The notes under the pieces were generated by a model. The model did no database searches. It saw only the letters and a list, made by a program, of their open reading frames with translations, and had not been told where the DNA came from. Below are positions 1 to 64,000 of a stretch of DNA of 64,000 bases, piece after piece; positions within the stretch are counted from its first letter, which is position 1; each line of letters opens with the position of its first letter. Position numbers and translations under genes: made by a program. Origin of the DNA: Thainema sp. (GTDB lineage Bacteria > Cyanobacteriota > Cyanobacteriia > Phormidesmidales > Phormidesmidaceae); assembly GCA_052168235.1 (NCBI GenBank), contig JBQLZK010000014.1, forward strand, positions 1 through 64,000, in the 5' to 3' direction.

Positions 1-54
1 TACCTGAACAACCAGCTCAGCCTTAATTCTCTTGCCAGCGGATGACGTGCTCCC

Positions 55-105
55 GTCTAGAACGATGGGGGAGTGTGCTGAGCACACTCCCCCATCGTTC
101 TAGAC
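55..105. repeat. Perfect palindrome, 25-bp arms with 1-nt centre; probable bidirectional terminator
   Basis: gtctagaacgatgggggagtgtgct-g-agcacactcccccatcgttctagac, downstream of futC. Confidence 0.85.
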
Positions 106-118
106 TGCATTAAACACC

Positions 119-206
119 AGACTTTATTGGAAATAAAGTTTTTGGGGTTGGAAATTGTTTTGTAGCGCGGCTCCGCCGCGCTACAAAACAATTTCCAATA
201 AAGTCT
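119..206. mobile_element. 88-bp MITE-like palindromic element, copy 1
   Basis: TIR agactttattggaaat...atttccaataaagtct, internal long hairpin; near-identical copies at 7638, 56009, 60458. Confidence 0.85.
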
Positions 207-208
207 AT

Positions 209-1369
209 TTAACTTGCTTTCAGTTGAGCAGCCTGATCCACTGACGGGCTTGTGAGGGCGTAAGGAAAAAATTGAAAGGCTTGATTCGCCAGTTTCACGC
301 ATACTCGGCTGCCGATAGGGAGGGGAGAGCGGATAGGGGTACGGGCGTGTAATTCTTGGCCGGAGGGGGTTTGGAGACAGTAACGATATTCCCGACCCAG
401 AAATTGACGATCGCGGATTAGCACTGTGCCTTGATCATCTAATTCCAGATGTAGATCTTCCTGGCGGATCATTAAATCGCCGTCATATTCAGGAAGGGTA
501 GCAGAATGTACAGGGGCAACGGAACGAGACTGTCTCGCTTCGTCAGCCTGAGAAATGACATCGACGGCAAAGTCACCCACTTCCGTTTGCCACATCTGAC
601 CTTGGCGACGAGCCGGAAGAAAATTGGCCTGGGTAACGAATCCGGCCACAAAGCGAGAAATCGGTTGCTGATACAGTTCCTCGGGCGTACCCAACTGTTC
701 CAAGTGGCCCTGACGCATGACGCCAACCCGATCGGAAATTGCTAGAGCCTCTTCCTGGTCGTGGGTGACAAAGACGGCGGTTGTGCCTGTGGACTTGAGG
801 ACTTCCCGCACTTTTTGCCGCAGATAGAGCCGCACTTCCACATCTAGGTTGCTAAACGGCTCGTCTAGCAAAATGAGGTTGGGCTGGGGTGCCAGTGCCC
901 GCGCGAGGGCAACCCGCTGCTGCTGACCACCCGACAGTTCGTGAGGATAGCGGTGTTCTAATCCCTGGAGTTCAACCAGTGCGATCGCATTTTGAGTTCG
1001 CAGACGAATTTCGCGATCGTTGAGGCGACGGGACTGCTGTTTCAGACCAAAGGCAACATTTTTATATACTGTCAAATGAGGGAACAGCGCATAGTCCTGG
1101 AACACAATGCCCACATCTCTCCGCTCCGGTGGAATCCAGCCGCCTTGACCATCAACCGTTAGGCTTGTGAGGTCAATCTGGCCAGTTTGGGTACGTTCAA
1201 AGCCTGCAATGAGCCGCAGCAGAGTCGTTTTGCCGCAGCCAGATGGCCCTAGCAGCGAGAGTAATTCTCCTTGATGCAGGGTTAGGCTGACTCGATCAAC
1301 GGCAGGTTGGCTGGTGGAGGTGTACTGCTTTGTGACGCCATCTAAACGCAAAATTACAGGCTGAGTCAT
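209..1369 (-). CDS. futC: Fe(III) ABC transporter ATP-binding protein (FutC/FbpC-like)
   Basis: Walker A GPSGCGKT, LSGGQQQR signature, LLDEPFSNLD, C-terminal TOBE-like region; next to futA; Fur-like box upstream. Confidence 0.85.
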   Translation of the reverse strand: MTQPVILRLDGVTKQYTSTSQPAVDRVSLTLHQGELLSLLGPSGCGKTTLLRLIAGFERTQTGQIDLTSLTVDGQGGWIPPERRDVGIVFQDYALFPHLTVYKNVAFGLKQQSRRLNDREIRLRTQNAIALVELQGLEHRYPHELSGGQQQRVALARALAPQPNLILLDEPFSNLDVEVRLYLRQKVREVLKSTGTTAVFVTHDQEEALAISDRVGVMRQGHLEQLGTPEELYQQPISRFVAGFVTQANFLPARRQGQMWQTEVGDFAVDVISQADEARQSRSVAPVHSATLPEYDGDLMIRQEDLHLELDDQGTVLIRDRQFLGREYRYCLQTPSGQELHARTPIRSPLPIGSRVCVKLANQAFQFFPYALTSPSVDQAAQLKAS

Positions 1370-1516
1370 ACGGGAATGTGTTCAAAGATGAAGTAGAACT
1401 AAAGAAAAGTGGAAAACGAGTGAGCCAAAAATCAGGATAATAGTGAAATGCCGCTAGTTCCACATCAATCAAATTGACCAGCTTAATCCTATTTAACCTA
1501 ACATCGATTTCTGCTT

Positions 1517-1535
1517 AATGAAATTGATACTCAAT
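1517..1535. promoter_or_regulatory. Putative Fur box upstream of futC
   Basis: aatgaaattgatactcaat, a 19-bp AT-rich imperfect palindrome resembling ATTGANAATNATTNTCAAT. Confidence 0.6.
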
Positions 1536-1676
1536 AATATTTTGAGATAATGCCGAGTGCTGTGACGCAAATATTGCAATACCGCAAGAATTTTCAATAA
1601 AAAATAAATTAAATAAAATTATTTGCGGCCTCTTGCCAAGCCTATGCAGCATTTCTCTACCGAATGAGATTGATTA

Positions 1677-1746
1677 AGAGCCTATCCGGAAACCCTCTCA
1701 AACCTCTAGTGCGTCGTGACCAAATCGGGGTATTCGAATAGGTTCT
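1677..1746. repeat. 70-bp miniature element with imperfect 19-bp terminal inverted repeats
   Basis: agagcctatccggaaaccc ... gggtattcgaataggttct (15/19 complementary). Confidence 0.5.
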
Positions 1747-1795
1747 AAGAGTGTTTCTCCTTGGTAGAGAAACACTCTCTAGCCCTACCGCTGTA

Positions 1796-2893
1796 TTATT
1801 TCCAGCCAGCCCGGTCAACAATTTTGACCACTTCGGGATTGTTGCGACCGTAGGCAGAAACGTTAACGGAATCTTCTTTATAATTACCCAATTCCGCCAC
1901 GATGGGATCGACCTTTACGCCTTCCACAACTGGATATTCGTTATTACCCTGAGCAAAGATCTCCTGCGCTTCAGGACTCGAAAGGTACTCAATAAATGCG
2001 ATCGCATTTTCCTTATTGGGTGCGTTCGCCACAACGCCTGCCCCGCTGATATTCACGTGGGTACCCCGCGCCCCTTCACCCTGGTTCGGGAAGAAGACCT
2101 GAGTCTGCTCCGTCACCTGCTGATCGGCAGCATCCTCTGACTTTGCCATCCGAGCCCAGTAGTAGTGGTTCACAATCGCCACATCGCACTGGCCAGAGGC
2201 TACAGCCTTAATTTGATCTGTATCGCCACCTTCAGGCTCCCGCGCTAGGTTGTTTACCAGACTGTTCACCCATTTCTCAGTCTCTTCAACGCCCATTGTT
2301 TCGACCATTGAACCGACGAGAGACTGGTTGTAAATGTTGCCGGAGCTACGAATGCAAACTCGGCCTTCCCACTGGGGTTCAGCCAGGGCTTCATAGGTAG
2401 ACAGTTCTGACGGATCAACCGCGTCTTTGTTGTAAACAAGAACCCGTGCTCGCTTGGTCAAGCCATACCAGTAACCTTCAGGGTGACGCACGTTTTCAGG
2501 AATGCGGTCTTGCAGAACCTGTGACGATGTCGGCTGTAAGATGCCCTCTTCTTCAGCCCGCCAGAGCCGTCCCGCATCCACAGTAATAAACACATCAGCG
2601 GGGCTATTGGCTCCCTCAGACTTAATCCGCTCAATCAGCTCATCGGCATCCCCTTCAATCAGGTTGACCTCAATCCCGGTTTCCTCGGTGAAGTCTTCGT
2701 ACAGAGCCGTATCCGTATCGTAGTGACGGGAAGAGTAAATATTCACAACCTCTCCGGTTGCCTCGGTCTCTGGTGCAGCCGCCTCACCACTGGTGTTCGT
2801 AGAAGCGGATTGATTATCACTACAGCCCACTGCCGCTAAAAACGTCAATCCTGCCAGTGCAGACAAAACGCTGCGTCTTCTAAAACGTGTCAT
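1796..2893 (-). CDS. futA: Fe(III) ABC transporter substrate-binding lipoprotein (FutA/IdiA)
   Basis: Arg-rich signal with lipobox AVGC, YSSRHY, SPADVFITVDAGRL, NHYY Tyr ligands, GTHVNISG. Confidence 0.9.
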   Translation of the reverse strand: MTRFRRRSVLSALAGLTFLAAVGCSDNQSASTNTSGEAAAPETEATGEVVNIYSSRHYDTDTALYEDFTEETGIEVNLIEGDADELIERIKSEGANSPADVFITVDAGRLWRAEEEGILQPTSSQVLQDRIPENVRHPEGYWYGLTKRARVLVYNKDAVDPSELSTYEALAEPQWEGRVCIRSSGNIYNQSLVGSMVETMGVEETEKWVNSLVNNLAREPEGGDTDQIKAVASGQCDVAIVNHYYWARMAKSEDAADQQVTEQTQVFFPNQGEGARGTHVNISGAGVVANAPNKENAIAFIEYLSSPEAQEIFAQGNNEYPVVEGVKVDPIVAELGNYKEDSVNVSAYGRNNPEVVKIVDRAGWK

Positions 2894-3001
2894 GAGTAAA
2901 ATGCCTCTCCTTTGCTGTTTGAGTCCGGCGATGTTGAAAAGTTAAGTTCTATACTGAAGGGCGTCACCTAAAACCATTGAGGTAACTCGCATCGAGCTCT
3001 T

Positions 3002-3020
3002 AATGAAACTAATTCTTAAT
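3002..3020. promoter_or_regulatory. Putative Fur box upstream of futA
   Basis: aatgaaactaattcttaat, similar to the box at 1517. Confidence 0.6.
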
Positions 3021-3264
3021 TAGACATCACGTTCTCGACAATATCGGACTGTACTCCCGATGTCAACTAGCGATGTCAACCAGAGCCATTGCAGCTAATT
3101 CTGAGAATATACAAGTCGAGCAAAATAGCTGTACCTCTTTCCTGGTAAAGATTTGAGCTGTTTTTTGAACTCAGCATGTCAGTAAACCTGTATATGCGAT
3201 CGCATTGTTCTGAGCGATACCCACTAAAATGGTTGGGATTTTAAGTGACTGAACTGGTAGGTCT

Positions 3265-6200
3265 ATGCCTCGTCGCGACGATATTAAAAAGATTCTGCTC
3301 ATTGGTTCTGGCCCAATTGTGATTGGCCAAGCCTGTGAGTTTGACTATTCCGGCACCCAAGCGTGTAAAGCTTTGCGGGAAGAGGGTTATGAGGTGGTGT
3401 TGGTTAACTCCAACCCAGCTACCATCATGACTGATCCAGAAACGGCTGATCGCACTTACATTGAACCGTTGACGCCAGAACTGGTCGCTAAAGTCATTGA
3501 GAAAGAGCGACCCGACGCCCTACTGCCGACAATGGGGGGACAAACGGCGCTCAACGTCGCGGTGAGCTTGGCAAAATCGGGGGTGCTGGATCAGTACAAC
3601 GTCGATCTGATCGGCGCAAAGTTGCCCGCGATTGAGATGGCCGAAGACCGCAAGCTATTCAAAGAGGCGATGGAGCGGATCGGGGTGAAGGTTTGCCCCT
3701 CCGGTCTAGCGGAAACAATGGACGAGGCAAAGGCGATTGCCGTCCAAATTGGCAGCTATCCGCTGATTATTCGCCCGGCCTACACCTTGGGCGGTTCCGG
3801 CGGCGGCATTGCCTACAACCAGGAAGAATTTGAAGAAATTTCGCAATCCGGCTTAGATGCCAGCCCCGTATCTCAAATTTTGATTGAGCAGTCGCTGCTG
3901 GGCTGGAAAGAATACGAGCTAGAGGTGATGCGCGACCTAGCCGATAACGTGGTGATTATCTGCTCGATTGAAAACGTGGATCCAATGGGGATTCATACGG
4001 GCGACTCCGTCACCGTTGCCCCAGCACAAACGCTGACCGACAAGGAATATCAGCGACTGCGGGACTATTCGATCCGAATTATTCGCGAAATTGGCGTCGA
4101 GACAGGCGGCTCCAACATTCAGTACGCCGTCAATCCGGTCGATGGCGACGTGGTGGTGATCGAAATGAACCCCCGCGTTTCCCGTAGTTCGGCTCTAGCC
4201 TCAAAGGCGACTGGATTCCCGATCGCAAAGTTCGCCGCCAAGCTAGCGGTCGGTTATACCCTGGATGAAATTTCCAACGACATCACCAAGAAGACCCCGG
4301 CTAGCTTCGAACCGACGATTGATTATGTGGTGACCAAGATTCCCCGGTTTGCCTTCGAGAAATTTCCCGGCTCCCAAGCGGTTCTTACCACCCAGATGAA
4401 GTCGGTCGGTGAAGCAATGGCAATTGGCCGCACCTTCCAGGAATCTTTCCAAAAAGCTATGCGCTCTTTGGAAACAGGTCGCTTTGGTTGGGGTTGCGAT
4501 CGCGATGAGAAATTGCCCAGTCTGACCCAGATTCGGGCCAATTTGCGAACACCTAATCCAGAACGGTTACTGACCCTGCGCCACGCCATGCTGATGGGTA
4601 TGTCAGTCGAGGATATCTATGAGCTGACCGGAATTGATCCCTGGTTTCTCGATAAGCTTGAGGACTTGCTGAAAACCGAGAAAGCTCTGAAGCGGATGAA
4701 GCTCCAAGAGATTTCCAAAGACGACATGTACGCCATCAAGCGACAAGGCTTCAGCGATCGTCAAATTGCCTATGCCACCAAGACCACCGAGGACGAAGTG
4801 CGGACGTACCGGAAAGGTCTGGGCGTCATCCCCGCTTACAAAACAGTGGACACCTGCGCGGCGGAGTTTGAAGCCTACACGCCTTACTACTACTCCGCTT
4901 ACGAAGAAGAAACCGAAACGCTGCCCTCTGACAAGCGCAAGGTGATGATTCTGGGCAGTGGTCCCAACCGGATTGGTCAGGGAATCGAGTTTGACTACTG
5001 CTGCTGTCATGCCTCCTACGCGCTCCAGGCGGAAGGGTTTGAGACGATCATGGTCAACTCCAACCCGGAGACGGTTTCCACCGACTACGACACCAGCGAT
5101 CGCCTCTATTTTGAGCCGCTGACCAAAGAAGACGTGCTCAACATCATCGAAGCTGAACAGCCTGAGGGCATCATCATCCAGTTTGGCGGGCAGACGCCGC
5201 TGAAGCTAGCGGTGCCTCTAGAAGAGGCCAAGGCTCCTATCTGGGGCACCTCGCCAGATTCCATCGACACTGCCGAAGACCGAGAGCGATTTGAACAAAT
5301 CCTGCGTAAGCTGGATATTGCTCAGCCGCCCAACGGCATCGCCCGCAGCTATGAAGGAGCGCTCAAGATTGCCCAGAAAATTGGCTATCCGGTGGTTGTA
5401 CGGCCCAGCTACGTCCTTGGCGGACGGGCAATGGAAATCGTCTACTCTGACCAGGATCTAGAGCGCTACATGACCTATGCGGTGCAGGTGGAGCCGGATC
5501 ACCCGATTTTGATTGACAAGTTCCTAGAGAACGCGATCGAGGTCGATGTGGATGCGGTGGCCGATCAAACCGGTCAGGTTGTGATCGGCGGCATCATGGA
5601 GCATATTGAGCAGGCAGGGATTCACTCCGGTGACTCGGCCTGTTCCATCCCCTATATTTCCCTCAGCGATGAGGCATTGGTAAAGATTCGCAAATGGACA
5701 ATTCAACTGGCCGGCGAACTGAAAGTTATCGGTCTGATGAATATTCAGTTTGCGGTACAGGGCGACACAGTCTACATTCTGGAAGCCAATCCCCGTGCGT
5801 CCCGAACGGTGCCGTTTATCTCAAAGGCAATCGGTGTTCCCCTCGCTAAGATAGCTGTGAAAGCAATGGCGGGCGAAACGTTGGCCAGCATGGACTTCAC
5901 CGAAGAAATCATCCCCCATCACATTGCAGTGAAGGAAGCGGTGCTGCCATTTGAGAAGTTCCAGGGTACAGACACGATCCTGGGACCCGAAATGCGCTCC
6001 ACAGGTGAGGTCATGGGCATCGATACCGACTTTGGTAAAGCGTTTGCCAAGGCTGAACTTGCGGCAGGTCAGCGTCTACTGCTGAGCGGTACGGTATTTG
6101 TTTCGATGAATGATCGCGAGAAGCAGGCCGTTGTCCCAGTGGTGAAGGATTTGATCAGCCTAGGCTTTAAGGTGATTGCCACAGCAGGCACTCAGCAAGT

Positions 6201-6513
6201 CTTGGCAGAAAATGGGCTGGATGTTGATCTGATTCTTAAGGTTCATGAAGGCCGCCCGCACATCCTAGACGCAATTAAAAATGGCCAGGTGCAGCTCATC
6301 GTCAACACACCGCTGGGTGCGACGGCGCAGGTTGACGATCGGGTTATCCGCCGGACAGCACTGGCCTACAAGGTGCCGATCATTACGACGATTGCTGGAG
6401 CTAAAGCGACAGCCTCCGCCATTCGAGCCCTGCAAACGGCAGAGCTCGATGTGCGGGCGATTCAAGACTACGCGACAGACAAGCCCAAGGCTGAGGTGGA
6501 AATGACGGTGTAG
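3265..6513 (+). CDS. carB: Carbamoyl-phosphate synthase large subunit
   Basis: [30 protein letters not shown] start, two ATP-grasp halves, C-terminal MGS domain, 1082 aa. Confidence 0.98.
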
Positions 6514-6539
6514 TGGGTTAATTACCTGCTTTGAAAGAG

Positions 6540-6582
6540 CAAAACAAAAGCGGTGAGTACTGTACTCACCGCTTTTGTTTTG
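6540..6582 (+). terminator. Perfect palindrome (21-bp arms) after carB; terminator
   Basis: caaaacaaaagcggtgagtac-t-gtactcaccgcttttgttttg. Confidence 0.8.
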
Positions 6583-6947
6583 ACTACTCATAAAATCGCG
6601 TCATCAACAGAAGATTTACACAATTATCAAGCAGCAGTGCTGCGAGAGTGGCGATAGAGGAGCTGGGACGGTCTGTTACCGTACTGTTGCTGTAGAGCCT
6701 ACAACTTCGCTTTTAGGGTAGCCAGTTTTTGAGTGCCATTCGGTTTAGCAAAGTGAGATCGCACTTTTCCTGTCTGCGATCGCACTGACAGATTTACGCA
6801 ATGGATTGCTAGTCTAACGCTGTGCTGAAGCGAGATAGGTGCGACACGTTAGTTGTGGCAAGCAATGACTTCTGTTGTCTATCAATCAGTAGAACCGTTG
6901 CACGGTGCGAGAACGGAATGAGACGTGAGCGAAGACGCAGCGGTGAG

Positions 6948-7163
6948 ATAGGAATTATCCAAAGTTAATCAGTCTGAGCTGGTTGCGATCGCAATTTGCT
7001 CCAGGTGGAGTTCCAAAACGGCTCGGTGTATCAATACCAAGGTGTGGACGCAGACACCTGGAATGCTTTGCAAGCCGCAGAATCAACTGGCGCATTCTTC
7101 AACCACGAAATCAAAAGCACCTATCGCTTCCAGCGGGTACAGCCTCCACCGAAATCCTACTAA
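6948..7163 (+). pseudogene. KTSC-domain protein remnant, frame-broken at a HIP1 site
   Basis: 6987-7163 reads DRNLLQVEFQNGSVYQYQGVDADTWNALQAAESTGAFFNHEIKSTYRFQRV (KTSC motif); ELSKVNQSELVAIA lies upstream in another frame; no intact ATG (ATAG at 6948). Confidence 0.7.
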
Positions 7164-7189
7164 CCGGACTTAAAATCAGGGCACCCCGA

Positions 7190-7582
7190 TCATTGCACCA
7201 TCGCGCAAACGCTGCCGCCCACAATTTGCCAGCCCTTCTTGCCATTGCGCCAAACTCGGGTGTAGCGATAGTCGCCTGCAAAATCATCGCCTAAAAACGT
7301 GCCGCTGAGGAACACTTTGGCTGAGGCCAGGGCAAAGTCTTCGCTCCATATGCGAATTTCTAGTTCTTTGGGCACCAGCTCCCGAAACTGCGTGCCGCCC
7401 GTGCGGTGCAGTTCCAGATCCATTTCCTTCGTCGCCAAATCGCCCGTTGGCCCCGCAAACAGCAGATCATCGGCAATCAGCGCATCCAGCTCAGCCACAT
7501 CCGAAGCCAGCATGGCCGCATAAAGCCTTGTCTCTGCCGCACAAATGCGATCGCGGATTTGAGCTGCACGTTCAGGATTCAT
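7190..7582 (-). CDS. NTF2-like / DUF4440 family protein
   Basis: AMLASDVAELDALIADDLLFAGPTG...YRYTRVW...WQIVGG; start refined to MNPERAAQ. Confidence 0.8.
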   Translation of the reverse strand: MNPERAAQIRDRICAAETRLYAAMLASDVAELDALIADDLLFAGPTGDLATKEMDLELHRTGGTQFRELVPKELEIRIWSEDFALASAKVFLSGTFLGDDFAGDYRYTRVWRNGKKGWQIVGGSVCAMVQ

Positions 7583-7637
7583 CTCTTTATTTCCCAATTG
7601 AGGTAATGGATCAAACCCACCATGAACTATTAACAAT

Positions 7638-7725
7638 AGACTTTATTGGAAATAAAGTTTTTGGGGTTGGAAATTGTTTTGTAGCGCGGCGGAGCCGCGC
7701 TACAAAACAATTTCCGATAAGGTCT
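7638..7725. mobile_element. 88-bp MITE-like element, copy 2
   Basis: Near identical to 119-206; loop gga. Confidence 0.85.
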
Positions 7726-7738
7726 TATGAACTATAAG

Positions 7739-8956
7739 CTACAAACCTTCCGCAGCATCGGTACCACAGGTCGATCCCGTATGCCGTCCCGCAAAGCGAT
7801 CTTCAATCCAGCCCACAGTGACAATCCCAGATTCATCACGGGCATCATGCCCTACACCAGGCAGACGCATAAATTCCACATTTTCACCTGCCGCACAGCG
7901 CCGTGCCGCCTCGGCTTCATTTAACTCAATTGGAATCAGCGTATCGGCTGTACCGTGGGTAATCAGCAGCGGCACGTTGAGTGGTTCCCGAGGCGTATTT
8001 TGCTCAATGATGGTGCGCCAGGGTTCCGTAGTTAGCGGGTCGGCGCTCAGATACTCGGACGGTTTCAAGAGCGAGCCAATGGTCAAAAAGGCAGCGGGCG
8101 TAGATATACAGGTGGTTGCCATCCGCTCGAACTGATCGCGCTGTTCCGGCTGAATAATGCTGTCCAAGCTGACGTTGGGATAAACGTGACTCCAAGCATA
8201 AAAGGCTTCACTAATCAAAACGCCTCCTCCTTGGTCATCCTTTTTGGCTGCAATGATTCCCGCTAGATTAATAGCGGGTGCCGATGTTGCCGCCGCAACC
8301 AGTTCCAGTTCTGGAGCATACTCTGCGGCAGACTGGGCCGCCCATAGCGCTGCTTGTCCCCCTTGTGATGCACCCCAAACCACAAAACGCTTGCCCGCAT
8401 TGACATCCAACTGCTGAGCAGCTCGCACAGAATCCAAAATCGAGTACGCCGAAACATTGCCAACCAGATAGGGATGAATACCCGGTGTACCCAGCCCCGG
8501 ATAGTCAGTGGCAACGACCACAAAACCCTGATCCACCATCAGATCCACCACGGGCGTTTGTTTATAGGGATCTGCGGTGTGGCTGACTCCGCATTCGGGT
8601 AAGACACCCACTGTGCCGTGTGACCAAGCAATGACTGGACGAAGCGAGTCACTAGGTTCTTGTGGGGCAACCACTGTGCCTGTTACGGCAATAGGTTCCC
8701 CATTCATGCCTGTAGAACGATACATGATGCGCCAAGCCACTGCCCCTTCGGGTAAATCTTCTAGCAGCGGTTCTTGGCGAATGATCGTGCCGGGTTGACC
8801 ATCGGGTAAAGGAGTCGGTGGAGTGTAAAAAGCCGAGGGCTGAATTGGAGTGATCGCTCGCTGAAAGCGCCAGTAGATTGCTCCAGCGCCAATCAGACTG
8901 ACAACGCTACCGACAATTACCCAGCGAATCCACGGTTTCAGAGTGCTCCGACGCAC
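7739..8956 (-). CDS. Secretory lipase family alpha/beta hydrolase
   Basis: N-terminal TM, WSHGTVG, TDYPGLGTPGIHPYL, nucleophile GASQGG, HGTADTL, GVGH. Confidence 0.85.
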   Translation of the reverse strand: MRRSTLKPWIRWVIVGSVVSLIGAGAIYWRFQRAITPIQPSAFYTPPTPLPDGQPGTIIRQEPLLEDLPEGAVAWRIMYRSTGMNGEPIAVTGTVVAPQEPSDSLRPVIAWSHGTVGVLPECGVSHTADPYKQTPVVDLMVDQGFVVVATDYPGLGTPGIHPYLVGNVSAYSILDSVRAAQQLDVNAGKRFVVWGASQGGQAALWAAQSAAEYAPELELVAAATSAPAINLAGIIAAKKDDQGGGVLISEAFYAWSHVYPNVSLDSIIQPEQRDQFERMATTCISTPAAFLTIGSLLKPSEYLSADPLTTEPWRTIIEQNTPREPLNVPLLITHGTADTLIPIELNEAEAARRCAAGENVEFMRLPGVGHDARDESGIVTVGWIEDRFAGRHTGSTCGTDAAEGL

Positions 8957-9032
8957 TGATTAGCCCTCTCTAGTGAAAGTAAATCTCGCCATTAGAACAG
9001 TAGCATCAGATTTTTATTGCTTTGAGTTTAAG

Positions 9033-9704
9033 TTAGACAAAATGGTAAGGCGGCAGTGGCGCACTGACAAATAGTGTCCAGTGGGGAAACTGTTCTTGCC
9101 AGATCTGGCACTGATTTTGGATATCAGCTTCGGCATCGCGGGGCAGCAAGAGGTAAATGCGCTCAATGCCATCCTTGGGTTCGCTGTGCTTCCAATGGGT
9201 ATATAACTTTGCGATCGCATGTTTTAACTCAGCAAGTTCAGCCTGCTGCTGCTGCTGATACTCGGCCTGGGCCTGATATCGCTGCTTCTTGGCTAGGAAA
9301 TAGTCGCGACCCTTGGCCTGATTGGGCAAGGGCGGTTCCGATTGCTCAACCGGAATCAGCTTCAGCAGATACTCGCCCTGATTCGCGAGTTGAGCAAGCT
9401 GTTGATGATAGGACTGCTGGTGTTCTGCCAAATGCTGGAGCAGTCCCTCTTCCGAGTAGAACTGGGTGCCAAACTGGAGCGGCAGCACCGTCACGTGCTG
9501 AAACACCTCTTGTAAAACTCGGTCGTGGGTCAAAACCGCCTGCATGAGCTGCTGATCATCAGTTGCGATCGCATCGTAGTCTACCTCTGGTTCAATCACG
9601 GCGCACAGCCCTTCGTAGTGCATAAACTGCACCTGGGCCTGAATACCGCTCAGCGTCGGCAACAGCGCCTCAGCGGGAACACAAAATCCGTAAACGTAAA
9701 TCAT
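9033..9704 (-). CDS. GvpL/GvpF family gas vesicle protein (GvpW-like)
   Basis: IYVYG, HDRVLQEVF..VTVLPLQFGT, GRDYFLAKK, C-terminal PLPPYHFV. Confidence 0.85.
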   Translation of the reverse strand: MIYVYGFCVPAEALLPTLSGIQAQVQFMHYEGLCAVIEPEVDYDAIATDDQQLMQAVLTHDRVLQEVFQHVTVLPLQFGTQFYSEEGLLQHLAEHQQSYHQQLAQLANQGEYLLKLIPVEQSEPPLPNQAKGRDYFLAKKQRYQAQAEYQQQQQAELAELKHAIAKLYTHWKHSEPKDGIERIYLLLPRDAEADIQNQCQIWQEQFPHWTLFVSAPLPPYHFV

Positions 9705-11521
9705 GGCAATGACTGAACAACAGGTGAATAGGGAGCGAGATGAGATGTGATATAGGAGTCTAGAGCATTAGGCACCAGTTCCAGCGCTAGTTCGAGCTGT
9801 AGCCGTCCCTGTACCACTGGCTTTTCTGTGCCGTCGGTCGCCATCGGCTGCAATCCAATCTCTACACCGTGCAGCCAGCCCTCTAGCTCCGGCGATCGTC
9901 GCTGGAGCTGACGCAACAATTGCTCCTGTAGACTGGCGGCTGTCACCAGATGAGTTGGTAAATGCGGCGACAAATCTGGCTGCTCAAACTGAATCAGAGC
10001 CGCTGAATCCAGCACCACAGCATAGGGATTGAGCCGCGTTCCCGTACTCAAATCACAGGCCCATCGACCTTTAGCCGTGTGAATGGTCAACTGCGATCGC
10101 AGCCGGATGTAGCCCGTTTGCCAAGGCTGCTGGGGCGAAAACGTTTGGGCTTTGACACCTGCCATGAGCCGCGTCGCCCGATAGCTGGCCTGAAGAATAG
10201 ACCATAGAATTCGATAGCCCAGCGATCGCAACCTCAACGGATTAGGTAATGCCGACCAGCCCAAGCTCGTCTGATGCTCATCCCCTGCCCAGCAGGCACA
10301 CTGCACCAGCCAGCGCGGATCAAGCTTCTGATCCGGTTGATCATCGTCCCACGCTTGCCACACCATTTCATGCAGGAACCGCTGCTGGGCAGTGGCCTGC
10401 GCCATCACTTCCGCCCATGCCTCGTTCTGAATGTGAACCTGCACCAATCGCTGGGCATCATCTACACCCGTTTGCCAATTGGGGGACTGCTGCTCTAGCG
10501 GCGTAAATTCCAAACCGTACTGGAGCTGGATCGCTCCAGCTTGCCAACTCTGCTCCGGCAGCAAAAGTTCAATATCCAAACCAGTCAGCAATTCATCCAG
10601 CAGGGGATGGTGGGCCAGTTGCGACTCTAGCTCAAGCTGTAGCCGCTGTACCCAAGTCGGAGTAGCCCCAAACTCCCGATCTTCGACTTGGATCAGCGTT
10701 TGGCTGTCCAACAGGTTGCTGGGCGGACGCTGAGCTACTAAATCAAGTGATTCCTGCTGTGCTCCAACTTCAACCGTCAGCCAAACCGCGAGCCGAATTT
10801 GTCCCACTTGCCAGTCTTGACCCGGTTGAAAGATGCGTGCCTGCACGCCCTCCAAAAGCTGCATCAGCACAGGCGATTGAGCCGCGATGCTCCAAATGAT
10901 CGGGGAGGCCAGCGCGGCCAAAGTGAGATGACAAGGCACAGAGTGCCGACGCTCAGACGGACGCAGCATCGTATCTCGCTGCCACGCCGCTTGCACGTCC
11001 TGAGCTTCGTCGAGTAGGTAAGTGAGTAGGTTTTCCGGCGTCTGTGGCTGATCCTCTGGCCAGCCGCTGTCGGGCGCGAGCAGAGCAGTTAGCACGTCTA
11101 TCAGTTGCCGCGCGGAGGCCGCCAAAGCGGGCACGTCCGACTGAGCGACAAATTGGAACTGGGCATCCTGAAGCCGATTGATAGCGGTAAGCGGCAGACG
11201 CAGAACCACGTGTTCAAGCCCGACCGTGGAGACGGTTGGCGGTGTCGGTGTGGCTAGAGCATGGGCGGGACTGGCAGCGAGCGAATCGGTTGCTGCTAAC
11301 GGTGATGTTGGTAAGGAATTTGCTGCGGCTATAGCCTCGCCTGCCATATCGTCCGGCACGCTGTAATTTGATGCCTGATGCATTTGATGACGATGCAAAA
11401 TGGCCTCCTGCCGTGCCAGATCGCCATTCGTCGTCCCATTCAGCGCGGCATTCACATTTGCACCGATGTTGGCATTGAAATCGGTATTGAAACTGTCTAT
11501 AAGCTGATCCGAGGTGTTCAT
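9701..11521 (-). CDS. Hypothetical protein with four degenerate KGK-like repeats
   Basis: Long ORF; repeated L..G...(F/L).P...WQ.G.I(R/Q)L; overlaps the gvp gene by 4 nt; start probably MNTSDQ. Confidence 0.7.
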   Translation of the reverse strand: MNTSDQLIDSFNTDFNANIGANVNAALNGTTNGDLARQEAILHRHQMHQASNYSVPDDMAGEAIAAANSLPTSPLAATDSLAASPAHALATPTPPTVSTVGLEHVVLRLPLTAINRLQDAQFQFVAQSDVPALAASARQLIDVLTALLAPDSGWPEDQPQTPENLLTYLLDEAQDVQAAWQRDTMLRPSERRHSVPCHLTLAALASPIIWSIAAQSPVLMQLLEGVQARIFQPGQDWQVGQIRLAVWLTVEVGAQQESLDLVAQRPPSNLLDSQTLIQVEDREFGATPTWVQRLQLELESQLAHHPLLDELLTGLDIELLLPEQSWQAGAIQLQYGLEFTPLEQQSPNWQTGVDDAQRLVQVHIQNEAWAEVMAQATAQQRFLHEMVWQAWDDDQPDQKLDPRWLVQCACWAGDEHQTSLGWSALPNPLRLRSLGYRILWSILQASYRATRLMAGVKAQTFSPQQPWQTGYIRLRSQLTIHTAKGRWACDLSTGTRLNPYAVVLDSAALIQFEQPDLSPHLPTHLVTAASLQEQLLRQLQRRSPELEGWLHGVEIGLQPMATDGTEKPVVQGRLQLELALELVPNALDSYITSHLAPYSPVVQSLP

Positions 11522-11761
11522 ACTCCTCAATTTTCCCGCCAGCAACCCCAATCGAACCTGAAAACTTGGTTATTTGGTCGATCTTCTTACCAGCTTACTG
11601 AGGGGAGCCTGATGGATAGTGCGATCGCAATTTATTGCAATGTATGGCGACAATATTCGCGGTTCACGGCATGCACTCAGCCAGTTTTAAGGTCAATCGT
11701 TCACAATTCAGAGGAGATAAAGGGTTATGGAGGTTGCAAAGAAAGCAATTTCAGAAATGGG

Positions 11762-11811
11762 TTGACAATATACAGACCTGTCTACATAATCAAAATAGAC
11801 AGACCGTTCTA
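11762..11811 (+). promoter_or_regulatory. Sigma70-type promoter overlapped by two 16-bp TetR(NemR)-like operators
   Basis: TTGACA(11762)-17 nt-CATAAT(11785); boxes tatacagacctgtcta (11769-11784) and tagacagaccgttcta (11796-11811). Confidence 0.7.
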
Positions 11812-11833
11812 TATAAGTCTGAAAAGAATCATC

Positions 11834-12493
11834 ATGATTGACCTCTACGCCTACGCAACGCCCAATGGCCGCAAGCCTGCCATTCTGCTGGAAGAACTGA
11901 AGCTTCCCTACACCATTCACGAAGTAGACATCACCAAAGGCGAGCAGTTTTCGCCGGAGTTTGTCGCCATTAATCCCAATAGTAAAATTCCCGCCATCCG
12001 CGATCGCGAAACGGATATTACGGTGTTTGAATCCGGTGCGATTCTGATTTACCTAGCTGAGAAAACGGGACAGTTTTTGCCAACTGACATCCGCGATCGC
12101 ACTCGGGTTATTGAATGGCTGATGTTCCAAATGGCCAGCGTCGGGCCGATGTTTGGTCAGCTTGGCCATTTTCGCAATGCGGCACCGGAGCAGATCCCCT
12201 ATGCGATTAACCGCTATGAAACGGAAACCCTTCGTCTGCTGGGCGTTTTAGAGCGCCAGCTAGCGGAGCAGGAGTACATTGCTGGGGACTATTCGATTGC
12301 TGATATGGCCACGTTTCCTTGGGTGGCAGCGGCGAAAACGCCTTATCTGGACATTTCCTTCGACGAGTTTCCCCAGGTACAAGCCTGGATTGAGCGGCTG
12401 AAGGCACGTCCGGCAGTTCAGGTGGGCATGGATATTTTCAAGCCAACGTTTAAGAGTGAGTACGGCACGCTGGCGGATGAAGTCGCGGTTTAG
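11834..12493 (+). CDS. Glutathione S-transferase (YfcG/Nu-class-like)
   Basis: MIDLYAYATPNGRK, INPNSKIPAI, FESGAIL, YSIADMATFPW; start refined from the ORF track. Confidence 0.9.
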   Translation: MIDLYAYATPNGRKPAILLEELKLPYTIHEVDITKGEQFSPEFVAINPNSKIPAIRDRETDITVFESGAILIYLAEKTGQFLPTDIRDRTRVIEWLMFQMASVGPMFGQLGHFRNAAPEQIPYAINRYETETLRLLGVLERQLAEQEYIAGDYSIADMATFPWVAAAKTPYLDISFDEFPQVQAWIERLKARPAVQVGMDIFKPTFKSEYGTLADEVAV

Positions 12494-12515
12494 ATATCAA
12501 ATTGGATGTCAATTG

Positions 12516-12591
12516 GTAGGTTGGCGTCGAGCTTGCGAGACCCAACAACCCTTCATCATCGTTGGGTTTCGCGTTGCTCAACCCAACCTAC
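12516..12591. repeat. GTAG-foot REP doublet (inverted pair)
   Basis: gtaggttggcgtcgag...gttgggtttcgcgttgctcaacccaacctac; right arm is the exact reverse complement of 44498-44528. Confidence 0.75.
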
Positions 12592-12672
12592 ATGGCCTAC
12601 TCACGTAAAAAAGTGCGATCGCAAGTCAGATTGTAAAAAATTCAATTCATTCCTATACAGGAGATTTTTGCC

Positions 12673-13293
12673 ATGATTACGCTCTACGGTCATGAACTAT
12701 CGGGTAACAGCTTCAAAGTGCGTTTGTTTCTGGAACTGCTCGGTTTGGAATATGAATTTAAGCAGGTTGATTTGATGAAAGGTGAACATAAGCAGCCTGC
12801 TTATTTAGCAATTAATCCATTCGGACAAGTGCCTGCCCTAGTCGATGGTGACCTGGTGCTGCAAGATGCCCAAGCGATTCTGGTTTATCTGGCGCGGCAG
12901 TATGGTGGCGATACCTGGTTGCCGATTGAGCCGATTGAGCTGAGCCATGTTGTGCGCTGGCTTTCCACCACGGCGGGCGAAGTGCGGCAAGGCCCAGAGA
13001 ATGCGCGGCTCTATCACCTGTTCGGCTCTAAAGCGATCAACATTGAACGCGCTACCGAAAAATCACACCTGATTTTGCAGCACTTGGACGACCATTTGTG
13101 CGATCGCACTTGGCTGGAGTTTGAGCGACCTACAATTGCCGATATCGCTGTATTCCCCTACGTTGCCCTGGCTCCCGATGGCAAGATTGCACTGGAGCAA
13201 TATCCCAATGTCGTCGCCTGGATTGACCGGATTAAGCAGCTTCCCGGCTTCATCGGTATGCGCGGTATTGAAGTTCCCGCTACGGTGGCGTAA
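12673..13293 (+). CDS. Glutathione S-transferase family protein
   Basis: LSGNSFKVRL, INPFGQVPALVDG, DAQAILVYLA, PTIADIAVFPY. Confidence 0.9.
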   Translation: MITLYGHELSGNSFKVRLFLELLGLEYEFKQVDLMKGEHKQPAYLAINPFGQVPALVDGDLVLQDAQAILVYLARQYGGDTWLPIEPIELSHVVRWLSTTAGEVRQGPENARLYHLFGSKAINIERATEKSHLILQHLDDHLCDRTWLEFERPTIADIAVFPYVALAPDGKIALEQYPNVVAWIDRIKQLPGFIGMRGIEVPATVA

Positions 13294-13308
13294 TGATAGA
13301 GGACTGAA

Positions 13309-13452
13309 GACTGAGTGAGGGGTAGATGGGTGGATGAGTAGATGGGTAGATGATGTGTGGAAGCCAACCCACTCCGTTACCTCATTACCCTCTACAGCCT
13401 CTACAGCCCTTTACAGCCTTTATCCTCACTCCTCACTCCTCACCTCCTCACT
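13309..13452. repeat. Composite short tandem repeat block (8-mer gtagatgg, 9-mer ctctacagc, 7-mer cctcact)
   Basis: Direct reading; same module order as 42091-42251. Confidence 0.75.
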
Positions 13453-13482
13453 GCCCCAACGCTCTCCATAGAGGTACTCATT

Positions 13483-14514
13483 ATGCAATCTAAACAAGGC
13501 TGGACGGCGGATGCATCGCCGTTCCACGTTGGCGAGCGCGAAATCCAGACGCGGATGGGCGTGCGCGACAGGATGGAAAACATCGGTCGCCGCTTCATTC
13601 GTCAGTCTATGCCTGACCAACATCGCCAGTTTTATCAGCAGTTACCGTTTCTGATTCTCGGCAGCTTGGACAATCAGGATCGACCTTGGGCTTCGATTAT
13701 TGCGGGAGAACCGGATTTCATTCAATCGCCAGATGAGGTGACGCTCGTGGTAAATGCTCAACCACTTCCCGGTGATCCGCTGAACGATAATCTGCACGAG
13801 GGTTCTGAGCTGGGGCTGTTGGGAATTGACTTGGCGACTCGACGGCGGAATCGGATGAATGGGCGGGTGATTGGCGTAGATAGGAAAAGTGTAGGAAGTG
13901 CGATCGCACTTCCTACACCTACCTCACATAACAGCTTCACCATCACCGTCACCCAATCCTTCGGCAACTGCCCCCAATTTATCCAAAAGCGACAGCTCCA
14001 CTGGCTACCGGAACGGCTGACAGCTATCCCTTCCAAACCTCAGCGCTATGAGCAGTTCACGCCCGTCATGCGCGAGTTGATGGTTCAGGCCGATGCGTTT
14101 TTTATTGCCACGAGCTACACCAGTCACAATGAGCCGGATCAGAGCGTCAATCAAGGCGTAGATGTGTCCCATCGTGGCGGCAAACCGGGCTTTGTGCGGA
14201 TTGACGATGACCACACGTTTACCTTTCCCGACTTTGCGGGCAACAACTTCTACAGCACAATTGGCAATCTGTTGCTGAATCCAAAGGTTGGCGTGCTGTT
14301 CATCGACTTTGAGCAGGGTCATTTGCTGTCGATTACGGGTCAAGCTGAAATTATTTGGGATCAAGAAGCTGTAGCTACTTACGCTGGAGCCGAGCGACTG
14401 GTGCGGATCACGGTTGATGAAATGGTCTACCTGCCAGATGTTCTGCCTTTCCGCTGGGAATTTGAGGAATATTCGCCCTCGCTTGGTTTCACGGGAGAAT
14501 GGCAGGTAGCCTAA
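13483..14514 (+). CDS. Pyridoxamine 5'-phosphate oxidase-like FMN-binding protein (two PNPOx-like domains)
   Basis: SPFHVGEREIQ, MPDQHRQFY, TRRRNRMNG, FGNCPQFIQKR, DVSHRGGKPGFV, FPDFAGN; RBS gaggt before the ATG. Confidence 0.85.
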   Translation: MQSKQGWTADASPFHVGEREIQTRMGVRDRMENIGRRFIRQSMPDQHRQFYQQLPFLILGSLDNQDRPWASIIAGEPDFIQSPDEVTLVVNAQPLPGDPLNDNLHEGSELGLLGIDLATRRRNRMNGRVIGVDRKSVGSAIALPTPTSHNSFTITVTQSFGNCPQFIQKRQLHWLPERLTAIPSKPQRYEQFTPVMRELMVQADAFFIATSYTSHNEPDQSVNQGVDVSHRGGKPGFVRIDDDHTFTFPDFAGNNFYSTIGNLLLNPKVGVLFIDFEQGHLLSITGQAEIIWDQEAVATYAGAERLVRITVDEMVYLPDVLPFRWEFEEYSPSLGFTGEWQVA

Positions 14515-14533
14515 CCGATAATTATTAACGTTC

Positions 14534-14602
14534 TGTAGGGGCAGGTTTTGCTGACCAATTTTGATTTGGAACCATTACTTATCGGCTAAACCTGCCCCTA
14601 CA
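14534..14602. repeat. GTAG-foot inverted repeat (15-bp arms)
   Basis: tgtaggggcaggttt ... aaacctgcccctaca. Confidence 0.7.
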
Positions 14603-14632
14603 ACTATTTCTATGCACATTAAGGAAAACACC

Positions 14633-15325
14633 ATGAAGCTACATGCCGATTTGAGCCAACGCGCTGTTGTCTTTAGCGAAGATCTGCCCTGGATGGATTC
14701 GCCGATGCCGGGTGTGCAGCGCCGCATGTTGGATCGGGATGGCGAGGAAGTGGCCAGAGCGACATCGCTGGTGCGCTATGCTCCCGGTAGCGAGTTTTCG
14801 CCCCATGTTCACGGTGGCGGTGAGGAGTTTTTCGTGCTCGACGGTGTGTTTTCTGATGAGTATGGCGATTATCCAGCAGGCACCTATGTGCGGAATCCAG
14901 TTGGCTCCAAGCACAGGCCATCGAGTCGGGATGGCTGCACGATTTTGGTAAAGCTGTGGCAGATGCACCCGCAGGATCAGCAGCGGGTAGTGGTGAATAT
15001 GCACCAAGCCCAGTGGTATCCGGGATTGGTAGACGGGCTGCAAGTGTTGCCGCTACACAGTTTTGGCACGGAGAAGGTAGCGCTGGTGCGCTGGGCACCG
15101 GGAACCGAGTTTCAGCGCCATACGCACTACGGCGGCGAGGAGATTTTGGTGCTGGAGGGTGTGTTTGAAGATGAATACGGCAGCTATCCCCAAGGCACTT
15201 GGCTACGAAATCCGCATGGCAGTGTGCATACGCCGTTTAGTCGTGAGGGCTGTTTGATTTACGTGAAAGTGGGGCATTTGGACGTTGGTGTAGAGGCGGA
15301 ACAAGAGCGTTCCGTGAAAGTTTAG
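14633..15325 (+). CDS. ChrR-like tandem cupin protein
   Basis: GVQRRMLDRDGEEVARATSLVRYAPGS, two H.H.GGEE motifs, RNP.GS.H.P. Confidence 0.9.
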   Translation: MKLHADLSQRAVVFSEDLPWMDSPMPGVQRRMLDRDGEEVARATSLVRYAPGSEFSPHVHGGGEEFFVLDGVFSDEYGDYPAGTYVRNPVGSKHRPSSRDGCTILVKLWQMHPQDQQRVVVNMHQAQWYPGLVDGLQVLPLHSFGTEKVALVRWAPGTEFQRHTHYGGEEILVLEGVFEDEYGSYPQGTWLRNPHGSVHTPFSREGCLIYVKVGHLDVGVEAEQERSVKV

Positions 15326-15332
15326 CGGTTCC

Positions 15333-15519
15333 GTAGGGGCGAAAGGCCTTTCGCCCTAGTGCAATATCGACACGAACCACAGCGTCATGAAGAGAGTTAA
15401 GTTTCGTAGGGGCGAAAGGCATTTCGCCCTGTGCGATAGGTCACGGTTGGATTAGAGATTGCACAGGTCGGATGAGATGATTGACGGTGTCTAGAGGGCG
15501 AATGGCCATTCGCCCCTAC
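15333..15519. repeat. Cluster of three GTAG-foot REP hairpins (gtaggggcgaa...ttcgccct)
   Basis: Copies at 15333-15357, 15406-15430 and, inverted, 15495-15519; relatives at 32103 and 48858. Confidence 0.8.
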
Positions 15520-15610
15520 ACATACAAAATTTGATCGCTCGCTTCGCTCGCAGGGGAAAGGGAAAAGAGTTAAGAAGTGCAGAGAGTAAGAGGGTAAAAA
15601 GAGCAAAGCG

Positions 15611-17476
15611 TTACGGAAGAATCCTAGGCAAACGACAGACAACCCGAAAACCAAAAGTGCTGCTGGAAACGCGCGGATCGTCGTAGACGCGATAGGCAGA
15701 GCGACAATGCCCAGGATGGTCGTACCAGGAACCGCCGCGTAAAATCCTGCGATCGCCTTTTCCATCTACGATCCAGGCACTTCCATCTGTCGGTGCATTC
15801 TGATAATTTTGATGAAAATGATCTAAACACCACTCAATAACATTGCCGTGCATATCGAACAAACCAAAGGCATTAGCCGGAAAGCTACCTACTGGAGTCG
15901 TTTGTCTCCGATACTCACCTTTCACGCCGCTACCGTAGGTATAATCGCCGTTGTAATTTGCTAAATCAGTAGAAATCGTTTCACCAAAGTAGAAAGGAGT
16001 TTCAGTTCCGGCTCGGCAGGCATATTCCCATTCCGCTTCGCTGGGTAAACGGTACTCTCGCTTCGTTTGCTGAGACAGCTTCTCGCAAAACTTGACCGCA
16101 TCATGCCAACTGACATTAATCACGGGCTTGTTAGGTGCCACAAACTTAGCATCAGAATGTGTTGCTGGATTTGTACCCATCACTGCCTCGTATTGGGCCT
16201 GTGTCACTGCAAACTTGCCTATATAAAACGCAGAAACATTTACCTGATGCCGAGGTAATTCCCTTGCACAGTACTTTTGATAGTCCTCTTCTGAGATGAG
16301 TTTAAGAATCTCCTGCCTTTCTACCTCCGTCTGCCCCATCCAAAAGCTACCCGCCGGAATCGGCACCATTTCCAGTCCAACACCATTGCCCAATGGCTCA
16401 ACAAACGCCGTGGGCGTCGCCGCTTCCGTCGCAGACGTGTTGATTAATCCAGTCACAGTATCTACAGGAACAACAGATTCAGCCTCTAATGCTGGTGCCG
16501 ATTTGGGTGCTTTCGCCTCACCCTGCAAATCTACCGTTCCAGCCAAACCCGCTGATTGCACATTCATCCGCGCCACTGCAATCCGCTGAAACGCCCCAAT
16601 CGCTTGCGTATCCGTTCCCGATGCCGCCGCATTGACCCGAATCCAGAGCTGTTCAGCCAAATCCCAGTCCCGATCGGCCTCCGCCTGAAACGCATCCACC
16701 TTCAGCGTGGCAATATCCGCATCCGTCGCATAGCGCGGCAGCAAAATCACATGCGCCTTCGTAATCGGTTCCGCAATGATGTACGGCGTTTGCACCACCG
16801 TATCCCCACAATGCTCCCGAATCAGCGTCGGCACCCGCTGCATCAGATAGCGATTCAGTCGCTCCACCGTGGCACAGCGACCATGCCCGCCCAAGCCATC
16901 CAGCAGCGCCGCCGTAAACGCTCCTTGCCCCAAGGCCGGAATTTCATAGGAATACTCATGGGGACTACAGGAAAAAATGCTGATCACACCCGTTTGCCGC
17001 GCAACGGCTTCCGTTTCGCGACCAATACCTTCGCCTGATTTTTTGCGCTGATTGCGGCAAGCATCCAAAATCATCACCACGTTATCGGCACCGCATTCCC
17101 GCAGATAATCCGTAATCACATGGGTCGGAATCGCAGAATTCTCCGGATCTTCTGGGTCACCATCCAGCGGCATCAGATAATCGCGTCCCTCATGACGCAT
17201 CCCGTGCCCACTAAAAAAGAACCAGAAATTATCGCCACTGCTCATGCGGGGCTGATCAAAAATTTCCCGCATCATCCGGAGCAGATTAGTACGGAAAGGA
17301 AAAGTTGACTTGCCATTGACCCGAGGCGAATCCGTCGTAAACAGAAACACCTCATTGAAATTGGCCTCTTGCCGCAAAAACTCAGCCACGGTTTCTGCAT
17401 CCCGCTGGGCATAGCTCAACGGCTGCATAAACTCGTAGTTATTAATGCCAACTGCGATCGCACAATTCTGTGTCAT
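15611..17476 (-). CDS. Caspase-like (C14) peptidase fused to an FGE-sulfatase/CLec domain; probable DGR target
   Basis: AIAVGINNY, FFFSGHG and ILDACR dyad; RLPSEAEWEYACRAGT, NAFGLFDMHGNV.EW, RGGSW...CRSA.R...GFRVV. Confidence 0.9.
   Translation of the reverse strand: MTQNCAIAVGINNYEFMQPLSYAQRDAETVAEFLRQEANFNEVFLFTTDSPRVNGKSTFPFRTNLLRMMREIFDQPRMSSGDNFWFFFSGHGMRHEGRDYLMPLDGDPEDPENSAIPTHVITDYLRECGADNVVMILDACRNQRKKSGEGIGRETEAVARQTGVISIFSCSPHEYSYEIPALGQGAFTAALLDGLGGHGRCATVERLNRYLMQRVPTLIREHCGDTVVQTPYIIAEPITKAHVILLPRYATDADIATLKVDAFQAEADRDWDLAEQLWIRVNAAASGTDTQAIGAFQRIAVARMNVQSAGLAGTVDLQGEAKAPKSAPALEAESVVPVDTVTGLINTSATEAATPTAFVEPLGNGVGLEMVPIPAGSFWMGQTEVERQEILKLISEEDYQKYCARELPRHQVNVSAFYIGKFAVTQAQYEAVMGTNPATHSDAKFVAPNKPVINVSWHDAVKFCEKLSQQTKREYRLPSEAEWEYACRAGTETPFYFGETISTDLANYNGDYTYGSGVKGEYRRQTTPVGSFPANAFGLFDMHGNVIEWCLDHFHQNYQNAPTDGSAWIVDGKGDRRILRGGSWYDHPGHCRSAYRVYDDPRVSSSTFGFRVVCRLPRILP
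15620..15745 (-). other. Candidate DGR variable repeat (VR) and IMH
   Basis: Variable-position codons between RGGSW and GFRVV end in C/T (TAC GAC CAT, CAT, TAT, GTC TAC GAC GAT, CGC GTT TCC AGC AGC ACT TTT), as expected from AAY template codons. Confidence 0.65.
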
Positions 17477-17493
17477 TCATCCCACAACAAACT

Positions 17494-17844
17494 CTATTTT
17501 TCTACGCGCTTAAATTTCAGCGTAATCGCACTCTTTGCTTCCGCGCCAGCCACCAGCTTAATTTCTCCCTTGCCGCTAATCTCAATTGACAATTCCACCT
17601 CATCCAGCTTCATATCCGAATCCATACCGATCTGCTGATCCACCTGCTTGAACAGTCTGCCCACAAACTGCAAAAACCGATTCATATTCGCTTCCAGCAG
17701 ATCTGCCGGAACTCTGGCCACATTTTCCACTCGCCTGCGTACTTCATCGCCCCAACCCCTCGATGTAGGCACCGAAGGCGCATCCACTGATCCCGAATCA
17801 TCGGTCACGATCAAGATGTATTCGTTAGCAGATTCTTCAGGCAT
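17494..17844 (-). CDS. Pepco/Trypco-like peptidase co-occurring small protein
   Basis: LDEVELSIEISGKGEIKLVAGAEAKSAITLKFKR; 17 nt upstream of the caspase gene. Confidence 0.75.
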   Translation of the reverse strand: MPEESANEYILIVTDDSGSVDAPSVPTSRGWGDEVRRRVENVARVPADLLEANMNRFLQFVGRLFKQVDQQIGMDSDMKLDEVELSIEISGKGEIKLVAGAEAKSAITLKFKRVEK

Positions 17845-18071
17845 AGCGACCTCTATCAGGCTGGTTTAGGTTACAAGCATCTCATTGTCAAAGCGTCTTT
17901 TGGTTTCTCTGCATCGATTTAATAAAGCTGTTATATTGAGGCTGAATAATCTTAAAAAAACTATAAGAACAGTCTCACAATTCACTGGTTGCGATCGCAC
18001 AATGAGTTCGTGATTGCTCGCTGAGTTCGATAATCATCTTTGTTCCTCCATTTGCAAGAAAGGATTGTCTA

Positions 18072-19373
18072 ATGCGCCCATCTCAGCCGGGTCTACGCTG
18101 TTTGCATCCACGTAGGCTAAACCCCCGCTGGAGCGGATTGGTGTTATCGGGACTGCTGTTAATCCCCACCAGTGGTTGCGTCCTGCTGCCCCAGAGCGAT
18201 GCTCAAACTGGCCCACCCGGACGCGAGCAGGAGGATGGCCCCGTCGCTGTCGAAGCTGCGATCGCACAATCTGGCACCGTCGAAGAAGTGCTGGAATATA
18301 CGGGCACCACTCAGCCGATTCAAGAAGCAACGGTGCGATCTCAGGTTAATGGCCAGTTGCGATCGCTAGTCGTAGACGTTGGTGATCCGGTCAGTGCAGG
18401 TGAAGCGCTGGCGCAAGTAGACGATACGCTGCTGCAAGTGGCTGTCAACGAAGCCCAAGCGGAGCTAACGTCACGCCAGTCGGAAGTTGCGCAGGCGCAG
18501 GCCGAAGTCAGCGATGTCCAAACCAACTATGAAGAGGCCAAAGTTCAGCTCCAGCAGGCGCAGACCGATGCCAATCGGCTCAGGCAGCTTGCCAATGCTG
18601 GAGCCATTTCATTTCAGGAAGCTGAACAGGCAGAACTCGCTAGAGATCTAGCTGAGCAGGCGCTCCGCTCCGCTGAACAGCAGATCCGCACCCGTGAACA
18701 AGCGGTTAATGCGGCAAAAGGACGGGTGGAAGCTCAGCAAGCCGTCGTGGCCCAAGAGCAGGAGCAGCTATCTTACACCGCAGTGCAGGCTCCCTTCACC
18801 GGGGTGGTGCTGGAGAAAAACATTGAAGCTGGAGACTATGTCCAGACGGGCACCGATATCCTACGCATCGGTGATTTGAGTATGCTTGAGGTAACAGTAC
18901 AAATCTCAGAACTGGATCTCAGCCGCATCAGTCCGGGGCAGTCCGTACAGGTACGGTTTGATGCGCTACCAGGTCAGGAATTCACGGGCCAGGTGAGCCG
19001 GATCGCTCCCGTTGCCGATGCCACATCGCGCCAGCTTCCCGTAGAGATTACGCTGCCCAATCCCAGCGGTCGCATCGGCAGCGGTTTACTGGCGCGTGTT
19101 CGATTTACCCCACCCGGAGCTTCCCAGATCGTTGTGCCGCAAGAAGCCGTGCAGGATATTGATGGTAATCCCCAAATCTTCATCGTGACCGAGAATGAGT
19201 CCGGCGCTACTGTCAGCCCCCGTAGCGTACGCCTAGGCGATCGCGCCAACGGCCAGATAGAAATCCTCTCCGGCCTCGAATCGGATGAAACTTATGTTGT
19301 AGCCAGCGATCAGCCCTTAGAAGATGGACAAGCCGTCCGACTTAGCATTCTGTCCGAAACCAGCGCCAATTAA
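18072..19373 (+). CDS. RND efflux periplasmic adaptor (MFP)
   Basis: Lipobox-like TSGC, VRSQVNG..VDVGD, long coiled coil, APFTGVV, beta-barrel. Confidence 0.92.
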   Translation: MRPSQPGLRCLHPRRLNPRWSGLVLSGLLLIPTSGCVLLPQSDAQTGPPGREQEDGPVAVEAAIAQSGTVEEVLEYTGTTQPIQEATVRSQVNGQLRSLVVDVGDPVSAGEALAQVDDTLLQVAVNEAQAELTSRQSEVAQAQAEVSDVQTNYEEAKVQLQQAQTDANRLRQLANAGAISFQEAEQAELARDLAEQALRSAEQQIRTREQAVNAAKGRVEAQQAVVAQEQEQLSYTAVQAPFTGVVLEKNIEAGDYVQTGTDILRIGDLSMLEVTVQISELDLSRISPGQSVQVRFDALPGQEFTGQVSRIAPVADATSRQLPVEITLPNPSGRIGSGLLARVRFTPPGASQIVVPQEAVQDIDGNPQIFIVTENESGATVSPRSVRLGDRANGQIEILSGLESDETYVVASDQPLEDGQAVRLSILSETSAN

Positions 19374-19496
19374 TCCTTTGACATAGGTATAGCACTCTAC
19401 CGTATCGACCGTATAACCATGCCAGGATTCTGGAGCTGATTTATTCTGCCAGCTTCTCTCGCCCAAACAACTCACCCCCAATTACCACCACCATCT

Positions 19497-19625
19497 ACTA
19501 ACCATTAACTATTAACTGTTGACCACTAGCGCGCCCCTCAACTCCCAACCATTAACTATTAACTCCCCTAACTCCCCCCTTAACTTCCAACTCCCAACCA
19601 CTAACCATCAACTCTTTACTTCTCA
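19497..19625. repeat. Heptamer STRR-like repeats (attaact / actccc)
   Basis: ccattaactattaact occurs twice, plus C-rich heptamers between the pump genes. Confidence 0.6.
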
Positions 19626-19669
19626 CTCCTCATTCTCTTTCAACCGTCCACTACCCACACACCTGTCTC

Positions 19670-22600
19670 ATGCCATCCACTCCCCAATCCAGCTTCAGCA
19701 TTAGCACCCTTGCTATCCGGCGGCACATCGGCACCCTGATGTTGACCATTGCGGTGTTCGTAATGGGATTCTTCTTCATTCAGCGATTGCCTGTTGATTT
19801 GCTACCGTCTATTACCTATCCGCGGATTGGGGTACGAGCGGATGCACCGGGTGTATCCCCAGAAGTCGCCATTGACGAAGTAACGCGGCCACTGGAGCAA
19901 GCCTTAGCGGCTACAGAAGGGGTAGAGCAGGTGGTGTCTCAAACGCGAGAAGGACGCATCAGTATTGACCTGTATTTTCAGCCGGGTGGGAATATTGATC
20001 AGGCACTCAACGATGCAACAGCAACGCTAAACCGGGCCCGGAACAGCTTACCGGATACCGTTGGCCAGCCCCGTTTGTTTAAGTTCGATCCGTCTCAACT
20101 GCCCGTCTACGAGCTAGCTTTGACCTCGGAAACTTTACAAGGGGTCGACTTGCGGGTGTTTGCTGATGAGGAACTGGCGCGGGAGTTGAGCACGGTGGTC
20201 GGCGTCGCCAGCGTGGATGTGTCCGGCGGGGTCGAAGAAGAAGTGTGCATCAATATTGATCCTCAGCGATTACAAGCTGTGGGAGTGGGCTTAACCGATG
20301 TTCTTAATGCCTTAGAAGAACGCAATCAAGATACCGCTGGCGGGCGCATTCAAGGAGATAATGAAGAACCCCTAACCCGGATTGTGGGGCGTTTTGGCGA
20401 TGCGGATGAGCTGCGTAATCTGATCTTTGAGGTAGATAGTACAGATGATGGCAGCGCTCGGCAAGTATATCTGCGGGACTTTGCTGAAGTGGTAGATGGG
20501 ACGGCAGAGCAGCGAATTTTCGTCAATCTGAACGGCACGCCTGCGGTCAAAGTCAGTGTTCAGAAGCAGCCAGGCGCGAATACCGTCAGTGTGGTAGACG
20601 GAGTCAAGCGCAAGCTAGAAGAGCTGCGCAATTCCGGCCTGATTCCTGCAGACGTTCTGTTAAACGCCACGCTGGACGAATCTGTTTTTATTCAAAATTC
20701 CATTCAAAATGTAACGACCGCTGGCCTTACGGGGGCGGGATTAGCTGCGATCGCAGTTCTTCTGTTCCTGGGTTCTCTGCGGCAAACGTTGATCATTGTG
20801 TTAGCCATTCCCATTGCGTCGCTGATCGCAGTGATTCTCATGGGCATCTTTGGCCTATCGCTGAACGTGTTTAGTCTGGGCGGTTTGGCGATGGGCGTTG
20901 GTATCGTGGTGGACAACTCCATCGTGATGCTGGAGAACATTGCCAAGAAAACTGAGGATCTGGTGTTGCGCAGTAGCGGTAAAAGGGGTGGTGAAGAATT
21001 AGGTAACGGTGAAGCTGTTAATGGTTATGCCAATGGCAATCACGGAAGTAACGGTAATGGCAATGGCAATGGGTTAAGTGCGGTCAATCACGGCAGCGGT
21101 AATGGCAATGGCTATAGCGGAACGCATGGAATAAACGGTTTGAATGGTCGCGGTAGCCAACCTGTCCTTTCGCGGCGACAGCTGGTTCATCAGGCGGAGC
21201 AGGGTAGCCGGGAACTGGAATCGGCACTATTGGCTTCAACCTCAACAAACCTGGTGGCGGTGCTGCCCTTTTTGCTGATTGGTGGTTTCATTGCGCTGCT
21301 GTTTAACGAGCTGATTTTGACGATCAGCTTTTCGGTAGCCGCCTCAATGGTGGCCGCCCTGACGGTAGTGCCAGCGCTTGCTTCACGCTTGTTGGGAATT
21401 CGGCGCACTAGTGGCGTTAAGAACTTTGCTCCCATTCGCCAGTTTGACCTGCGGCTCAAAGGCTTAACCCGTTACTATGGTCAGGTTTTAGGCTGGGTGC
21501 TGCACCACAAACTGATTGTACTTGCGATCGCATTTCTGATGCTGGGCGGTAGCAGTTTTTGGATGATCCAAAACATTCCTCAGGAAATTCTGCCGGAAAT
21601 CAGTACGGGGCAGGCCAGCCTAAGGGCATCTTTTCCGCCCGGCACGACACTGGAAGAAAACCGCAAGGTGATGAATGCCATTGACGATATTCTAATTGCT
21701 CAACCTGAGACAGAGTATGTATTCTCGACTTCCGGTGGTTATTTGTTTGCCAGCATTACCAGCGAAAATGCTCTGCGTGGCAGCAGCACGATCACGCTCA
21801 AGCCCGGAACGGATGTGGCTGCATTTTCGGATCGAATGACTGCGGAATTGGCCAAGCTGAATCTGGTACAAACTCGATTGCGCGTGTCGCCTGATGATGT
21901 GCGTGGTTTGATTCTCAACAATTCGCCTGTGCGTGGTGCGGATGTGGATGTGATTTTGCAGAGCGCTAACATTCCAGATCTGGAAGCGGCTGGAGCGCAG
22001 GTGTTGGCTGCATTAGAAGAGAATGCAATCTTAGCGACATACCTCCCTGATGCAGACCCACCCCAGGCCGAAATTCAGATTCGTCCGGATTGGGAACGCG
22101 CAGCCGATTTAGGCCTCTCTGCTCAAGACATTGGTGAAACAGTGCAGACGTTGCTGAATGGTTCAGTCCCAACCCAGCTCCAGCGGGATGACCGCTTAGT
22201 GGACATTCGCGTTCAAACCCCAGAATCACTGGTCAATAATCCAGCGCAGCTGCGGCAGGTGCCTCTGTTTGCCGATGACGGGCAGTTCGTGCGCTTGGGC
22301 GATGTAGCAACGATTGAAAATGGTCAAGCCCCTGGTGAAATTCAACGAATCAATCAGCGGCAGGTGTTAATTCTCGAAGGCCGCTTGGTAGAGGGGGCGA
22401 CCCTGGGCGATGCTCTGGCCGAAGTAGACCGCATTCTAGCCGATGTGGAACTGCCCGCAGGTGTAACCCGCTTGCCGAGCTATGCCGCTGCCAGTAACAG
22501 TCAAATTCAAGGTGCCGTGGGCATCTTGGGTGGCTTGGCCGCGTTTCTAGTCTTTACGGTCATGGCGGTGCAGTACAACTCGCTGATTGACCCGCTGGTG

Positions 22601-23074
22601 ATTATGCTGACGGTGCCTTTAGCGTTGGCCGGCGGCATTCTTGGCCTATTCATCACCCAAACCGCTATTGGCGCAACCGTTGTTGTGGGCGCAGTTTTAC
22701 TGGTGGGCATCGTGGTCAACAACGCCATTATCATGGTGGAACTGGCCAACCAAATTCATGCTGAAACGGGTTGCGATCGCACTTCTGCCATCCTGCAAGC
22801 GTCTCCCCAGCGTCTCCGCCCGATTTTGATGACGACCGTAACGACAGTGCTGGGCCTGTTTCCCCTAGCGCTGGGCCTGGGAGAGGGTTCGGAATTCCTG
22901 CAGCCAATGGGGATCGTGGTGTTCTCCGGTCTGTCCTTGGCCACACTACTCACGCTGTTTATCATTCCCTGCTTTTACGTGCTGCTGCACAGTTTGGTGC
23001 CGGGAGATGACGATGAATCATCCTTGACTGAATCAGAACGTGATCCTCTGCTCAGAGATGTCTTCCAGCCTTGA
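19670..23074 (+). CDS. RND efflux permease (AcrB/AcrD/AcrF family)
   Basis: LPVDLLPSITYP, GIVVDNSIVMLENI, GIVVNNAI, RLRPILMTT; Asn/Gly-rich insert. Confidence 0.95.
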   Translation: MPSTPQSSFSISTLAIRRHIGTLMLTIAVFVMGFFFIQRLPVDLLPSITYPRIGVRADAPGVSPEVAIDEVTRPLEQALAATEGVEQVVSQTREGRISIDLYFQPGGNIDQALNDATATLNRARNSLPDTVGQPRLFKFDPSQLPVYELALTSETLQGVDLRVFADEELARELSTVVGVASVDVSGGVEEEVCINIDPQRLQAVGVGLTDVLNALEERNQDTAGGRIQGDNEEPLTRIVGRFGDADELRNLIFEVDSTDDGSARQVYLRDFAEVVDGTAEQRIFVNLNGTPAVKVSVQKQPGANTVSVVDGVKRKLEELRNSGLIPADVLLNATLDESVFIQNSIQNVTTAGLTGAGLAAIAVLLFLGSLRQTLIIVLAIPIASLIAVILMGIFGLSLNVFSLGGLAMGVGIVVDNSIVMLENIAKKTEDLVLRSSGKRGGEELGNGEAVNGYANGNHGSNGNGNGNGLSAVNHGSGNGNGYSGTHGINGLNGRGSQPVLSRRQLVHQAEQGSRELESALLASTSTNLVAVLPFLLIGGFIALLFNELILTISFSVAASMVAALTVVPALASRLLGIRRTSGVKNFAPIRQFDLRLKGLTRYYGQVLGWVLHHKLIVLAIAFLMLGGSSFWMIQNIPQEILPEISTGQASLRASFPPGTTLEENRKVMNAIDDILIAQPETEYVFSTSGGYLFASITSENALRGSSTITLKPGTDVAAFSDRMTAELAKLNLVQTRLRVSPDDVRGLILNNSPVRGADVDVILQSANIPDLEAAGAQVLAALEENAILATYLPDADPPQAEIQIRPDWERAADLGLSAQDIGETVQTLLNGSVPTQLQRDDRLVDIRVQTPESLVNNPAQLRQVPLFADDGQFVRLGDVATIENGQAPGEIQRINQRQVLILEGRLVEGATLGDALAEVDRILADVELPAGVTRLPSYAAASNSQIQGAVGILGGLAAFLVFTVMAVQYNSLIDPLVIMLTVPLALAGGILGLFITQTAIGATVVVGAVLLVGIVVNNAIIMVELANQIHAETGCDRTSAILQASPQRLRPILMTTVTTVLGLFPLALGLGEGSEFLQPMGIVVFSGLSLATLLTLFIIPCFYVLLHSLVPGDDDESSLTESERDPLLRDVFQP

Positions 23075-23115
23075 TACGGTTTTTACCTGTGATTTCCACC
23101 TGTTGAGGAATACAG

Positions 23116-24237
23116 CTAACGGAAGAAACGCCGCCTCGAGGACATGATGGAAGAAGGAGTACCCGCCGTATAAGTTGAAGTGGCCGAAACGGATGAGTGA
23201 ATGCTTGGGGAACTGCTGTTTGAAGAGCCAGGTGATGAGGTTGAGGCTGGCGGCTGGGCCGATTGATGAGGCTGGAGTGCAATACTCAGTTGCTCTCCTT
23301 TGACCACAATGTAGCCTTTCTCGGTGCGGATGTAGAGTTTGCCCCCTGTTTGGCGAACCACAGACTGCCACTCGATTGGAATGTTTGATAGATTGGCCAA
23401 TGTCGGTTCTGATGAGGAAGCAGAGAAGCTTGTGCGATCGCGATTTTGAGATGCGGATGAGGCAGAGTTCGGAATCGGGTAGTGGCTGGCACTTGGCATC
23501 CCAGAACGGCTGATCTGACTCAGTTCACTCATTGGGGTATCGCTCGCTGAGGTGGCGCGAATTTGAGTGTGACTGGTGTGAGGATTAGACGTTGGCTGCT
23601 GAGTTATGGGAGATTGCGATCGGTGGGATGTAGCTGTGGGAGCGGGTTGAGCAATCTGTTGAATGGTGTGCGGTTTAACTGGAATATTGCCTTTGCGCTC
23701 TAGCCAAACAACTTGGTCGGATCCCTGCAGCGCCATTTCCCCCACCAGGGTTTTAATAAAAAGAGTGCCCTGATTACAGGCCACATCTTGAACGGGATAC
23801 CAGTTTTCTCGGGTTCGAATCAAAAGCTGCATCTGTAAGCCTAAGTTGCGGCGCTGTCCCCGTTGCTGTGTCCACCAGGTGCGCCACATAAACCGCGCTT
23901 CCGTGAGCCGGAGCTGATAACCGTCTGGAATCGTAAGCTGCTTAAACGTCATGAACTCAGACTGCTGAACCTCTTCTTGCGGCACAAAGCCTTCATCCTG
24001 TAGCGCCTGGTTAAGCGTTAGCCAAAATTCAGATTCGCGGCGGACTGAAACGACTGAAGCTGAATCTGTATTCAAGGCATTCGTATGGGCCATTGTCGCA
24101 ACTGTGCGCCCCCTGCTATCGAGGAGTTGTCGAGCATACAGCGTTGATGTCACTCGGAGTTCAGCATTTGCCAGCAGGGTTTCCTGGTTAGTGAGGAAAC
24201 TCCGAATAATGTCCAAATTATCGAGTGTATTGCTCAT
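23116..24237 (-). CDS. Hypothetical protein with Ser/Pro-rich C-terminal half
   Basis: Long ORF, globular N-terminal half (MWRTWW, ENWYPVQD); start probably MSNTLDN. Confidence 0.7.
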   Translation of the reverse strand: MSNTLDNLDIIRSFLTNQETLLANAELRVTSTLYARQLLDSRGRTVATMAHTNALNTDSASVVSVRRESEFWLTLNQALQDEGFVPQEEVQQSEFMTFKQLTIPDGYQLRLTEARFMWRTWWTQQRGQRRNLGLQMQLLIRTRENWYPVQDVACNQGTLFIKTLVGEMALQGSDQVVWLERKGNIPVKPHTIQQIAQPAPTATSHRSQSPITQQPTSNPHTSHTQIRATSASDTPMSELSQISRSGMPSASHYPIPNSASSASQNRDRTSFSASSSEPTLANLSNIPIEWQSVVRQTGGKLYIRTEKGYIVVKGEQLSIALQPHQSAQPPASTSSPGSSNSSSPSIHSSVSATSTYTAGTPSSIMSSRRRFFR

Positions 24238-24554
24238 ATGTGCCTCAATGCTTCTCGTGTGGTGAGTGTGTGCGCAACCCGAGCGAAGTGCCGACAGTGA
24301 CACGTCTCCGTAGAATTACCCCATCTTTCTCATGGTATGTAACGCCAGCTACCAAAGGCATACGTGCTTGTGCGTAATATACCTTGACTTTTGGCGGAGA
24401 ATAAATAGGATGGGGAGAATCCTTATCGTTTCTTCAAATAATTAATCTGATTAATCCGAATTTGTGCTGAGTGCTTCTGGCTGCATAAGTGGGAATACTG
24501 AAGTGAGGGCTAGCGTCAATCTCGTGCGGTGGGGTTATGGATTTAGTGGTGGGG

Positions 24555-24640
24555 ACTGGGTGTTAGATGTGGGTGCTAGGTATTGGGTACTGGGTGCTAG
24601 GTGGTGGGTACTAGGTATTGGGTACTGGGTGCTAGGTATT
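24555..24640. repeat. Heptamer tandem repeats (gggtact/gggtgct/aggtatt), STRR-like
   Basis: gggtgctaggtattgggtactgggtgctagg repeated. Confidence 0.8.
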
Positions 24641-24805
24641 TGTCAATGTTGGTTTGGTAGGTTTTGATGGTTGACACAGCACTAGGTAATGAATGCTGTG
24701 GACTTTGGCAGAAGTACGCTTCACGCCTCACTTTTTACGCCTCACGTGTTTGATTGTTGGGCATTAATCTATGTAGCCCCGTTCTAAGAAAATTGCAGGT
24801 TGAGC

Positions 24806-26419
24806 ATGCAAGTATCCAAACTAGTGGCACAGGCCCGTCAGGGTGATGCAACTGCGATCGCAGCTTTGATTACGCAGCGGCTTCAGCCTTACGGTGTTGA
24901 GGTAAAAGTGCGATCGCAGTCAGGCTGCTTGCAACTTGCACTGATCGGCTCATCTGCGATTGATCAAACCGTGGCAGAACGCTGCATTCGCGATACATTG
25001 CAGCGGCTTAATCTCAACCAGTTTCATACGGTGCAAATTGCGGCTCGGCGACAGGGTGAGGTGGCCTGGGCTTGGAAGATGGCGTTGAAAATGGATTGGC
25101 GGAGTGATGCGGTTGGTTTGGGTGAGGGGCTGATTGGTGATCGGGCGGTAGGTGATCAGGGCGCAGGTGATGGGGGGAGGGGTGATGGAGTAGCAGATCA
25201 GCGAGCTTCATCTGCACAGCTTGAACGGTTGCGACGGGATGCGTTGACCAATGTGGAGACTGCTAAACAACTATTGCAGCAGGCTTGTGGGGATGCGGTT
25301 GATGAGGTGATGGTGGGAATTAGCGATCGCACTTTACAGATTGGTCTAGTTGCCGATCCGGCTCCCTCGCAGGCGGATGTGCTGTTGTCGATTACGACTG
25401 AACTCCAGCGATGGCCGTCACTCGTGAATCAGGTGGAAACGATTGCGATCGCAAGTTATCAAACGGATGTGTATCAGCCCATTTGGACAGAGACTCAGCC
25501 TGTTTCGAATATCGTGCAGTCGTTTCATCCGGCTGGTACTGATCCGGTGCATGTGGTGCGATCTCAAAATGCTACGAGTGCGGCGCATTGCGCTCAATCT
25601 GCTCAAGCAGCTCCGTCTGCGATTCCAGATATTTCCTGGGCATCGTTCAAAGTTAAGCAGTTGGATAAAGAGGGGCAACGTGCGATCGCAGCTGGTTTAG
25701 GGTTAGGTCTTTTGGTAACCCTGTTGGGCCAGGTTAAGTTTTTGCTGCACCCCCTGATTACGACGGTGCATGAACTCGGCCATGCGGCGACGAATTGGCT
25801 GTTTGGCTACTTCGCGATTCCAGCGTTTGATTTCATCTACGGCGGCGGCGTTACGATGTCGTCGGCGCAAAAGTCGGTAATTATTGTCACGCTGATGTAT
25901 CTGGGACTGGCATATTTGTTTTACCGCTACTGGCGTAATATCCTGACGGCGCGTTTGCTGCTGGGATTGACGCTGGTGTACCTGCTCTGTGCCTATACGC
26001 CCATTCATCAGGCGTTAATCGTCGGTATGGGCCACGGATTTGAGCTGCTATTTGCGATTGTTTTTCTCTATCAATCCCTGAGTGGGTTGGGTTGTCGCAC
26101 GTCAATTGAGCGCCCACTGTATGGCATGTTGGGGTTTTACATTGTGCTGTACGACATTGGTTTTGCCTGGAGACTGCTGACTGATTCAGACATGCGAGCC
26201 GTCTATAATTTGGGCAAAGGCGGCATTGATAATGACTTTGTTCGGCTGGCGCGGGATTATCTGGGTAGCAATCTATCTGCGATCGCAGTTGCATTCTTGC
26301 TTGGCAGCCTAATGGTCCTTCCCCTTGCCTATACGATATTTCGCTACGAACACTGGATTGCCGCTTGGTTGCATCGGCTGTTCTGGATTACCAACGACGC
26401 AAAGCTCTCGAAACAGTGA
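24806..26419 (+). CDS. Membrane protein with C-terminal M50-like (HExxH) metallopeptidase domain
   Basis: TTVHELGH within a hydrophobic segment, several TMs, late NDF motif; N-terminal ARQGDATAIAALI domain. Confidence 0.7.
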   Translation: MQVSKLVAQARQGDATAIAALITQRLQPYGVEVKVRSQSGCLQLALIGSSAIDQTVAERCIRDTLQRLNLNQFHTVQIAARRQGEVAWAWKMALKMDWRSDAVGLGEGLIGDRAVGDQGAGDGGRGDGVADQRASSAQLERLRRDALTNVETAKQLLQQACGDAVDEVMVGISDRTLQIGLVADPAPSQADVLLSITTELQRWPSLVNQVETIAIASYQTDVYQPIWTETQPVSNIVQSFHPAGTDPVHVVRSQNATSAAHCAQSAQAAPSAIPDISWASFKVKQLDKEGQRAIAAGLGLGLLVTLLGQVKFLLHPLITTVHELGHAATNWLFGYFAIPAFDFIYGGGVTMSSAQKSVIIVTLMYLGLAYLFYRYWRNILTARLLLGLTLVYLLCAYTPIHQALIVGMGHGFELLFAIVFLYQSLSGLGCRTSIERPLYGMLGFYIVLYDIGFAWRLLTDSDMRAVYNLGKGGIDNDFVRLARDYLGSNLSAIAVAFLLGSLMVLPLAYTIFRYEHWIAAWLHRLFWITNDAKLSKQ

Positions 26420-26582
26420 GAAGTGCTGAGTGACAAAAACACGCCTTATTCATCACACCTCACCTAACTCAGTGTGTTACAGCTCTGCTTTGCTCTACCT
26501 AACAACACCCTACCCTCCTACTCTCCCACTCTCCTCCTCTTACAACCTCTACAGTCCTTTACAGCCTTCTTCCCTCAGCTCT

Positions 26583-26882
26583 CTACGACCGCTGTTGTAC
26601 CCGCTGCTCAAATTCCTGGCGAATCTGCTCTAGTCGCAGCAGGGCTTGATCATGCACCTCTGGATGCTCGTCTTTGAGCCAAGCCAGTAAGCTGGTCATT
26701 TGGGCGTTCCGCAGTTCCAAATCGGTTTGAAAGATAGATGCCATTGCCATGTGCTTAGCGTACTCCGCCGGATGCCCCTGGCTAACAAAGCTAGCCGTCA
26801 ACGCTAAGAGGGCTTGTTGCCGCACATCGTCTGCATTTCCCATTGACATCACCATCTCTGCCACCACCTTGCGACCGTTCAT
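26583..26882 (-). CDS. Small helical hypothetical protein
   Basis: Protein-like ORF (QGHPAEYAKHMAMASIFQTDLELRNAQM); start may be 26855. Confidence 0.7.
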   Translation of the reverse strand: MNGRKVVAEMVMSMGNADDVRQQALLALTASFVSQGHPAEYAKHMAMASIFQTDLELRNAQMTSLLAWLKDEHPEVHDQALLRLEQIRQEFEQRVQQRS

Positions 26883-27245
26883 TCATATTGATTCCAATCT
26901 ATCCTTTGCTTTTTTTATTTGGTGTCTCCGGCTCTAAATCTCAGCAAAAATTCAGACAAATATCGGACGAATGCCTTAATCTCAAGCGCCGAGCATATAA
27001 ACTGACAACGAGATCTGCGATCGCGCATTTCTCCCCCACGCACATCCCTCACCCACCGAAAAAATCCCGTAGGTTGCATTCACGCAGCAATTCACCGTCC
27101 CATTTGGGCTGGAGATCTGCGATCGCACCACCCCTTCCTCTATGTCTAGAACATATGCGATCTCATGTTTCGTACCCATTGAATTTGAACTGAGATCGCA
27201 AAACCTCTGCTAGCTAATATCAACCCGTTGCCATGTCACGCAAGG

Positions 27246-30200
27246 CTAATCGCTCAGCCCCAACTGCTGCTTCAGTGCTTCTGGTACACCAATAGCGCTT
27301 TCTAACCCCTGCACCCCTTCCCAGTTTGTCTGGTCATTCCAAACAATAGTTCCCTCATCGCTGGATAGGATGGCTCCGGTGAAATTAGCGTCGCGGAGAT
27401 TAGTGTCGCGGAGGTCAGCGCTGCTGAGATCGGCAGAGCGGAGGTCGGCGTAGCTGAGATCGGCGTAGCGGAGGTCGGCGTAGCTGAGATCGGCAAAGAT
27501 AAAATTGGTTTTGTTAAGGTTGGCATTGATAAGGTCGGCATTGCTGAGATCAGCAGAGCTGAGATAGACGTTGCTGAGGTTAGCGTAACGAAGTTCAGCA
27601 AAACTGAGTTTGGCTAAGATGAGTTTGGCGTTACTGAGATCAGCAAAGCTGAGATAGACGTTGCTGAGGTTAGCGTAGCTCAGATCGGCATTGCTGAGGT
27701 CGGCGGAGCTGAGTTCAGCGTAGCAGAGGTTGACGGAGTTGAGGAAGAGATAAATGCGGTTTGAAAAAGTATTTAACCCTAAACAATGGCCCATGCCCAT
27801 AAGCCTTAAGAATCGTGAATAATCGCGAGCATGGTCGTTAGGTGATTGACAGGGATGAAAAGGATATCTAGAGGGGTGCAATTTCGTATCTTCTGTCGGC
27901 TGACTCTCTTTTGAGGCAGGTAAACCAAAGCGATGGAGTTCTAGCAACAGAATCATTCCGTTGATGCCCGTGTTCATATCAACTTGGCGCTGTCCCAATC
28001 TCTCTTCTCGATGGGGCATCCGCTCTCGCAGTAGCCGCATTTTCTGTTGGGGTAAATTCTCTGGTGGTGCATCAATAAATTCGCCGTCACTCCAGCGCCA
28101 GTAAAAGTCATAGAGCCGTTTATGGAGTTTTTCTGGCTCAAATTCGGGATGTTTGATAAGCAGAGCGGTCAGATACTCCACAATCTCTGGTGACAGGACG
28201 TGGCAACCCAGCAGGTCATACATCATCCAGCAAAAAGCCGGATCATCAATATCGTACTCACGGTTGCGTCCCGGCTGACAGGCATCAATCAAGCCGTTGA
28301 CAATGCGCTCGGCGCAGAGAAATTCCCCGAAGCTTTTGTGGACAAACTCAATCGAGCCTTCTCCCTGTCGTCCTTGTTGCAGATAAAATGCAGCCAGGGC
28401 GTTGCGTAGGGGAGTGTCATCAGTTTCGAGCCGCTTTTGAGCGGCTTCCAGAAACGCTTTAGCCGAACTGTCCTGCGAAAGTCGGTCTTCAATCGCTTTG
28501 ATGCTGGCAAACTCCATACCCGACTGCACGACGCACAGTCCCGCTTCCTGCAAAATGCGCCTCAGTTGATCTGGCGCAAGTTCGGTAATGTCAAAATTCA
28601 AATTTTGCTCAGCAACTGTGTCGTTGGTCTGATCATCCCGACGATAGCTTTTGGCTCGCTGCTTGGTGAGTACCCAGTCCAGCGTACGTTCGTAAATCAA
28701 TACTTTGGCTTGCGCTCCGTCTGCACCTGCGAACGTCTCTAGCTGTAGTTCGCCATCTCGATACATTGCAGCCAGCAGATAGAGCAGCAGGGGTTCTCGC
28801 GCCAGTTCCCGCACCCGTTCTGGCAAATGCTCGTCCTGTAAAATTGCCATCAGATGAGGCTGGCCTGGCTTGATTAGATTGCCCCAGCGGTCAAACCACT
28901 GCCGCTGTAAGTCATCATCCATCGGCAAAATTTCAAGCCGAGCCAAATTGCTAGGCATCCGACTCTCAATTGATTGCAGGGCCAGCGTCCGCCCAGTAAT
29001 CAGCACGCGATGATTCTTTTCGGAGTTACGCGCACATTGTTCTTGAAACCGTCCCACCTGATCTAAAAAGCTGTCTAGACCTCCGCTGGTGCGGCCTTCC
29101 ATCAGCAGTTCATCAAAACCATCCAGAATAAATAGGAAATTAACGTTGCGATCTGTCAGCCAGCCGGAATCGGTTTTGGCAAAGTCTCGATCTACCGCTT
29201 TGGCCAGGGTTTCCTCAAAGTCTTTCGATAAAACCGCCACATCTCGCAGCCGAATCAATATCGGCGTCCAGCGAGGATGCTCATGGCGACGCACCCAGTC
29301 AGCAAACATCCGACAAAATACACTCTTGCCCCGCCCTGGCCCTCCTTGCACAAACAGGACTCGCTCTTTCTGCTCATCATCATGCAGCATCTGGCGTGCC
29401 CACTGTTCCAGCACCACAGGCTCTTGGGAAGTATCAGCTTCTCCAGCATTGGTGAGGAGCTGCGCCTTCAGCGGCACATAAATATCCTTAAAGGCAAAGG
29501 GTTCTGCAAAGACAGGGTTGAGCGGTTGGGGAGCAATCCATTCCTCTAGATATGTATCGATGCTAAGGTACTTCTCAAAAACCGCATCACCACCTACCTG
29601 ATACCATTCCGCAATACGCTGCACGCTCTTTCCAGCGTCAGCAATGGCATCCCGCAAGTGGCGATTGGTATTTTTGGCGACAATCTCCACAATCTTGACC
29701 GCCATTTCTTTAGATAAACCAAGCTGCACTAATCGAGCGCATAAAGCGCCGTTGAAAGCCACAGCCAACTTTGACTGATGAAAGTGGAGTAGAGCAAAGC
29801 GCGCGGCTTCATCGGATAACTCAAATTCCCCTAAAATTTTGACTTGGGGTGTCGCAATTTTCGCTTGAGGGCTGTTATCTTTGGCGGCAATCCATTGCCG
29901 AAACTCAGGATTTTTGTTGACTATTTGCTTAAAGCTCTCCAAATAAGCAGCCTGGCTAATTAAGGCAACCGTTTGAGATAAGGTGGGTTCTTCCTTGGTT
30001 TTTTCTAAATAGAACTTCAAGAGTCCCGTGGCAATGGACACAAATGGCAGACTCGCACCCACAATTTTGCCTAAAGGCGAATTCAGTGCATCCAGCAGCG
30101 AGTCTAGCTGCTTAATTAGAGGAGCTAATCGCTGCACATTTGGGCCTTCTTTTTGCAGCACTTCGGCCAACCCCAGCACAGCTTCGGCAGCATCTTTGCC

Positions 30201-30272
30201 ACCATCCACCGTCTCAAACGAAACAAGCTCACGAATATCAGTGGTCAAAAACTGCCAAAGACGACTCGCCAT
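27246..30272 (-). CDS. NACHT (STAND) NTPase with C-terminal pentapeptide repeats
   Basis: Walker A GGPGRGKS, Walker B FILDGFDEL, LITGR, EPLLLYL, EFVHKSFGEFL; (A/V)(D/N)L(S/R)x repeats. Confidence 0.92.
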   Translation of the reverse strand: MASRLWQFLTTDIRELVSFETVDGGKDAAEAVLGLAEVLQKEGPNVQRLAPLIKQLDSLLDALNSPLGKIVGASLPFVSIATGLLKFYLEKTKEEPTLSQTVALISQAAYLESFKQIVNKNPEFRQWIAAKDNSPQAKIATPQVKILGEFELSDEAARFALLHFHQSKLAVAFNGALCARLVQLGLSKEMAVKIVEIVAKNTNRHLRDAIADAGKSVQRIAEWYQVGGDAVFEKYLSIDTYLEEWIAPQPLNPVFAEPFAFKDIYVPLKAQLLTNAGEADTSQEPVVLEQWARQMLHDDEQKERVLFVQGGPGRGKSVFCRMFADWVRRHEHPRWTPILIRLRDVAVLSKDFEETLAKAVDRDFAKTDSGWLTDRNVNFLFILDGFDELLMEGRTSGGLDSFLDQVGRFQEQCARNSEKNHRVLITGRTLALQSIESRMPSNLARLEILPMDDDLQRQWFDRWGNLIKPGQPHLMAILQDEHLPERVRELAREPLLLYLLAAMYRDGELQLETFAGADGAQAKVLIYERTLDWVLTKQRAKSYRRDDQTNDTVAEQNLNFDITELAPDQLRRILQEAGLCVVQSGMEFASIKAIEDRLSQDSSAKAFLEAAQKRLETDDTPLRNALAAFYLQQGRQGEGSIEFVHKSFGEFLCAERIVNGLIDACQPGRNREYDIDDPAFCWMMYDLLGCHVLSPEIVEYLTALLIKHPEFEPEKLHKRLYDFYWRWSDGEFIDAPPENLPQQKMRLLRERMPHREERLGQRQVDMNTGINGMILLLELHRFGLPASKESQPTEDTKLHPSRYPFHPCQSPNDHARDYSRFLRLMGMGHCLGLNTFSNRIYLFLNSVNLCYAELSSADLSNADLSYANLSNVYLSFADLSNAKLILAKLSFAELRYANLSNVYLSSADLSNADLINANLNKTNFIFADLSYADLRYADLSYADLRSADLSSADLRDTNLRDANFTGAILSSDEGTIVWNDQTNWEGVQGLESAIGVPEALKQQLGLSD

Positions 30273-30380
30273 AGGAAAACTGCTGCAAAACTTTTACACA
30301 GCATAGCTTAGCTAATTGTTCGTTAAAGCTCTTGAAATGGTACATTGCTGCGCGAATGAACCCTATGGTTGTGGTTTCTT

Positions 30381-30515
30381 GGTTAGTATATGCGATCGCA
30401 CGGTAAGTACATTTAAATGCACAGCAAGTACGAGCGATGAATAAGCAAGTGCGAACAATTGATTAATAGGTTGAGATCATTACCAAGCAAGTACATTCAG
30501 GCGTCAAGCAAGTCA
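30381..30515. repeat. Non-coding array of a 9-bp motif (consensus AGCAAGTAC) at exact 21-bp period
   Basis: ggttagtat 30381, ggtaagtac 30402, agcaagtac 30423, agcaagtgc 30444, degenerate 30465, agcaagtac 30486, agcaagtca 30507. Confidence 0.75.
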
Positions 30516-30711
30516 CTGGGCGGTTGTGCTTCATCAACATTGCAGCTTCATTCAGCAGAGTCGATTGATGTTGCTTCCGTGAAGCTGACTTGTATTTTCT
30601 GGATCATTGAGTACATCGGGCACATTACCTTGAGAGGTAGGCGAGCCTCCACAGCCTTTCTGCTGACTCAATTTTGATTTATTTGCATACCCATCAAGGA
30701 GCACTATCACG

Positions 30712-31071
30712 ATGCCGAGTACTGATACGAGCCGCCGCTTGCGGCCTGCCTACCTCGAACAAGATATTGAATCACTACGCGGTCTTCGCACCATCCCTGA
30801 ATACGCATCAATTCGTCCCAAAACAACCATCGAAGCCCTTCAGAGTGCTTACGACGAGATGATTGCTGCTCAGGATGAAGCATCTGAAGCGATGGTGCGC
30901 GCCAAAGCCGCTGCGGATAAAGCTCGTCTTGCAGAATGGAAGTTCCATAACGATATCCTAGCCATGAAAGAGCTAGTGCGGGGAGTGTTCGGCTCCGATA
31001 GCGACGAAGCCCAAGCCGTTGGCTACAAGAAAAAATCTGAACGCAAGCGTCCTCGACGTCCGGCTGCATAA
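30712..31071 (+). CDS. Uncharacterised 119-aa helical protein with basic C-terminal tail
   Basis: RBS aaggag, Ala-rich helix, EWKFHN, FGSDSDEAQAVGYKKKSERKRPRR; hairpin downstream. Confidence 0.8.
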   Translation: MPSTDTSRRLRPAYLEQDIESLRGLRTIPEYASIRPKTTIEALQSAYDEMIAAQDEASEAMVRAKAAADKARLAEWKFHNDILAMKELVRGVFGSDSDEAQAVGYKKKSERKRPRRPAA

Positions 31072-31095
31072 GTATTAAATTTAACTTTAGGCAGC

Positions 31096-31137
31096 ATACC
31101 CCCGAGTTTTAACTAATTCGGGGGTATTCAACATATT
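31096..31137 (+). terminator. Hairpin after the 119-aa gene
   Basis: atacccccga...tcgggggtat. Confidence 0.6.
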
Positions 31138-31263
31138 CAGTAAAACAGCGATCACATGTTCAATCGCTTGCAATTTGCGATCGCAGATTTCTCAGCTAAA
31201 ATTCATGCAGAGAATGATTTGAGATTGTAGACTCAAAAGGCGAAATTGACCTGATATCATGCT

Positions 31264-32106
31264 ATGCCTTTACCCATCCAAACCATTCGCTTGCCTGACA
31301 CCTGCGATCTCATTTCTCTCTGCGGTGGCCCCTATAGCAACTTTGCGGCAGTCGAGGCGTTTTTGGCGGCAACGGAGGGGATTGAATATCGGTTTTGTCT
31401 GGGCGATATTGGCGGTTTTGGGCCACATCCCAATCGCACGATTGAGTTACTGCGACAGGCTAATGTGATTTGTCTCCAGGGCAATTATGATCACGCTGTC
31501 GGGGCGGGTGAACCGGAGTGTGGCTGTGGGTATGTGGACAGTCGAGATCGCGAATTTGCTCAGATTAGCTATGACTACACGCTGGCGCATACGGCGGAAC
31601 ATCATCGGCAGTGGATGCAAACGCTGCCCTCGCTGATTCGGCTAGAGTGGCGCGATCAGGCAGTTTTGCTCTGCCACGGCAGTCCTCGACAGGTGAATGA
31701 ATTTGTGTGGCAGTCCGAGACAGACGATGCACGCATTCGGGCAGATTTAGCGGAATTTGATGTCGTTGGCATTTGCGGCACGCATTCCGGCATTCCCTGG
31801 CTGCGAACGGTGGGCAATGCGGGGTTCTGGTGCAATGTTGGTGTACTGGGACGACCAGCTCATGACGGGACTGCGGCGGTTTGGTATGGGATACTGAATT
31901 TTCCGGCTGAAGCGGAACGACCAACGCCAAAGCTGATGCGCTTAACCTACGACGTGGCGGCAGTTGTGGAAGCCATGCAGCAGGAAGGACTGCCGCGTGA
32001 GTTTTGGCAGTCGCTAGAGCAAGGCATCTGGACAACCTGTGCCACGGTGCTGCCAGAGGCTGAACAGCCGGTGCAGCCGCGAGTTGAGGCTTTATCGAGA
32101 AAGTAG
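31264..32106 (+). CDS. Calcineurin-like metallophosphoesterase (Cys-rich variant)
   Basis: CLGDIGGFGP, QGNYD, CGCGY, CHGSP, GTHSG, WTTC; first motif is atypical (GGPYSN). Confidence 0.8.
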   Translation: MPLPIQTIRLPDTCDLISLCGGPYSNFAAVEAFLAATEGIEYRFCLGDIGGFGPHPNRTIELLRQANVICLQGNYDHAVGAGEPECGCGYVDSRDREFAQISYDYTLAHTAEHHRQWMQTLPSLIRLEWRDQAVLLCHGSPRQVNEFVWQSETDDARIRADLAEFDVVGICGTHSGIPWLRTVGNAGFWCNVGVLGRPAHDGTAAVWYGILNFPAEAERPTPKLMRLTYDVAAVVEAMQQEGLPREFWQSLEQGIWTTCATVLPEAEQPVQPRVEALSRK

Positions 32107-32132
32107 GGGCGAATAGAGCCATTTGCCCCTAC
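32103..32132. repeat. GTAG-foot REP hairpin overlapping the stop codon
   Basis: gtaggggcgaat-agagcc-atttgcccctac. Confidence 0.7.
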
Positions 32133-32161
32133 TTTCAACGCCAAAATCGAGATCTTAGCTA

Positions 32162-32221
32162 AAAAGGATTGACATTGATGTTGCAAACAAAAGGATTGAC
32201 ATTGATGTTGCAAACAAAAGG
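32162..32221 (+). repeat. Exact 27-bp tandem duplication over the phnD start
   Basis: aaaaggattgacattgatgttgcaaac x2, followed by aaaagg. Confidence 0.9.
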
Positions 32222-33137
32222 TTTGTTCAAAGGACTGCTGCTCGGGTTGGCAGCTTTATTCCTGGTAGTGGCCTGTAATTCTGGCTCCACGGTGAATACA
32301 GGCTCTGGAGAGGATGCTGAACTGACGGTACTCAAGTTTGGCGTTGGCCCCTATTTTCCGACACCGAATGAAACCGCTGACCAGTTTGAGCCGCTGTTCC
32401 AGGCATTAGCTGAAGAAGTGGGCGTAGAAGCCGAAGTGACCGTCACCGAAGACTGGGTTGGTATCTCAGAAGCGCTGCGCTCTGGAACGCTTGATGCGGC
32501 TTGGTTGGGGCCGTGGGGCTATGTGTTAGCTAATCACAATGAGCCTGCCATTAATGCGATCGCAACTGTGAAGTATAAAGAGCAGCCCTTTTACTATTCG
32601 GTGCTGATGGCGAAAGCGGATGCGCCCTTTGACACGCTGGATGAGGCGATTGAGCTGAGCCAGTCCGGTGAAAAGCTCAGCATTAGCTTGGCCGATGTTG
32701 GCTCAACCTCTGGTTGGCTGATTCCCACTGCCGAGTTTACCCAGCGCGGCATTGATCCTAAAGAAGTGTTTGAATACAGCGAAGGTGCTAGCCACGCAGC
32801 CCAAGCGATCGCAGTTTTGAGCGATCAGGTGGATATTGCTTCAGATTACGATCGCAACTTGGACGTACTGGAAGCTACCGAGCGGATCAACAAAGACGAC
32901 CTCAAGATCATCTGGCAATCCGATCCGCTGCCCAATGACCCAATTGCGATTCGGGGTGGACTACCGGAGGATATTAAGACGAGGCTACAGGAGGCGCTAG
33001 TGAACCTCAGTGCAGAAGATGCAGCTCAGGGTTTACTACCAGAGAACTACACGGGTTTTGTCGCCTCCGACGGCAGCAACTACGAGCCAATTCAGGCGGC
33101 GGGCAAGCTGGTCGGCAAGCTGGATGAAGCATCCTAA
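32178..33137 (+). CDS. phnD: Phosphate/phosphite/phosphonate ABC substrate-binding lipoprotein
   Basis: Lipobox VVAC, AWLGPWGYV, YYSV, STSGWLIP, SHAA, SDPLPND; start ATG at 32178 or 32205. Confidence 0.85.
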   Translation: MLQTKGLTLMLQTKGLFKGLLLGLAALFLVVACNSGSTVNTGSGEDAELTVLKFGVGPYFPTPNETADQFEPLFQALAEEVGVEAEVTVTEDWVGISEALRSGTLDAAWLGPWGYVLANHNEPAINAIATVKYKEQPFYYSVLMAKADAPFDTLDEAIELSQSGEKLSISLADVGSTSGWLIPTAEFTQRGIDPKEVFEYSEGASHAAQAIAVLSDQVDIASDYDRNLDVLEATERINKDDLKIIWQSDPLPNDPIAIRGGLPEDIKTRLQEALVNLSAEDAAQGLLPENYTGFVASDGSNYEPIQAAGKLVGKLDEAS

Positions 33138-33143
33138 GCATTC

Positions 33144-33998
33144 ATGGCAAAGGCAGACGAAACCCAGCGGAAACCTAATGCTCCTCCTCCGTTCGATTTA
33201 GCCGCGCGACTGGATGCTGAATATCGCCGTAGGCGTGGTGTTTGGCCGCTTTTACGCCAGGGCTTTATCGGCTTAATTGCGATCGCAGTTTTAGTCGCCA
33301 GCATTCGCAAAACTGAGGTTGCGCCAGCGGAATTCTGGGCGGGTTTGCCTCGCCTCAGCCGCTGGCTGACGGATTTGTGGCCACCTGATCTCTCGGAACT
33401 GCCCTCATTTCTGAATGCCACGGCAGAAACACTTGCGATCGCAGTTGTCGGCACAGTCGCAGCAATGGTATTTGCCATTCCCCTGGCGCTGCTGGTAGCA
33501 CGCAATATCACGCCTATACCGTCTTTATCATTGCCGCTGCGAACCGGACTCAATCTGCTGCGCGCCATTGATACGGCAATTTTTGCCTTGTTTTTTGTGT
33601 CTGTAGTTGGGCTTGGCCCCTTTGCAGGCGTACTGGGCGTAACGCTGCACACAACCGGATCAATGGCCAAGCTATACGCCGAGGTACTCGAAACCATTCC
33701 GCCACAAACGATTGAAGCCATTGAAGTGACAGGAGCCGACCGTCTGCGCACATTCACATTTGCTGTGTTACCAGAAGCGCTGCCAGGACTCACGGGGATT
33801 AGCCTTTATCTTTGGGAATATAACGTCCGCTCTTCGGTGATTCTCGGCATTGTCGGCGCGGGTGGCATTGGCTACGAGTTACTGGTCAGTCTCAAACTGC
33901 TCGATTTTGGTCGGCTCAGCACCATTTTGCTATTGATTTTGGCAATGGTTAGCATTGTTGATGCAATCAGTGCATTTCTGCGGAGGCGTTTGCAGTAA
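33144..33998 (+). CDS. phnE: Phosphonate-type ABC permease
   Basis: ETLAIAVVGT, GLGPFAGVLG, KLYAE, EYNVRSSVILGIVGAGGIG. Confidence 0.9.
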   Translation: MAKADETQRKPNAPPPFDLAARLDAEYRRRRGVWPLLRQGFIGLIAIAVLVASIRKTEVAPAEFWAGLPRLSRWLTDLWPPDLSELPSFLNATAETLAIAVVGTVAAMVFAIPLALLVARNITPIPSLSLPLRTGLNLLRAIDTAIFALFFVSVVGLGPFAGVLGVTLHTTGSMAKLYAEVLETIPPQTIEAIEVTGADRLRTFTFAVLPEALPGLTGISLYLWEYNVRSSVILGIVGAGGIGYELLVSLKLLDFGRLSTILLLILAMVSIVDAISAFLRRRLQ

Positions 33999-34033
33999 GA
34001 CTGTTTTGCTGAGCCAGACCATCCAGCAAAAAC

Positions 34034-34096
34034 GTGAGGAGCGAGGCGTGAGGAGTAAAGGCTGCAAAGGACTACAAAGACTCAGAACTTAGCACT
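34034..34096. repeat. Short composite STRR block
   Basis: gtgaggagcgaggcgtgagg, 9-mer relatives and ctcagaacttagcact. Confidence 0.55.
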
Positions 34097-34276
34097 ATCA
34101 ACAATAGTTTATTAGAACTGAGATTCATCCCTGTCGAACACCATAAAGCCTTGAAAACGCTTTGATAATGTCAGCGATGGGTTAACGATGGCGCAAATCT
34201 CTATCTAAGGTTAGACTCGCCCCCTTTAGGTTAATCAGGTAAATTACCAAGCAAATATATACGGACTGATTAACCA

Positions 34277-35923
34277 ATGACTTCGTTATTGAAATCGGGT
34301 TTATTAGGTTTAACCTGCAGCATTTTATCTGTTCCTGCTTTAGCACAATCCAATCATTTAATTGCTCAAGCTGACAACAACATGAGATTGACCGACCCGT
34401 TAACGCGGGTGACTCAGTTTTCAGATGTGCAGCCAACGGATTGGGCATATACCGCACTGCAGTCACTGGTAGAACGCTATGGCTGCATTGTGGGCTATCC
34501 AGACGGTACATTCCGAGGCAATCGAGCGCTGACGCGGTATGAATTTGCCGCAGGACTCAATGCCTGTTTGGATCAGTTTTTGGCCGTGATTGATGATCCG
34601 GTTGATCTCACCCAGTTGCAGCAGTTGTTAGCAGAGTTTGAGACGGAACTGAACTTACTTGTGGCTGATGTCGACAGTTTAGAAGGTCGAGTTGCTGAAT
34701 TAGAAGCCAATCAGTTTTCAACCACAACTAAGTTGAGTGGGGAAGCCATCTTTGCTGTAAGTACCGCGTTTGTAGGAGATATTGAAAATATTGCTGATGA
34801 AGTCATTGCTACCAATGACGTGGCAACGGTAGGGCAAGCCCGCGTTCGTCTCGATTTCAACACCAGTTTTAATGGTGAAGATCTGCTGATCACTCGCCTA
34901 GAAGCAGGGAATGTGCCGCCCTTGTTGCGCAACAACGTGTTTTACCAGAACGGTTTTGGAATTACCGATACTCAAGAAGGACGATTTACCTTTGATAATG
35001 TCTTAGGTGATGATTTCGGCGTGGGGCTGCTGTCCTATTCGTTTCAAATCGGTTCCGATCTGAACGCCACGATTTTTGCCAGTGGCGGTGAGCATCACTA
35101 TTATGCTGATACCGTTAATCCCTTTTTGGAAGGCCACAGTGGCGGGCAGAATGCGTTGACTCGCTTTAGCGAACGCAATCCCATTTATCGCATTGGTGGC
35201 GACGGTACGGGGGTTGGTGTATCCTATCAGCCCTCTGATAGCTTCCGGATCGATTTGGGCTATCTTAGCGATACGGCAACGGATTTGGGGCCAGATAATG
35301 GCTTATTTAACGGTAATTATTCGATGCTGGGTCAAATTGTGGTCGGCGATCGCGATCGCTTTAGAGTGGGTCTGACCTATGTGCATGCCTATGAGAGTCG
35401 CGCCCAAGATATCAATGCCAATCGGCTCAATTTTGGCGGAACAGGTACATCACTGGCGAACTTGAATCCGGTTGCGCTGTTTGGCGTCAATGCGTTACCG
35501 ACCCCAGAGGAAACGCTGCTGCCGGTTGTCAGTAATTCCTATGGCATAGAAGCGTCGGTGCGACTATCGTCGCGCTTTTATATTAATGGTTGGGTAGGGA
35601 AGACAGCCGCTCGTCTGATTGGCCTGGGTGATGCCGACATTTGGACGTTTGCTGTCGGCGTTGCGCTGCCTGATTTGCTCAGTGAAGGCTCCCTAGGTGG
35701 CGTCACGTTTGGAGCGGCTCCTACCCTGCGGTCATTAGATATCCCTGGTGGTGCACCCTTCTTGGAACGAGATTTTGCGTATCAGCTAGAAGCGTTTTAT
35801 CGCTACCAGGTGAACGATAATATTTCGGTTACGCCCGGTTTTGTTTGGTTGCCGTCACCGAATCAGAGTGACCTGAACGATGATACGTTTCTGGGCACCA
35901 TCCGGACGACGTTCCGGTTCTAG
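34277..35923 (+). CDS. SLH-domain cyanobacterial porin (SomA/OprB-like)
   Basis: FSDVQPTDWAYTALQSLVERYGCIVGYPD, QFSTTTKLSGEAIF, C-terminal GTIRTTFRF. Confidence 0.95.
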   Translation: MTSLLKSGLLGLTCSILSVPALAQSNHLIAQADNNMRLTDPLTRVTQFSDVQPTDWAYTALQSLVERYGCIVGYPDGTFRGNRALTRYEFAAGLNACLDQFLAVIDDPVDLTQLQQLLAEFETELNLLVADVDSLEGRVAELEANQFSTTTKLSGEAIFAVSTAFVGDIENIADEVIATNDVATVGQARVRLDFNTSFNGEDLLITRLEAGNVPPLLRNNVFYQNGFGITDTQEGRFTFDNVLGDDFGVGLLSYSFQIGSDLNATIFASGGEHHYYADTVNPFLEGHSGGQNALTRFSERNPIYRIGGDGTGVGVSYQPSDSFRIDLGYLSDTATDLGPDNGLFNGNYSMLGQIVVGDRDRFRVGLTYVHAYESRAQDINANRLNFGGTGTSLANLNPVALFGVNALPTPEETLLPVVSNSYGIEASVRLSSRFYINGWVGKTAARLIGLGDADIWTFAVGVALPDLLSEGSLGGVTFGAAPTLRSLDIPGGAPFLERDFAYQLEAFYRYQVNDNISVTPGFVWLPSPNQSDLNDDTFLGTIRTTFRF

Positions 35924-36001
35924 GGCAATACGCATTCTCGACTGTGTTGTGTCGGTTTAATCAACCAGTTTTGGTTAATCCGTTTGGTTAAACCGTTTTT
36001 G

Positions 36002-36778
36002 TTAGACTGCGGAGCGCTGGCGGCGGACTTTGAGGAAGCCAGCTGTTCCTGCGATCGCAGCTAAACCTAACAGCGGCGTTGGGCCAGGAACAGCTTGGCT
36101 GTCGTCAACCTGGGTAATCTGCACCGCTAGCAGAGGTTGGTCGCCATCGGGGAATGGCCGAGTAGCAACCATCGTGCCATTCCCATCATCAGTGGCAGCA
36201 AAGACATTAGCGGTCGTAAAGACTCGCTCAATGTTCATGAAGTTACCAGACTCATCAACCTCGAAATCAATTGCATCTGGGGCCAAGAATCGGCCTGTGC
36301 CGTCAACGTTGCCGTTGCCATCAGATGTCACGATGGGAGTGGCGAATACGGCAGATAGATCCTCCATCACCTGATCGTCTGGAATTTCGATCCGGCGGGT
36401 GACAACTTCGTTTGGCTGCACTAAACGAGCTGGGGCCGAAACAGGCTGCTGTGGCATTGGAGTCGCCATCATGACGTTCGGATTGTTCATAAAGCGATTT
36501 GTAACGCCTGCGGTCTGACCTGTTTGTGCCATATTGAGCAGGCTAGTGTTGACTTGTCCACCCCGATTGATGATGTCATAGTCATCCTCATCCGTGATCG
36601 CAATGGGAGGACGAACAACAACGCGCTCATTTTCGGGCGCGAGATTGCGAACTGAAAAGTCAAGTACGATAGCTTGAGCAGATTGAGCAATGAAGGCTGT
36701 ACTAATTCCTGCTCCAAGTGCGATCGCACATTTCCAACTTCTCTGGGGGCTTAAGTTATTTCTATTTTGAAGAACCAT
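36002..36778 (-). CDS. Secreted protein with PEP-CTERM-like (VPGP) sorting signal; possible divergent spondin-N domain
   Basis: Signal peptide ending SAQA; C-terminal VPGPTPLLGLAAIAGTAGFLKVRRQR. Confidence 0.75.
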   Translation of the reverse strand: MVLQNRNNLSPQRSWKCAIALGAGISTAFIAQSAQAIVLDFSVRNLAPENERVVVRPPIAITDEDDYDIINRGGQVNTSLLNMAQTGQTAGVTNRFMNNPNVMMATPMPQQPVSAPARLVQPNEVVTRRIEIPDDQVMEDLSAVFATPIVTSDGNGNVDGTGRFLAPDAIDFEVDESGNFMNIERVFTTANVFAATDDGNGTMVATRPFPDGDQPLLAVQITQVDDSQAVPGPTPLLGLAAIAGTAGFLKVRRQRSAV

Positions 36779-37578
36779 TTTGAGTTGAAATTAGGTACAC
36801 ATATCTAGGCATAAATTTAATGATTTACAGCTGATAGTCAAGCCAATATAGATAGATGACCTAACTTTAGTTTCCCCGTAAAGCCTTGCATTGCAAGATG
36901 TTACGGCATTTGATAAAAGGTTTAAATAAATCTGAAATCCATCCCGAGAACGATGGGATTCGACGAGCTGCATATGTCATCTGATAGAGCATTTATGAAC
37001 TGAAATTTAACAATATGCTTGGCAAAATATACAGCTTGGCAATAAGGAGAAATCTGAAGAAATAAAACAGAAATCAATTGAAATAGTTTGGATATCCTGA
37101 TCTGTCTTGATCAGTAGTGTTTGTTTTGGCGACAGCTACTGTTGACTATATATAACGGCAAAATGCTGCTATTTATGGCCTGATCAAAAGCTGGATTTTT
37201 CGGAATTTAGCCGATTTGGAGCGATTGGCATAGCTCATTGTGTTGAGGGTAATGTTTCGGGTGTTAAGAGTAGTGTCTGGGTAATAACTTTGTCGTATTG
37301 CCAGATCACACAACAAAATTCTTGTTTTTCTGGGGGACTACTGTAGGTTTTCTGGGCAGTGCAGATGGGAGTTGGTGCGAGATGGGAATATCCTAAAAGC
37401 GGGGACTGTTTCTCGTTTGCTGAAGAGTATTTGGCAGTGATTTTTCAGATAGCCCTCATTGGAAGCGTGAGGCGAAAGGGTACACTGAGAAAAAGAGTGA
37501 AATCCTGATATAACCGCCATCAGCGATGCTCTATACTGAAAAACTGCATTAAAATTTGATTTGGGTAGGCCGATTACC

Positions 37579-38715
37579 GTGACTCTTAGCCTGTCTTCTG
37601 CTAACGCTAGCAACTCTGATTCTGCTGCACATCCTGCTGCCTCAGCCGCTCGTCTCCGGAGCTGGCCGGGACTAATTGAGGCGTATCGAGAGTATTTGCC
37701 CGTTAGTGAACAAACTCCTGTTGTGACGCTGCATGAAGGCAATACGCCGCTGATTCCGGTACCTGTTATCTCAGCGCAAATCGGGCGAGATGTCCAAGTC
37801 TTTGTCAAATATGACGGCCTAAACCCCACGGGCAGCTTCAAAGACCGGGGTATGACAATGGCCGTTTCCAAGGCGAAAGAAGCGGGTGCCAAGGCGGTCA
37901 TTTGTGCCAGCACGGGCAACACCTCGGCGGCAGCAGCGGCCTATGCTCGGCGGGCGGGCATACGTGCCTTTGTGATTATTCCTGATGGCTATGTTGCTCA
38001 GGGCAAGCTGGCGCAGGCGCTACTGTATGGCGCGGAAATTATCGCCATTCAGGGCAACTTCGACCGAGCCTTGGACATCGTGCGCGAGATTGCCGACAGC
38101 TATCCGGTGACGCTGGTGAATTCGGTCAATCCCTATCGTCTGGAAGGGCAGAAAACGGCGGCTTTTGAAGTCATTGATGGTTTGGGCAACGCACCCGATT
38201 GGCTCTGCGTTCCAGTTGGTAATGCGGGTAACATCACCGCTTACTGGATGGGCTTCTGTGAATATCATCAGCTCAAAAAGTGCGATCGCTTACCCCGGAT
38301 GATGGGCTTTCAGGCGGCTGGCTCGGCTCCTCTCGTCGTCGGCCATGTAGTCGAAAATCCAGACACCATTGCCACCGCTATTCGTATCGGCAATCCCGCC
38401 AGTTGGGATAAGGCGTTGGCCGTACAGGACGCCAGCCAAGGGGGATTTCATGCCGTCACCGACGACGAAATTCTGGCGGCCTACAAGCTGCTAGCGGGAG
38501 AAGAAGGCGTGTTCTGCGAACCCGCTAGCGCCTCATCTGTCGCAGGAATGCTCAAGCTGAAAGACCAAATTCCAACTGGAGCAACGGTTGTTTGTGTACT
38601 GACCGGAAATGGTCTAAAGGATCCCACAACGGCCATCGAATATAACGGCGACAGCCAGTTTACTCGCGGTGTTGTCCCCGATTTAGATGTCGTTGCGCGA
38701 ATCATGGGATTTTAG
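37579..38715 (+). CDS. thrC: Threonine synthase
   Basis: [16 protein letters not shown] (PLP Lys), [32 protein letters not shown] start. Confidence 0.97.
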
Positions 38716-38739
38716 ATTTAGGCAGCCCGCAAAAGCCGC

Positions 38740-40113
38740 CTACACAACCCGATTCTGCCGGATACAGTTGGCGTACCAGTCAAAGCTAGCTTTGGGAATG
38801 CGCTGCTGGGTGGCATAGTCCACGTAGGTAATGCCAAACCGACGGTCATACCCGTAGGCCCATTCAAAGTTATCCAGCAGGCTCCAGACAAAATAGCCCG
38901 TCAGCGGATACCCTTCACTCACCGCTCGATGGGCACTTTTCAGCGCTTGTCGGAGATAGAAAATGCGATCGCAATCTAGCACCTCGCCCTGTTCTGTTAC
39001 CTGATCTTCGACAGCACAGCCGTTCTCGCTGATAAACACGGGTAACTCAGGCCGATTCAGCGTTTCGCTAATGTGGCGAATTCCCCAGTAGATGGCTTCC
39101 GGAATCACGTGCAGCCACGGCATGTTTAAGCGGGGATAGCTCTTGGGAAACGGCAGCACTTCATAGCCCAGCTCATTCTCGGCAGCTCGCACGTATAAAC
39201 CGCTGTACACATTGAAACCCAAGGCATCCAGCGGCTGGTTAATCGTTTCCAAGTCTCCTGGCTGGATATCTGGCATCTGATCGCCAAGTTTGTCATAGAG
39301 CGCATCGCTATACCGTCCAGTTAAGGCCGGATAGAGAATGCCGCCGTTGGTGCCGACGCGGCCCATTGCCATTTGGGCAGCGGCGATATGCTCGTCGGTT
39401 TCCGCGATCGGAACGGTCGCCAGAAAGTTGTCTACTAGCGCCACCGAGCAGGGCTGCGGCGTGTGGGCGCGAATCGCCTGGCAGGCCAAACCGTGGGCCA
39501 GCAGCGCATGATGGGAAGTCTGCCAAACCTCCTTCTTGGACTGCAATACCGTACCTGGCGCATGGGGTGGCACCTGATTCACCCCGTACCCCAAATGAGT
39601 AAAACAGAAAATTTCATTAATGGTCATCCAGTGCCGCACCCGATCGCCTAATCGCTGCACGACGACGCTGACATAATCAGCGAAATCCTTGGCCATCTCC
39701 CGACTGCGCCACGAGCCGTAGCGATCTTCTAGAGCTTGGGGACTGTCCCAATGGAACAGGGTAACGTGCGGCGTAATCCCGTTTTCCAGCAGCGCATCGA
39801 CCAGTTGACTGTAGAAGTCCAAACCCGCTTGATTCACCTCGCCCCGACCCTCCGGCACCACGCGCGGCCAGGCAATACTGAAACGATAGTGCTGAATGCC
39901 CAGCTTCACCATCAGCGCAATGTCGTCTAGATAGCGATGGTAGTGGTCACATGCGATCGCACCTGTATCCCCATTCAAGACCCGTTCCGGCTTAGCGCTA
40001 AAAGTATCCCACACGCTGTCTTGACGACCATCGGCCTCGGTGGCTCCCTCAATTTGATAGGCAGCGGTTGCGGCTCCCCACTGAAAACCGGACGGGAATG
40101 AGTAACTGGTCAT
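38740..40113 (-). CDS. GH1 beta-glucosidase
   Basis: WGAATAAYQIEG, YRFSIAWPR, TINE acid/base, ISENG nucleophile, WSLLDNFEW. Confidence 0.95.
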   Translation of the reverse strand: MTSYSFPSGFQWGAATAAYQIEGATEADGRQDSVWDTFSAKPERVLNGDTGAIACDHYHRYLDDIALMVKLGIQHYRFSIAWPRVVPEGRGEVNQAGLDFYSQLVDALLENGITPHVTLFHWDSPQALEDRYGSWRSREMAKDFADYVSVVVQRLGDRVRHWMTINEIFCFTHLGYGVNQVPPHAPGTVLQSKKEVWQTSHHALLAHGLACQAIRAHTPQPCSVALVDNFLATVPIAETDEHIAAAQMAMGRVGTNGGILYPALTGRYSDALYDKLGDQMPDIQPGDLETINQPLDALGFNVYSGLYVRAAENELGYEVLPFPKSYPRLNMPWLHVIPEAIYWGIRHISETLNRPELPVFISENGCAVEDQVTEQGEVLDCDRIFYLRQALKSAHRAVSEGYPLTGYFVWSLLDNFEWAYGYDRRFGITYVDYATQQRIPKASFDWYANCIRQNRVV

Positions 40114-40170
40114 GGTTTAGGTTTCCTTGAATACCCTTTCTCTCTAAACTGTAGCGATGAATCAGTTTTC

Positions 40171-40252
40171 AGCATTCTCAGCACAGAATCAGCACAGAAT
40201 GAGGTGAGGGGTGTAAAGGGCTGTAGAGGCTGTAAAGGGTGTAAAGGGCTGG
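40171..40252. repeat. Composite STRR block (cagcacagaat x2; 9-mer gtaaagggc repeats)
   Basis: Direct reading. Confidence 0.65.
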
Positions 40253-40371
40253 AAATTAATTACTCCATTAGTATCGTTTGTAGCAACTAGTACTTCTTGC
40301 GCAGGCTGCAGAATGTATTGAGGAATCTTATCTTGTATATTATTTGAAGAACGATTGCTCAACCTGAAACA

Positions 40372-41088
40372 ATGTTAAAGCTTCTCACAAACCCGATTCA
40401 GTGGCGCTCACGCCTGCTCCGTCTTATTGGCCTAGTTGGATTTGCTGTCTTGACCCTACAGCTTTGGGCAACGCCAGCTTGGGCAACGGGAGTAGCCGAT
40501 ATTCCCACAGTTTCAGCCGGACAGCAAACGTGGGTTGTTGACCAGGCGAATCTGTTTAGTCGAATTAATCAAACCAAGATTGGCGATCAGCTAAGTGAGT
40601 TGGCTGAGCAAACTGGCAAAGAAGTCCGGATTGTTACCATCCATCGGCTGGACTATGGCGAAACGGCTGAGAGCCTGACCAATAAGCTGTTCGACGCCTG
40701 GTTCCCCACGCTGTCTGAGCGCTCCAATCAGGTTCTTCTGTTTATTGACGACGTAACGAACGGCGTGGCGATTCGCACGGGCGAGAGCGTGAAGTCTTTG
40801 ATGTCCGACGATATTGCTGATAGCGTGGCACAGGAAACCGTGATGGTGCCGCTGCGGGATGGCAATCGCTATAACCAAGCGTTTCTGGATGCTACGGAGC
40901 GAATGGTTGCAGTTCTCTCGGGCCAAGAAGACCCAGGCCCACCGATTGTCGAAGACAATATTAACGTCGAAGGTACGTTTACACGGGCGGAAGACACAGA
41001 CGACTACACATCAACGATTGTTGTCGTGGTGCTGCTGCTTGCGGCGACCGTGATTCCGATGGTGACGTATTACTGGTATGTTCGGTAG
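40372..41088 (+). CDS. psb32: TPM-domain photosystem II repair protein Psb32
   Basis: VTIHRLDYGET, VLSGQEDPGPP, C-terminal TM ending ATVIPMVTYYWY. Confidence 0.88.
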   Translation: MLKLLTNPIQWRSRLLRLIGLVGFAVLTLQLWATPAWATGVADIPTVSAGQQTWVVDQANLFSRINQTKIGDQLSELAEQTGKEVRIVTIHRLDYGETAESLTNKLFDAWFPTLSERSNQVLLFIDDVTNGVAIRTGESVKSLMSDDIADSVAQETVMVPLRDGNRYNQAFLDATERMVAVLSGQEDPGPPIVEDNINVEGTFTRAEDTDDYTSTIVVVVLLLAATVIPMVTYYWYVR

Positions 41089-41320
41089 TTTGGCGTTGGT
41101 TCAGTACTGAGTACTAACCTTTGTCGCTATTACCGTCACCTACAAGCAGCCTTTAGAAAATTTAGTATCAAAATAATTCGATCTTTAGAGGGATAGGCCC
41201 GAAATGCCTGTTCCTCTTTTTATTGCTTTCATCATGCATGTTCCCTTCAATCGAGGGATGGAAAAGCAGTCCGGATTTGCCATTGTTGAAGTCAATGTCT
41301 AGGCTGCTCAGTTTTCGAAG

Positions 41321-41479
41321 AAAGTGAGGCGGGAGGAGTAAGGAGTGAGGAGCCAAAGGGTTGTAAAGGCTGTAGAGGGTTGTAAAGGACTGTAGAGGGT
41401 AACAGAGATAGATTCGCTTCATCACATCATCACGCGACTACGCATCTACTCATCTACCCATCCACACCTACTCAGTACT
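41321..41479. repeat. Left arm of long inverted repeat flanking the USP gene
   Basis: 41345-41465 is the reverse complement of 42114-42234 with 6 mismatches by manual alignment. Confidence 0.9.
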
Positions 41480-41541
41480 CAGTCCTATATTCCTCCACAA
41501 CAGTTATTAAAAGTCGTTAAGAACCGAATTGGAATTGAATT

Positions 41542-42066
41542 ATGAGTTTTCAACGTATTTTAGTTGCCCTTGATCGGCATAGTTCTCTAGCAGAAGATGT
41601 GCTCAATCAGGCTGCTGATTTGGCTCAGGCTCAGTCAGCCCAGGTTTTGATTATGCACTGCCTGGATGCAGCTCGCCTGAGTGCGCTCAATCCTGTATCA
41701 ACCTATGCGCCAACGGCGAATCCAGTCAGTCCAGCTTATCCAATGGCGGGTATGGGGCTACAGCCCGTCGCGGCACCTCAACCGCTTGATCCAGAACAGG
41801 TGCCAAGCCAGCAGCAAGAACTTGAAGCTATCGATCAGTGGCTGGGTCAGCGTCAGACTCAACTCCGCGATCGCAGTATTCAGGTTGAAGTCGAACGCTG
41901 CTTTGGTCAGCCCAGCCACGAGATTTGCGATCTGGCAAAACGCTGGAACGCAGATTTAGTGGTCATCGGTCGTCGAGGTCACAGCGGTTTAACCGAAGCA
42001 CTCATGGGCAGCGTCAGTAACCACGTCGTGCATCATGCACCCTGTGCGGTTTTGGTTGTTCAGTGA
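41542..42066 (+). CDS. Universal stress protein (UspA family)
   Basis: FQRILVALD, G.PSHEIC, ADLVVIGRRGHSGLTEALMGSVSNHVVHHAPCAVLVV. Confidence 0.95.
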   Translation: MSFQRILVALDRHSSLAEDVLNQAADLAQAQSAQVLIMHCLDAARLSALNPVSTYAPTANPVSPAYPMAGMGLQPVAAPQPLDPEQVPSQQQELEAIDQWLGQRQTQLRDRSIQVEVERCFGQPSHEICDLAKRWNADLVVIGRRGHSGLTEALMGSVSNHVVHHAPCAVLVVQ

Positions 42067-42090
42067 GTTGGGGAAAAGTGTTAGGGAGTG

Positions 42091-42251
42091 AGTGCTGAGT
42101 AAGGGGTGGATGAGTGGATGGGTAGATGAGTAGATGCGTAATCGCATGATGATGTGATGAAGCGAATCTAGCCCTGTTAACCTCTACAGTCCTTTACAAC
42201 CCTCTACAGCCTTTACAGCCCTTTGGCTCCTCACGCCTCACGCCTCACTTT
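42091..42251. repeat. Right arm of long inverted repeat flanking the USP gene
   Basis: Reverse complement of 41321-41479. Confidence 0.9.
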
Positions 42252-43324
42252 TAAAGCCGAAAAATATCCATCAGAATCTCATGCTCCTGAACGCGTCGCT
42301 TCGGATCGGGGGAATCGTACACCACGAGCAGCCCGTCTGGTTGCTCCAAGCAGGAACAAAGCGCTAGGCCCTCGGCGTTATCCTGACCCAGGTTGAAGGG
42401 CAGCGTAAACACCAGTTCTAGATATTTAGAATCCTGGTCGGTCACGGTTTCGGTGTCGCAATTGAGCGGGTTGTGCCAGCGATAGAGCTGCATGGCCCCG
42501 GACAAGTCCATTGTGGGGCCAGCCAAAATTAGCAGATCATCATTGTGAAAGCAGAGTTCTCGAATGCCTAGACCGCCGAGATTGAAAAAGTGCTTGCGGT
42601 AGGGCTGCTTCTTGGGGCCAATGGGCTTGAGCGTCATGGTGCCCGATTCGTCGGCTTCTACTTCCAGCTCTAAGATGATGGCCCAACCGCGCAGTACTGG
42701 CCCCCGTAAGCCGAGATAGATGCGATCGCAACTTACCGCCAAGCCTTCAATATCCAGGCCATTGTCTTTGCTGGGCAACTGGCTAGACACAATTGATCCC
42801 AGATGAGCATCTTCACAGAGCGCATCCATTAGCACATTGCCCTGATCAGAGGTTTTGAGAGCGCCAGCTGCGATCGCATCATGTTTCGAATTGGGGCGAT
42901 CATACGCTTTGTACAACTTGCCATCCACAAACGGGAGCCGCATCAGCATAAAGCGATTCGCATCCGTCTTAATTTTGCTGAGGGCTTTGATATCCTTTTC
43001 AACATCTTTTCCCTTGGGCTTGCCTCGCTTCGTGCTGTGAGAACCAACCACCCACAAATACGGCTCCGAGTAGTCCATCCCCTCGATGTCGATTTCGTCC
43101 TCTAGATTAAATAAATCAATATAGTCTTTGAGGTGAACGGTTTCATGGTTGCCATAGATGCAAGGCTCGATGGGAAACAGCCTCTCCAAGGTGCGAAACT
43201 CGTCTGACCCGACCCATAAGCTGCCATCGGGCGTAAACGCAGCGGCTGAGAGTTCATTCAGCAAATCGTCGTCATCATCACCGAAGCGGAGTAGGACTCG
43301 GCTGAGCAAAAACGGATCAGGCAT
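42251..43324 (-). CDS. DUF3616 family protein
   Basis: LWVGSDE, EIDIEG, GSHS.KR, KDNGLDIEGLA, GLRGPVLRGWA, LILAGPTM. Confidence 0.8.
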   Translation of the reverse strand: MPDPFLLSRVLLRFGDDDDDLLNELSAAAFTPDGSLWVGSDEFRTLERLFPIEPCIYGNHETVHLKDYIDLFNLEDEIDIEGMDYSEPYLWVVGSHSTKRGKPKGKDVEKDIKALSKIKTDANRFMLMRLPFVDGKLYKAYDRPNSKHDAIAAGALKTSDQGNVLMDALCEDAHLGSIVSSQLPSKDNGLDIEGLAVSCDRIYLGLRGPVLRGWAIILELEVEADESGTMTLKPIGPKKQPYRKHFFNLGGLGIRELCFHNDDLLILAGPTMDLSGAMQLYRWHNPLNCDTETVTDQDSKYLELVFTLPFNLGQDNAEGLALCSCLEQPDGLLVVYDSPDPKRRVQEHEILMDIFRL

Positions 43325-43363
43325 AGGAAATAAAAAATTCAGTTCATTTAAGGGTGATATGTG

Positions 43364-43466
43364 ATGTGAAATCCGGTTGAAAACCCATTATTTATTTTTT
43401 GTGAAATGCTTGTTAAGCAAGCATTTCACAAAAAATAAACAGGGTTCTTACACACGGATTTGATAT
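43364..43466. mobile_element. About 103-bp miniature element with TIRs and an internal 22-bp-arm palindrome
   Basis: atgtgaaatccg...cggatttgatat ends; palindrome at 43391-43439. Confidence 0.6.
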
Positions 43467-43467
43467 G

Positions 43468-43510
43468 AGTAGTAATTTTGTCTGAGCTCCGCCCACACAA
43501 AATTACTACT
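43468..43510. repeat. Inverted repeat, 14-bp arms
   Basis: agtagtaattttgt ... acaaaattactact. Confidence 0.65.
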
Positions 43511-43684
43511 TGTTAAGAATCACTCGTCTAGTTTGACAAGCGTTTAGAAATTTCGCATCTCTCTAGAGAATATTCATGACTTGCTGAATCTCCACGCTGT
43601 CTCTGAAGTAGAGCAGTATGATTGGATAGTTGGACAAGCATTCGAGCCTAAACCCTAATCCGGATGCGGTATTACCTCTAAACC

Positions 43685-44071
43685 ATGTCTAAAAAAATTT
43701 TGATTGTTGACGACGAACCCCATATCCGGATGCTGATCGAGCAAACCCTGGAGGATTTAGAAGACCAGGATGTTGAGCTGTTGTTGGCAACGAATGGTCA
43801 AGAAGCGCTGGACATCATCCGGGAAGAAGAGCCACAGTTGGTATTTCTAGACGTGATGATGCCGCAGATGAACGGGTTCGAGGTATGCCGCACCGTCAAG
43901 CATGATCTGAACCTCAGCGATATTTACATTGTTATGCTGACGGCTAAGGGGCAGGAGTTCGACAAGCAAAAGGGGCAAGAAGTCGGGGCCAATCTCTACA
44001 TGACCAAACCCTTTGACCCCGATGATTTAATTGACAAATCGATTGAGGTTTTGGGTTTAGAACCCATTTAA
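43685..44071 (+). CDS. Single-domain response regulator (CheY-like)
   Basis: ILIVDDE, FLDVMMPQMNG, LTAKG, TKPF. Confidence 0.95.
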   Translation: MSKKILIVDDEPHIRMLIEQTLEDLEDQDVELLLATNGQEALDIIREEEPQLVFLDVMMPQMNGFEVCRTVKHDLNLSDIYIVMLTAKGQEFDKQKGQEVGANLYMTKPFDPDDLIDKSIEVLGLEPI

Positions 44072-44454
44072 TTACCTTGTTCTAATGCCGCCACTCGCGA
44101 CTCTAAAGCTCTGAGATCCTCTCTCAGTTCAATGGCCAGGGTTGCCAGATTGTCGAACTGCTGGTCTAGGGACAAATATGCGCCTGAAGCGGATGGTGAT
44201 GTAGATGGTAAAGGTTGGGTAGGTTGCATGGGTTGCGATCGCGCTGTAGACGATAACCGACTCAGCTCAGCCTGCACCATTCTCAGCTCATACTCTAGGC
44301 TGTTCACTCTGGACTCCAAGCGAATATTCGCCCGACCAGGAGCTGCAATCAGAAATCCCCAGATACAGCTAGTGAGCAGGATTAATCCAATCATCCGCTG
44401 CCAAATACGAGATGATTTTGGTAGAAAACGAAAAGAACGACGATTCATAGCCAA
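44068..44454 (-). CDS. Hypothetical exported coiled-coil protein
   Basis: N-terminal hydrophobic segment; FDNLATLAIELREDLRALESRVAALE. Confidence 0.7.
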   Translation of the reverse strand: MAMNRRSFRFLPKSSRIWQRMIGLILLTSCIWGFLIAAPGRANIRLESRVNSLEYELRMVQAELSRLSSTARSQPMQPTQPLPSTSPSASGAYLSLDQQFDNLATLAIELREDLRALESRVAALEQGN

Positions 44455-44497
44455 ATCATGGATTGTTGTAGCGATGTATTATGCTCGGTTTCTTCCT

Positions 44498-44528
44498 GTA
44501 GGTTGGGTTGAGCAACGCGAAACCCAAC
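44498..44528. repeat. GTAG-foot REP
   Basis: gtaggttgggttgagcaacgcgaaacccaac, identical in inverted orientation to 12561-12591. Confidence 0.8.
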
Positions 44529-44632
44529 AAAGCCAACGGTTTGCCAAGTTCCTGCGTAACCTAACCCAAAAACGCCTCACGCCTTACTCCTCACGCCTCA
44601 CTTCTGTGTTGGATTGACGAAGGAGATCCAAC

Positions 44633-45997
44633 CTACAAAACTGCCTGCTGCGGCACCGAAAGCGGCTGATTCTGAAAATCAGGGTGCTGAGCATCGACTT
44701 GATGCGCTTTTTTGACAATGCGGGGAAAAAAGCGGCGCACCAGCCAGAGCTGCCGGAAGATCTGCTGCGGGTCGGCCAAATGGGTCGTGGGTAACTTCTG
44801 CCCCAGTTCTTTAAACACTAGGCCCAGCGGCACGTTGATTTCATCCTGTAGTTTCAAGTATTCAGCAAACATCGGTGCATAGGCCGACATCAGCGACCCA
44901 ACGCCGCCCCGCGCCTGCCCCCAGCCGATGTAGTAGATGCCCTTGTAATCGGCCAAAAATGATCCGGCGTAGCACTGCACCGTTGCGCCCTTGATCCGCT
45001 GGAGTTCTGGCGGCAAAAACGGATAGGCGACGTGATAGCCTGTGGCGCAGACAATCAGATCAAACTCTTCCGCTGTACCGTCAACGAACTCGACCTGCTG
45101 ACCATTGAGCCGCTTGACGCCGGGTTTGGGCGTAATTCGCCCATGCTTGATGTAGTAGGGCACCTCATTATTCAGCGTCGGGTGCTTTTCAAAAATACGG
45201 TAGTTGGGCCGCTCCAACCCGTAGCGCTCGTGTGGGCCGAAGGTGAGCTGCACGATTCCATAAGCTAGCCAGCGCTGTAGCCGCTCTGGCATCCACCATT
45301 TGATTAAATCGGCAACGGGTTTACCTATGAACGACTTGGGAATAAACCAGACCGATTCCCGCATACTCAGCACCGATTTTGCCGCGACTCGTCCGGCCTC
45401 AGCCGCCACGTCGCAGGCCGAGTTGCCGCCGCCGATGATTAGCACTCGCTTGCCGCGTAGCTGGTCAGGATGCTTGTAGTCCTTCGAGTGGATGATTTCG
45501 CCCGCGAATTCACCGTCAAACGCTGGAAAGCGCTTGCTCCAGTGGTGACCGTTGCAGAGCAGAACGCCTTTGTAGAGCCGCTGCTCACCGTTCGCCAACA
45601 TGACGAGCCAGTGATTATTTTCGACAGGTCGGACATCTTGTACCTTGCAATTGAGCTGGATGTGCGATCGCAACTCAAAGTGATCGGCAAAGCTCCACAG
45701 ATAATCCCGCATTTGCTTGGCACTGGGAAAATCCGGGTAGTCGTCCGGCATTGGGAAGTGGGTAAACTGGGTGATTTTGCGCGACGAGATAATGTGAGCC
45801 GTGGTGTAAACGCCGTGGTACCAGTTGCCGCCGATATTGTCGCTGGCGTCAACTTGGTCGTAGGGAATGTTGGCTGCTTTCAGCGCTTGGGCCAGTCCTA
45901 AACCGACAAACCCGGCACCGATGATCAGGTGCTTGTTAGTACAGTCCTGAACTGGGCGATCCTGGAGGTGAGGGGCAACCAGGGAGCTAGTGTTCAC
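44633..45997 (-). CDS. Flavin-containing monooxygenase
   Basis: IIGAGFVG, IGGNW, F.GEIIHSKDYK, IGGGNSACD, CATGY. Confidence 0.92.
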   Translation of the reverse strand: MNTSSLVAPHLQDRPVQDCTNKHLIIGAGFVGLGLAQALKAANIPYDQVDASDNIGGNWYHGVYTTAHIISSRKITQFTHFPMPDDYPDFPSAKQMRDYLWSFADHFELRSHIQLNCKVQDVRPVENNHWLVMLANGEQRLYKGVLLCNGHHWSKRFPAFDGEFAGEIIHSKDYKHPDQLRGKRVLIIGGGNSACDVAAEAGRVAAKSVLSMRESVWFIPKSFIGKPVADLIKWWMPERLQRWLAYGIVQLTFGPHERYGLERPNYRIFEKHPTLNNEVPYYIKHGRITPKPGVKRLNGQQVEFVDGTAEEFDLIVCATGYHVAYPFLPPELQRIKGATVQCYAGSFLADYKGIYYIGWGQARGGVGSLMSAYAPMFAEYLKLQDEINVPLGLVFKELGQKLPTTHLADPQQIFRQLWLVRRFFPRIVKKAHQVDAQHPDFQNQPLSVPQQAVL

Positions 45998-46808
45998 GTT
46001 GCTGCATTCTCCGCATGATGAGGGTACTGATCCAGTTTAAGAACTGTGGCGAATATCGGAGTAAGACATAGCTACTGCGAGCCATCCGATCGGGGAAAAC
46101 GTGCAGTTTTTCGCGGGCAATGCCCTGGAGAGTGGCCGCCATCACCAGGGCCGGATCGGTCGCCATTTCGGCGGGGAAGCCCTTCATGCCCTTGGCCAGA
46201 GAGCCAAACCGCTCAGACTGCAAAATTGGTGTGCGGCTGAAGTAGGGATACACCGCTGTTACCTTGACGTTGTAGCGGGCAACTTCCTGGGCTAACCCTT
46301 CGCTGAATCCCCGCAGCCCAAACTTACTGGCTCCGTAGTGGGCCATCCCTGCCGGAGCCGTCCAGCCTGCCAGCGAGGAAATATTGACAATGTGTCCCTG
46401 TCGCCGCTTAATCATATCGGTCATAAACAGTGTACTCAGCCGCATGGGAGCCAGCAGATTCACCTGCATCAGCCGTTCCCACTTCTCGCTGGGAATTTCG
46501 TCCATTCGACCATAGAGGCCAATGCCAGCGTTGTTGATTAGGATATCCACAGGCTGATTCAGTTCTTTGACTTGCTGGTAGATGCGATCGCACCCTTCCC
46601 GCGAGGACAGATCCGCCGCTAAATAAGCAATCACCTCACCCGTTGAAACCTGGGTTTGGATTTCCTTCACCTGCTGCTGGAGGCGATCGGCATCTAGGTC
46701 GGTCAAAATTAATCGACTGCCCGCTGCCAGCAGGAGACGAATTAGCTCCTGACCAAAACCACCTGCTGCTCCCGTTAACAGTACGACTGCTCCATTAAAC
46801 TGCGTCAT
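45987..46808 (-). CDS. Short-chain dehydrogenase/reductase
   Basis: TGAAGGFG, NNAG, YGASK; overlaps the FMO start by 11 nt. Confidence 0.95.
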   Translation of the reverse strand: MTQFNGAVVLLTGAAGGFGQELIRLLLAAGSRLILTDLDADRLQQQVKEIQTQVSTGEVIAYLAADLSSREGCDRIYQQVKELNQPVDILINNAGIGLYGRMDEIPSEKWERLMQVNLLAPMRLSTLFMTDMIKRRQGHIVNISSLAGWTAPAGMAHYGASKFGLRGFSEGLAQEVARYNVKVTAVYPYFSRTPILQSERFGSLAKGMKGFPAEMATDPALVMAATLQGIAREKLHVFPDRMARSSYVLLRYSPQFLNWISTLIMRRMQQREH

Positions 46809-46968
46809 CTTAAACCGCCTAACCTAACAACTTTGATAAAAGCTCATTGTCTAACATGAGCCATCCAAGGTAGATGCCCCCTACCGGGTTAATTTTATTG
46901 CGCGATCGCAATATTCCAGGCTGGAGGGTTTACCATTAAAAATCTGCTCTGACGACCCCCCATGCCTC

Positions 46969-48813
46969 ATGCAGCCACTGTGGAAACAAGTACACGCCTG
47001 GACAGAAGCCGCTGTTTTTAATCTAGAGACAACCGATTTCCTGCTCCGACAAGCGACAGCTAAGCTAGCAGCGGTTTATCATGCAGACTGCTTATTATGG
47101 GCTGGTTTTGCTGCTAATCAAGGCCAGCGAAAATCGATACAGGTCTTTACGTGCGATCGCGTTGCTGAAGCGTTGCAGCAGACGGGGCAGTTCACGCTCT
47201 CCATGACGCAGCCAACGTTGATGCACAGCCCTACAGCAAGCGTTCAGGATATTACCTGCTTAACCCCCGTCCAGTTGCCTACTGTGATCCAGCAGCTCCA
47301 GCGGCAGCCCCAGCTGTTGCGTCTGCCGACTGGTGATTTAGTTGTGCCCTGGATTAGTGGCGGGCATACGGCTCTGCCCAATGTGTCTACACTCCAGTTT
47401 GTGCTTCAGCTTCAGCGTTCGCCCCGTCATCTTCCCAGTCAAAGTGCGATCGCAGATTCTGTGCCTTCTCGATTGCGCAGTTTATCCAGCATCCCCACGT
47501 CGCAGACGGCTCAATCCGGAGCTGATTTTCAATTTGATGGGAGCGCCATTGGCCAGCCAATTCGATCCGTCGAAGCGCTCAAGCCCTGGACTACAGAAGA
47601 GATTCGATCGCTAGAAATCATTGGTAAGTCGCTGATCCTGGCCTATCAGTCGCTGTTCTGGCGGGAGCGGCTGGAGCAGTCGCGGCATCGAACGGCCCTG
47701 GTGGGTCGCGTCACCCAGTTAATCAACTCTCGGCTCAATCCCAGTCAGGTAATTCAGCGCTTAGTCGATGAGCTGGGTCAAGATGTGCGCTGCGATTGCC
47801 TGGTGCTGCTGGATATGCGCGGCTCCGACGCGCGGCAACTGGCCGCATGGACGGCTAGTGATGCTGATACTGCTGAGGTGTCGGATGTGACTCAAACAGC
47901 CCGTGCGGCTGATCCGGCTGACGATAGTACGTTTGATACCACGAGTTCGACTCCACTCACCTTCCCTTCAGAACCGACAGCGCAAGCTCTCTGGCAAGAC
48001 GTGATTGATATGTTCACGCAAGGGGGCGCGTCCTATCTGGAACTGGATTTAACTCAGCCGCAGATGACGGATTTGTCCGACTGGCTCAGCCAACTGGGAG
48101 CCGTTAAAGTACTAATCGTTCCCCTGTTTGTCCAAACTGAGTTTTTTGGCTGCTTTGTGCTGCTGTCTCAACAGCCGCAGGCATCCTACCCGCTGGAGCA
48201 ACTGCAAACGATCCGTCTGGTGGCTGATCAAACTGCGATCGCACTGATCAATGCTCGCTACTACGTCAGTTCTCCCCATCAAGATGCGCTATTGTTTGCC
48301 GACTATTCCGCTCCAGACGGCAATCAGGACAGCTTGACGGGCTTATTGAATCGCCATGCCCTCAATCAAGAACTGGATAACCTGAGTACCCCCACCCTGT
48401 GGGTGATTCAGCAGCCCTTTGCCATCCTGCTGGGCGACCTAGACTATTTTCAAATGGTGAATGACACCTACGGTCACAGCATTGGCGATGAGATTTTGCA
48501 GGAGGTGGCAGAGCGAATGCGATCGCAACTCCGCCACGGCACATCTGCCTATCGCTACGGCGGCGAAGAATTTGTCATCCTGCTGCCCGATACTCTGCCG
48601 CATGCCGCACTTGATGTCGCCGAACGCCTACGACGCAGTATTCAATCCCATCCGTTTGCCACCTCCGCCGGAGACGTAAAAGTCACCATCAGCTTTGGTA
48701 TTGCCTATCAAGATCCAGCCATCGATACTGACGCATCCACCGTCATGCAGCGAGCCGAACAGGCACTAGAAATGGCCAAATACCAAGGCCGCGACTGTGT
48801 CGTCACCGTCTAA
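46969..48813 (+). CDS. GAF-domain diguanylate cyclase
   Basis: DSLTGLLNR, VNDTYGHSIGD, RYGGEEF, VTISFG; preceded by GAF-like regions. Confidence 0.9.
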   Translation: MQPLWKQVHAWTEAAVFNLETTDFLLRQATAKLAAVYHADCLLWAGFAANQGQRKSIQVFTCDRVAEALQQTGQFTLSMTQPTLMHSPTASVQDITCLTPVQLPTVIQQLQRQPQLLRLPTGDLVVPWISGGHTALPNVSTLQFVLQLQRSPRHLPSQSAIADSVPSRLRSLSSIPTSQTAQSGADFQFDGSAIGQPIRSVEALKPWTTEEIRSLEIIGKSLILAYQSLFWRERLEQSRHRTALVGRVTQLINSRLNPSQVIQRLVDELGQDVRCDCLVLLDMRGSDARQLAAWTASDADTAEVSDVTQTARAADPADDSTFDTTSSTPLTFPSEPTAQALWQDVIDMFTQGGASYLELDLTQPQMTDLSDWLSQLGAVKVLIVPLFVQTEFFGCFVLLSQQPQASYPLEQLQTIRLVADQTAIALINARYYVSSPHQDALLFADYSAPDGNQDSLTGLLNRHALNQELDNLSTPTLWVIQQPFAILLGDLDYFQMVNDTYGHSIGDEILQEVAERMRSQLRHGTSAYRYGGEEFVILLPDTLPHAALDVAERLRRSIQSHPFATSAGDVKVTISFGIAYQDPAIDTDASTVMQRAEQALEMAKYQGRDCVVTV

Positions 48814-48857
48814 CATGCAGCCTCTTTAAAATTCTTTGTGGCCCTGTCGCTCTCTAA

Positions 48858-48938
48858 AGGGCGAATGCTATTCGCCCCTACTTATCCCTCGACACTTCTA
48901 CAGCCTACCCACCCATCCACTCATCCACCCATTCACCC
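48858..48938. repeat. REP hairpin followed by 8-mer (ccatccac) repeats
   Basis: agggcgaatgctattcgcccctac; cccacccatccactcatccacccattcacc. Confidence 0.7.
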
Positions 48939-50366
48939 CTAAACCCCCTGACTCCGCACATACTTGCGAATCGTTGGCTGTAGCGTAAAACAGGTATTAT
49001 TATCCTGCTTGACCGTCTCAATCATTGAGCGTCGCCCTAAAGATTCCAGCGCCTGTAGCAGTTCTGACCAGGGCGCATCGGCCTGAATGCCTTGGCGAAG
49101 TTCTGATAGCGTAGCAGGCTGATCGGTGTGGCCCAGCCAGCAAATGATTTCCTTTTCCAGCTCGGATAATCGCTGAAACTGCTGGTGTAGCAGATAGCTA
49201 AAATCGCCCAGAAACAGCGTATTTTGGTCTAAAAACTCGGTGACGCTGCCGCCAAACAGCTCATGAATCGTCGTTGCAACCACCTTCAGCGCTAAGGGAT
49301 TGCCTCGATAGGGATAAATCAGTTCTTCCCAGGCTGACTCATCCGCTAATTCCCGTTCAGCCAGTAATAATTTTGCGTCAGTACCTAGACCTTTGACAAC
49401 GTGCGATCGCACAGGACTCGTTTCGCCCTCCATCACCGCCACCGTCGCCAACTTATCCCAGCTCGTCAGCAGCACACAGCTTTGGTGAGCGACCTCCCCC
49501 ATCCGCCGGAACAGATCATCATAGTCCTCATAGCCAGCTTGATAGCTACCCGCAAACTTACCTTCACTTAAGATGGCCTGCACATCCTCTAGCACCAGCA
49601 AACACCGATGCCGCTGGAGGCATTCCATTAGCTTTAGCAGTTGTCCATCCACCGAAGCGTTCTGCTCCGCCGCTTCCGACCTGCCGAGCAGAACGCTGAG
49701 GATATCTGCTAACAAATCAGTCAGCATTGGCGCATTGTGTAGCGATCGCCAAACAATATAGTCAAACTGGTCTTGCACATCATCCGCCAGCTTAGCGGCT
49801 AGCGCTGTTTTTCCAACGCCCCCAATTCCCAAGAGCGCTACCAACCGACAGCGATCCTTCAGAATCCACTGCTTCAGCATGGCTAGCTCTTGCGTCCGAC
49901 CATAAAACGCTTCTAGATTTGGCTTGCCGTCCCAACTGTACCGATTGCTTTTGCTGTCTGCGGGGGCCGTTTGCGAAGATTCGGTAACGCTACCGTGATC
50001 GGCTGGTTTGGGCACATCCAGCTTAAGTGGACTGTTGAGCCGATAACCGGCTCGCTCCATCAAGATTGCAACCCGGCTCCAGTCCTTAACCCGTGCCTGC
50101 TGCTCTGCATGACGCATCAAAAATTCTTCAATGTAACGGTAAAGACCCTTGGACAAATAATTACGGACGGTGTCACTGGCTACATGGCATCGTTCAGCAA
50201 TCTCATTTGGACTGTATCCACAGAGTAATCCCCGTAAATACTGCTTCTCAACGGGAGTCAGTCCTTTACCTTTGGCTGAACCTAAATCGGTGTACAGCCG
50301 TTCCAAGTTCCAAAGTTCAGCTGCTTCAGCAAATTCAAGATCGGGTGAGCCTGTGGATGGAGCCAT
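48939..50366 (-). CDS. N-terminal HTH + NB-ARC/STAND ATPase without C-terminal repeat sensor
   Basis: LRGLLCGYSPNEIA..TVRNYLS HTH; FYGR, GIGGVGKT, LLVLED, GNPLALK; ends after the winged helix. Confidence 0.85.
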   Translation of the reverse strand: MAPSTGSPDLEFAEAAELWNLERLYTDLGSAKGKGLTPVEKQYLRGLLCGYSPNEIAERCHVASDTVRNYLSKGLYRYIEEFLMRHAEQQARVKDWSRVAILMERAGYRLNSPLKLDVPKPADHGSVTESSQTAPADSKSNRYSWDGKPNLEAFYGRTQELAMLKQWILKDRCRLVALLGIGGVGKTALAAKLADDVQDQFDYIVWRSLHNAPMLTDLLADILSVLLGRSEAAEQNASVDGQLLKLMECLQRHRCLLVLEDVQAILSEGKFAGSYQAGYEDYDDLFRRMGEVAHQSCVLLTSWDKLATVAVMEGETSPVRSHVVKGLGTDAKLLLAERELADESAWEELIYPYRGNPLALKVVATTIHELFGGSVTEFLDQNTLFLGDFSYLLHQQFQRLSELEKEIICWLGHTDQPATLSELRQGIQADAPWSELLQALESLGRRSMIETVKQDNNTCFTLQPTIRKYVRSQGV

Positions 50367-50728
50367 GAGCGATCGAGCCACCTGATATAAGGAGCAATTT
50401 GTTAACGATTTTACCCAATCTTCAACTCAGAGAACTTTGGTGTTCATCACACGACATCAAGCTGGAATGCATGTAACCAAAACCTTTGCCTGCAATCCTT
50501 TTGACGTTTGGTTGATCGTTGCTGCCCACACTACACCCAACGCGGCTGCGTTTTTTACCCACGCCTCATCTTAATCATCACGTCAGAATTACCCACACAA
50601 TGCCCCATAGCTGTGTGGCGACTCAGCCCCCTTGCGCTGGATATTCTGAGGACAGTTAAGCAAAAGCGCTGGTCTACAGCGCGAACAAGAAACCCCCTAA
50701 TTGTTCATTCACCTACAGGTAAACACTC

Positions 50729-51874
50729 ATGGCTAATCTATACGGAACCTTTTTGGGCGATGTTCTCGATGCGATCGCATATGGCAACAGCAACGACAAC
50801 CTCTATGGCTACGCTGGTAACGATACACTCTACGGTTGGGATGGTGACGACAATCTCTATGGCCACGGTGGAGATGACACACTTTATGGCGAGAGCGGCA
50901 ATGACTATCTGAACGGCGGCACCGGGGCCGATTATATGAGCGGTGGTTATGGTAATGACACCTATGTTGTTGATAACGTTGGTGACACCGTTTATGAATT
51001 CGCTGGCGGCGGCATTGATACCGTTGAGTCTTCTATCAGCTACACCCTAGGCAACTATGTTGAGAATCTGACCCTCATGGGTTCTGCCTATTCCGGATAT
51101 GGCAACGCCCTAGATAACGTTATCAAAGGCAACGATTACGCTAACTATCTCTTCGGCGATAACGGCAACGATACGATCTATGGCTATGGTGGTAATGACT
51201 TTATTGACGGCTGGAGTGGCGATGACTCGCTCTATGGCGGCGACGGCAACGACACGATGTATGGCTACTATGGCAATGACTACATTAACGGTGGTAATGG
51301 CAACGACTCACTCTATGGTGAAGCGGGTAACGATACGCTAGATGGCTTGTATGGTGATGACTATATCAGCGGTGGTGCTGGTGATGACTCGCTGCTCGGC
51401 TACTACGGTAATGATGATTTATATGGCGGTAATGGCGCTGATAAGCTTTATGGTGAGGCGGGTGATGATTATCTCAATGGTGGAGCGGGTAACGATTCCC
51501 TCAGTGGCGGTTCTGGCTCTGATGATTTAGTTGGTGGCGATGGAAATGATGTCCTAACTGGCTACGGCTTCACGGCGTCTGAATACGATTCAATGACAGG
51601 TGGAGCCGGGGCCGATACGTTCGTTTTGGGCAGTGCCTACAGTGCTTATTACCAGTCTTCTAGTTACGAATTTGGCTACGCCACCATTGAAGACTTCAAC
51701 TATGCAGAAGGCGATAAAATCCAGGTTTATGGTTCGCACAGCGACTACACCGTTACAGATATTGGTAGTGATGCGTACATCTACCACAACTCCAATTCGT
51801 CCGATTTAGTTGCGATTGTAGTTGGCGGTGCTGGAGTGAATTTAATTCCTTCCGTTGATTTTGTCTCAGCTTAA
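50729..51874 (+). CDS. RTX/hemolysin-type Ca2+-binding secreted protein 1
   Basis: Many G.GND.LYG nonapeptides; VENLTL; C-terminal GGAGADTF...I.DF...EGDKI. Confidence 0.92.
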   Translation: MANLYGTFLGDVLDAIAYGNSNDNLYGYAGNDTLYGWDGDDNLYGHGGDDTLYGESGNDYLNGGTGADYMSGGYGNDTYVVDNVGDTVYEFAGGGIDTVESSISYTLGNYVENLTLMGSAYSGYGNALDNVIKGNDYANYLFGDNGNDTIYGYGGNDFIDGWSGDDSLYGGDGNDTMYGYYGNDYINGGNGNDSLYGEAGNDTLDGLYGDDYISGGAGDDSLLGYYGNDDLYGGNGADKLYGEAGDDYLNGGAGNDSLSGGSGSDDLVGGDGNDVLTGYGFTASEYDSMTGGAGADTFVLGSAYSAYYQSSSYEFGYATIEDFNYAEGDKIQVYGSHSDYTVTDIGSDAYIYHNSNSSDLVAIVVGGAGVNLIPSVDFVSA

Positions 51875-51919
51875 CTTGCTAAACTGTGAGACTGTCTAAC
51901 GATGCATTTGCATCTTAAT

Positions 51920-51958
51920 AAAAGAGGTTTCGGTCGCAAGTATACCGAAACCTCTTTT
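51920..51958 (+). terminator. Intrinsic terminator
   Basis: aaaagaggtttcggt...accgaaacctctttt. Confidence 0.8.
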
Positions 51959-52526
51959 GCTCTGTTTGTTGATCGTTAGGTATGCGGATAGTGATATTCC
52001 TGCAATATTTTTGTTGTGTGTGTACCGTCCACATAACGAAAAATTGTTGCCATTTGAGGACTACCGCTATTCGATACCCCATATAAAAATAGTCACATTA
52101 GTTAGGACGGTGGAACGCCCTGAAAACGCTCAAATGTTGGAGATTTGACTTTGTAAATGTCTCGACCAAAGTGGCGACGGTTGCATTATGTCCTTTGAAA
52201 ATCAAGGCTCTAGAGAAGAATATGATGCTTTTATGGTTACAGATTTTCTGCCCGTATCCCTGAATTTATCCTATTTGGAAAGGGCATCTAAAACGATTTA
52301 TATTCATCGCAAAGGTTGAGTATTTTGGCGAAATTTTAGGTGCTTTTTATGGGCAAATTAGCCGCCAAGGTTTTACCCATATTTTTACCAATGGGGCTCT
52401 CATCAAAACGCAGTAAACCAACGAAATGCCCAATGCCTGTGTGATGTCCTACGGCTACTTCCTTGGATATCTTGAACTTAAGTTCGATTAGAACATTGTT
52501 CATTCATCTACTACAGGAAATTAGTC

Positions 52527-54245
52527 ATGCCTCAGAAAATTGTAGGAACCTTCGGCAACGATTATATTGATGCAATTGGTGATGGTAATCTAGACAACCT
52601 TATTTATGCTCTAGATGGCGACGACACCGTTTTAGCGTGGGATGGAGACGACTATATCAATGGTGGCAACGGTAATGATGAACTCTACGGTGAAGCGGGC
52701 GACGACATCATTGATGGTTGGAATGGAGACGACTACATTAGCGGTGGCAGCGGCAGCGATACGCTGTATGGCTACTACGGCAATGATGAAATTTATGGCG
52801 GCAGTGAGGATGATGACCTCTATGGCGAAGCCGGTAATGACTATCTAGACGGTGGTTTGGGTGCTGACTACATGGGTGGTGGTGCCGGTGACGATACGTA
52901 TGTCGTTGATGATGCAGGTGACACCGTATTCGAAGGTTCTGCTTTGGGTGGTACTGATACGGTTGAATCTTCGATTGACTATACCCTAGGCGACTACGTA
53001 GAAAATCTCACCCTTACAGGTTCTGCCTACTCTGGTGCCGGGAACCAACTGGATAACGTCATTGAAGGTAATGATTACGCCAACAGCCTTTTTGGCGATG
53101 ACGGCAACGACACAATCTATGGCAACGATGGCGATGACTATATTGATGGCTGGACTGGAGACGATAGCCTCTATGGTGGCGCTGGCGCTGACGAAATTCT
53201 AGGGTACGACGGTGACGACTACATCAATGGTGGCATCGGCAGTGATGCTCTGTATGGTGAAGCGGGTAATGACACGATTGATGGCTGGTATGGCGACGAC
53301 TATATCAGCGGTGGTGGCGGTAACGACGTTCTCTATGGCTACTATGGCGACGATGAAATTTACGGTGATAGCGGCAGCGATGATCTTTATGGTGAAGCCG
53401 GTAATGATTATCTAGATGGTGGTTTGGGTGCCGACTATATGAGTGGTGGTGCCGATAATGATACCTATGTTGTTGACAATGTGGGTGACACCGTATTCGA
53501 AGGTTCTGCTTTGGGTGGTACTGATACGGTTGAATCTTCGATTGACTATACCCTAGGCGACTATGTAGAAAATCTTACCCTCACAGGTTCTGCCTACTCT
53601 GGTGATGGCAATGAACTAGATAACATCATTGAGGGGAATGATTACGCCAACAGCCTCTTTGGCGATGACGGCAACGACACGATCTATGGCAACGATGGCG
53701 ATGACTATATCGATGGCTGGTATGGCGATGATAGCCTTTATGGTGGCATCGGCGCTGACAACATTCTGGGGTATTTCGGTAACGACAATCTCTATGGCGG
53801 ATACGGTAGTGATGACCTCTATGGTGAGGCGGGTGATGACTATCTCGGTGGAGGAAACGGCAGCGATAACCTCTATGGTGGTTCTGGTTCTGACGAATTA
53901 GTGGGAGGAGCCGATGACGATGTTTTGACAGGTTATGGCTTTACCGAAAATGAGTACGACTCTATGACCGGAGGAGCCGGAGCCGATACGTTTGTCATTG
54001 GTGATGCTTTTGGTGCTTACTACCAAGATTCAAGCTACGAGTATGGGTTTGCGACCATTGAGGACTTCAACTACCTAGAAGGCGATAAAATTCAGGTTTA
54101 TGGTTCGCACAGCGACTACACTGTTACTGATGTTGGTAGCGATGCATATATCTACCACAATTCCAATTCGTCTGATTTAGTCGCAGTTGTGGTTGGTGGT
54201 GCTGGAGCTAGCTTGATTCCTGCCATCGATTTCGTAACGGCTTAG
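52527..54245 (+). CDS. RTX/hemolysin-type Ca2+-binding secreted protein 2 (paralog with internal duplication)
   Basis: Same architecture and near-identical C-terminus as 50729-51874; internal repeat offset by 567 nt. Confidence 0.92.
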   Translation: MPQKIVGTFGNDYIDAIGDGNLDNLIYALDGDDTVLAWDGDDYINGGNGNDELYGEAGDDIIDGWNGDDYISGGSGSDTLYGYYGNDEIYGGSEDDDLYGEAGNDYLDGGLGADYMGGGAGDDTYVVDDAGDTVFEGSALGGTDTVESSIDYTLGDYVENLTLTGSAYSGAGNQLDNVIEGNDYANSLFGDDGNDTIYGNDGDDYIDGWTGDDSLYGGAGADEILGYDGDDYINGGIGSDALYGEAGNDTIDGWYGDDYISGGGGNDVLYGYYGDDEIYGDSGSDDLYGEAGNDYLDGGLGADYMSGGADNDTYVVDNVGDTVFEGSALGGTDTVESSIDYTLGDYVENLTLTGSAYSGDGNELDNIIEGNDYANSLFGDDGNDTIYGNDGDDYIDGWYGDDSLYGGIGADNILGYFGNDNLYGGYGSDDLYGEAGDDYLGGGNGSDNLYGGSGSDELVGGADDDVLTGYGFTENEYDSMTGGAGADTFVIGDAFGAYYQDSSYEYGFATIEDFNYLEGDKIQVYGSHSDYTVTDVGSDAYIYHNSNSSDLVAVVVGGAGASLIPAIDFVTA

Positions 54246-54265
54246 GACTTTCAATCTTATTGAAA

Positions 54266-54320
54266 AACCCTTAAAGAGACTGGGCCACCGCATTGCGGTG
54301 GCCCAGTCTCTTTAAGGGTT
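54266..54320. terminator. Perfect palindrome, 27-bp arms
   Basis: aacccttaaagagactgggccaccgca-t-tgcggtggcccagtctctttaagggtt. Confidence 0.8.
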
Positions 54321-54507
54321 CAGACAAAAATACCCACGCCCTGCCCATGTGCAGGTGGTGCGATCGCAGTTTTGCGTTTTGATGTCGAACGCTAACAATT
54401 TAGTCATCTGTCGTAACTCGGTGTCGTAATCAGTAATGTGAGATACAGGGCAGAAAGCGGAACTCCGCCTTAATATCAATAGAGATAACGTAATCTAGTG
54501 GGTTAAT

Positions 54508-55989
54508 GTGCCTGACACGCTTTCTGGACGGTTAGATGCGACCCGTCTGTTATTTGATTTACAGCAAGCCAATGCGATCTCAGAACAATTTTCTGGCTGC
54601 CTACAACCGGATCAGATCGCTGCCACGGTGACAGCAGAATTAGTGAAGCGCTTTGATTGTGCTTTTGCGCGGCTGTGGCTGGTAGAACCTGACGGGGCAT
54701 CGCTGCGACTGGTGGCGTCGGCGGGACTTTACACTCACATCGATGGCTCCTTTGCCCGCGTGCCGATGGGAGCGTACAAGGTTGGCAAAATTGCTCAGAA
54801 TCGGGTGCCGTTTTTAAGCAATCATCTAGCTGAAGAATCCTGGGTAAAAGACCGCAACTGGGCACTGGAGCAAAAGATTCAGGGATTTGCTGGCTATCCC
54901 CTGGCTATTCAGGATCGGGTAATCGGAGTCTTGGCTACCTTTAGTCATCAACCGATGGCATCGGAATTTCTAGAAGTGCTGCAAACGCTGTGTACTACTG
55001 TCACTGTTGCTCTCGATACGGCACTGCAGCATCAGCAGCACACGAGTCTGGTTATTCCGACCCAAAATCCGCTTCATCATCCCTTGTCCGATCTGTTGGC
55101 AACGGTACTGACGACTACCCGCCTGACGCTAGTGGGTACTGAACGCTCGCTGACACCTGCCATGAGCTACCTCTTTTTACAGGTCACAGAACGTCTAACT
55201 CAGCAAACCTGCCAGTACTGTCGGTTGACCTATGGGGCTGAGACAGTGACGCTAGATGCGATTTTGGCTTGCCCCACTGAGGATTTAGCTGAACTGCAAA
55301 CCTGGAGTGATACGGTGTTTGGTGATTTGCCTTTTGCGATCGCACATTTAGGTGGCAGCTTTCAGATTGATATTGGGGCTCAGCAAAAGGTGGTTCAGGT
55401 GCTGCTGATGGTGCCTTATCCAAGCTGCACAATGGATTGTGCCGTGCGGATTCGCTGTCAGAGTCCGGTTCTTCAATTGGCGCTGACCCACCTTGCCCAT
55501 CAAGCCCAGCTACAGGTAGTCCAGGTCGGTGGCCCGACGGTTCCCCTATTAACCGATGATGTGACGCTACTGAACTCCTCCCAACCGATCCTGTGGCTGG
55601 ATAACAGTACAGCGCCGATTCCGGATCGGGTGGCAGGCTGCGTCCATTTAAACGTGCAGCCCGCGCAGTTGCGTGCAGCGGTTGATGCGCTGGTGCGGGG
55701 GGAAACCGTGCCGCCGCTGGGTGGAGAGAGCAGTCTGCTGTCAGACCGGGAGCAGGAAGTGCTGAACCTGTTGGCCCAGGGATACCGCGATCGCGATATT
55801 GCCCAAACGCTTCACATTAGCGAAAGCACGGTCAAGTTTCACCTCAACAATACGCTGACCAAGCTGAATGCCCGCAATCGCTATCAGGCTGTTTATCAAG
55901 CGACAATCAACGGCTGGATTCGGCCTGAATGTTTTCCGCCAGCCAGTCCATCTAGTCCATCCAGTTCATCTCATCCATCCGTTGTCTAA
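54508..55989 (+). CDS. GAF domain + LuxR-type HTH transcriptional regulator
   Basis: FARLWL..LRLVASAG..FAGYPL; LSDREQEVLNLLAQGYRDRDIAQTLHISESTVKFH. Confidence 0.9.
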   Translation: MPDTLSGRLDATRLLFDLQQANAISEQFSGCLQPDQIAATVTAELVKRFDCAFARLWLVEPDGASLRLVASAGLYTHIDGSFARVPMGAYKVGKIAQNRVPFLSNHLAEESWVKDRNWALEQKIQGFAGYPLAIQDRVIGVLATFSHQPMASEFLEVLQTLCTTVTVALDTALQHQQHTSLVIPTQNPLHHPLSDLLATVLTTTRLTLVGTERSLTPAMSYLFLQVTERLTQQTCQYCRLTYGAETVTLDAILACPTEDLAELQTWSDTVFGDLPFAIAHLGGSFQIDIGAQQKVVQVLLMVPYPSCTMDCAVRIRCQSPVLQLALTHLAHQAQLQVVQVGGPTVPLLTDDVTLLNSSQPILWLDNSTAPIPDRVAGCVHLNVQPAQLRAAVDALVRGETVPPLGGESSLLSDREQEVLNLLAQGYRDRDIAQTLHISESTVKFHLNNTLTKLNARNRYQAVYQATINGWIRPECFPPASPSSPSSSSHPSVV

Positions 55990-56008
55990 CGCTGCTGCTG
56001 CATTCCTT

Positions 56009-56096
56009 AGACTTTATCGGAAATTGTTTTGTAGCGCGGCTTTGCCGCGCTACAAAACAATTTCCAACCCCAAAAACTTTATTGCCAATAAAGTCT
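56009..56096. mobile_element. 88-bp MITE-like element, copy 3 (opposite orientation)
   Basis: Reverse complement of the 119-206 family. Confidence 0.85.
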
Positions 56097-56543
56097 ATTG
56101 CAGATATAGACCATCGCGCTCCTGATTTTCTATTTGGCCTTAAGCCGATCGCGGCGACAGCCTCTCCTCTTCGGGGTTTCGATTGGCCAAATGCTCGTTA
56201 TCAGGGATTGCTGATTTCAATTAATACCCAAATTAAGCAACGCTCGTTATCAGGCATCAATCTTTGCAAAACGAATAAATTTTAGTAGAAAGCCTGGGAT
56301 AAACATCTATATATGGCAAATTACCTATATATTGCTAGATGATGCGAACTAATCACTTGCATAGTAGCGCTGCACAGCAATAGCAACAGCGATCCAACGC
56401 TGTATTCCGTGCAAGTTAGAGATTGCAGTACCATAGCATCGCCTTGAGGTTAAGACGTTTGGGTTAACGTTTCTTTCATCATTTGCAGATTCGCAACGCT
56501 CAATATTCATGTTCTAACCCAGGGATGATTGCTATAACGGCAA

Positions 56544-57560
56544 ATGTGGTGTGACGAACTTGAGAGTATGACACATAATATTCAGCAAGCAGTCGATGAA
56601 TCGACTGTAGAGCAGCCTATTCAAGCCGTTCCTCGGCTTGATGCTCAAAACACAACGGCTGATCAAACAACGGCGGAACTGTTTTTTCAGCACTATCAAA
56701 AGCCGGGAAAACCAGTGGTTTTGACCGGATTCTTGGCTGATTGTTCGGCCTGGAACCTTAATTTTCTAGAGCAACAGTTAGGTGATCTGGTATTCCCGGT
56801 ACGGCGCTATGGTCAGGAACGCTATCAGCAAGATAAGCGGCAGTGGAAAACGGCAGGTAGCGGTGTAGAAGCCGTTCAGATTTCGTTTCGGCGGTATCTT
56901 GAACAGTTGCGCAATGGTGAGGCGGCGGCTCAAGATTTATACCTGGCTCGCTGTGCGCTGAAAGATACGCCATTAGCTGAACCAGAACTGTTGACCCAAC
57001 CAGAACAGCAATTGAATCTGCGCTGGCCTGCCACGCCGTTGAATTTGTGGTTAGGGTCGGGGGGGCACACCTCCTGCTTGCACTATGACCCAATGGATGG
57101 CACGCTGACGCAGCTCATGGGGGTCAAGCGGGTGATTTTGTTCCCGCCGCATCAGCTCTATAACCTGTATCCCCTGTCCATTTTGAACCACTTGCGCTAC
57201 GGTCTAAAGCTGCGATCGGTCTATAGCCAAGTCTATCCTGATGCCCCTGATCTAAAGGCGTTTCCACGCTTTGCGCGGGCTCAGCAGTATCGCTACGAAA
57301 CGGAACTGCAACCGGGAGAAATTTTGTTCATTCCCTCTGGCTGGTGGCATGAGGTGCAGTCTATCGGCACAGGAGCTGTTTGTTCAACCAATCGGTTTTG
57401 GCATGTTTATCCGCCAGCCCGAGGTGTCCGACTGTGGAGTAAATGGCGAGCGCATTTGGGGGGCGTGTTTGCGCTGCCGCATACGATGCGTCAATGGCTG
57501 GTTGCGATCGCAAGTCCGGATCGTCAGCAAAAACTGCGCCAGTTGTTCCAGCAGCTTTGA
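56544..57560 (+). CDS. JmjC/cupin-like Fe(II)/2-oxoglutarate oxygenase
   Basis: KPVVLTG, NLWLG, LHYD, GVKRVILFPP, LQPGEILFIPSGWWHEV. Confidence 0.9.
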   Translation: MWCDELESMTHNIQQAVDESTVEQPIQAVPRLDAQNTTADQTTAELFFQHYQKPGKPVVLTGFLADCSAWNLNFLEQQLGDLVFPVRRYGQERYQQDKRQWKTAGSGVEAVQISFRRYLEQLRNGEAAAQDLYLARCALKDTPLAEPELLTQPEQQLNLRWPATPLNLWLGSGGHTSCLHYDPMDGTLTQLMGVKRVILFPPHQLYNLYPLSILNHLRYGLKLRSVYSQVYPDAPDLKAFPRFARAQQYRYETELQPGEILFIPSGWWHEVQSIGTGAVCSTNRFWHVYPPARGVRLWSKWRAHLGGVFALPHTMRQWLVAIASPDRQQKLRQLFQQL

Positions 57561-57697
57561 GAGGGTTCTAGCCAAAAAGTGAGTCTAGCGGCTCATGAAG
57601 GTGGCAACTTAATTTGGCAAAATGGGCACACTGACATATAGAGTGCATATTCCGCCAGATCAACTGCAACAGTGTACGTGATGGGTAAAGATCGGCT

Positions 57698-59050
57698 ATG
57701 AGTCAGCGTCAAGATGCTTGGTCAGACTTTAAAGAAACCTCGTCTGACTCTCAAATGATGGCTACCGTTGATGCCGAATTGGCGGAAGCGGATGCAGAGA
57801 ATTATCTATCTCTCGATGATTTGATGACAACGGCAGAATTGCCCAGCGATTGGCTGCGGCAAGGCGTTGAATTTGCTAAGTTGGGGGATATCAATCGAGC
57901 GATTCAAACCATCAATCAAGCCATTAAGCTGAAGCCGAACTACTATCCGGCGCTGATGTATCAGGCGATGCTGCTGGGCCAGCAGCAGGACTACGAGACC
58001 ACTGTTCATCTCTGCGACCAAATTCTGGAACTGTGGCCGGATGACGCCAAGGCTTGGTATAACCGGGGCTATGCCCAAATGAAAATGCAGCAGTATGATG
58101 CGGCCATTTCGTCATTTGGGCAGGCGCTGCGGTACCAGGATTCAATGATCAAGGCGTGGTATCAGCAGGGGAAAGCGCTGGAGCGGACTGGGCGCTATGT
58201 GGAAGCGGTAGACAGTCTGGATCATGCGATCGCACGTGACCCGTCCTACTATCGGGCGTGGCGGCTGAAGGGCCTCTGCCTGTGTCGGATGGGTTGTTAC
58301 ACTGCCGCCGTTGAGAGCTTTGACCAGTCGCTTCAGGTATATGGCAACGATGGGCAAACACTGTATCATCGCGGCTATGCTCTGTGGCAACTGCAGCGTA
58401 ACCGCGAAGCGCTAGAAGCCTTTGAACAAGCGATCGCACTTCAGTCTCAGAATGCTGAGCTGTGGTGCTGTCGCGGCACCATCTTGCTCCAGCTGAATGA
58501 GGTCGAAGAAGCGCTCACCAGTTTCAACCAGGCGTTGCTGATCGATTCCAAACACCAGCAGGCGCTCTGTCGGCGGGGCATTGTCTTGCTCAAACAGGGG
58601 CACTGTGCCGATGCGATCGCAAGTTTTGATCAGGCATTGGAACTCCATCCCCACTATGCCCAAGCACTTTACTACAAAGGCAAAGCCCTAGATCAACTAG
58701 GACGGCCAGAGCAGGCGATTACTTACTATAAACGGGCGCTGAATATCCATGCCTATAGCCATAAGGTCTGGATTTCAACCGGAATCGCGCTTCAGCGGAT
58801 GCAGCGACTGGATGATGCGATCGCAAGTTTCAACAAATCCCTGGCCATTAAACCGGATGATCCCACAGCCTTCTATGCCCTCGCTCAGTGCTACGCGCTG
58901 CAAAATCAAACTGATCTAGCGCTGGATAACCTACAAAAAGCAATTCAGATCAATCCGGATTACTATCTACTAGAGGCCAGCCAAGAAACCAGTTTTGAGC
59001 GCTTCTATGCCGAACCGCGATTTCGCCGCCTCGTCATGGGCGTGGAATAA
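57698..59050 (+). CDS. Tetratricopeptide repeat protein
   Basis: Tandem AWYNRG...A..SF..AL repeats. Confidence 0.92.
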   Translation: MSQRQDAWSDFKETSSDSQMMATVDAELAEADAENYLSLDDLMTTAELPSDWLRQGVEFAKLGDINRAIQTINQAIKLKPNYYPALMYQAMLLGQQQDYETTVHLCDQILELWPDDAKAWYNRGYAQMKMQQYDAAISSFGQALRYQDSMIKAWYQQGKALERTGRYVEAVDSLDHAIARDPSYYRAWRLKGLCLCRMGCYTAAVESFDQSLQVYGNDGQTLYHRGYALWQLQRNREALEAFEQAIALQSQNAELWCCRGTILLQLNEVEEALTSFNQALLIDSKHQQALCRRGIVLLKQGHCADAIASFDQALELHPHYAQALYYKGKALDQLGRPEQAITYYKRALNIHAYSHKVWISTGIALQRMQRLDDAIASFNKSLAIKPDDPTAFYALAQCYALQNQTDLALDNLQKAIQINPDYYLLEASQETSFERFYAEPRFRRLVMGVE

Positions 59051-59114
59051 TGGCCTTTGGCTTTGCGAATAATAGAGAGAGACGCAGCACTGAATCTCTC
59101 TCTTCCAAAAGTAA

Positions 59115-59999
59115 CTAATACGTTACGCCGCGATAGCGGCGCTTGGGCAGGGGTTGGCCGCTGCTGTCGAGGTCAGGTTCAAACTCGGCGCTCGTCATCT
59201 CAGGCGTTTCTTCGATTTCCGCTGCATCCAGTGTTTTATCGTTAAACGGTGTTTGAGAGAGCGGTGCATGAGATTTGCCGTTGGATTGCCCGTTGGCAAC
59301 TGTGCCATTCTCTAGCAGCACGCTGCGACCGTTGCCATTCGAACCGTGAGAAGACCCGTTACCGTTAATGCTCTTGCCATTTAGGCCATGACCGTTGGTT
59401 ACGGCATACGCTGAGGCCAGTTCAGTTGCCGCATCAAACTGAGTTGACGAACGATAGTTGGCAACGTGTGACTCTGTTTGATCTGCGTCGGCGCTGCGCT
59501 GAGTCTGCTTAGCTGCTTTCCGCGATTCAATTTGTCGCTTGATGCTAAATAAAACCGATACCAAGGCTCCATTTTCAATAGGGTCTGGGCTAATGGCCTG
59601 AAGCACAGCTTTCACGCCGTGGGTGACGCTGGTGACCAGTGAATCAGGCTCAAACGCAGGCAGATAATCAGCCGCGCCCTGATGCAAGGCCCATTGGCGC
59701 TCCGACGGATGAATTTCACTGCGAGCCGTATTGGTGAGGATGACTTGCATTTCCGAATAGCGATCGCGGCATAGGCGGCAAAACGCATAAGGATTAAATC
59801 CCTCAATGCCAACATCGACGAGAATGGCATCTGGTAAAGCCAAACCAGCCTGCTTGAGCTGCCGTACATTATCGATGAAGTCAACCTGTGGTGACTCCCA
59901 AATTACCGATATCCCTTGAGACTTAAGTACTGCTTGCCAAATCAGACCCTGAAGTTTTACGGGCTGAATCATCAGTACGAGTTTTTGTGAGTCAGTCAT
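59115..59999 (-). CDS. Atypical receiver-domain protein with C-terminal YRG motif
   Basis: PDAILVD, WALHQGAADYL; lacks the acidic pair and conserved Lys; ends RRYRGVTY. Confidence 0.7.
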   Translation of the reverse strand: MTDSQKLVLMIQPVKLQGLIWQAVLKSQGISVIWESPQVDFIDNVRQLKQAGLALPDAILVDVGIEGFNPYAFCRLCRDRYSEMQVILTNTARSEIHPSERQWALHQGAADYLPAFEPDSLVTSVTHGVKAVLQAISPDPIENGALVSVLFSIKRQIESRKAAKQTQRSADADQTESHVANYRSSTQFDAATELASAYAVTNGHGLNGKSINGNGSSHGSNGNGRSVLLENGTVANGQSNGKSHAPLSQTPFNDKTLDAAEIEETPEMTSAEFEPDLDSSGQPLPKRRYRGVTY

Positions 60000-60321
60000 C
60001 TCATTCCGACTGGGGTTCCAGGCTAACTTCTCAGCATTCAGGGCAAATCGTATACGATCGAACAGTTCGAGACCGTGTCTTAAGTTACCTGATCATGTGT
60101 TTTCAGCTAACTTCATCAACTTTTCAATAATTTTTCAATCTCTTTTCTCATCAGTATCGCATGTGATCTGACCGAAATTTGCGCTGTGAATTCTCTACGA
60201 AATCAATCTGAATATAGCTCTACTGAATAGCTAGTAGAACCGAGTTGATTATGAGCAGGCCAACGGGACGGTCTGTTCATAATCAACTTAAGATTGCTGC
60301 ATCGGGCGTTGCTCAATCTGG

Positions 60322-60368
60322 GTCTGAATTGTGATGTGGGGGCACTGCCCCCACATCACAATTCAGAC
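60322..60368. repeat. Perfect palindrome, 23-bp arms
   Basis: gtctgaattgtgatgtgggggca-c-tgcccccacatcacaattcagac. Confidence 0.85.
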
Positions 60369-60457
60369 TTAAAATCGGCAATCCCCTGTGATGGGCCGGA
60401 ATAGTGTGGTTGAAGTTGAGCTTTATTGAAACAAGTTGATTTTCTGAATTGATCAAT

Positions 60458-60545
60458 AGACTTTATTGGAAATAAAGTTTTTGGGGTTGGAAATTGTTTT
60501 GTAGCGCGGCGAAGCCGCGCTACAAAACAATTTCCGATAAAGTCT
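60458..60545. mobile_element. 88-bp MITE-like element, copy 4
   Basis: Near identical to 119-206; loop gaa. Confidence 0.85.
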
Positions 60546-60654
60546 AATATCGATTGATCAATCGACACAAGTTTTAAATGCTTGGAAATAAAAAACGTGT
60601 AATAAATTGGCTTCTGATACAGAGACTTGATATTGGTCAATCGATTCAATTGAC

Positions 60655-61545
60655 CTATGGAAGATAAGGTGTCGCGAGTCCCACGACGTAAGCAGGATAT
60701 TCTAAATGCGGCAAAACGCCAGTATTAGGAATAGTATGAAATCCTTTGATTGCGTGTGGATTCAGTTTAGCGAGCCGCTCACCGATACTTGGGCGGTTGA
60801 ACTTGGCCTGTTCTCCCCAAATCATGGCGGTTGGCACCGAAAGCTGGCTGATATAGCGCGATAGGTCGAAGCTTAAATTGCCTTTAAGTGAAGCGAGAGC
60901 CGCATACTGAGCATGGCGCTGACGGGCTGAGGTGACGTAGGCCGCAACCATTTCGGGCGTAATTCTGGACGGCTGGGCAAACAGAAACTGGGCCATAAAG
61001 TTGGAGACAGCCGTTTCATTGGCTGCACCCAAGTTATAAATCAAATCATTCAGCCCTGGAATTTTCGTGAGCTGAGCCGACAGCCCGGCTCCAAAGTTAG
61101 TCCCAAAATCGCTGTAGCCGGATGGGCATACCAGAATCAATTGGGCAAAGTGTTCGGGCTGCTGGACTGCCAAACGTACTGTAATTCCTGCAGTTAAGGA
61201 TGAAGCGAACACCGTGACTGGTCGTCCAATCCACTCCATTAGCTCGCTGAGCATGGTGAAATAGTCTTCTACGGTGTAATCCCGAATCGGATGAGTGGAC
61301 TGTCCCCAACCGATTAGATCGGGTGCAATCACTTGATAATCCGCAGCAAAGGCCGGATAGACTTTTGACCATTCGTAGGCGGACGAGCCACCACCGAGGC
61401 TGTGCAGAAACAGCAGCGGCGGTAAATCAGGTTCGGGCTGCTTGGGATCGCGCCACGGCTGATCCATTGGCGTGTAGTAGGCCATCACACCCAGCGAGGT
61501 TTCACAGACTCGCTGACCAAATCCACTAGGCTGAAATTGCAACAT
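60655..61545 (-). CDS. Alpha/beta fold hydrolase
   Basis: [25 protein letters not shown] elbow, IWGE, LPHLE. Confidence 0.88.
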
Positions 61546-61699
61546 GGGGCGCATCATTGCTGTACTATCGTCATCATCCTATAGTAGCCATCACCCAGGC
61601 ACTACACAGAGTGGTATTTCGGAGTGGTATTTAGGTCATGATCTTGCGCTGGTGTGCTTGGCGCAACCACAACATGATTACCGTTTGAGGATAACTCCT

Positions 61700-62068
61700 A
61701 TGGAAATTAATCGGCCAGATGTTGTTGCAGAGGTAACTGCTGCCTTTGAGCGCTATGAGAAGGCGCTAGTGAGTAACGATGTGGCCGTGCTGGATGAGCT
61801 GTTTTGGCGGAGTCCCCAAACGATTCGCTATGGAGCGACGGAAAATCTCTATGGGTACGATGCGATCGCAACATTTCGCAGCCAGCGGTTAGCTAAAGGA
61901 TTAGCCCGTATGTTGGTGAATACGGTGATCACGACCTATGGAGCTGACTTTGCCACGGCAAATACTGAATTTCGGCGTCCGGGGCAGTTCGGTCGCCAGA
62001 GCCAAACCTGGATGCGTACTCCAGAGGGGTGGCGAGTGGTCAGTGCCCATGTGTCACTATTGCCGTAG
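61700..62068 (+). CDS. AtzH/HpxZ-like (DUF3225) NTF2-fold protein
   Basis: [44 protein letters not shown] gagg. Confidence 0.88.
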
Positions 62069-62238
62069 GTAGCCTGTAAATAAAAGATGTGACTATGACA
62101 CAGCGAACGTGGCAAATTCTCTCTGGCATAGCGTTAGGCGTTGGTTTTGCGTTTTTGATTGGAGCTTTCGCGTCAGAAACAGTGTTTTTGTATGCGATCG
62201 CAGCTGCTGGGTTTGCCTTGGCCGCAATTTTTGCTCGA

Positions 62239-62820
62239 TTAAGAAGACGATGAGCGTCGAATCATGATTTGGCTGTCGTAATAGTTCGCAGCAACGCCGT
62301 TGCCAGTGGATACAGCCGCTGGATTGGCAGCTGAGCGCACAACATAGCTCAGGGGTTGGGGGGCGGAGTGGGCAGATTGAGCCAATAGTTTTTCAGCTTC
62401 ATTTAGCTTTTGGTTGAGTTCTCGCACGCGGCGCGACAGCATGGCAATGACGTTGACGGCGATCCCTGGCGTTTCGTCAATGGCTTCATAGAGCTGTTGC
62501 TGCGTGAGTACCAGACAGTTGCAGGGATCGATTGTGGTCACAGAAGCGGATCGAGGTTCAGCATCAAAAAGCGCCATTTCTCCAAAGCAGGCACCTGCAT
62601 CGAGCTGAGCCAGCTCATTGTCGCCGATGTGAACTCGAACTCGCCCCGAAATCACGATATACAGCGATCGGCCTTCTTCTCCCTGTGTAAAAATCGTGTG
62701 ATTCGCTGGAAACGATAGCTCATCCATAATGGATGCCAAGCGAATCAAAAAGTCGTCCCGCAACTCTTGGAAGATGGGGACACCGCGAACGAACAATAAT
62801 CGTTTGACGCTGCTTAACAT
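62239..62820 (-). CDS. Cyclic-nucleotide-binding domain protein
   Basis: IFTQGEEG, FGEMALFDAEPRSASV. Confidence 0.92.
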   Translation of the reverse strand: MLSSVKRLLFVRGVPIFQELRDDFLIRLASIMDELSFPANHTIFTQGEEGRSLYIVISGRVRVHIGDNELAQLDAGACFGEMALFDAEPRSASVTTIDPCNCLVLTQQQLYEAIDETPGIAVNVIAMLSRRVRELNQKLNEAEKLLAQSAHSAPQPLSYVVRSAANPAAVSTGNGVAANYYDSQIMIRRSSSS

Positions 62821-63030
62821 ATCAACCGTCTGGAACAGTAAACAGGGAAGTGCGATCGCATCTCGGTATCTTCAATCATCGGTATCTTCAATCATTAGCG
62901 TACCCATCTGACTGAACAAAACACGGCATCGCATCCTGGCCAACACGCCCTCAGAATACCTCTATATCGTTGGAATGCCACACTGTGCGCAAGAATTTAA
63001 CGGTTTGGGCAGGAGAGTGACAGGGTGGCC

Positions 63031-64000
63031 TCACCCTTGTGACCCCTGCTGTAACTCCTGCCGCAATTTCTGTACCTGATCGACGACCAAGGGATTGGGA
63101 TCATTTTGCATGAGTGGCAGCAGTTCCTTGAGCGATCGCGGTGAGGCCATCTTGAGGTAGTCCAAAACGGCTTCCCGAACAAAGCCTGTGGCGTGCTGTA
63201 GGCAAATTAAAATTTGTTCTGCGGAAATGCTCCAGTGCTGCTGACGCGCCAGGTAGAAACAGCAGGCCACCACCCAATCCGATAAAAAATGCCGCAGATC
63301 GAGTAAGAATCGTAAGCGATCGCTGGGCAGGAGGGGATAGTACATAATTAAGTCAGACAGGCTCAGGAGCTTATTTTCGAGGGACGTTTGATCGAGCACG
63401 GTTAATAGTGCCCGCTTACTGGGAATATCCAGCGTATTGTCTAAGATCTCCAGTCCGCGCGCCATGCTGTTGAACGAGCCGGAGCGCAGAATGCTAAATT
63501 CAGCGGCCTGCATCGCGTTAGCGTCGTATAAAAAGCGCATCAGCAAGAAAATTCGCTCAGTTCCATCCAGTTGCAGATCTTGCAGTCCCCGGCGCAGTAG
63601 CTCAGCCTCTTCCGTGGCGACCATTTCTACTCTGAGATCCTGGAGCGCAGCAATAATTTGGCCGACGAACATCAGCTCTTGATCGAGCATGAGTTCAACC
63701 CCGCTGCGGCCAATTCGCTCCAGCACGGCCTCCACGCCCTTGTCCTGCGGCATGCGCAGCAGGGCGCGCAGTAGCGTCCGCCGTCGGTTCCCCCAGATCG
63801 TACGCAGGGGGAGCACCATCGCGTCTAAAGCGGGTTCCGTGTTGATGTTGCCAATGGCGCTCCAGGCGTGAAAACAGACCATTTCTGGCTTGGTGGGATC
63901 TTCGGCCAGCCGCACCAGCATGGGAATCGCTTCGTTGCCCAGGCGGCTGAGCGCCCGTTCGGCGGCTTCACGGGTGGACTTGTAGTGCAAACCGCGCAGG
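63031..64000 (-). CDS. HEAT-repeat protein, C-terminal part (5' end outside the window)
   Basis: Open frame runs to the window edge with REAAERAL / FVREAVL HEAT-like helices; upstream of the cNMP gene. Confidence 0.75.
   Translation of the reverse strand, partial: LRGLHYKSTREAAERALSRLGNEAIPMLVRLAEDPTKPEMVCFHAWSAIGNINTEPALDAMVLPLRTIWGNRRRTLLRALLRMPQDKGVEAVLERIGRSGVELMLDQELMFVGQIIAALQDLRVEMVATEEAELLRRGLQDLQLDGTERIFLLMRFLYDANAMQAAEFSILRSGSFNSMARGLEILDNTLDIPSKRALLTVLDQTSLENKLLSLSDLIMYYPLLPSDRLRFLLDLRHFLSDWVVACCFYLARQQHWSISAEQILICLQHATGFVREAVLDYLKMASPRSLKELLPLMQNDPNPLVVDQVQKLRQELQQGSQG

Follow-up and report, generated by a model that had tools for sequence, protein, structure and literature searches.

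A two-gene locus of Thainema sp. pairs a small Pepco protein with a caspase fused to an FGE domain of the C-type-lectin (CLec) fold, and the 3' end of the fusion gene carries the codon signature and the downstream flank of a DGR target, with no reverse transcriptase (RT), Avd or template repeat (TR) found in the window (the whole stretch of DNA analyzed here, 64 kb of contig JBQLZK010000014.1). We consider it probable that this locus is an abortive-infection-like sensor/executioner module, in which a DGR-written sensor is mounted on a caspase and Pepco serves as the pore effector, and in which diversification would proceed in trans if the gene is still diversified.

Together with the 3' flank, the two genes make up a 2.3-kb locus with the following features.

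17494..17844, minus strand: gene for Pepco (116 aa), which comes first in the pair (ORF and Pfam PF24393).
15611..17476, minus strand: caspase-linker-FGE/CLec gene, 621 aa, stop codon included.
16760..17464, minus strand: Peptidase_C14 (orthocaspase) domain, aa 5-239, Pfam E=9.1e-25, holding H91 and C140.
16373..16759, minus strand: linker, aa 240-368, conserved, matching no Pfam family.
15638..16372, minus strand: FGE-sulfatase/C-type-lectin-fold domain, aa 369-613, Pfam E=4.3e-55.
15615..15738, minus strand: variable repeat (VR), with limits set by a profile built on four cyanobacterial TRs.
15656..15724, minus strand: hypervariable codons 585-607, among which P588, C591-R-S-A594, R596 and P601 are fixed.
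15571..15621, minus strand: 3' flank box, which runs from the last codons through the stop into a pyrimidine-rich tract.
15536..15551, minus strand: GC element GCGAGCGAAGCGAGCG, with a T-rich run after it; the element aligns with small hairpins of reference DGR targets.

The Pepco and caspase-FGE open reading frames (ORFs) are spaced by 17 nt, as given by their coordinates, and the neighbors of the pair are a cupin gene and an HlyD/AcrB efflux pair. A promoter and terminator scan detected neither a sigma-70-like promoter nor a terminator on either side of the pair; its two terminator-like sites both lie within the caspase gene. The Rfam and tRNA scans of the 64-kb window were empty. PADLOC recognized the caspase alone in this locus ('caspase' model, E=6.9e-17).

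An intact caspase His/Cys dyad fused to a CLec/FGE domain had been claimed from the letters alone, and both the Pfam domains and the conservation of the dyad bear this out. H91 (in FFFSGHG) and C140 (in LDACR) are unchanged in all 120 aligned homologs, and the stretch around the His aligns with YSGHG of the metacaspase MCA2 (E=0.005), so that Pfam and alignment together place a His-Cys dyad within a C14 fold, as expected of a caspase or orthocaspase. A search with the 621-aa protein returned 7,599 proteins at E<=0.001 among the 8,000 candidates scored, and PF00656 and PF03781 are both present in 120 of 120 relatives among the matches listed. The linker joining these two domains has invariant W278, R280 and V281 among relatives (81 sequences). 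The sequence cluster to which the protein belongs has two members.

The small protein encoded upstream matches PF24393 at E=1e-24 over positions 2-112 of the 112-position profile, with 170 relatives at E<=0.001 among 178 candidates. In an alignment of 110 sequences, all have R or K at position 29, all have W31, and 95% have a basic residue at position 113, giving R/K29-G30-W31 and R113 as the conserved basic sites. Only three residues (VEK) follow the last strand here; the Pepco of Sinorhizobium has a 26-residue tail past the same KR. The locus thus holds the parts of a Pepco module, namely a Pepco protein and an adjacent protease with an intact dyad and a fused FGE sensor. Such modules are further defined by a stable 9-10-mer beta-barrel and by site-specific removal of a C-terminal tail, which licenses toxicity. 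That a Pepco-like protein adjoins a caspase-CLec protein, as the earlier note had it, is therefore correct; its term "small partner" is outdated, since a 2025 preprint reports that Pepco is a pore toxin, a beta-barrel assembled in advance and licensed by the partner protease (PMC12642450). Passages of the same preprint list FGE among the sensors fused to Pepco proteases and cysteine proteases among the partners (PMC12642450). Co-folding of caspase residues 1-250 (80-row alignment) with Pepco (99-row alignment) scored 0.00 in both runs, which were made without controls, and has no weight either way.

The VR was compared with DGRs carried on plasmids. Its region matched eight plasmid records by blastn, and all four that were examined are annotated DGRs with avd and RT, each with two or three VRs and with its TR immediately downstream of the RT gene: Anabaena sp. 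90 pANA02, Acaryochloris marina MBIC10699 pREC1, Microcystis aeruginosa FD4 p1FD4 and Nostoc sp. UHCC 0926 pn2 (L016-L019). These cassettes agree with our locus in VR frame, VR length, positions of the variable codons and 3' flank box. An nhmmer profile of their four TRs matched the VR at E=5e-15, as its sole match in the window, and the VR falls in gap-free codon register with the TRs and VRs of all four. As in other DGR targets, the repeat lies at the 3' end of the gene within a C-terminal CLec/FGE-type fold.

Column entropies reach 3.1-3.6 bits at the hypervariable codons versus <0.6 in the frame. Codons ending in C or T make up 84% of codons 576-613 versus 51% of the whole gene, and adenine content is 12-13% in the last 60-nt windows versus 22-33% upstream. 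Our test set consisted of the 11 codons that read AAY in at least three of the four reference TRs. All 11 are NNY in the window VR, which at the gene-wide C/T frequency of 0.51 has a chance of about 6e-4 by simple arithmetic; their third bases equal those of the Anabaena sp. 90 TR in 11/11, adenine is retained at 9 of their 22 first and second positions, and K, E, Q, M and W are absent. True VRs, used as positive controls, gave NNY at 11/11 and kept adenine at 8-13 of 22, whereas nine non-DGR-like FGE tails, used as negative controls, gave NNY at 6-9 of 11 and a third-base match at 1-4 of 11. The only variable codon not ending in C or T is GGG (589), at which the four TRs read GAA, AGG, AAT or AAA; in an 87%-identical relative (P0002) this position is Met, the sole residue of its variable set requiring NNG. 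NNY or NNG coding at template AAY or A-containing codons, set in a fixed frame, is the pattern of a DGR target. On this sequence evidence, we conclude that the tail of the caspase-FGE protein is a genuine DGR-type variable repeat, and two points first noticed in the letters hold with it: C/T-ending variable codons within a fixed RGGSW/CRSA/GFRVV frame, and a DGR variable-repeat signature in a CLec/FGE fold.

Relatives display the same frame on a changing domain. Among the best 120 tails of a region-restricted protein search, 100 fit the frame pattern, and 77 of these 100 lack K, E, Q, M and W at the 11 positions. P0002 is identical to the window protein at 236 of 240 residues in the caspase, 162 of 202 in the rest of the FGE domain and 9 of 23 at codons 585-607; P0003 is identical at 239 of 240 in the caspase and 125 of 201 in the FGE domain, with E, K and Q present in its tail. 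Outside the VR, the FGE domain is thus unusually divergent on a near-identical caspase chassis (80% identity in P0002, 62% in P0003), so part of the tail divergence could stem from domain exchange and not from retrohoming.

The DNA past the stop codon also resembles that of DGR targets. An nhmmer profile of nine true VR flanks matched the flank box at E=0.0041, as its sole match in the window, and matched none of the nine control loci. The box occurs on every VR examined and is absent from the four reference TRs, and it is kept in the non-coding DNA of loci named Acaryochloris, Anabaena, Nostoc, Microcystis and Calothrix as well as in the window. A target-side cis element 3' of the mutated region, as DGR targets possess, is therefore present in the form of this box, and the pyrimidine tract after the stop, to which the earlier note had drawn attention, proves by profile and alignment to be part of a flank common to cyanobacterial DGR targets.

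The same note had pointed to a GCGAAGC mini-hairpin further downstream, whose reading as a DGR hairpin is not supported. The 36-nt fold of the GC element has -1.1 kcal/mol (z=+1.29), and 187 of 200 shuffled sequences reach an equal or better fold; the phage-type hairpin, as described in passages of PMC3240598, has a 7-10 bp stem and a GRNA loop and lies 4-34 bp from the VR, and the element has no such stem and loop. No canonical GC hairpin was found downstream of the VR, where the 93-nt fold gives z=-0.93. Hairpins are not universal, with 127 of 372 DGRs having one in the figures quoted from PMC5758913. In the minimum-energy fold, CGCTTTGCTC, just past the stop, pairs with GAGCGAAGCG and brackets the tract; we rejected this long-range pairing as an element because it is not significant (z=-0.93). 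Partial analogues of it can be seen by eye in the Acaryochloris and Anabaena flanks, and not in L002, L008 or Nostoc.

The domain has two other readings. The tail could belong to an ordinary non-DGR FGE domain, its C/T-ending codons and variable loops arising from fold preferences and positive selection. The RGGSW, CRSA and GFRVV frame is indeed common to all FGE-sulfatase domains, including PvdO, human FGE and Nostocales paralogs, and many of the residues involved (Y, D, H, S as AGY, F) can be coded as NNY only. However, non-DGR-like tails with the same frame use K, E, Q and M and A/G-ending codons, as seen in the nine controls and likewise in Sinorhizobium, whose caspase-FGE tail contains Q, E and W, and the non-coding flank past our stop codon resembles true DGR targets of other cyanobacterial orders. 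Because this shared flank is non-coding, it is beyond the reach of protein-level selection as an explanation, and we strongly disfavor the ordinary-domain reading as very improbable. We also judge there to be only the slightest chance that the domain is catalytic, performing formylglycine generation or a related oxidase reaction, such that the protein would be a bifunctional enzyme and not a sensor-protease. Relatives are named "SUMF1/EgtB/PvdO family nonheme iron enzyme" in the sources, and NCBIfam gives partial, sub-threshold matches to the PvdO, EgtB, SenA and OvoA models, but all of these scores are far under the curated cut-offs (PvdO, for example, 150 versus 500 bits). In the ymChrsyC stretch of human FGE, whose Cys pair we take to be the catalytic pair, the first Cys aligns with D586 and the second with C591. 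The active-site pair of a catalytic FGE is thus incomplete here, position 586 is hypervariable (3.23 bits), and the would-be site residues are those undergoing randomization. By sequence, the FGE domain matches PvdO (5hha, E=6.2e-34), TvpA (2y3c, E=3.9e-28) and human FGE (about 4e-20) in the PDB. TvpA is a DGR variable protein of Treponema denticola with an FGE-type C-type-lectin fold; its match includes RGGSW...GFR, and its solved chain of 294 residues matches our protein in the lectin domain alone, having no protease or Pepco part. Because the closest solved relatives include such a protein, the FGE/CLec domain is best read, from these comparisons, as a ligand-binding sensor and not as an FGE enzyme.

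A different question is whether the repeat is still being rewritten. Pfam found no RVT or Avd family and no second FGE domain in the window among the 41 ORFs scanned out of 70 of at least 110 aa, the 29 omitted being shorter ORFs that overlap longer ones; repeat finding, blastn (word size 7) and tblastn found no second copy of the repeat anywhere in the window, and searching with the four-TR profile revealed no TR there. RT, Avd and TR are thus absent within 15.6 kb on one side and 46 kb on the other, in agreement with the earlier reading of no local RT or TR, and any ongoing diversification would have to occur in trans, a reading drawn from templates of other genomes. Paralogous VRs, which had been suggested as a further sign, did not appear: the region-restricted search yielded no paralog with the same VR frame among its best 120 matches, the best other match being at most 68% identical over residues 545-621. 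A contig search with 20 contiguous, unchanged bases of the VR frame gave 15 loci, all from other genomes, nine of which form one Nostocales FGE paralog family and were taken as the negative controls. L009 and L011 were discarded as related loci, being unrelated genes that merely encode FGFRVVW, and L002 (a Calothrix MAG) was discarded as a VR/TR pair, because both of its tandem tails are of the VR type, their mismatches fall on all bases and no RT lies within 19 kb.

The lack of RT, Avd and TR in 64 kb, and of a same-frame paralogous VR among the best 120 regional matches, would fit an orphan (fossil) repeat, left by an ancestral DGR or by recombination from a DGR-bearing relative whose matching RT and TR were lost, so that the protein would now be a receptor of fixed specificity on the same Pepco-caspase executioner. 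The downstream GC element without a fold points the same way, as do relatives such as P0003, in which quite different FGE domains sit on Pepco and caspase chassis that are nearly identical, which shows that sensors are exchanged as cassettes. However, NNY coding at the test codons is perfect, with third bases as in a real TR, and the target-type 3' flank is intact, whereas a long-abandoned VR should show third-position and frame changes. Moreover, targets remote from the RT are common in cyanobacteria, accounting for 76 of 121 DGR-diversified genes in a 2020 study (PMC7517822, as given in its passages on these targets). We consider an orphan repeat unlikely, if far from negligible, and prefer a sensor written by a DGR and, if still diversified, served in trans.

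Published work already covers orthocaspase-lectin DGR targets, remote targets and Pepco-protease-FGE modules, to which the locus adds a further example. The cyanobacterial targets of the 2020 study include orthocaspase-CLec proteins and share with our locus a C-terminal CLec/FGE domain with a VR at the 3' end, an orthocaspase-like N terminus, dispersal far from the RT and occurrence in filamentous cyanobacteria (PMC7517822). The passages on these targets make no mention of Pepco, and they assign remote targets by identity to a TR in the same genome, whereas here the comparison is with heterologous templates. The SsPepco-SsAvs4 pair of Streptomyces subrutilus likewise has a small Pepco gene immediately upstream of a sensor-fused protease (Evans et al. 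2025, PMC12642450). In that system, as described in passages of the preprint, the protease is a trypsin-like STAND (Avs4) serine protease that cuts SsPepco after Ile97 and frees a tail of roughly 2 kDa, whereas our locus has a caspase, no NTPase and a sensor with a DGR signature, and its Pepco is missing the roughly 20-residue C-terminal tail of SsPepco. The DGR-diversified putative antigen sensors of multicellular bacteria likewise have VRs of the CLec/FGE type, carried by conflict-system proteins whose effectors are caspases or trypsins and whose adaptors are Trypco proteins, and trans diversification of incomplete loci has been observed (Dore et al. 2024, PMC10907252). These systems differ in phylum and in their STAND or MoxR ternary architectures, and the passages describing them mention Pepco zero times.

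The plasmid DGRs offer a comparison closer to home. In pREC1 and pn2, a small Trypco1 protein is paired with a protease, as Pepco is here, and the Trypco1 of pREC1 is weakly similar to our Pepco (E=4e-4). However, the plasmid cassettes carry avd, RT and TR in cis, none of which is nearby here, and their proteases are trypsin-like VMAP proteins that are distinct from the FGE targets and occur together with MoxR. In our locus, protease and sensor form a single polypeptide with no MoxR, vWA or VMAP nearby, and no MoxR/AAA_5, vWA or VMAP family was found by Pfam among the window ORFs, which sets the locus apart from the VMAP and MoxR-vWA ternary conflict systems. The Pepco plus caspase-FGE pairing was present in both of two further full-length plasmid matches examined, one from Sinorhizobium pSymA and the other, where the copy is truncated, from Nostoc HK-01.

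Taken as a working module, the locus would act as follows. An RT encoded elsewhere would copy a TR and randomize its adenines (AAY to NNY), and the cDNA would replace the VR, whose codons 585-607 would form the binding surface; the target would probably be recognized through the conserved 3' flank box past the stop. Binding of a ligand to the FGE sensor, probably an invader-derived molecule, would activate the caspase. Its substrate would be Pepco, presumably co-transcribed and already assembled as a beta-barrel pro-toxin. If cleavage resembles the published C-terminal case, the cut may fall after R113 (KFKR|VEK), the alternative being the invariant R29|GW. The resulting pore would kill or arrest the cell.

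Beyond what is in print, we tentatively put forward two ideas, which we regard as doubtful though well worth entertaining: that the flank box is a clade-specific target-recognition element, and that Pepco and caspase form a minimal chain from receptor to pore. Roughly 30-50 nt long and starting at the stop codon, the flank box would replace the GC hairpin of phage DGRs in cyanobacterial DGRs and would let one RT/TR serve remote genes. Licensing of a caspase-linked Pepco would involve a cut after a conserved Arg, either R113, freeing three residues, or R29|GW. A death switch that is complete and reprogrammable, and free of any NTPase threshold, would then need only a hypermutable receptor-caspase polypeptide and one pro-pore.

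Should this gene prove to be a live remote target, the cell would possess a receptor of retroelement-rewritable specificity, linked to a pore-forming death effector by one protease only; a path from "anticipatory" diversity to cell suicide could hardly be shorter. The locus would then offer a compact model for what DGR-diversified cytosolic lectins sense.

The locus is a real feature whose parts, codon signature and flank can all be read in the DNA: a Pepco gene lies 17 nt ahead of a gene that fuses a caspase to an FGE domain and ends in a variable repeat (VR).

17494-17844, minus strand: Pepco ORF, 116 aa, matching Pfam PF24393 over the whole profile (E=1e-24)
15611-17476, minus strand: caspase-FGE ORF, 621 aa, Peptidase_C14 and FGE-sulfatase (Pfam)

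In the second ORF, Pfam places Peptidase_C14 at aa 5-239 (E=9.1e-25) and FGE-sulfatase at aa 369-613 (E=4.3e-55). The NCBIfam matches, to models of PvdO, GldK and EgtB type and to "caspase, EACC1-associated type", all stay below threshold. The caspase dyad that an earlier note had called intact is indeed so: all 120 homologues aligned from the matches listed have both H91 (SGHG) and C140 (DACR). The His stretch aligns with metacaspase MCA2. The linker (aa 240-368, window 16373-16759) matches no Pfam family, and its first half is strongly conserved in 81 relatives (consensus ...LAEQLWIRV...; W278, R280 and V281 invariant); possibly it forms a pair of helices for oligomerisation or regulation. 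Judged from its alignments, the FGE domain is most probably a sensor and not an enzyme. Its nearest solved sequences are PvdO (E=6.2e-34), TvpA, a variable protein of a diversity-generating retroelement (DGR; E=3.9e-28), and human FGE (about 4e-20). The two Cys of the human ymChrsyC stretch, which we take to be the catalytic pair, face D586 and C591, respectively, in the alignment, and position 586 is hypervariable (3.23 bits).

Codons in the tail mostly end in C or T, as the earlier note had claimed (84% of codons 576-613 versus 51% over the whole gene), and adenine is down to 12-13%. Blastn of the VR region against PLSDB returned eight records, four of which were examined as references: plasmids pANA02 of Anabaena sp. 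90, pREC1 of Acaryochloris marina MBIC10699, p1FD4 of Microcystis aeruginosa FD4 and pn2 of Nostoc sp. UHCC 0926. All four have an annotated DGR with avd and reverse transcriptase (RT), each with two or three VRs and a template repeat (TR) immediately 3' of the RT, and the window tail from RGGSW to GFRVV has the length and register of these VRs and TRs. At the 11 codons that are AAY in at least three of the four TRs, the window tail reads NNY throughout, codes for K, E, Q, M or W at none, keeps adenine at 9 of 22 first and second positions (8-13 of 22 in true VRs) and shares its third base with the Anabaena sp. 90 TR at 11 of 11; the eight true VRs are each NNY at 11 of 11. Searching genome contigs with an unchanged 20-mer from the GFRVVC frame gave 15 loci, all in other genomes. 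Nine of them, same-frame FGE tails with E/K/M-containing loops (L001, L003, L004, L005, L007, L010, L012, L013, L014), served as controls; they show NNY at 6-9 of 11 codons and matching third bases at 1-4 of 11, and amount to few independent lineages because all belong to one Nostocales family. L008 has NNY at 8 of 11 and L006 at 11 of 11; L002, L015 and the repeat Ana90_VR2 (indel, different register) and L009 and L011 (unrelated genes) were left out of the codon test. In a caspase-FGE of Sinorhizobium pSymA, these loops contain Q, E and W.

The only variable codon not ending in C or T is GGG at 589, where the TRs have GAA, AGG, AAT or AAA. The closest protein relative among the matches listed (P0002) has Met there, and both are compatible with NNG. 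P0002 is identical to the window protein at 236 of 240 caspase residues and 162 of 202 other FGE residues, and at only 9 of 23 in codons 585-607. A four-TR profile matches window 15615-15738 with E=5e-15. On these comparisons of sequence, a DGR origin of the tail is established to the extent that heterologous evidence allows.

In the plasmid references, TR-VR homology stops about 10 nt before the stop codon, VRs within one cassette remain alike for 60-75 nt beyond that end, and a pyrimidine-rich box in this flank is common to different cassettes. The pyrimidine tract and GCGAGCGAAGCGAGCG reported earlier are both present in the window, the tract directly after the caspase-FGE stop and GCGAGCGAAGCGAGCG at 15536-15551; the window box CGCTTTGCTCTTTTTACCCTCTTACTCT is close to CCCTTTACTCTTTTACCCTCTTACCCT of Acaryochloris and CACTATGCGCTTTTGCCCTCTTGCTCT of Anabaena. 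A profile built from nine true VR flanks was searched against 372,212 bases (the window plus reference and comparison loci). Its sole window match is at 15571-15621 (E=0.0041); outside the training set it matches L015 (4.8e-4), L002 (6.5e-4 and 0.84) and L006 (0.083 and 1.3), and none of the nine control loci. The tract is thus common to DGR-type targets as a family, and it tells VR from TR. L002 comes from a Calothrix sp. MO_167.B42 MAG; at ~8850-15850 it has genes for an EAD1-VMAP protein and a MoxR-like AAA ATPase, and a tandem pair of FGE genes with the flank box on both VR-type tails. The larger gene of the pair is broken into two ORFs (10606-12687 and 9976-10584), and the 19 kb covered contain no RT.

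The GC element at 15536-15551 aligns with small hairpins and T-runs of the references (Anabaena CTCGC-ATA-GCGAG, Nostoc GTCGCC-TTAT-GGCGAC). Its halves are direct, not inverted, folding 36 nt gives z=+1.29 (187 of 200 shuffles do as well or better), and it lacks the form of the phage-type DGR hairpin as defined in PMC3240598 (7-10 bp GC stem, GRNA loop, 4-34 bp from the VR). The GCGAAGC mini-hairpin proposed earlier is therefore not supported as a DGR hairpin. Only Nostoc pn2 is clearly structured among the references (z=-4.52; others -1.85, -0.39 and +0.08). The gene can still be a target without such a hairpin, because these repeats were found in only 127 of 372 DGRs (PMC5758913).

The claim that RT and TR are not local agrees with our searches of the window: Pfam on 41 of the 70 ORFs that reach 110 aa found no RT, Avd or second FGE domain, and a repeat search, tblastn, the four-TR profile and blastn at word size 7 found no further copy of the VR. 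The TR regions of the plasmid DGRs are as follows.

L016 (Anabaena), 11147-11300: TR region
L017 (Acaryochloris), 12526-12700: TR region
L018 (Microcystis), 12771-12920: TR region
L019 (Nostoc), 10689-10840: TR region

In three of the four, a common ...TGGC(A/G)GGTGGGA motif comes after the TR, and Acaryochloris has a less exact form of it. The motif is probably part of the TR RNA priming structure; a profile of this post-TR part has no match in the window.

According to a 2025 preprint (PMC12642450), Pepco is a denaturation-resistant 9-10-mer beta-barrel that becomes a pore toxin when an adjoining protease licenses it, cutting after Ile97 to take off a C-terminal tail of ~2 kDa, and it accompanies serine/cysteine proteases fused to sensors "including formylglycine-generating enzymes". 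Named Pepco relatives come from Elainellaceae, Stenomitos, Tildeniella and Phormidesmis, and the barrel-forming C-terminal hairpin is almost invariant in an alignment of 110 cyanobacterial sequences (99 in a second alignment). The window protein has no long tail, only VEK after KFKR. Conserved basic sites are R113 (basic in 95%) and R/K29-G30-W31 (100%, 99% and 100%); since the 26-residue tail of the Sinorhizobium Pepco, next to a caspase-FGE gene, starts after the same KR, R113 ranks first as candidate cleavage site. Pepco adjoins caspase-FGE in both further full-length plasmid matches examined, downstream in Sinorhizobium and, as a truncated remnant, just upstream in Nostoc HK-01. This remnant is an unannotated 72-aa ORF with the C-terminal Pepco part only (L021, Nostoc sp. 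HK-01 plasmid1, 5775-5993; PF24393 E=3.6e-14, profile 74-112), and it shares sequence with the end of a restriction-enzyme homologue encoded on the other strand. Among the proteins matched by the searches, five Pepco/caspase-FGE pairs agree in the length of their longest contig, which is no more than suggestive of pairing.

The neighbourhood has the look of an ordinary cyanobacterial chromosome. Convergent with the pair is a ChrR-type cupin gene, and divergent from it an HlyD/AcrB efflux pair; more distant genes encode carbamoyl-phosphate synthase, transporters and NACHT and NB-ARC proteins, and GCGATCGC has 76 copies in the window versus ~1 expected. Three copies of a GC-rich palindromic element of 25-30 nt with core GGGCGAAAGGCCTTTCGCCC (15328-15357, 15401-15430 and 15487-15516, the third a perfect 10+10 palindrome) fill the space between the cupin and caspase-FGE genes, and no further copies of the core occur in the 64 kb with up to four mismatches; they could form a REP-like terminator array, ~95 nt past the caspase-FGE stop, a proximity to the VR that may or may not matter. 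A dispersed ~103-nt element with a long hairpin core GGAAATTGTTTTGTAGCGCGGC...GCCGCGCTACAAAACAATTTCC (105-207, 7624-7726 and 60444-60546, core also at 56019-56067; 3-4 copies, 86-96% identity) looks MITE-like. Two RTX (HemolysinCabind) repeat proteins (50729-51874 and 52527-54245, plus strand) contain repeated 300-nt blocks, 65-72% identical. Two more proteins are STAND-type, neither recognised by PADLOC; the pentapeptide repeats of one are encoded by a 15-nt periodic repeat at 27350-27773.

27246-30272, minus strand: NNH3, NACHT and pentapeptide repeats, 1,008 aa
48939-50381, minus strand: NB-ARC/AAA_16 protein, 480 aa

The available texts already describe orthocaspase-CLec DGR targets and remote targets in cyanobacteria (PMC7517822), DGR-diversified conflict-system sensors with Trypco and protease partners (PMC7159879, PMC10907252) and Pepco-protease-FGE modules (PMC12642450). 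The literature covered on Pepco, caspase and DGR, with the preprint supplements and Nicastro et al. 2023 outside its scope, holds no paper on Pepco plus caspase-FGE as a DGR target in particular, and the flank box and a caspase-type licensing of Pepco have a modest chance of being new. In contrast to the plasmid DGR cassettes, this locus fuses protease and sensor in one polypeptide and has no MoxR, vWA or VMAP, and RT and TR are both absent in cis.

It seems that the executioner chassis stays fixed and that the sensor domain on it is exchanged as a cassette. A Pepco relative (P0121), on a contig equal in length to that of P0003, is 97% identical to the window Pepco, and FGE identity falls to 80% in P0002 and 62% (125 of 201) in a second relative, P0003, despite near-identical caspases (239 of 240 in P0003). 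The P0003 chassis with its divergent FGE suggests that sensors are swapped whole, and its tail is not DGR-like, containing E, K and Q. This favours the main rival explanation, an orphan VR on a cassette-exchanged sensor, which we nevertheless regard as rather unlikely. We prefer diversification in trans, in which a DGR that lies elsewhere in the genome, or was once present, would rewrite codons 585-607 of the lectin surface through a live TR and RT that we infer, with the flank box marking the caspase-FGE gene as recipient. A putative ligand bound by the variable surface would then switch on the fused caspase, and after this presumed activation step the caspase would trim Pepco at a candidate cleavage site, whereupon the barrel may permeabilise the membrane.

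Follow-up and report, generated by a model that had tools for sequence, protein, structure and literature searches.

A small cyanobacterial gene and a phased array of short non-coding DNA words located upstream of it travel together. The gene was recognised in a DNA stretch of 64 kb, hereafter referred to as the window, and a preliminary description made from the letters of this stretch had proposed that array and gene form a single unit. That proposal is borne out by the present analysis, since a periodic array recurs upstream of the small gene in two protein families, and the array looks as though it belongs with the small gene as a unit in hundreds of cyanobacterial loci. The components of the unit in the window are as follows.

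30381-30515, plus strand: phased array with a 21-bp period, seven registers and 12-bp spacers
30516-30711, plus strand: conserved non-coding leader/promoter region, defined by the alignment of 14 loci
30543-30587, plus strand: inverted repeat cagcttca/tgaagctg, a feature of the window only
30618-30626, plus strand: family-wide motif GGGCACATT, within the leader
30696-30701, plus strand: Shine-Dalgarno-like AAGGAG, 10 nt before the ATG (GGAGCA is kept in orthologues)
30712-31071, plus strand: gene for a 119-aa protein, supported by homologues, gapless orthologue alignment and third-codon-position bias
31094-31129, plus strand: terminator-like hairpin with a weak T tract after the stop codon (minimum free energy -21.3 kcal/mol)

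The array was described at first as a series of 9-bp cores repeated every 21 bp and separated by unrelated 12-bp spacers. This register was confirmed, with the copies at 30381 and 30402 turning out to be decayed, and the words at the seven registers read as listed below.

30381, plus strand: GGTTAGTAT, matching AGCAAGTAC at 5 of 9 positions, decayed
30402, plus strand: GGTAAGTAC, matching AGCAAGTAC at 7 of 9 positions, decayed
30423, plus strand: AGCAAGTAC, 9 of 9 positions
30444, plus strand: AGCAAGTGC, matching AGCAAGTAC at 8 of 9 positions
30465, plus strand: AATAGGTTG, matching AGCAAGTAC at 4 of 9 positions, core lost
30486, plus strand: AGCAAGTAC, 9 of 9 positions
30507, plus strand: AGCAAGTCA, matching AGCAAGTAC at 7 of 9 positions

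The sequence AGCAAGT(AC) stands in a single 21-bp register at 30423, 30444, 30486 and 30507, and the 12-bp spacers between the cores have no mutual similarity. Self-identity of the segment 30381-30528 peaks at a shift of 21 (0.49). After first-order Markov shuffling of the 439-bp spacer, the four in-register exact 7-mers were reached by 1 of 5000 shuffles. The 7-mer AGCAAGT occurs six times on the plus strand and five times on the minus strand of the full 64-kb window, four of the plus-strand copies being those of the array. Since just 9 of the 21 positions are kept between units, the array was, as expected, not reported by Tandem Repeats Finder. The pattern of a CRISPR array (repeats of at least 23 bp, unique spacers of similar length and cas genes) is not seen, the window unit having 9-bp cores with 12-bp spacers and no adjoining cas gene. 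The DNA is of cyanobacterial origin: another repeated sequence, GCGATCGC (HIP1, typical of cyanobacteria), is present in 76 copies in the 64-kb window, and the named relatives of the gene are cyanobacterial. The earlier conclusion that the array is not a peptide repeat also holds: each of the six frames checked across 30381-30527 carries 1-4 stop codons, and elsewhere in the family a period of 41 bp was found in eight loci (75-99% identity), by which a peptide repeat is excluded.

The gene downstream of the array is real. The alignment of 30712-31071 with eleven orthologues is gapless over 357 nt, and third codon positions account for 63% of the differences; with these coding-type substitutions and with AAGGAG 10 nt before the ATG, the reading of a 119-aa gene with its own ribosome-binding site was correct. 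The protein is composed of a basic N-terminal arm (TSRRLR), a helix at residues 12-25, a long helix at residues 40-93 and the tail KKKSERKRPRR, and it carries the motif G-x-(F/Y)-G-S-D-S-x-E-A-Q-A-x-G. An all-helical model with a pLDDT of 88 was obtained by AlphaFold2 (H12-25, H40-93 and H98-102), in which the basic arm 1-11 of the monomer is unstructured and precedes helix 12-25. We found 168 close homologues, of which the named ones are all cyanobacterial (Nodosilinea, Leptolyngbya and Nostoc among them), and 558 clusters (50% identity, E≤1e-3) among 1.84 billion representatives, nearly all of about 120 aa; ten distant cluster representatives that were looked up carried no further name beyond Cyanophyceae. 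No match to the protein was detected in Pfam, NCBIfam, PADLOC or the sequences of PDB; the Pfam searches, at both E≤0.01 and E≤10, were negative with the MerR-type domain included. PHROGs gave weak matches alone, the best (E 0.0078) to a family of unknown function, and the protein atlas gave unnamed clusters alone. At the level of structure, Foldseek against PDB yielded no match at E≤0.001, and VIA-align wide yielded generic coiled coils alone (Z about 5). A HEPN-like R-x6-H (R72...H79) was considered and dropped, being absent from the sister family described below. Literature searches for the array-plus-protein unit returned no paper on it; altogether, we found no known family, structure or paper for the unit and its protein.

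The linkage between array and gene was analysed in a one-genome-per-species collection, in which 408 of 443 candidate stretches were confirmed; the best 80 of the 408 loci were used, 76 of the family's loci being scorable. As a measure of periodicity we employed a statistic of our own design, with flanks as controls, namely the shift between 7 and 69 bp that gives the highest self-identity in any 105-bp segment. The numbers of loci with a best period of 21, 42 or 63 bp (±1) were as follows.

700 bp upstream of the gene: 66 of 76 loci, 61 of those with at least 55% self-identity
700 bp downstream of the gene: 8 of 76 loci, none with at least 55% self-identity
1.7-2.4 kb upstream of the gene (control): 16 of 66 loci, 2 with at least 55% self-identity

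The upstream flank thus stands apart from the other regions (Fisher p 1e-22), and the same upstream pattern was observed for loci from the genomes of relatives. The best period fell outside the 21 family in 10 of the 76 loci, some of them with weak traces alone. The flanks of homologues, in which the preliminary description had expected a periodic motif if the unit were genuine, thus carry it upstream and rarely downstream. For the closest orthologues, the homologous segment takes in 20-70 bp ahead of the array and extends past the gene, the flanks beyond being unrelated; the unit is therefore about 0.8-0.9 kb in size. The array itself varies between 5 and 14 units across loci. Within the subgroup to which the window belongs, the core reads AAGCAA(G/T)(T/C)RC, its orientation to the gene is constant, and the last unit is usually ...AAGTAC; in L010 and L011, two close relatives, an inverted copy follows the last unit of the array.

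The periods observed are 20, 21, 41, 42 and 63 bp, which are whole numbers of DNA turns. The mean identity over 65 arrays was 0.22 at shift 7, 0.24 at shift 14 and 0.56 at shift 21, and in the absence of a 7- or 14-bp sub-period the arrays are therefore not heptamers of the STRR type. The array words are common to the members of a protein subfamily, across different genomic sites, and differ between subfamilies, so that the period is retained while the words turn over; even paralogues within the same genome carry different words (L087/L108, L088/L102 and L075/L112). The arrays of the window subgroup are direct, non-palindromic repeats, and the other subfamilies carry many palindromes of CATT/AATG half-sites, for instance ACAATGcCATTGT, GCATTcacAATGC and ACATTacgAATGT; at least two binding geometries would thus be needed. 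Exact inverted arms of at least 5 bp were identified in 43 of 64 arrays, with a spacer of 0-3 nt in 30 of these 43 and of 0-2 nt in 16. Palindromic cores with spacers of 0-3 nt fit duplex DNA sites better than RNA hairpins. A pair of array words at 21-bp spacing with no mismatch was unique to the window locus across the 7.54-Mb genome, and the words of the L111 array were found in a 9.8-Mb Scytonema genome at the cognate gene only. Both arrays searched genome-wide, that of the window and that of L111, are confined to their own gene.

A scan of the whole genome for periodic DNA detected mostly coding repeats. Contigs 3 (131642-131886), 12 and 96, however, each contributed one more array that belongs to the 21-bp family and is non-coding. 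The contig 3 and contig 96 arrays each precede a gene of about 125 aa, and the products of this sister family start with a basic N-terminus and a short helix, continue with a second helix of some 54 residues and the motif ...YG-x-DS-x-EYQMAGG..., and also carry a basic tail. The helices predicted by AlphaFold2 (H7-23, H37-90 and H95-99) are arranged like those predicted for the window protein. The alignment between the two families by hhalign (E 5e-5, probability 66.5%) is restricted to 32 C-terminal columns, so that they can be only distantly related; their homology, resting on the short motif and the common predicted build, is probable, not proven. Some relatives of the sister family bear a precomputed Pfam tag, PF25887, which was not reproduced in our own Pfam scan and was set aside. 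Members of the sister family occur in 23 of the 61 genomes from the taxonomic family, a single genome carrying as many as 12 copies, and an array of 21, 42 or 63 bp was found upstream of 23 of 28 loci versus downstream of 4 of 29. The conservation of the period across two diverged families, taken with words that track the subfamilies, suggests that the array is physically constrained by the product of its own gene.

Between array and gene lies the leader of about 190 bp, which is conserved in the 14-locus alignment and also holds the blocks GCTTCA and CTTCAT. Of 79 loci, 44 have GGCACA in the 260 bp that precede the start, most of the others showing one-base variants. The family-wide motif (GGGCACATT / TAATGGGCACATTAAA) is located 36-100 bp before the start codon, with the array upstream of it; in the Nostoc-type loci it stands 36-37 bp before the ATG, inside TTACTGTTAG-N12-TAATGGGCACATTAAA. 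We regard this block as a putative promoter/operator. A sigma-70 consensus scan of the spacer gave no plus-strand promoter, and the promoter/terminator consensus scan gave no plus-strand site in it. Substitutions within the leader show no 3-base periodicity, and a minus-strand open reading frame covering it (30552-30710, 52 aa) was dropped on this ground. Two structures of the preliminary description survive in part. In the window cagcttca and tgaagctg can pair, but relatives do not preserve the pairing: depending on the base pair, it is intact in between 2 and all 11 of the aligned sequences, without any compensatory change. The hairpin described as the own terminator of the gene is present, but the consensus scan called no plus-strand terminator at 31094-31129, and the hairpin, which is not kept in relatives, was dropped as a conserved RNA element.

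On its array side the unit faces a divergent gene for a NACHT NTPase, as recorded from the start, and the two lie together within a stretch that is lacking in a genome of the same genus.

27246-30272, minus strand: gene for an NNH3-NACHT-pentapeptide-repeat protein of 1008 aa, a STAND NTPase, identified by Pfam
26986-31227, no strand: stretch of 4.24 kb absent from the same-genus genome, holding the NACHT gene, the array, the small gene and the hairpin

The Pfam matches of the 1008-aa product were NNH3 (E 7e-51), NACHT (E 7e-8) and Pentapeptide (E 3e-29), and no PADLOC model matched it; its start codon is separated from the array by 109 bp. By blastn of G001:C81 against the window, G001 joins position 26985 directly to 31228 with 9 overlapping bases, and an imperfect 9-bp direct repeat (TAATCTCAA / TAGACTCAA) is found at the joints. 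The difference of 4.24 kb represents either an insertion in the window or a loss in G001. Among the loci of the first family, divergent STAND, TIR or Abi-type ATPase genes make up 13 of 73 upstream neighbours versus 2 of 76 downstream neighbours (Fisher p 0.002, a value that overstates the case because the loci are related). The 13 upstream genes encode TIR, LRR-Roc-COR, NB-ARC-TPR, DUF7779-TPR, CHAT-AAA_16-TPR, two NACHT and TIR-PNP proteins, a TPR protein of 1030 aa, three AAA_15/21 or SMC-like ATPases and AAA_5; the remaining downstream neighbours are mostly housekeeping genes. In the sister family, the gene opposite the contig-3 unit of the window genome encodes a KAP-family NTPase, and at two further loci the facing genes encode LRR proteins. 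The neighbours vary by locus, and no conserved neighbouring gene was found. In several close orthologues the downstream gene is constant (ABC1 kinase) and the array-side gene different, so that variation is concentrated on the side of the array. The suggested association with STAND proteins is thus recurrent, and in the window NACHT gene and unit share one 4.24-kb stretch, but most loci have other neighbours; the link is a tendency, not an obligation. One locus adjoins glmS, and the idea of a Tn7-like transposon end was dropped, the other sites being different.

Two mechanisms had been offered for the unit, a DNA-binding filament and a repeat RNA bound by the protein. The phasing, the palindromes and the leader without a fold fit DNA binding better, and repeat RNA remained unsupported. 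We infer that the protein is the binder, DNA the target and transcription the process affected, and we see about an even chance that the 119-aa coiled-coil protein with its basic tail binds its own array cooperatively, regulating its own gene and controlling the divergent promoter region. The unit would consist of a phased array of sites, a conserved promoter/operator block and the gene for a small coiled-coil protein. Dimers or higher oligomers of the protein, assembled via the long helix, would occupy its own array, with one oligomer per 21-bp unit, and all of them, lying on one face of the DNA, would give a cooperative nucleoprotein stretch. Occupancy of the array would set the level of the protein itself and would close or open the common spacer, thereby controlling the divergent gene, here that of the NACHT NTPase. 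The palindromic arrays would accommodate a symmetric dimer or oligomer on duplex DNA, and the direct repeats of the window subgroup would be bound head-to-tail, as by BldC. The best-conserved region of the family is the C-terminal half of the protein but the words vary, and the specificity would consequently have to lie in the variable N-terminal 40 residues. A wider reading, which we hold tentatively and judge well short of likely, is that filamentous cyanobacteria possess a large class of such self-contained chromosomal units, each made of a phased array and its small coiled-coil protein, building a locus-specific nucleoprotein filament and serving as a private switch or silencer of newly acquired conflict genes. 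The units would sit where variable islands end, their arrays turned towards the island. Such conflict genes would include those for NACHT, NB-ARC, Roc-COR and KAP NTPases and TIR proteins, and paralogous units would be insulated from each other by their own words.

It is unlikely that the array is instead a cis element for some other host factor, or acts by the shape of DNA through phased bends upstream of a promoter, the protein having an unrelated job performed via its C-terminal motif. The most conserved part of the protein is indeed not where specificity would vary, no DNA-binding fold was found, and the array on contig 12 (99978-100213), which carries words as in the contig-3 array, has no family gene adjoining. 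A common host factor, however, would not permit the turnover of words between paralogues of the same genome, and this explanation also has to face the keeping of words within protein subfamilies at different genomic sites and the gene linkage in two families that have just a C-terminal motif in common.

We consider it quite improbable that the array is transcribed and that the small protein binds, and may also process, the resulting RNA, in the manner of a type III toxin-antitoxin system or a protein-sponging RNA. Type III systems have a tandem array directly upstream of one gene, form diversifying cognate pairs and reside in defence neighbourhoods. The layout of the present units is the same, many arrays have 41/42-nt units at 0.9-1.0 identity, the family is diversifying and occurs in several copies per genome (up to 8 and 12), and the units often lie near genes of the toxin-antitoxin or defence type (PIN, PemK, HepT, Uma2 and TIR); moreover, the array is unique to its own gene in both genomes searched, and its orientation to the gene is fixed in the window subgroup. 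Against a repeat RNA, the units of the window keep so few of their 21 positions, the 16 of 43 palindromic units with spacers of 0-2 nt are unable to form hairpins, a promoter-like block found family-wide separates array and gene, and nothing is conserved more than about 70 bp upstream of the array. RNAalifold gave -6.97 kcal/mol for the leader, with a covariation term of -0.17 and compensatory changes in 1 of 17 pairs, and thus detected no conserved RNA fold there; Rfam (E≤1) had no match over 30200-31300. The toxins of type III systems (ToxIN and relatives) are beta-rich endoribonucleases of about 170 aa. Unlike ToxN, AbiQ or CptN, the protein described here is helical and of 119 aa, without a match in Pfam or PADLOC, and its array units are as degenerate as 9 of 21 positions; no nuclease or RNA-binding family was matched in Pfam, NCBIfam or PADLOC.

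The layout of the unit shares features with systems of plasmid maintenance. Iterons are direct repeats whose period, near 22 bp, places the sites on one face; an inverted copy often stands at the promoter of the neighbouring gene. The repeats of the pSK41 parC are spaced by about 20 bp. A plasmid-type element settled in the chromosome, be it a centromere and the protein that binds it or a set of iterons and their initiator, would account for a period near 20-22 bp, for the cognate small gene beside the array and for diversifying pairs, as in iterons and ParR/parC. The inverted copy in L010 and L011 is iteron-like, and the small protein gene beside its own regularly spaced repeats is like ParR/parC. 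We nevertheless regard such an origin as very improbable, because no conserved partition ATPase or Rep gene adjoins the units, the loci belong to chromosomes of 7-9 Mb with up to 12 copies per genome, and relatives were found in 1 of 72,556 plasmid records (a 1-Mb Nostoc replicon) and in none of the phage records and viral contigs searched. The protein, at 119 aa, has no winged-helix Rep domains. ParR is a ribbon-helix-helix protein; the model of the 119-aa monomer, in which no such fold was detected, shows the unstructured arm 1-11 followed by helix 12-25. ParMRC is described as comprising families of pairs with different specificities (PMC9426499). Unlike ParMRC, the units are chromosomal and present in many copies per genome, and no ParM gene is found among the 73 upstream and 76 downstream neighbours. 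As far as the named records show, the family is confined to mostly filamentous cyanobacteria, in which it is chromosomal and multi-copy. The view that the arrays are neutral simple sequence, as in STRR repeats, or the remains of a heptad-repeat gene is strongly disfavoured, for although cyanobacterial spacers are rich in short tandem repeats and the window itself has a heptamer-based tract at 24546-24673, the arrays lack the 7- and 14-bp sub-periods, the cores of the window are kept while the spacers decay, position and period are kept across two distant families, and the stops in six frames together with the 41-bp periods refute the heptad-repeat gene that had been named as an alternative.

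Among regulators, BldC of Streptomyces, a MerR-like protein of 68 aa, is described as binding cooperatively, in multimers, to a variable number of direct repeats and forming an extended filament (PMC5859096). A very small protein and an array of variable repeat number are common to BldC and the unit described here. BldC, however, is a MerR-type winged-helix protein with a regulon of many promoters, whereas the present protein is a long coiled coil without a MerR match, and its array had no counterpart elsewhere in either of the two genomes searched. The C repressor of P2 is described as binding non-palindromic direct repeats (PMC2995052), and RemA, which has no obvious DNA-binding motif, as binding repetitive DNA of poor conservation (PMC8481266). 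Both P2 C and RemA have other folds and few sites, and an array of 5-14 phased units linked to the gene of the binding protein is present in neither case. Pairs of a small protein and a phased array of its sites are known in principle from iterons, plasmid centromeres and a few regulators; the cyanobacterial family described here is unusually large, chromosomal and multi-copy.

If cooperative binding of the small protein to its own array is true, the family would represent a new family of DNA-binding, or at least array-bound, proteins without a recognisable binding domain. Each member is paired with its natural target, and specificity and cooperative assembly would be easy to study; the units may also provide regulator/operator pairs without cross-reaction for the engineering of cyanobacteria. 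The control of the very large sets of NLR-like proteins in multicellular cyanobacteria is poorly understood, and the location of the array side next to STAND, TIR and Abi-type genes would offer a testable handle on it.

Two variants of the 21-bp-family array that precedes the gene of the 119-aa coiled-coil protein were recognized in relatives carrying orthologous loci. At two closely related orthologous loci, L010 and L011, an inverted copy of the last array unit follows directly after that unit, the pair lying at -214 to -166 and -197 to -176, respectively, relative to the start codon, and the words of the unit and its inverted copy in L010/L011 are GAAGCATATC...GATATGCTTC and AGCAAGT...ACTTGCT; only a trace of such an inverted copy is detected in the window. 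In some orthologous arrays (L043 and L050), a site for HIP1 (GCGATCGC), a short word typical of cyanobacteria, is located in the spacer part of each 21-bp unit, and the array of the window carries one spacer HIP1 site, at 30393-30400.

Repeats of other types were also found within the window and on other contigs of the same genome:
24546-24673 of the window, G/T-rich tract built of the heptamers GGGTGCT, AGGTATT and GGGTACT, of the STRR type (short tandem heptamer-type repeats of cyanobacterial spacers), upstream of a 539-aa ORF at 24800
32162-32225 of the window, tandem repeat of a 27-bp unit (2.4 copies, 97% identity), spanning the start of a 322-aa ORF (32169-33137)
2323-2518 of contig 41, 30757-30938 of contig 71 and 24211-24414 of contig 80, a distinct element, present three times, with a period of 41 bp

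Since the 27-bp repeat covers the start of the 322-aa ORF, its first nine residues are duplicated. Each unit of the 41-bp-period element contains the hairpin CTGCCTAATCACCC...GGGTGTTAGGCAG, and none of the three copies is more than about 2.5 kb from a contig end, two being no more than about 250 bp away; this element is unrelated to the small-protein units.

A fragment of the protein family of the window, corresponding to profile positions 49-109 and interrupted by two TAG stops, was identified on contig 1 (105661-105843). Upstream of this fragment there is no periodic array (best period 25, identity 0.42).

The array-plus-small-protein organization recurs in this genome with the sister family:
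131642-132573 of contig 3, second unit, with an array of 21-bp period (words CTGCAACGCTTCCCGACAAGT / CTGTTGTTGCAGAGAAGT) followed by the gene for a 128-aa sister-family protein
242-452 and 809-1190 of contig 96, third unit, with an array of 63-bp period (3 x 21) and then a sister-family gene (product MARRKRTSNVLQ...)

The contig-3 unit is flanked on its array side by a divergent gene for a KAP-family NTPase and downstream by a convergent gene for a ResIII/SNF2 helicase. Words identical to those of the contig-3 array form an orphan array on contig 12 (99978-100213), beside which there is no family gene; the ORF that begins 345 bp downstream is unrelated and encodes 93 aa. The sister-family protein encoded on contig 3 may have this orphan array as a second target.
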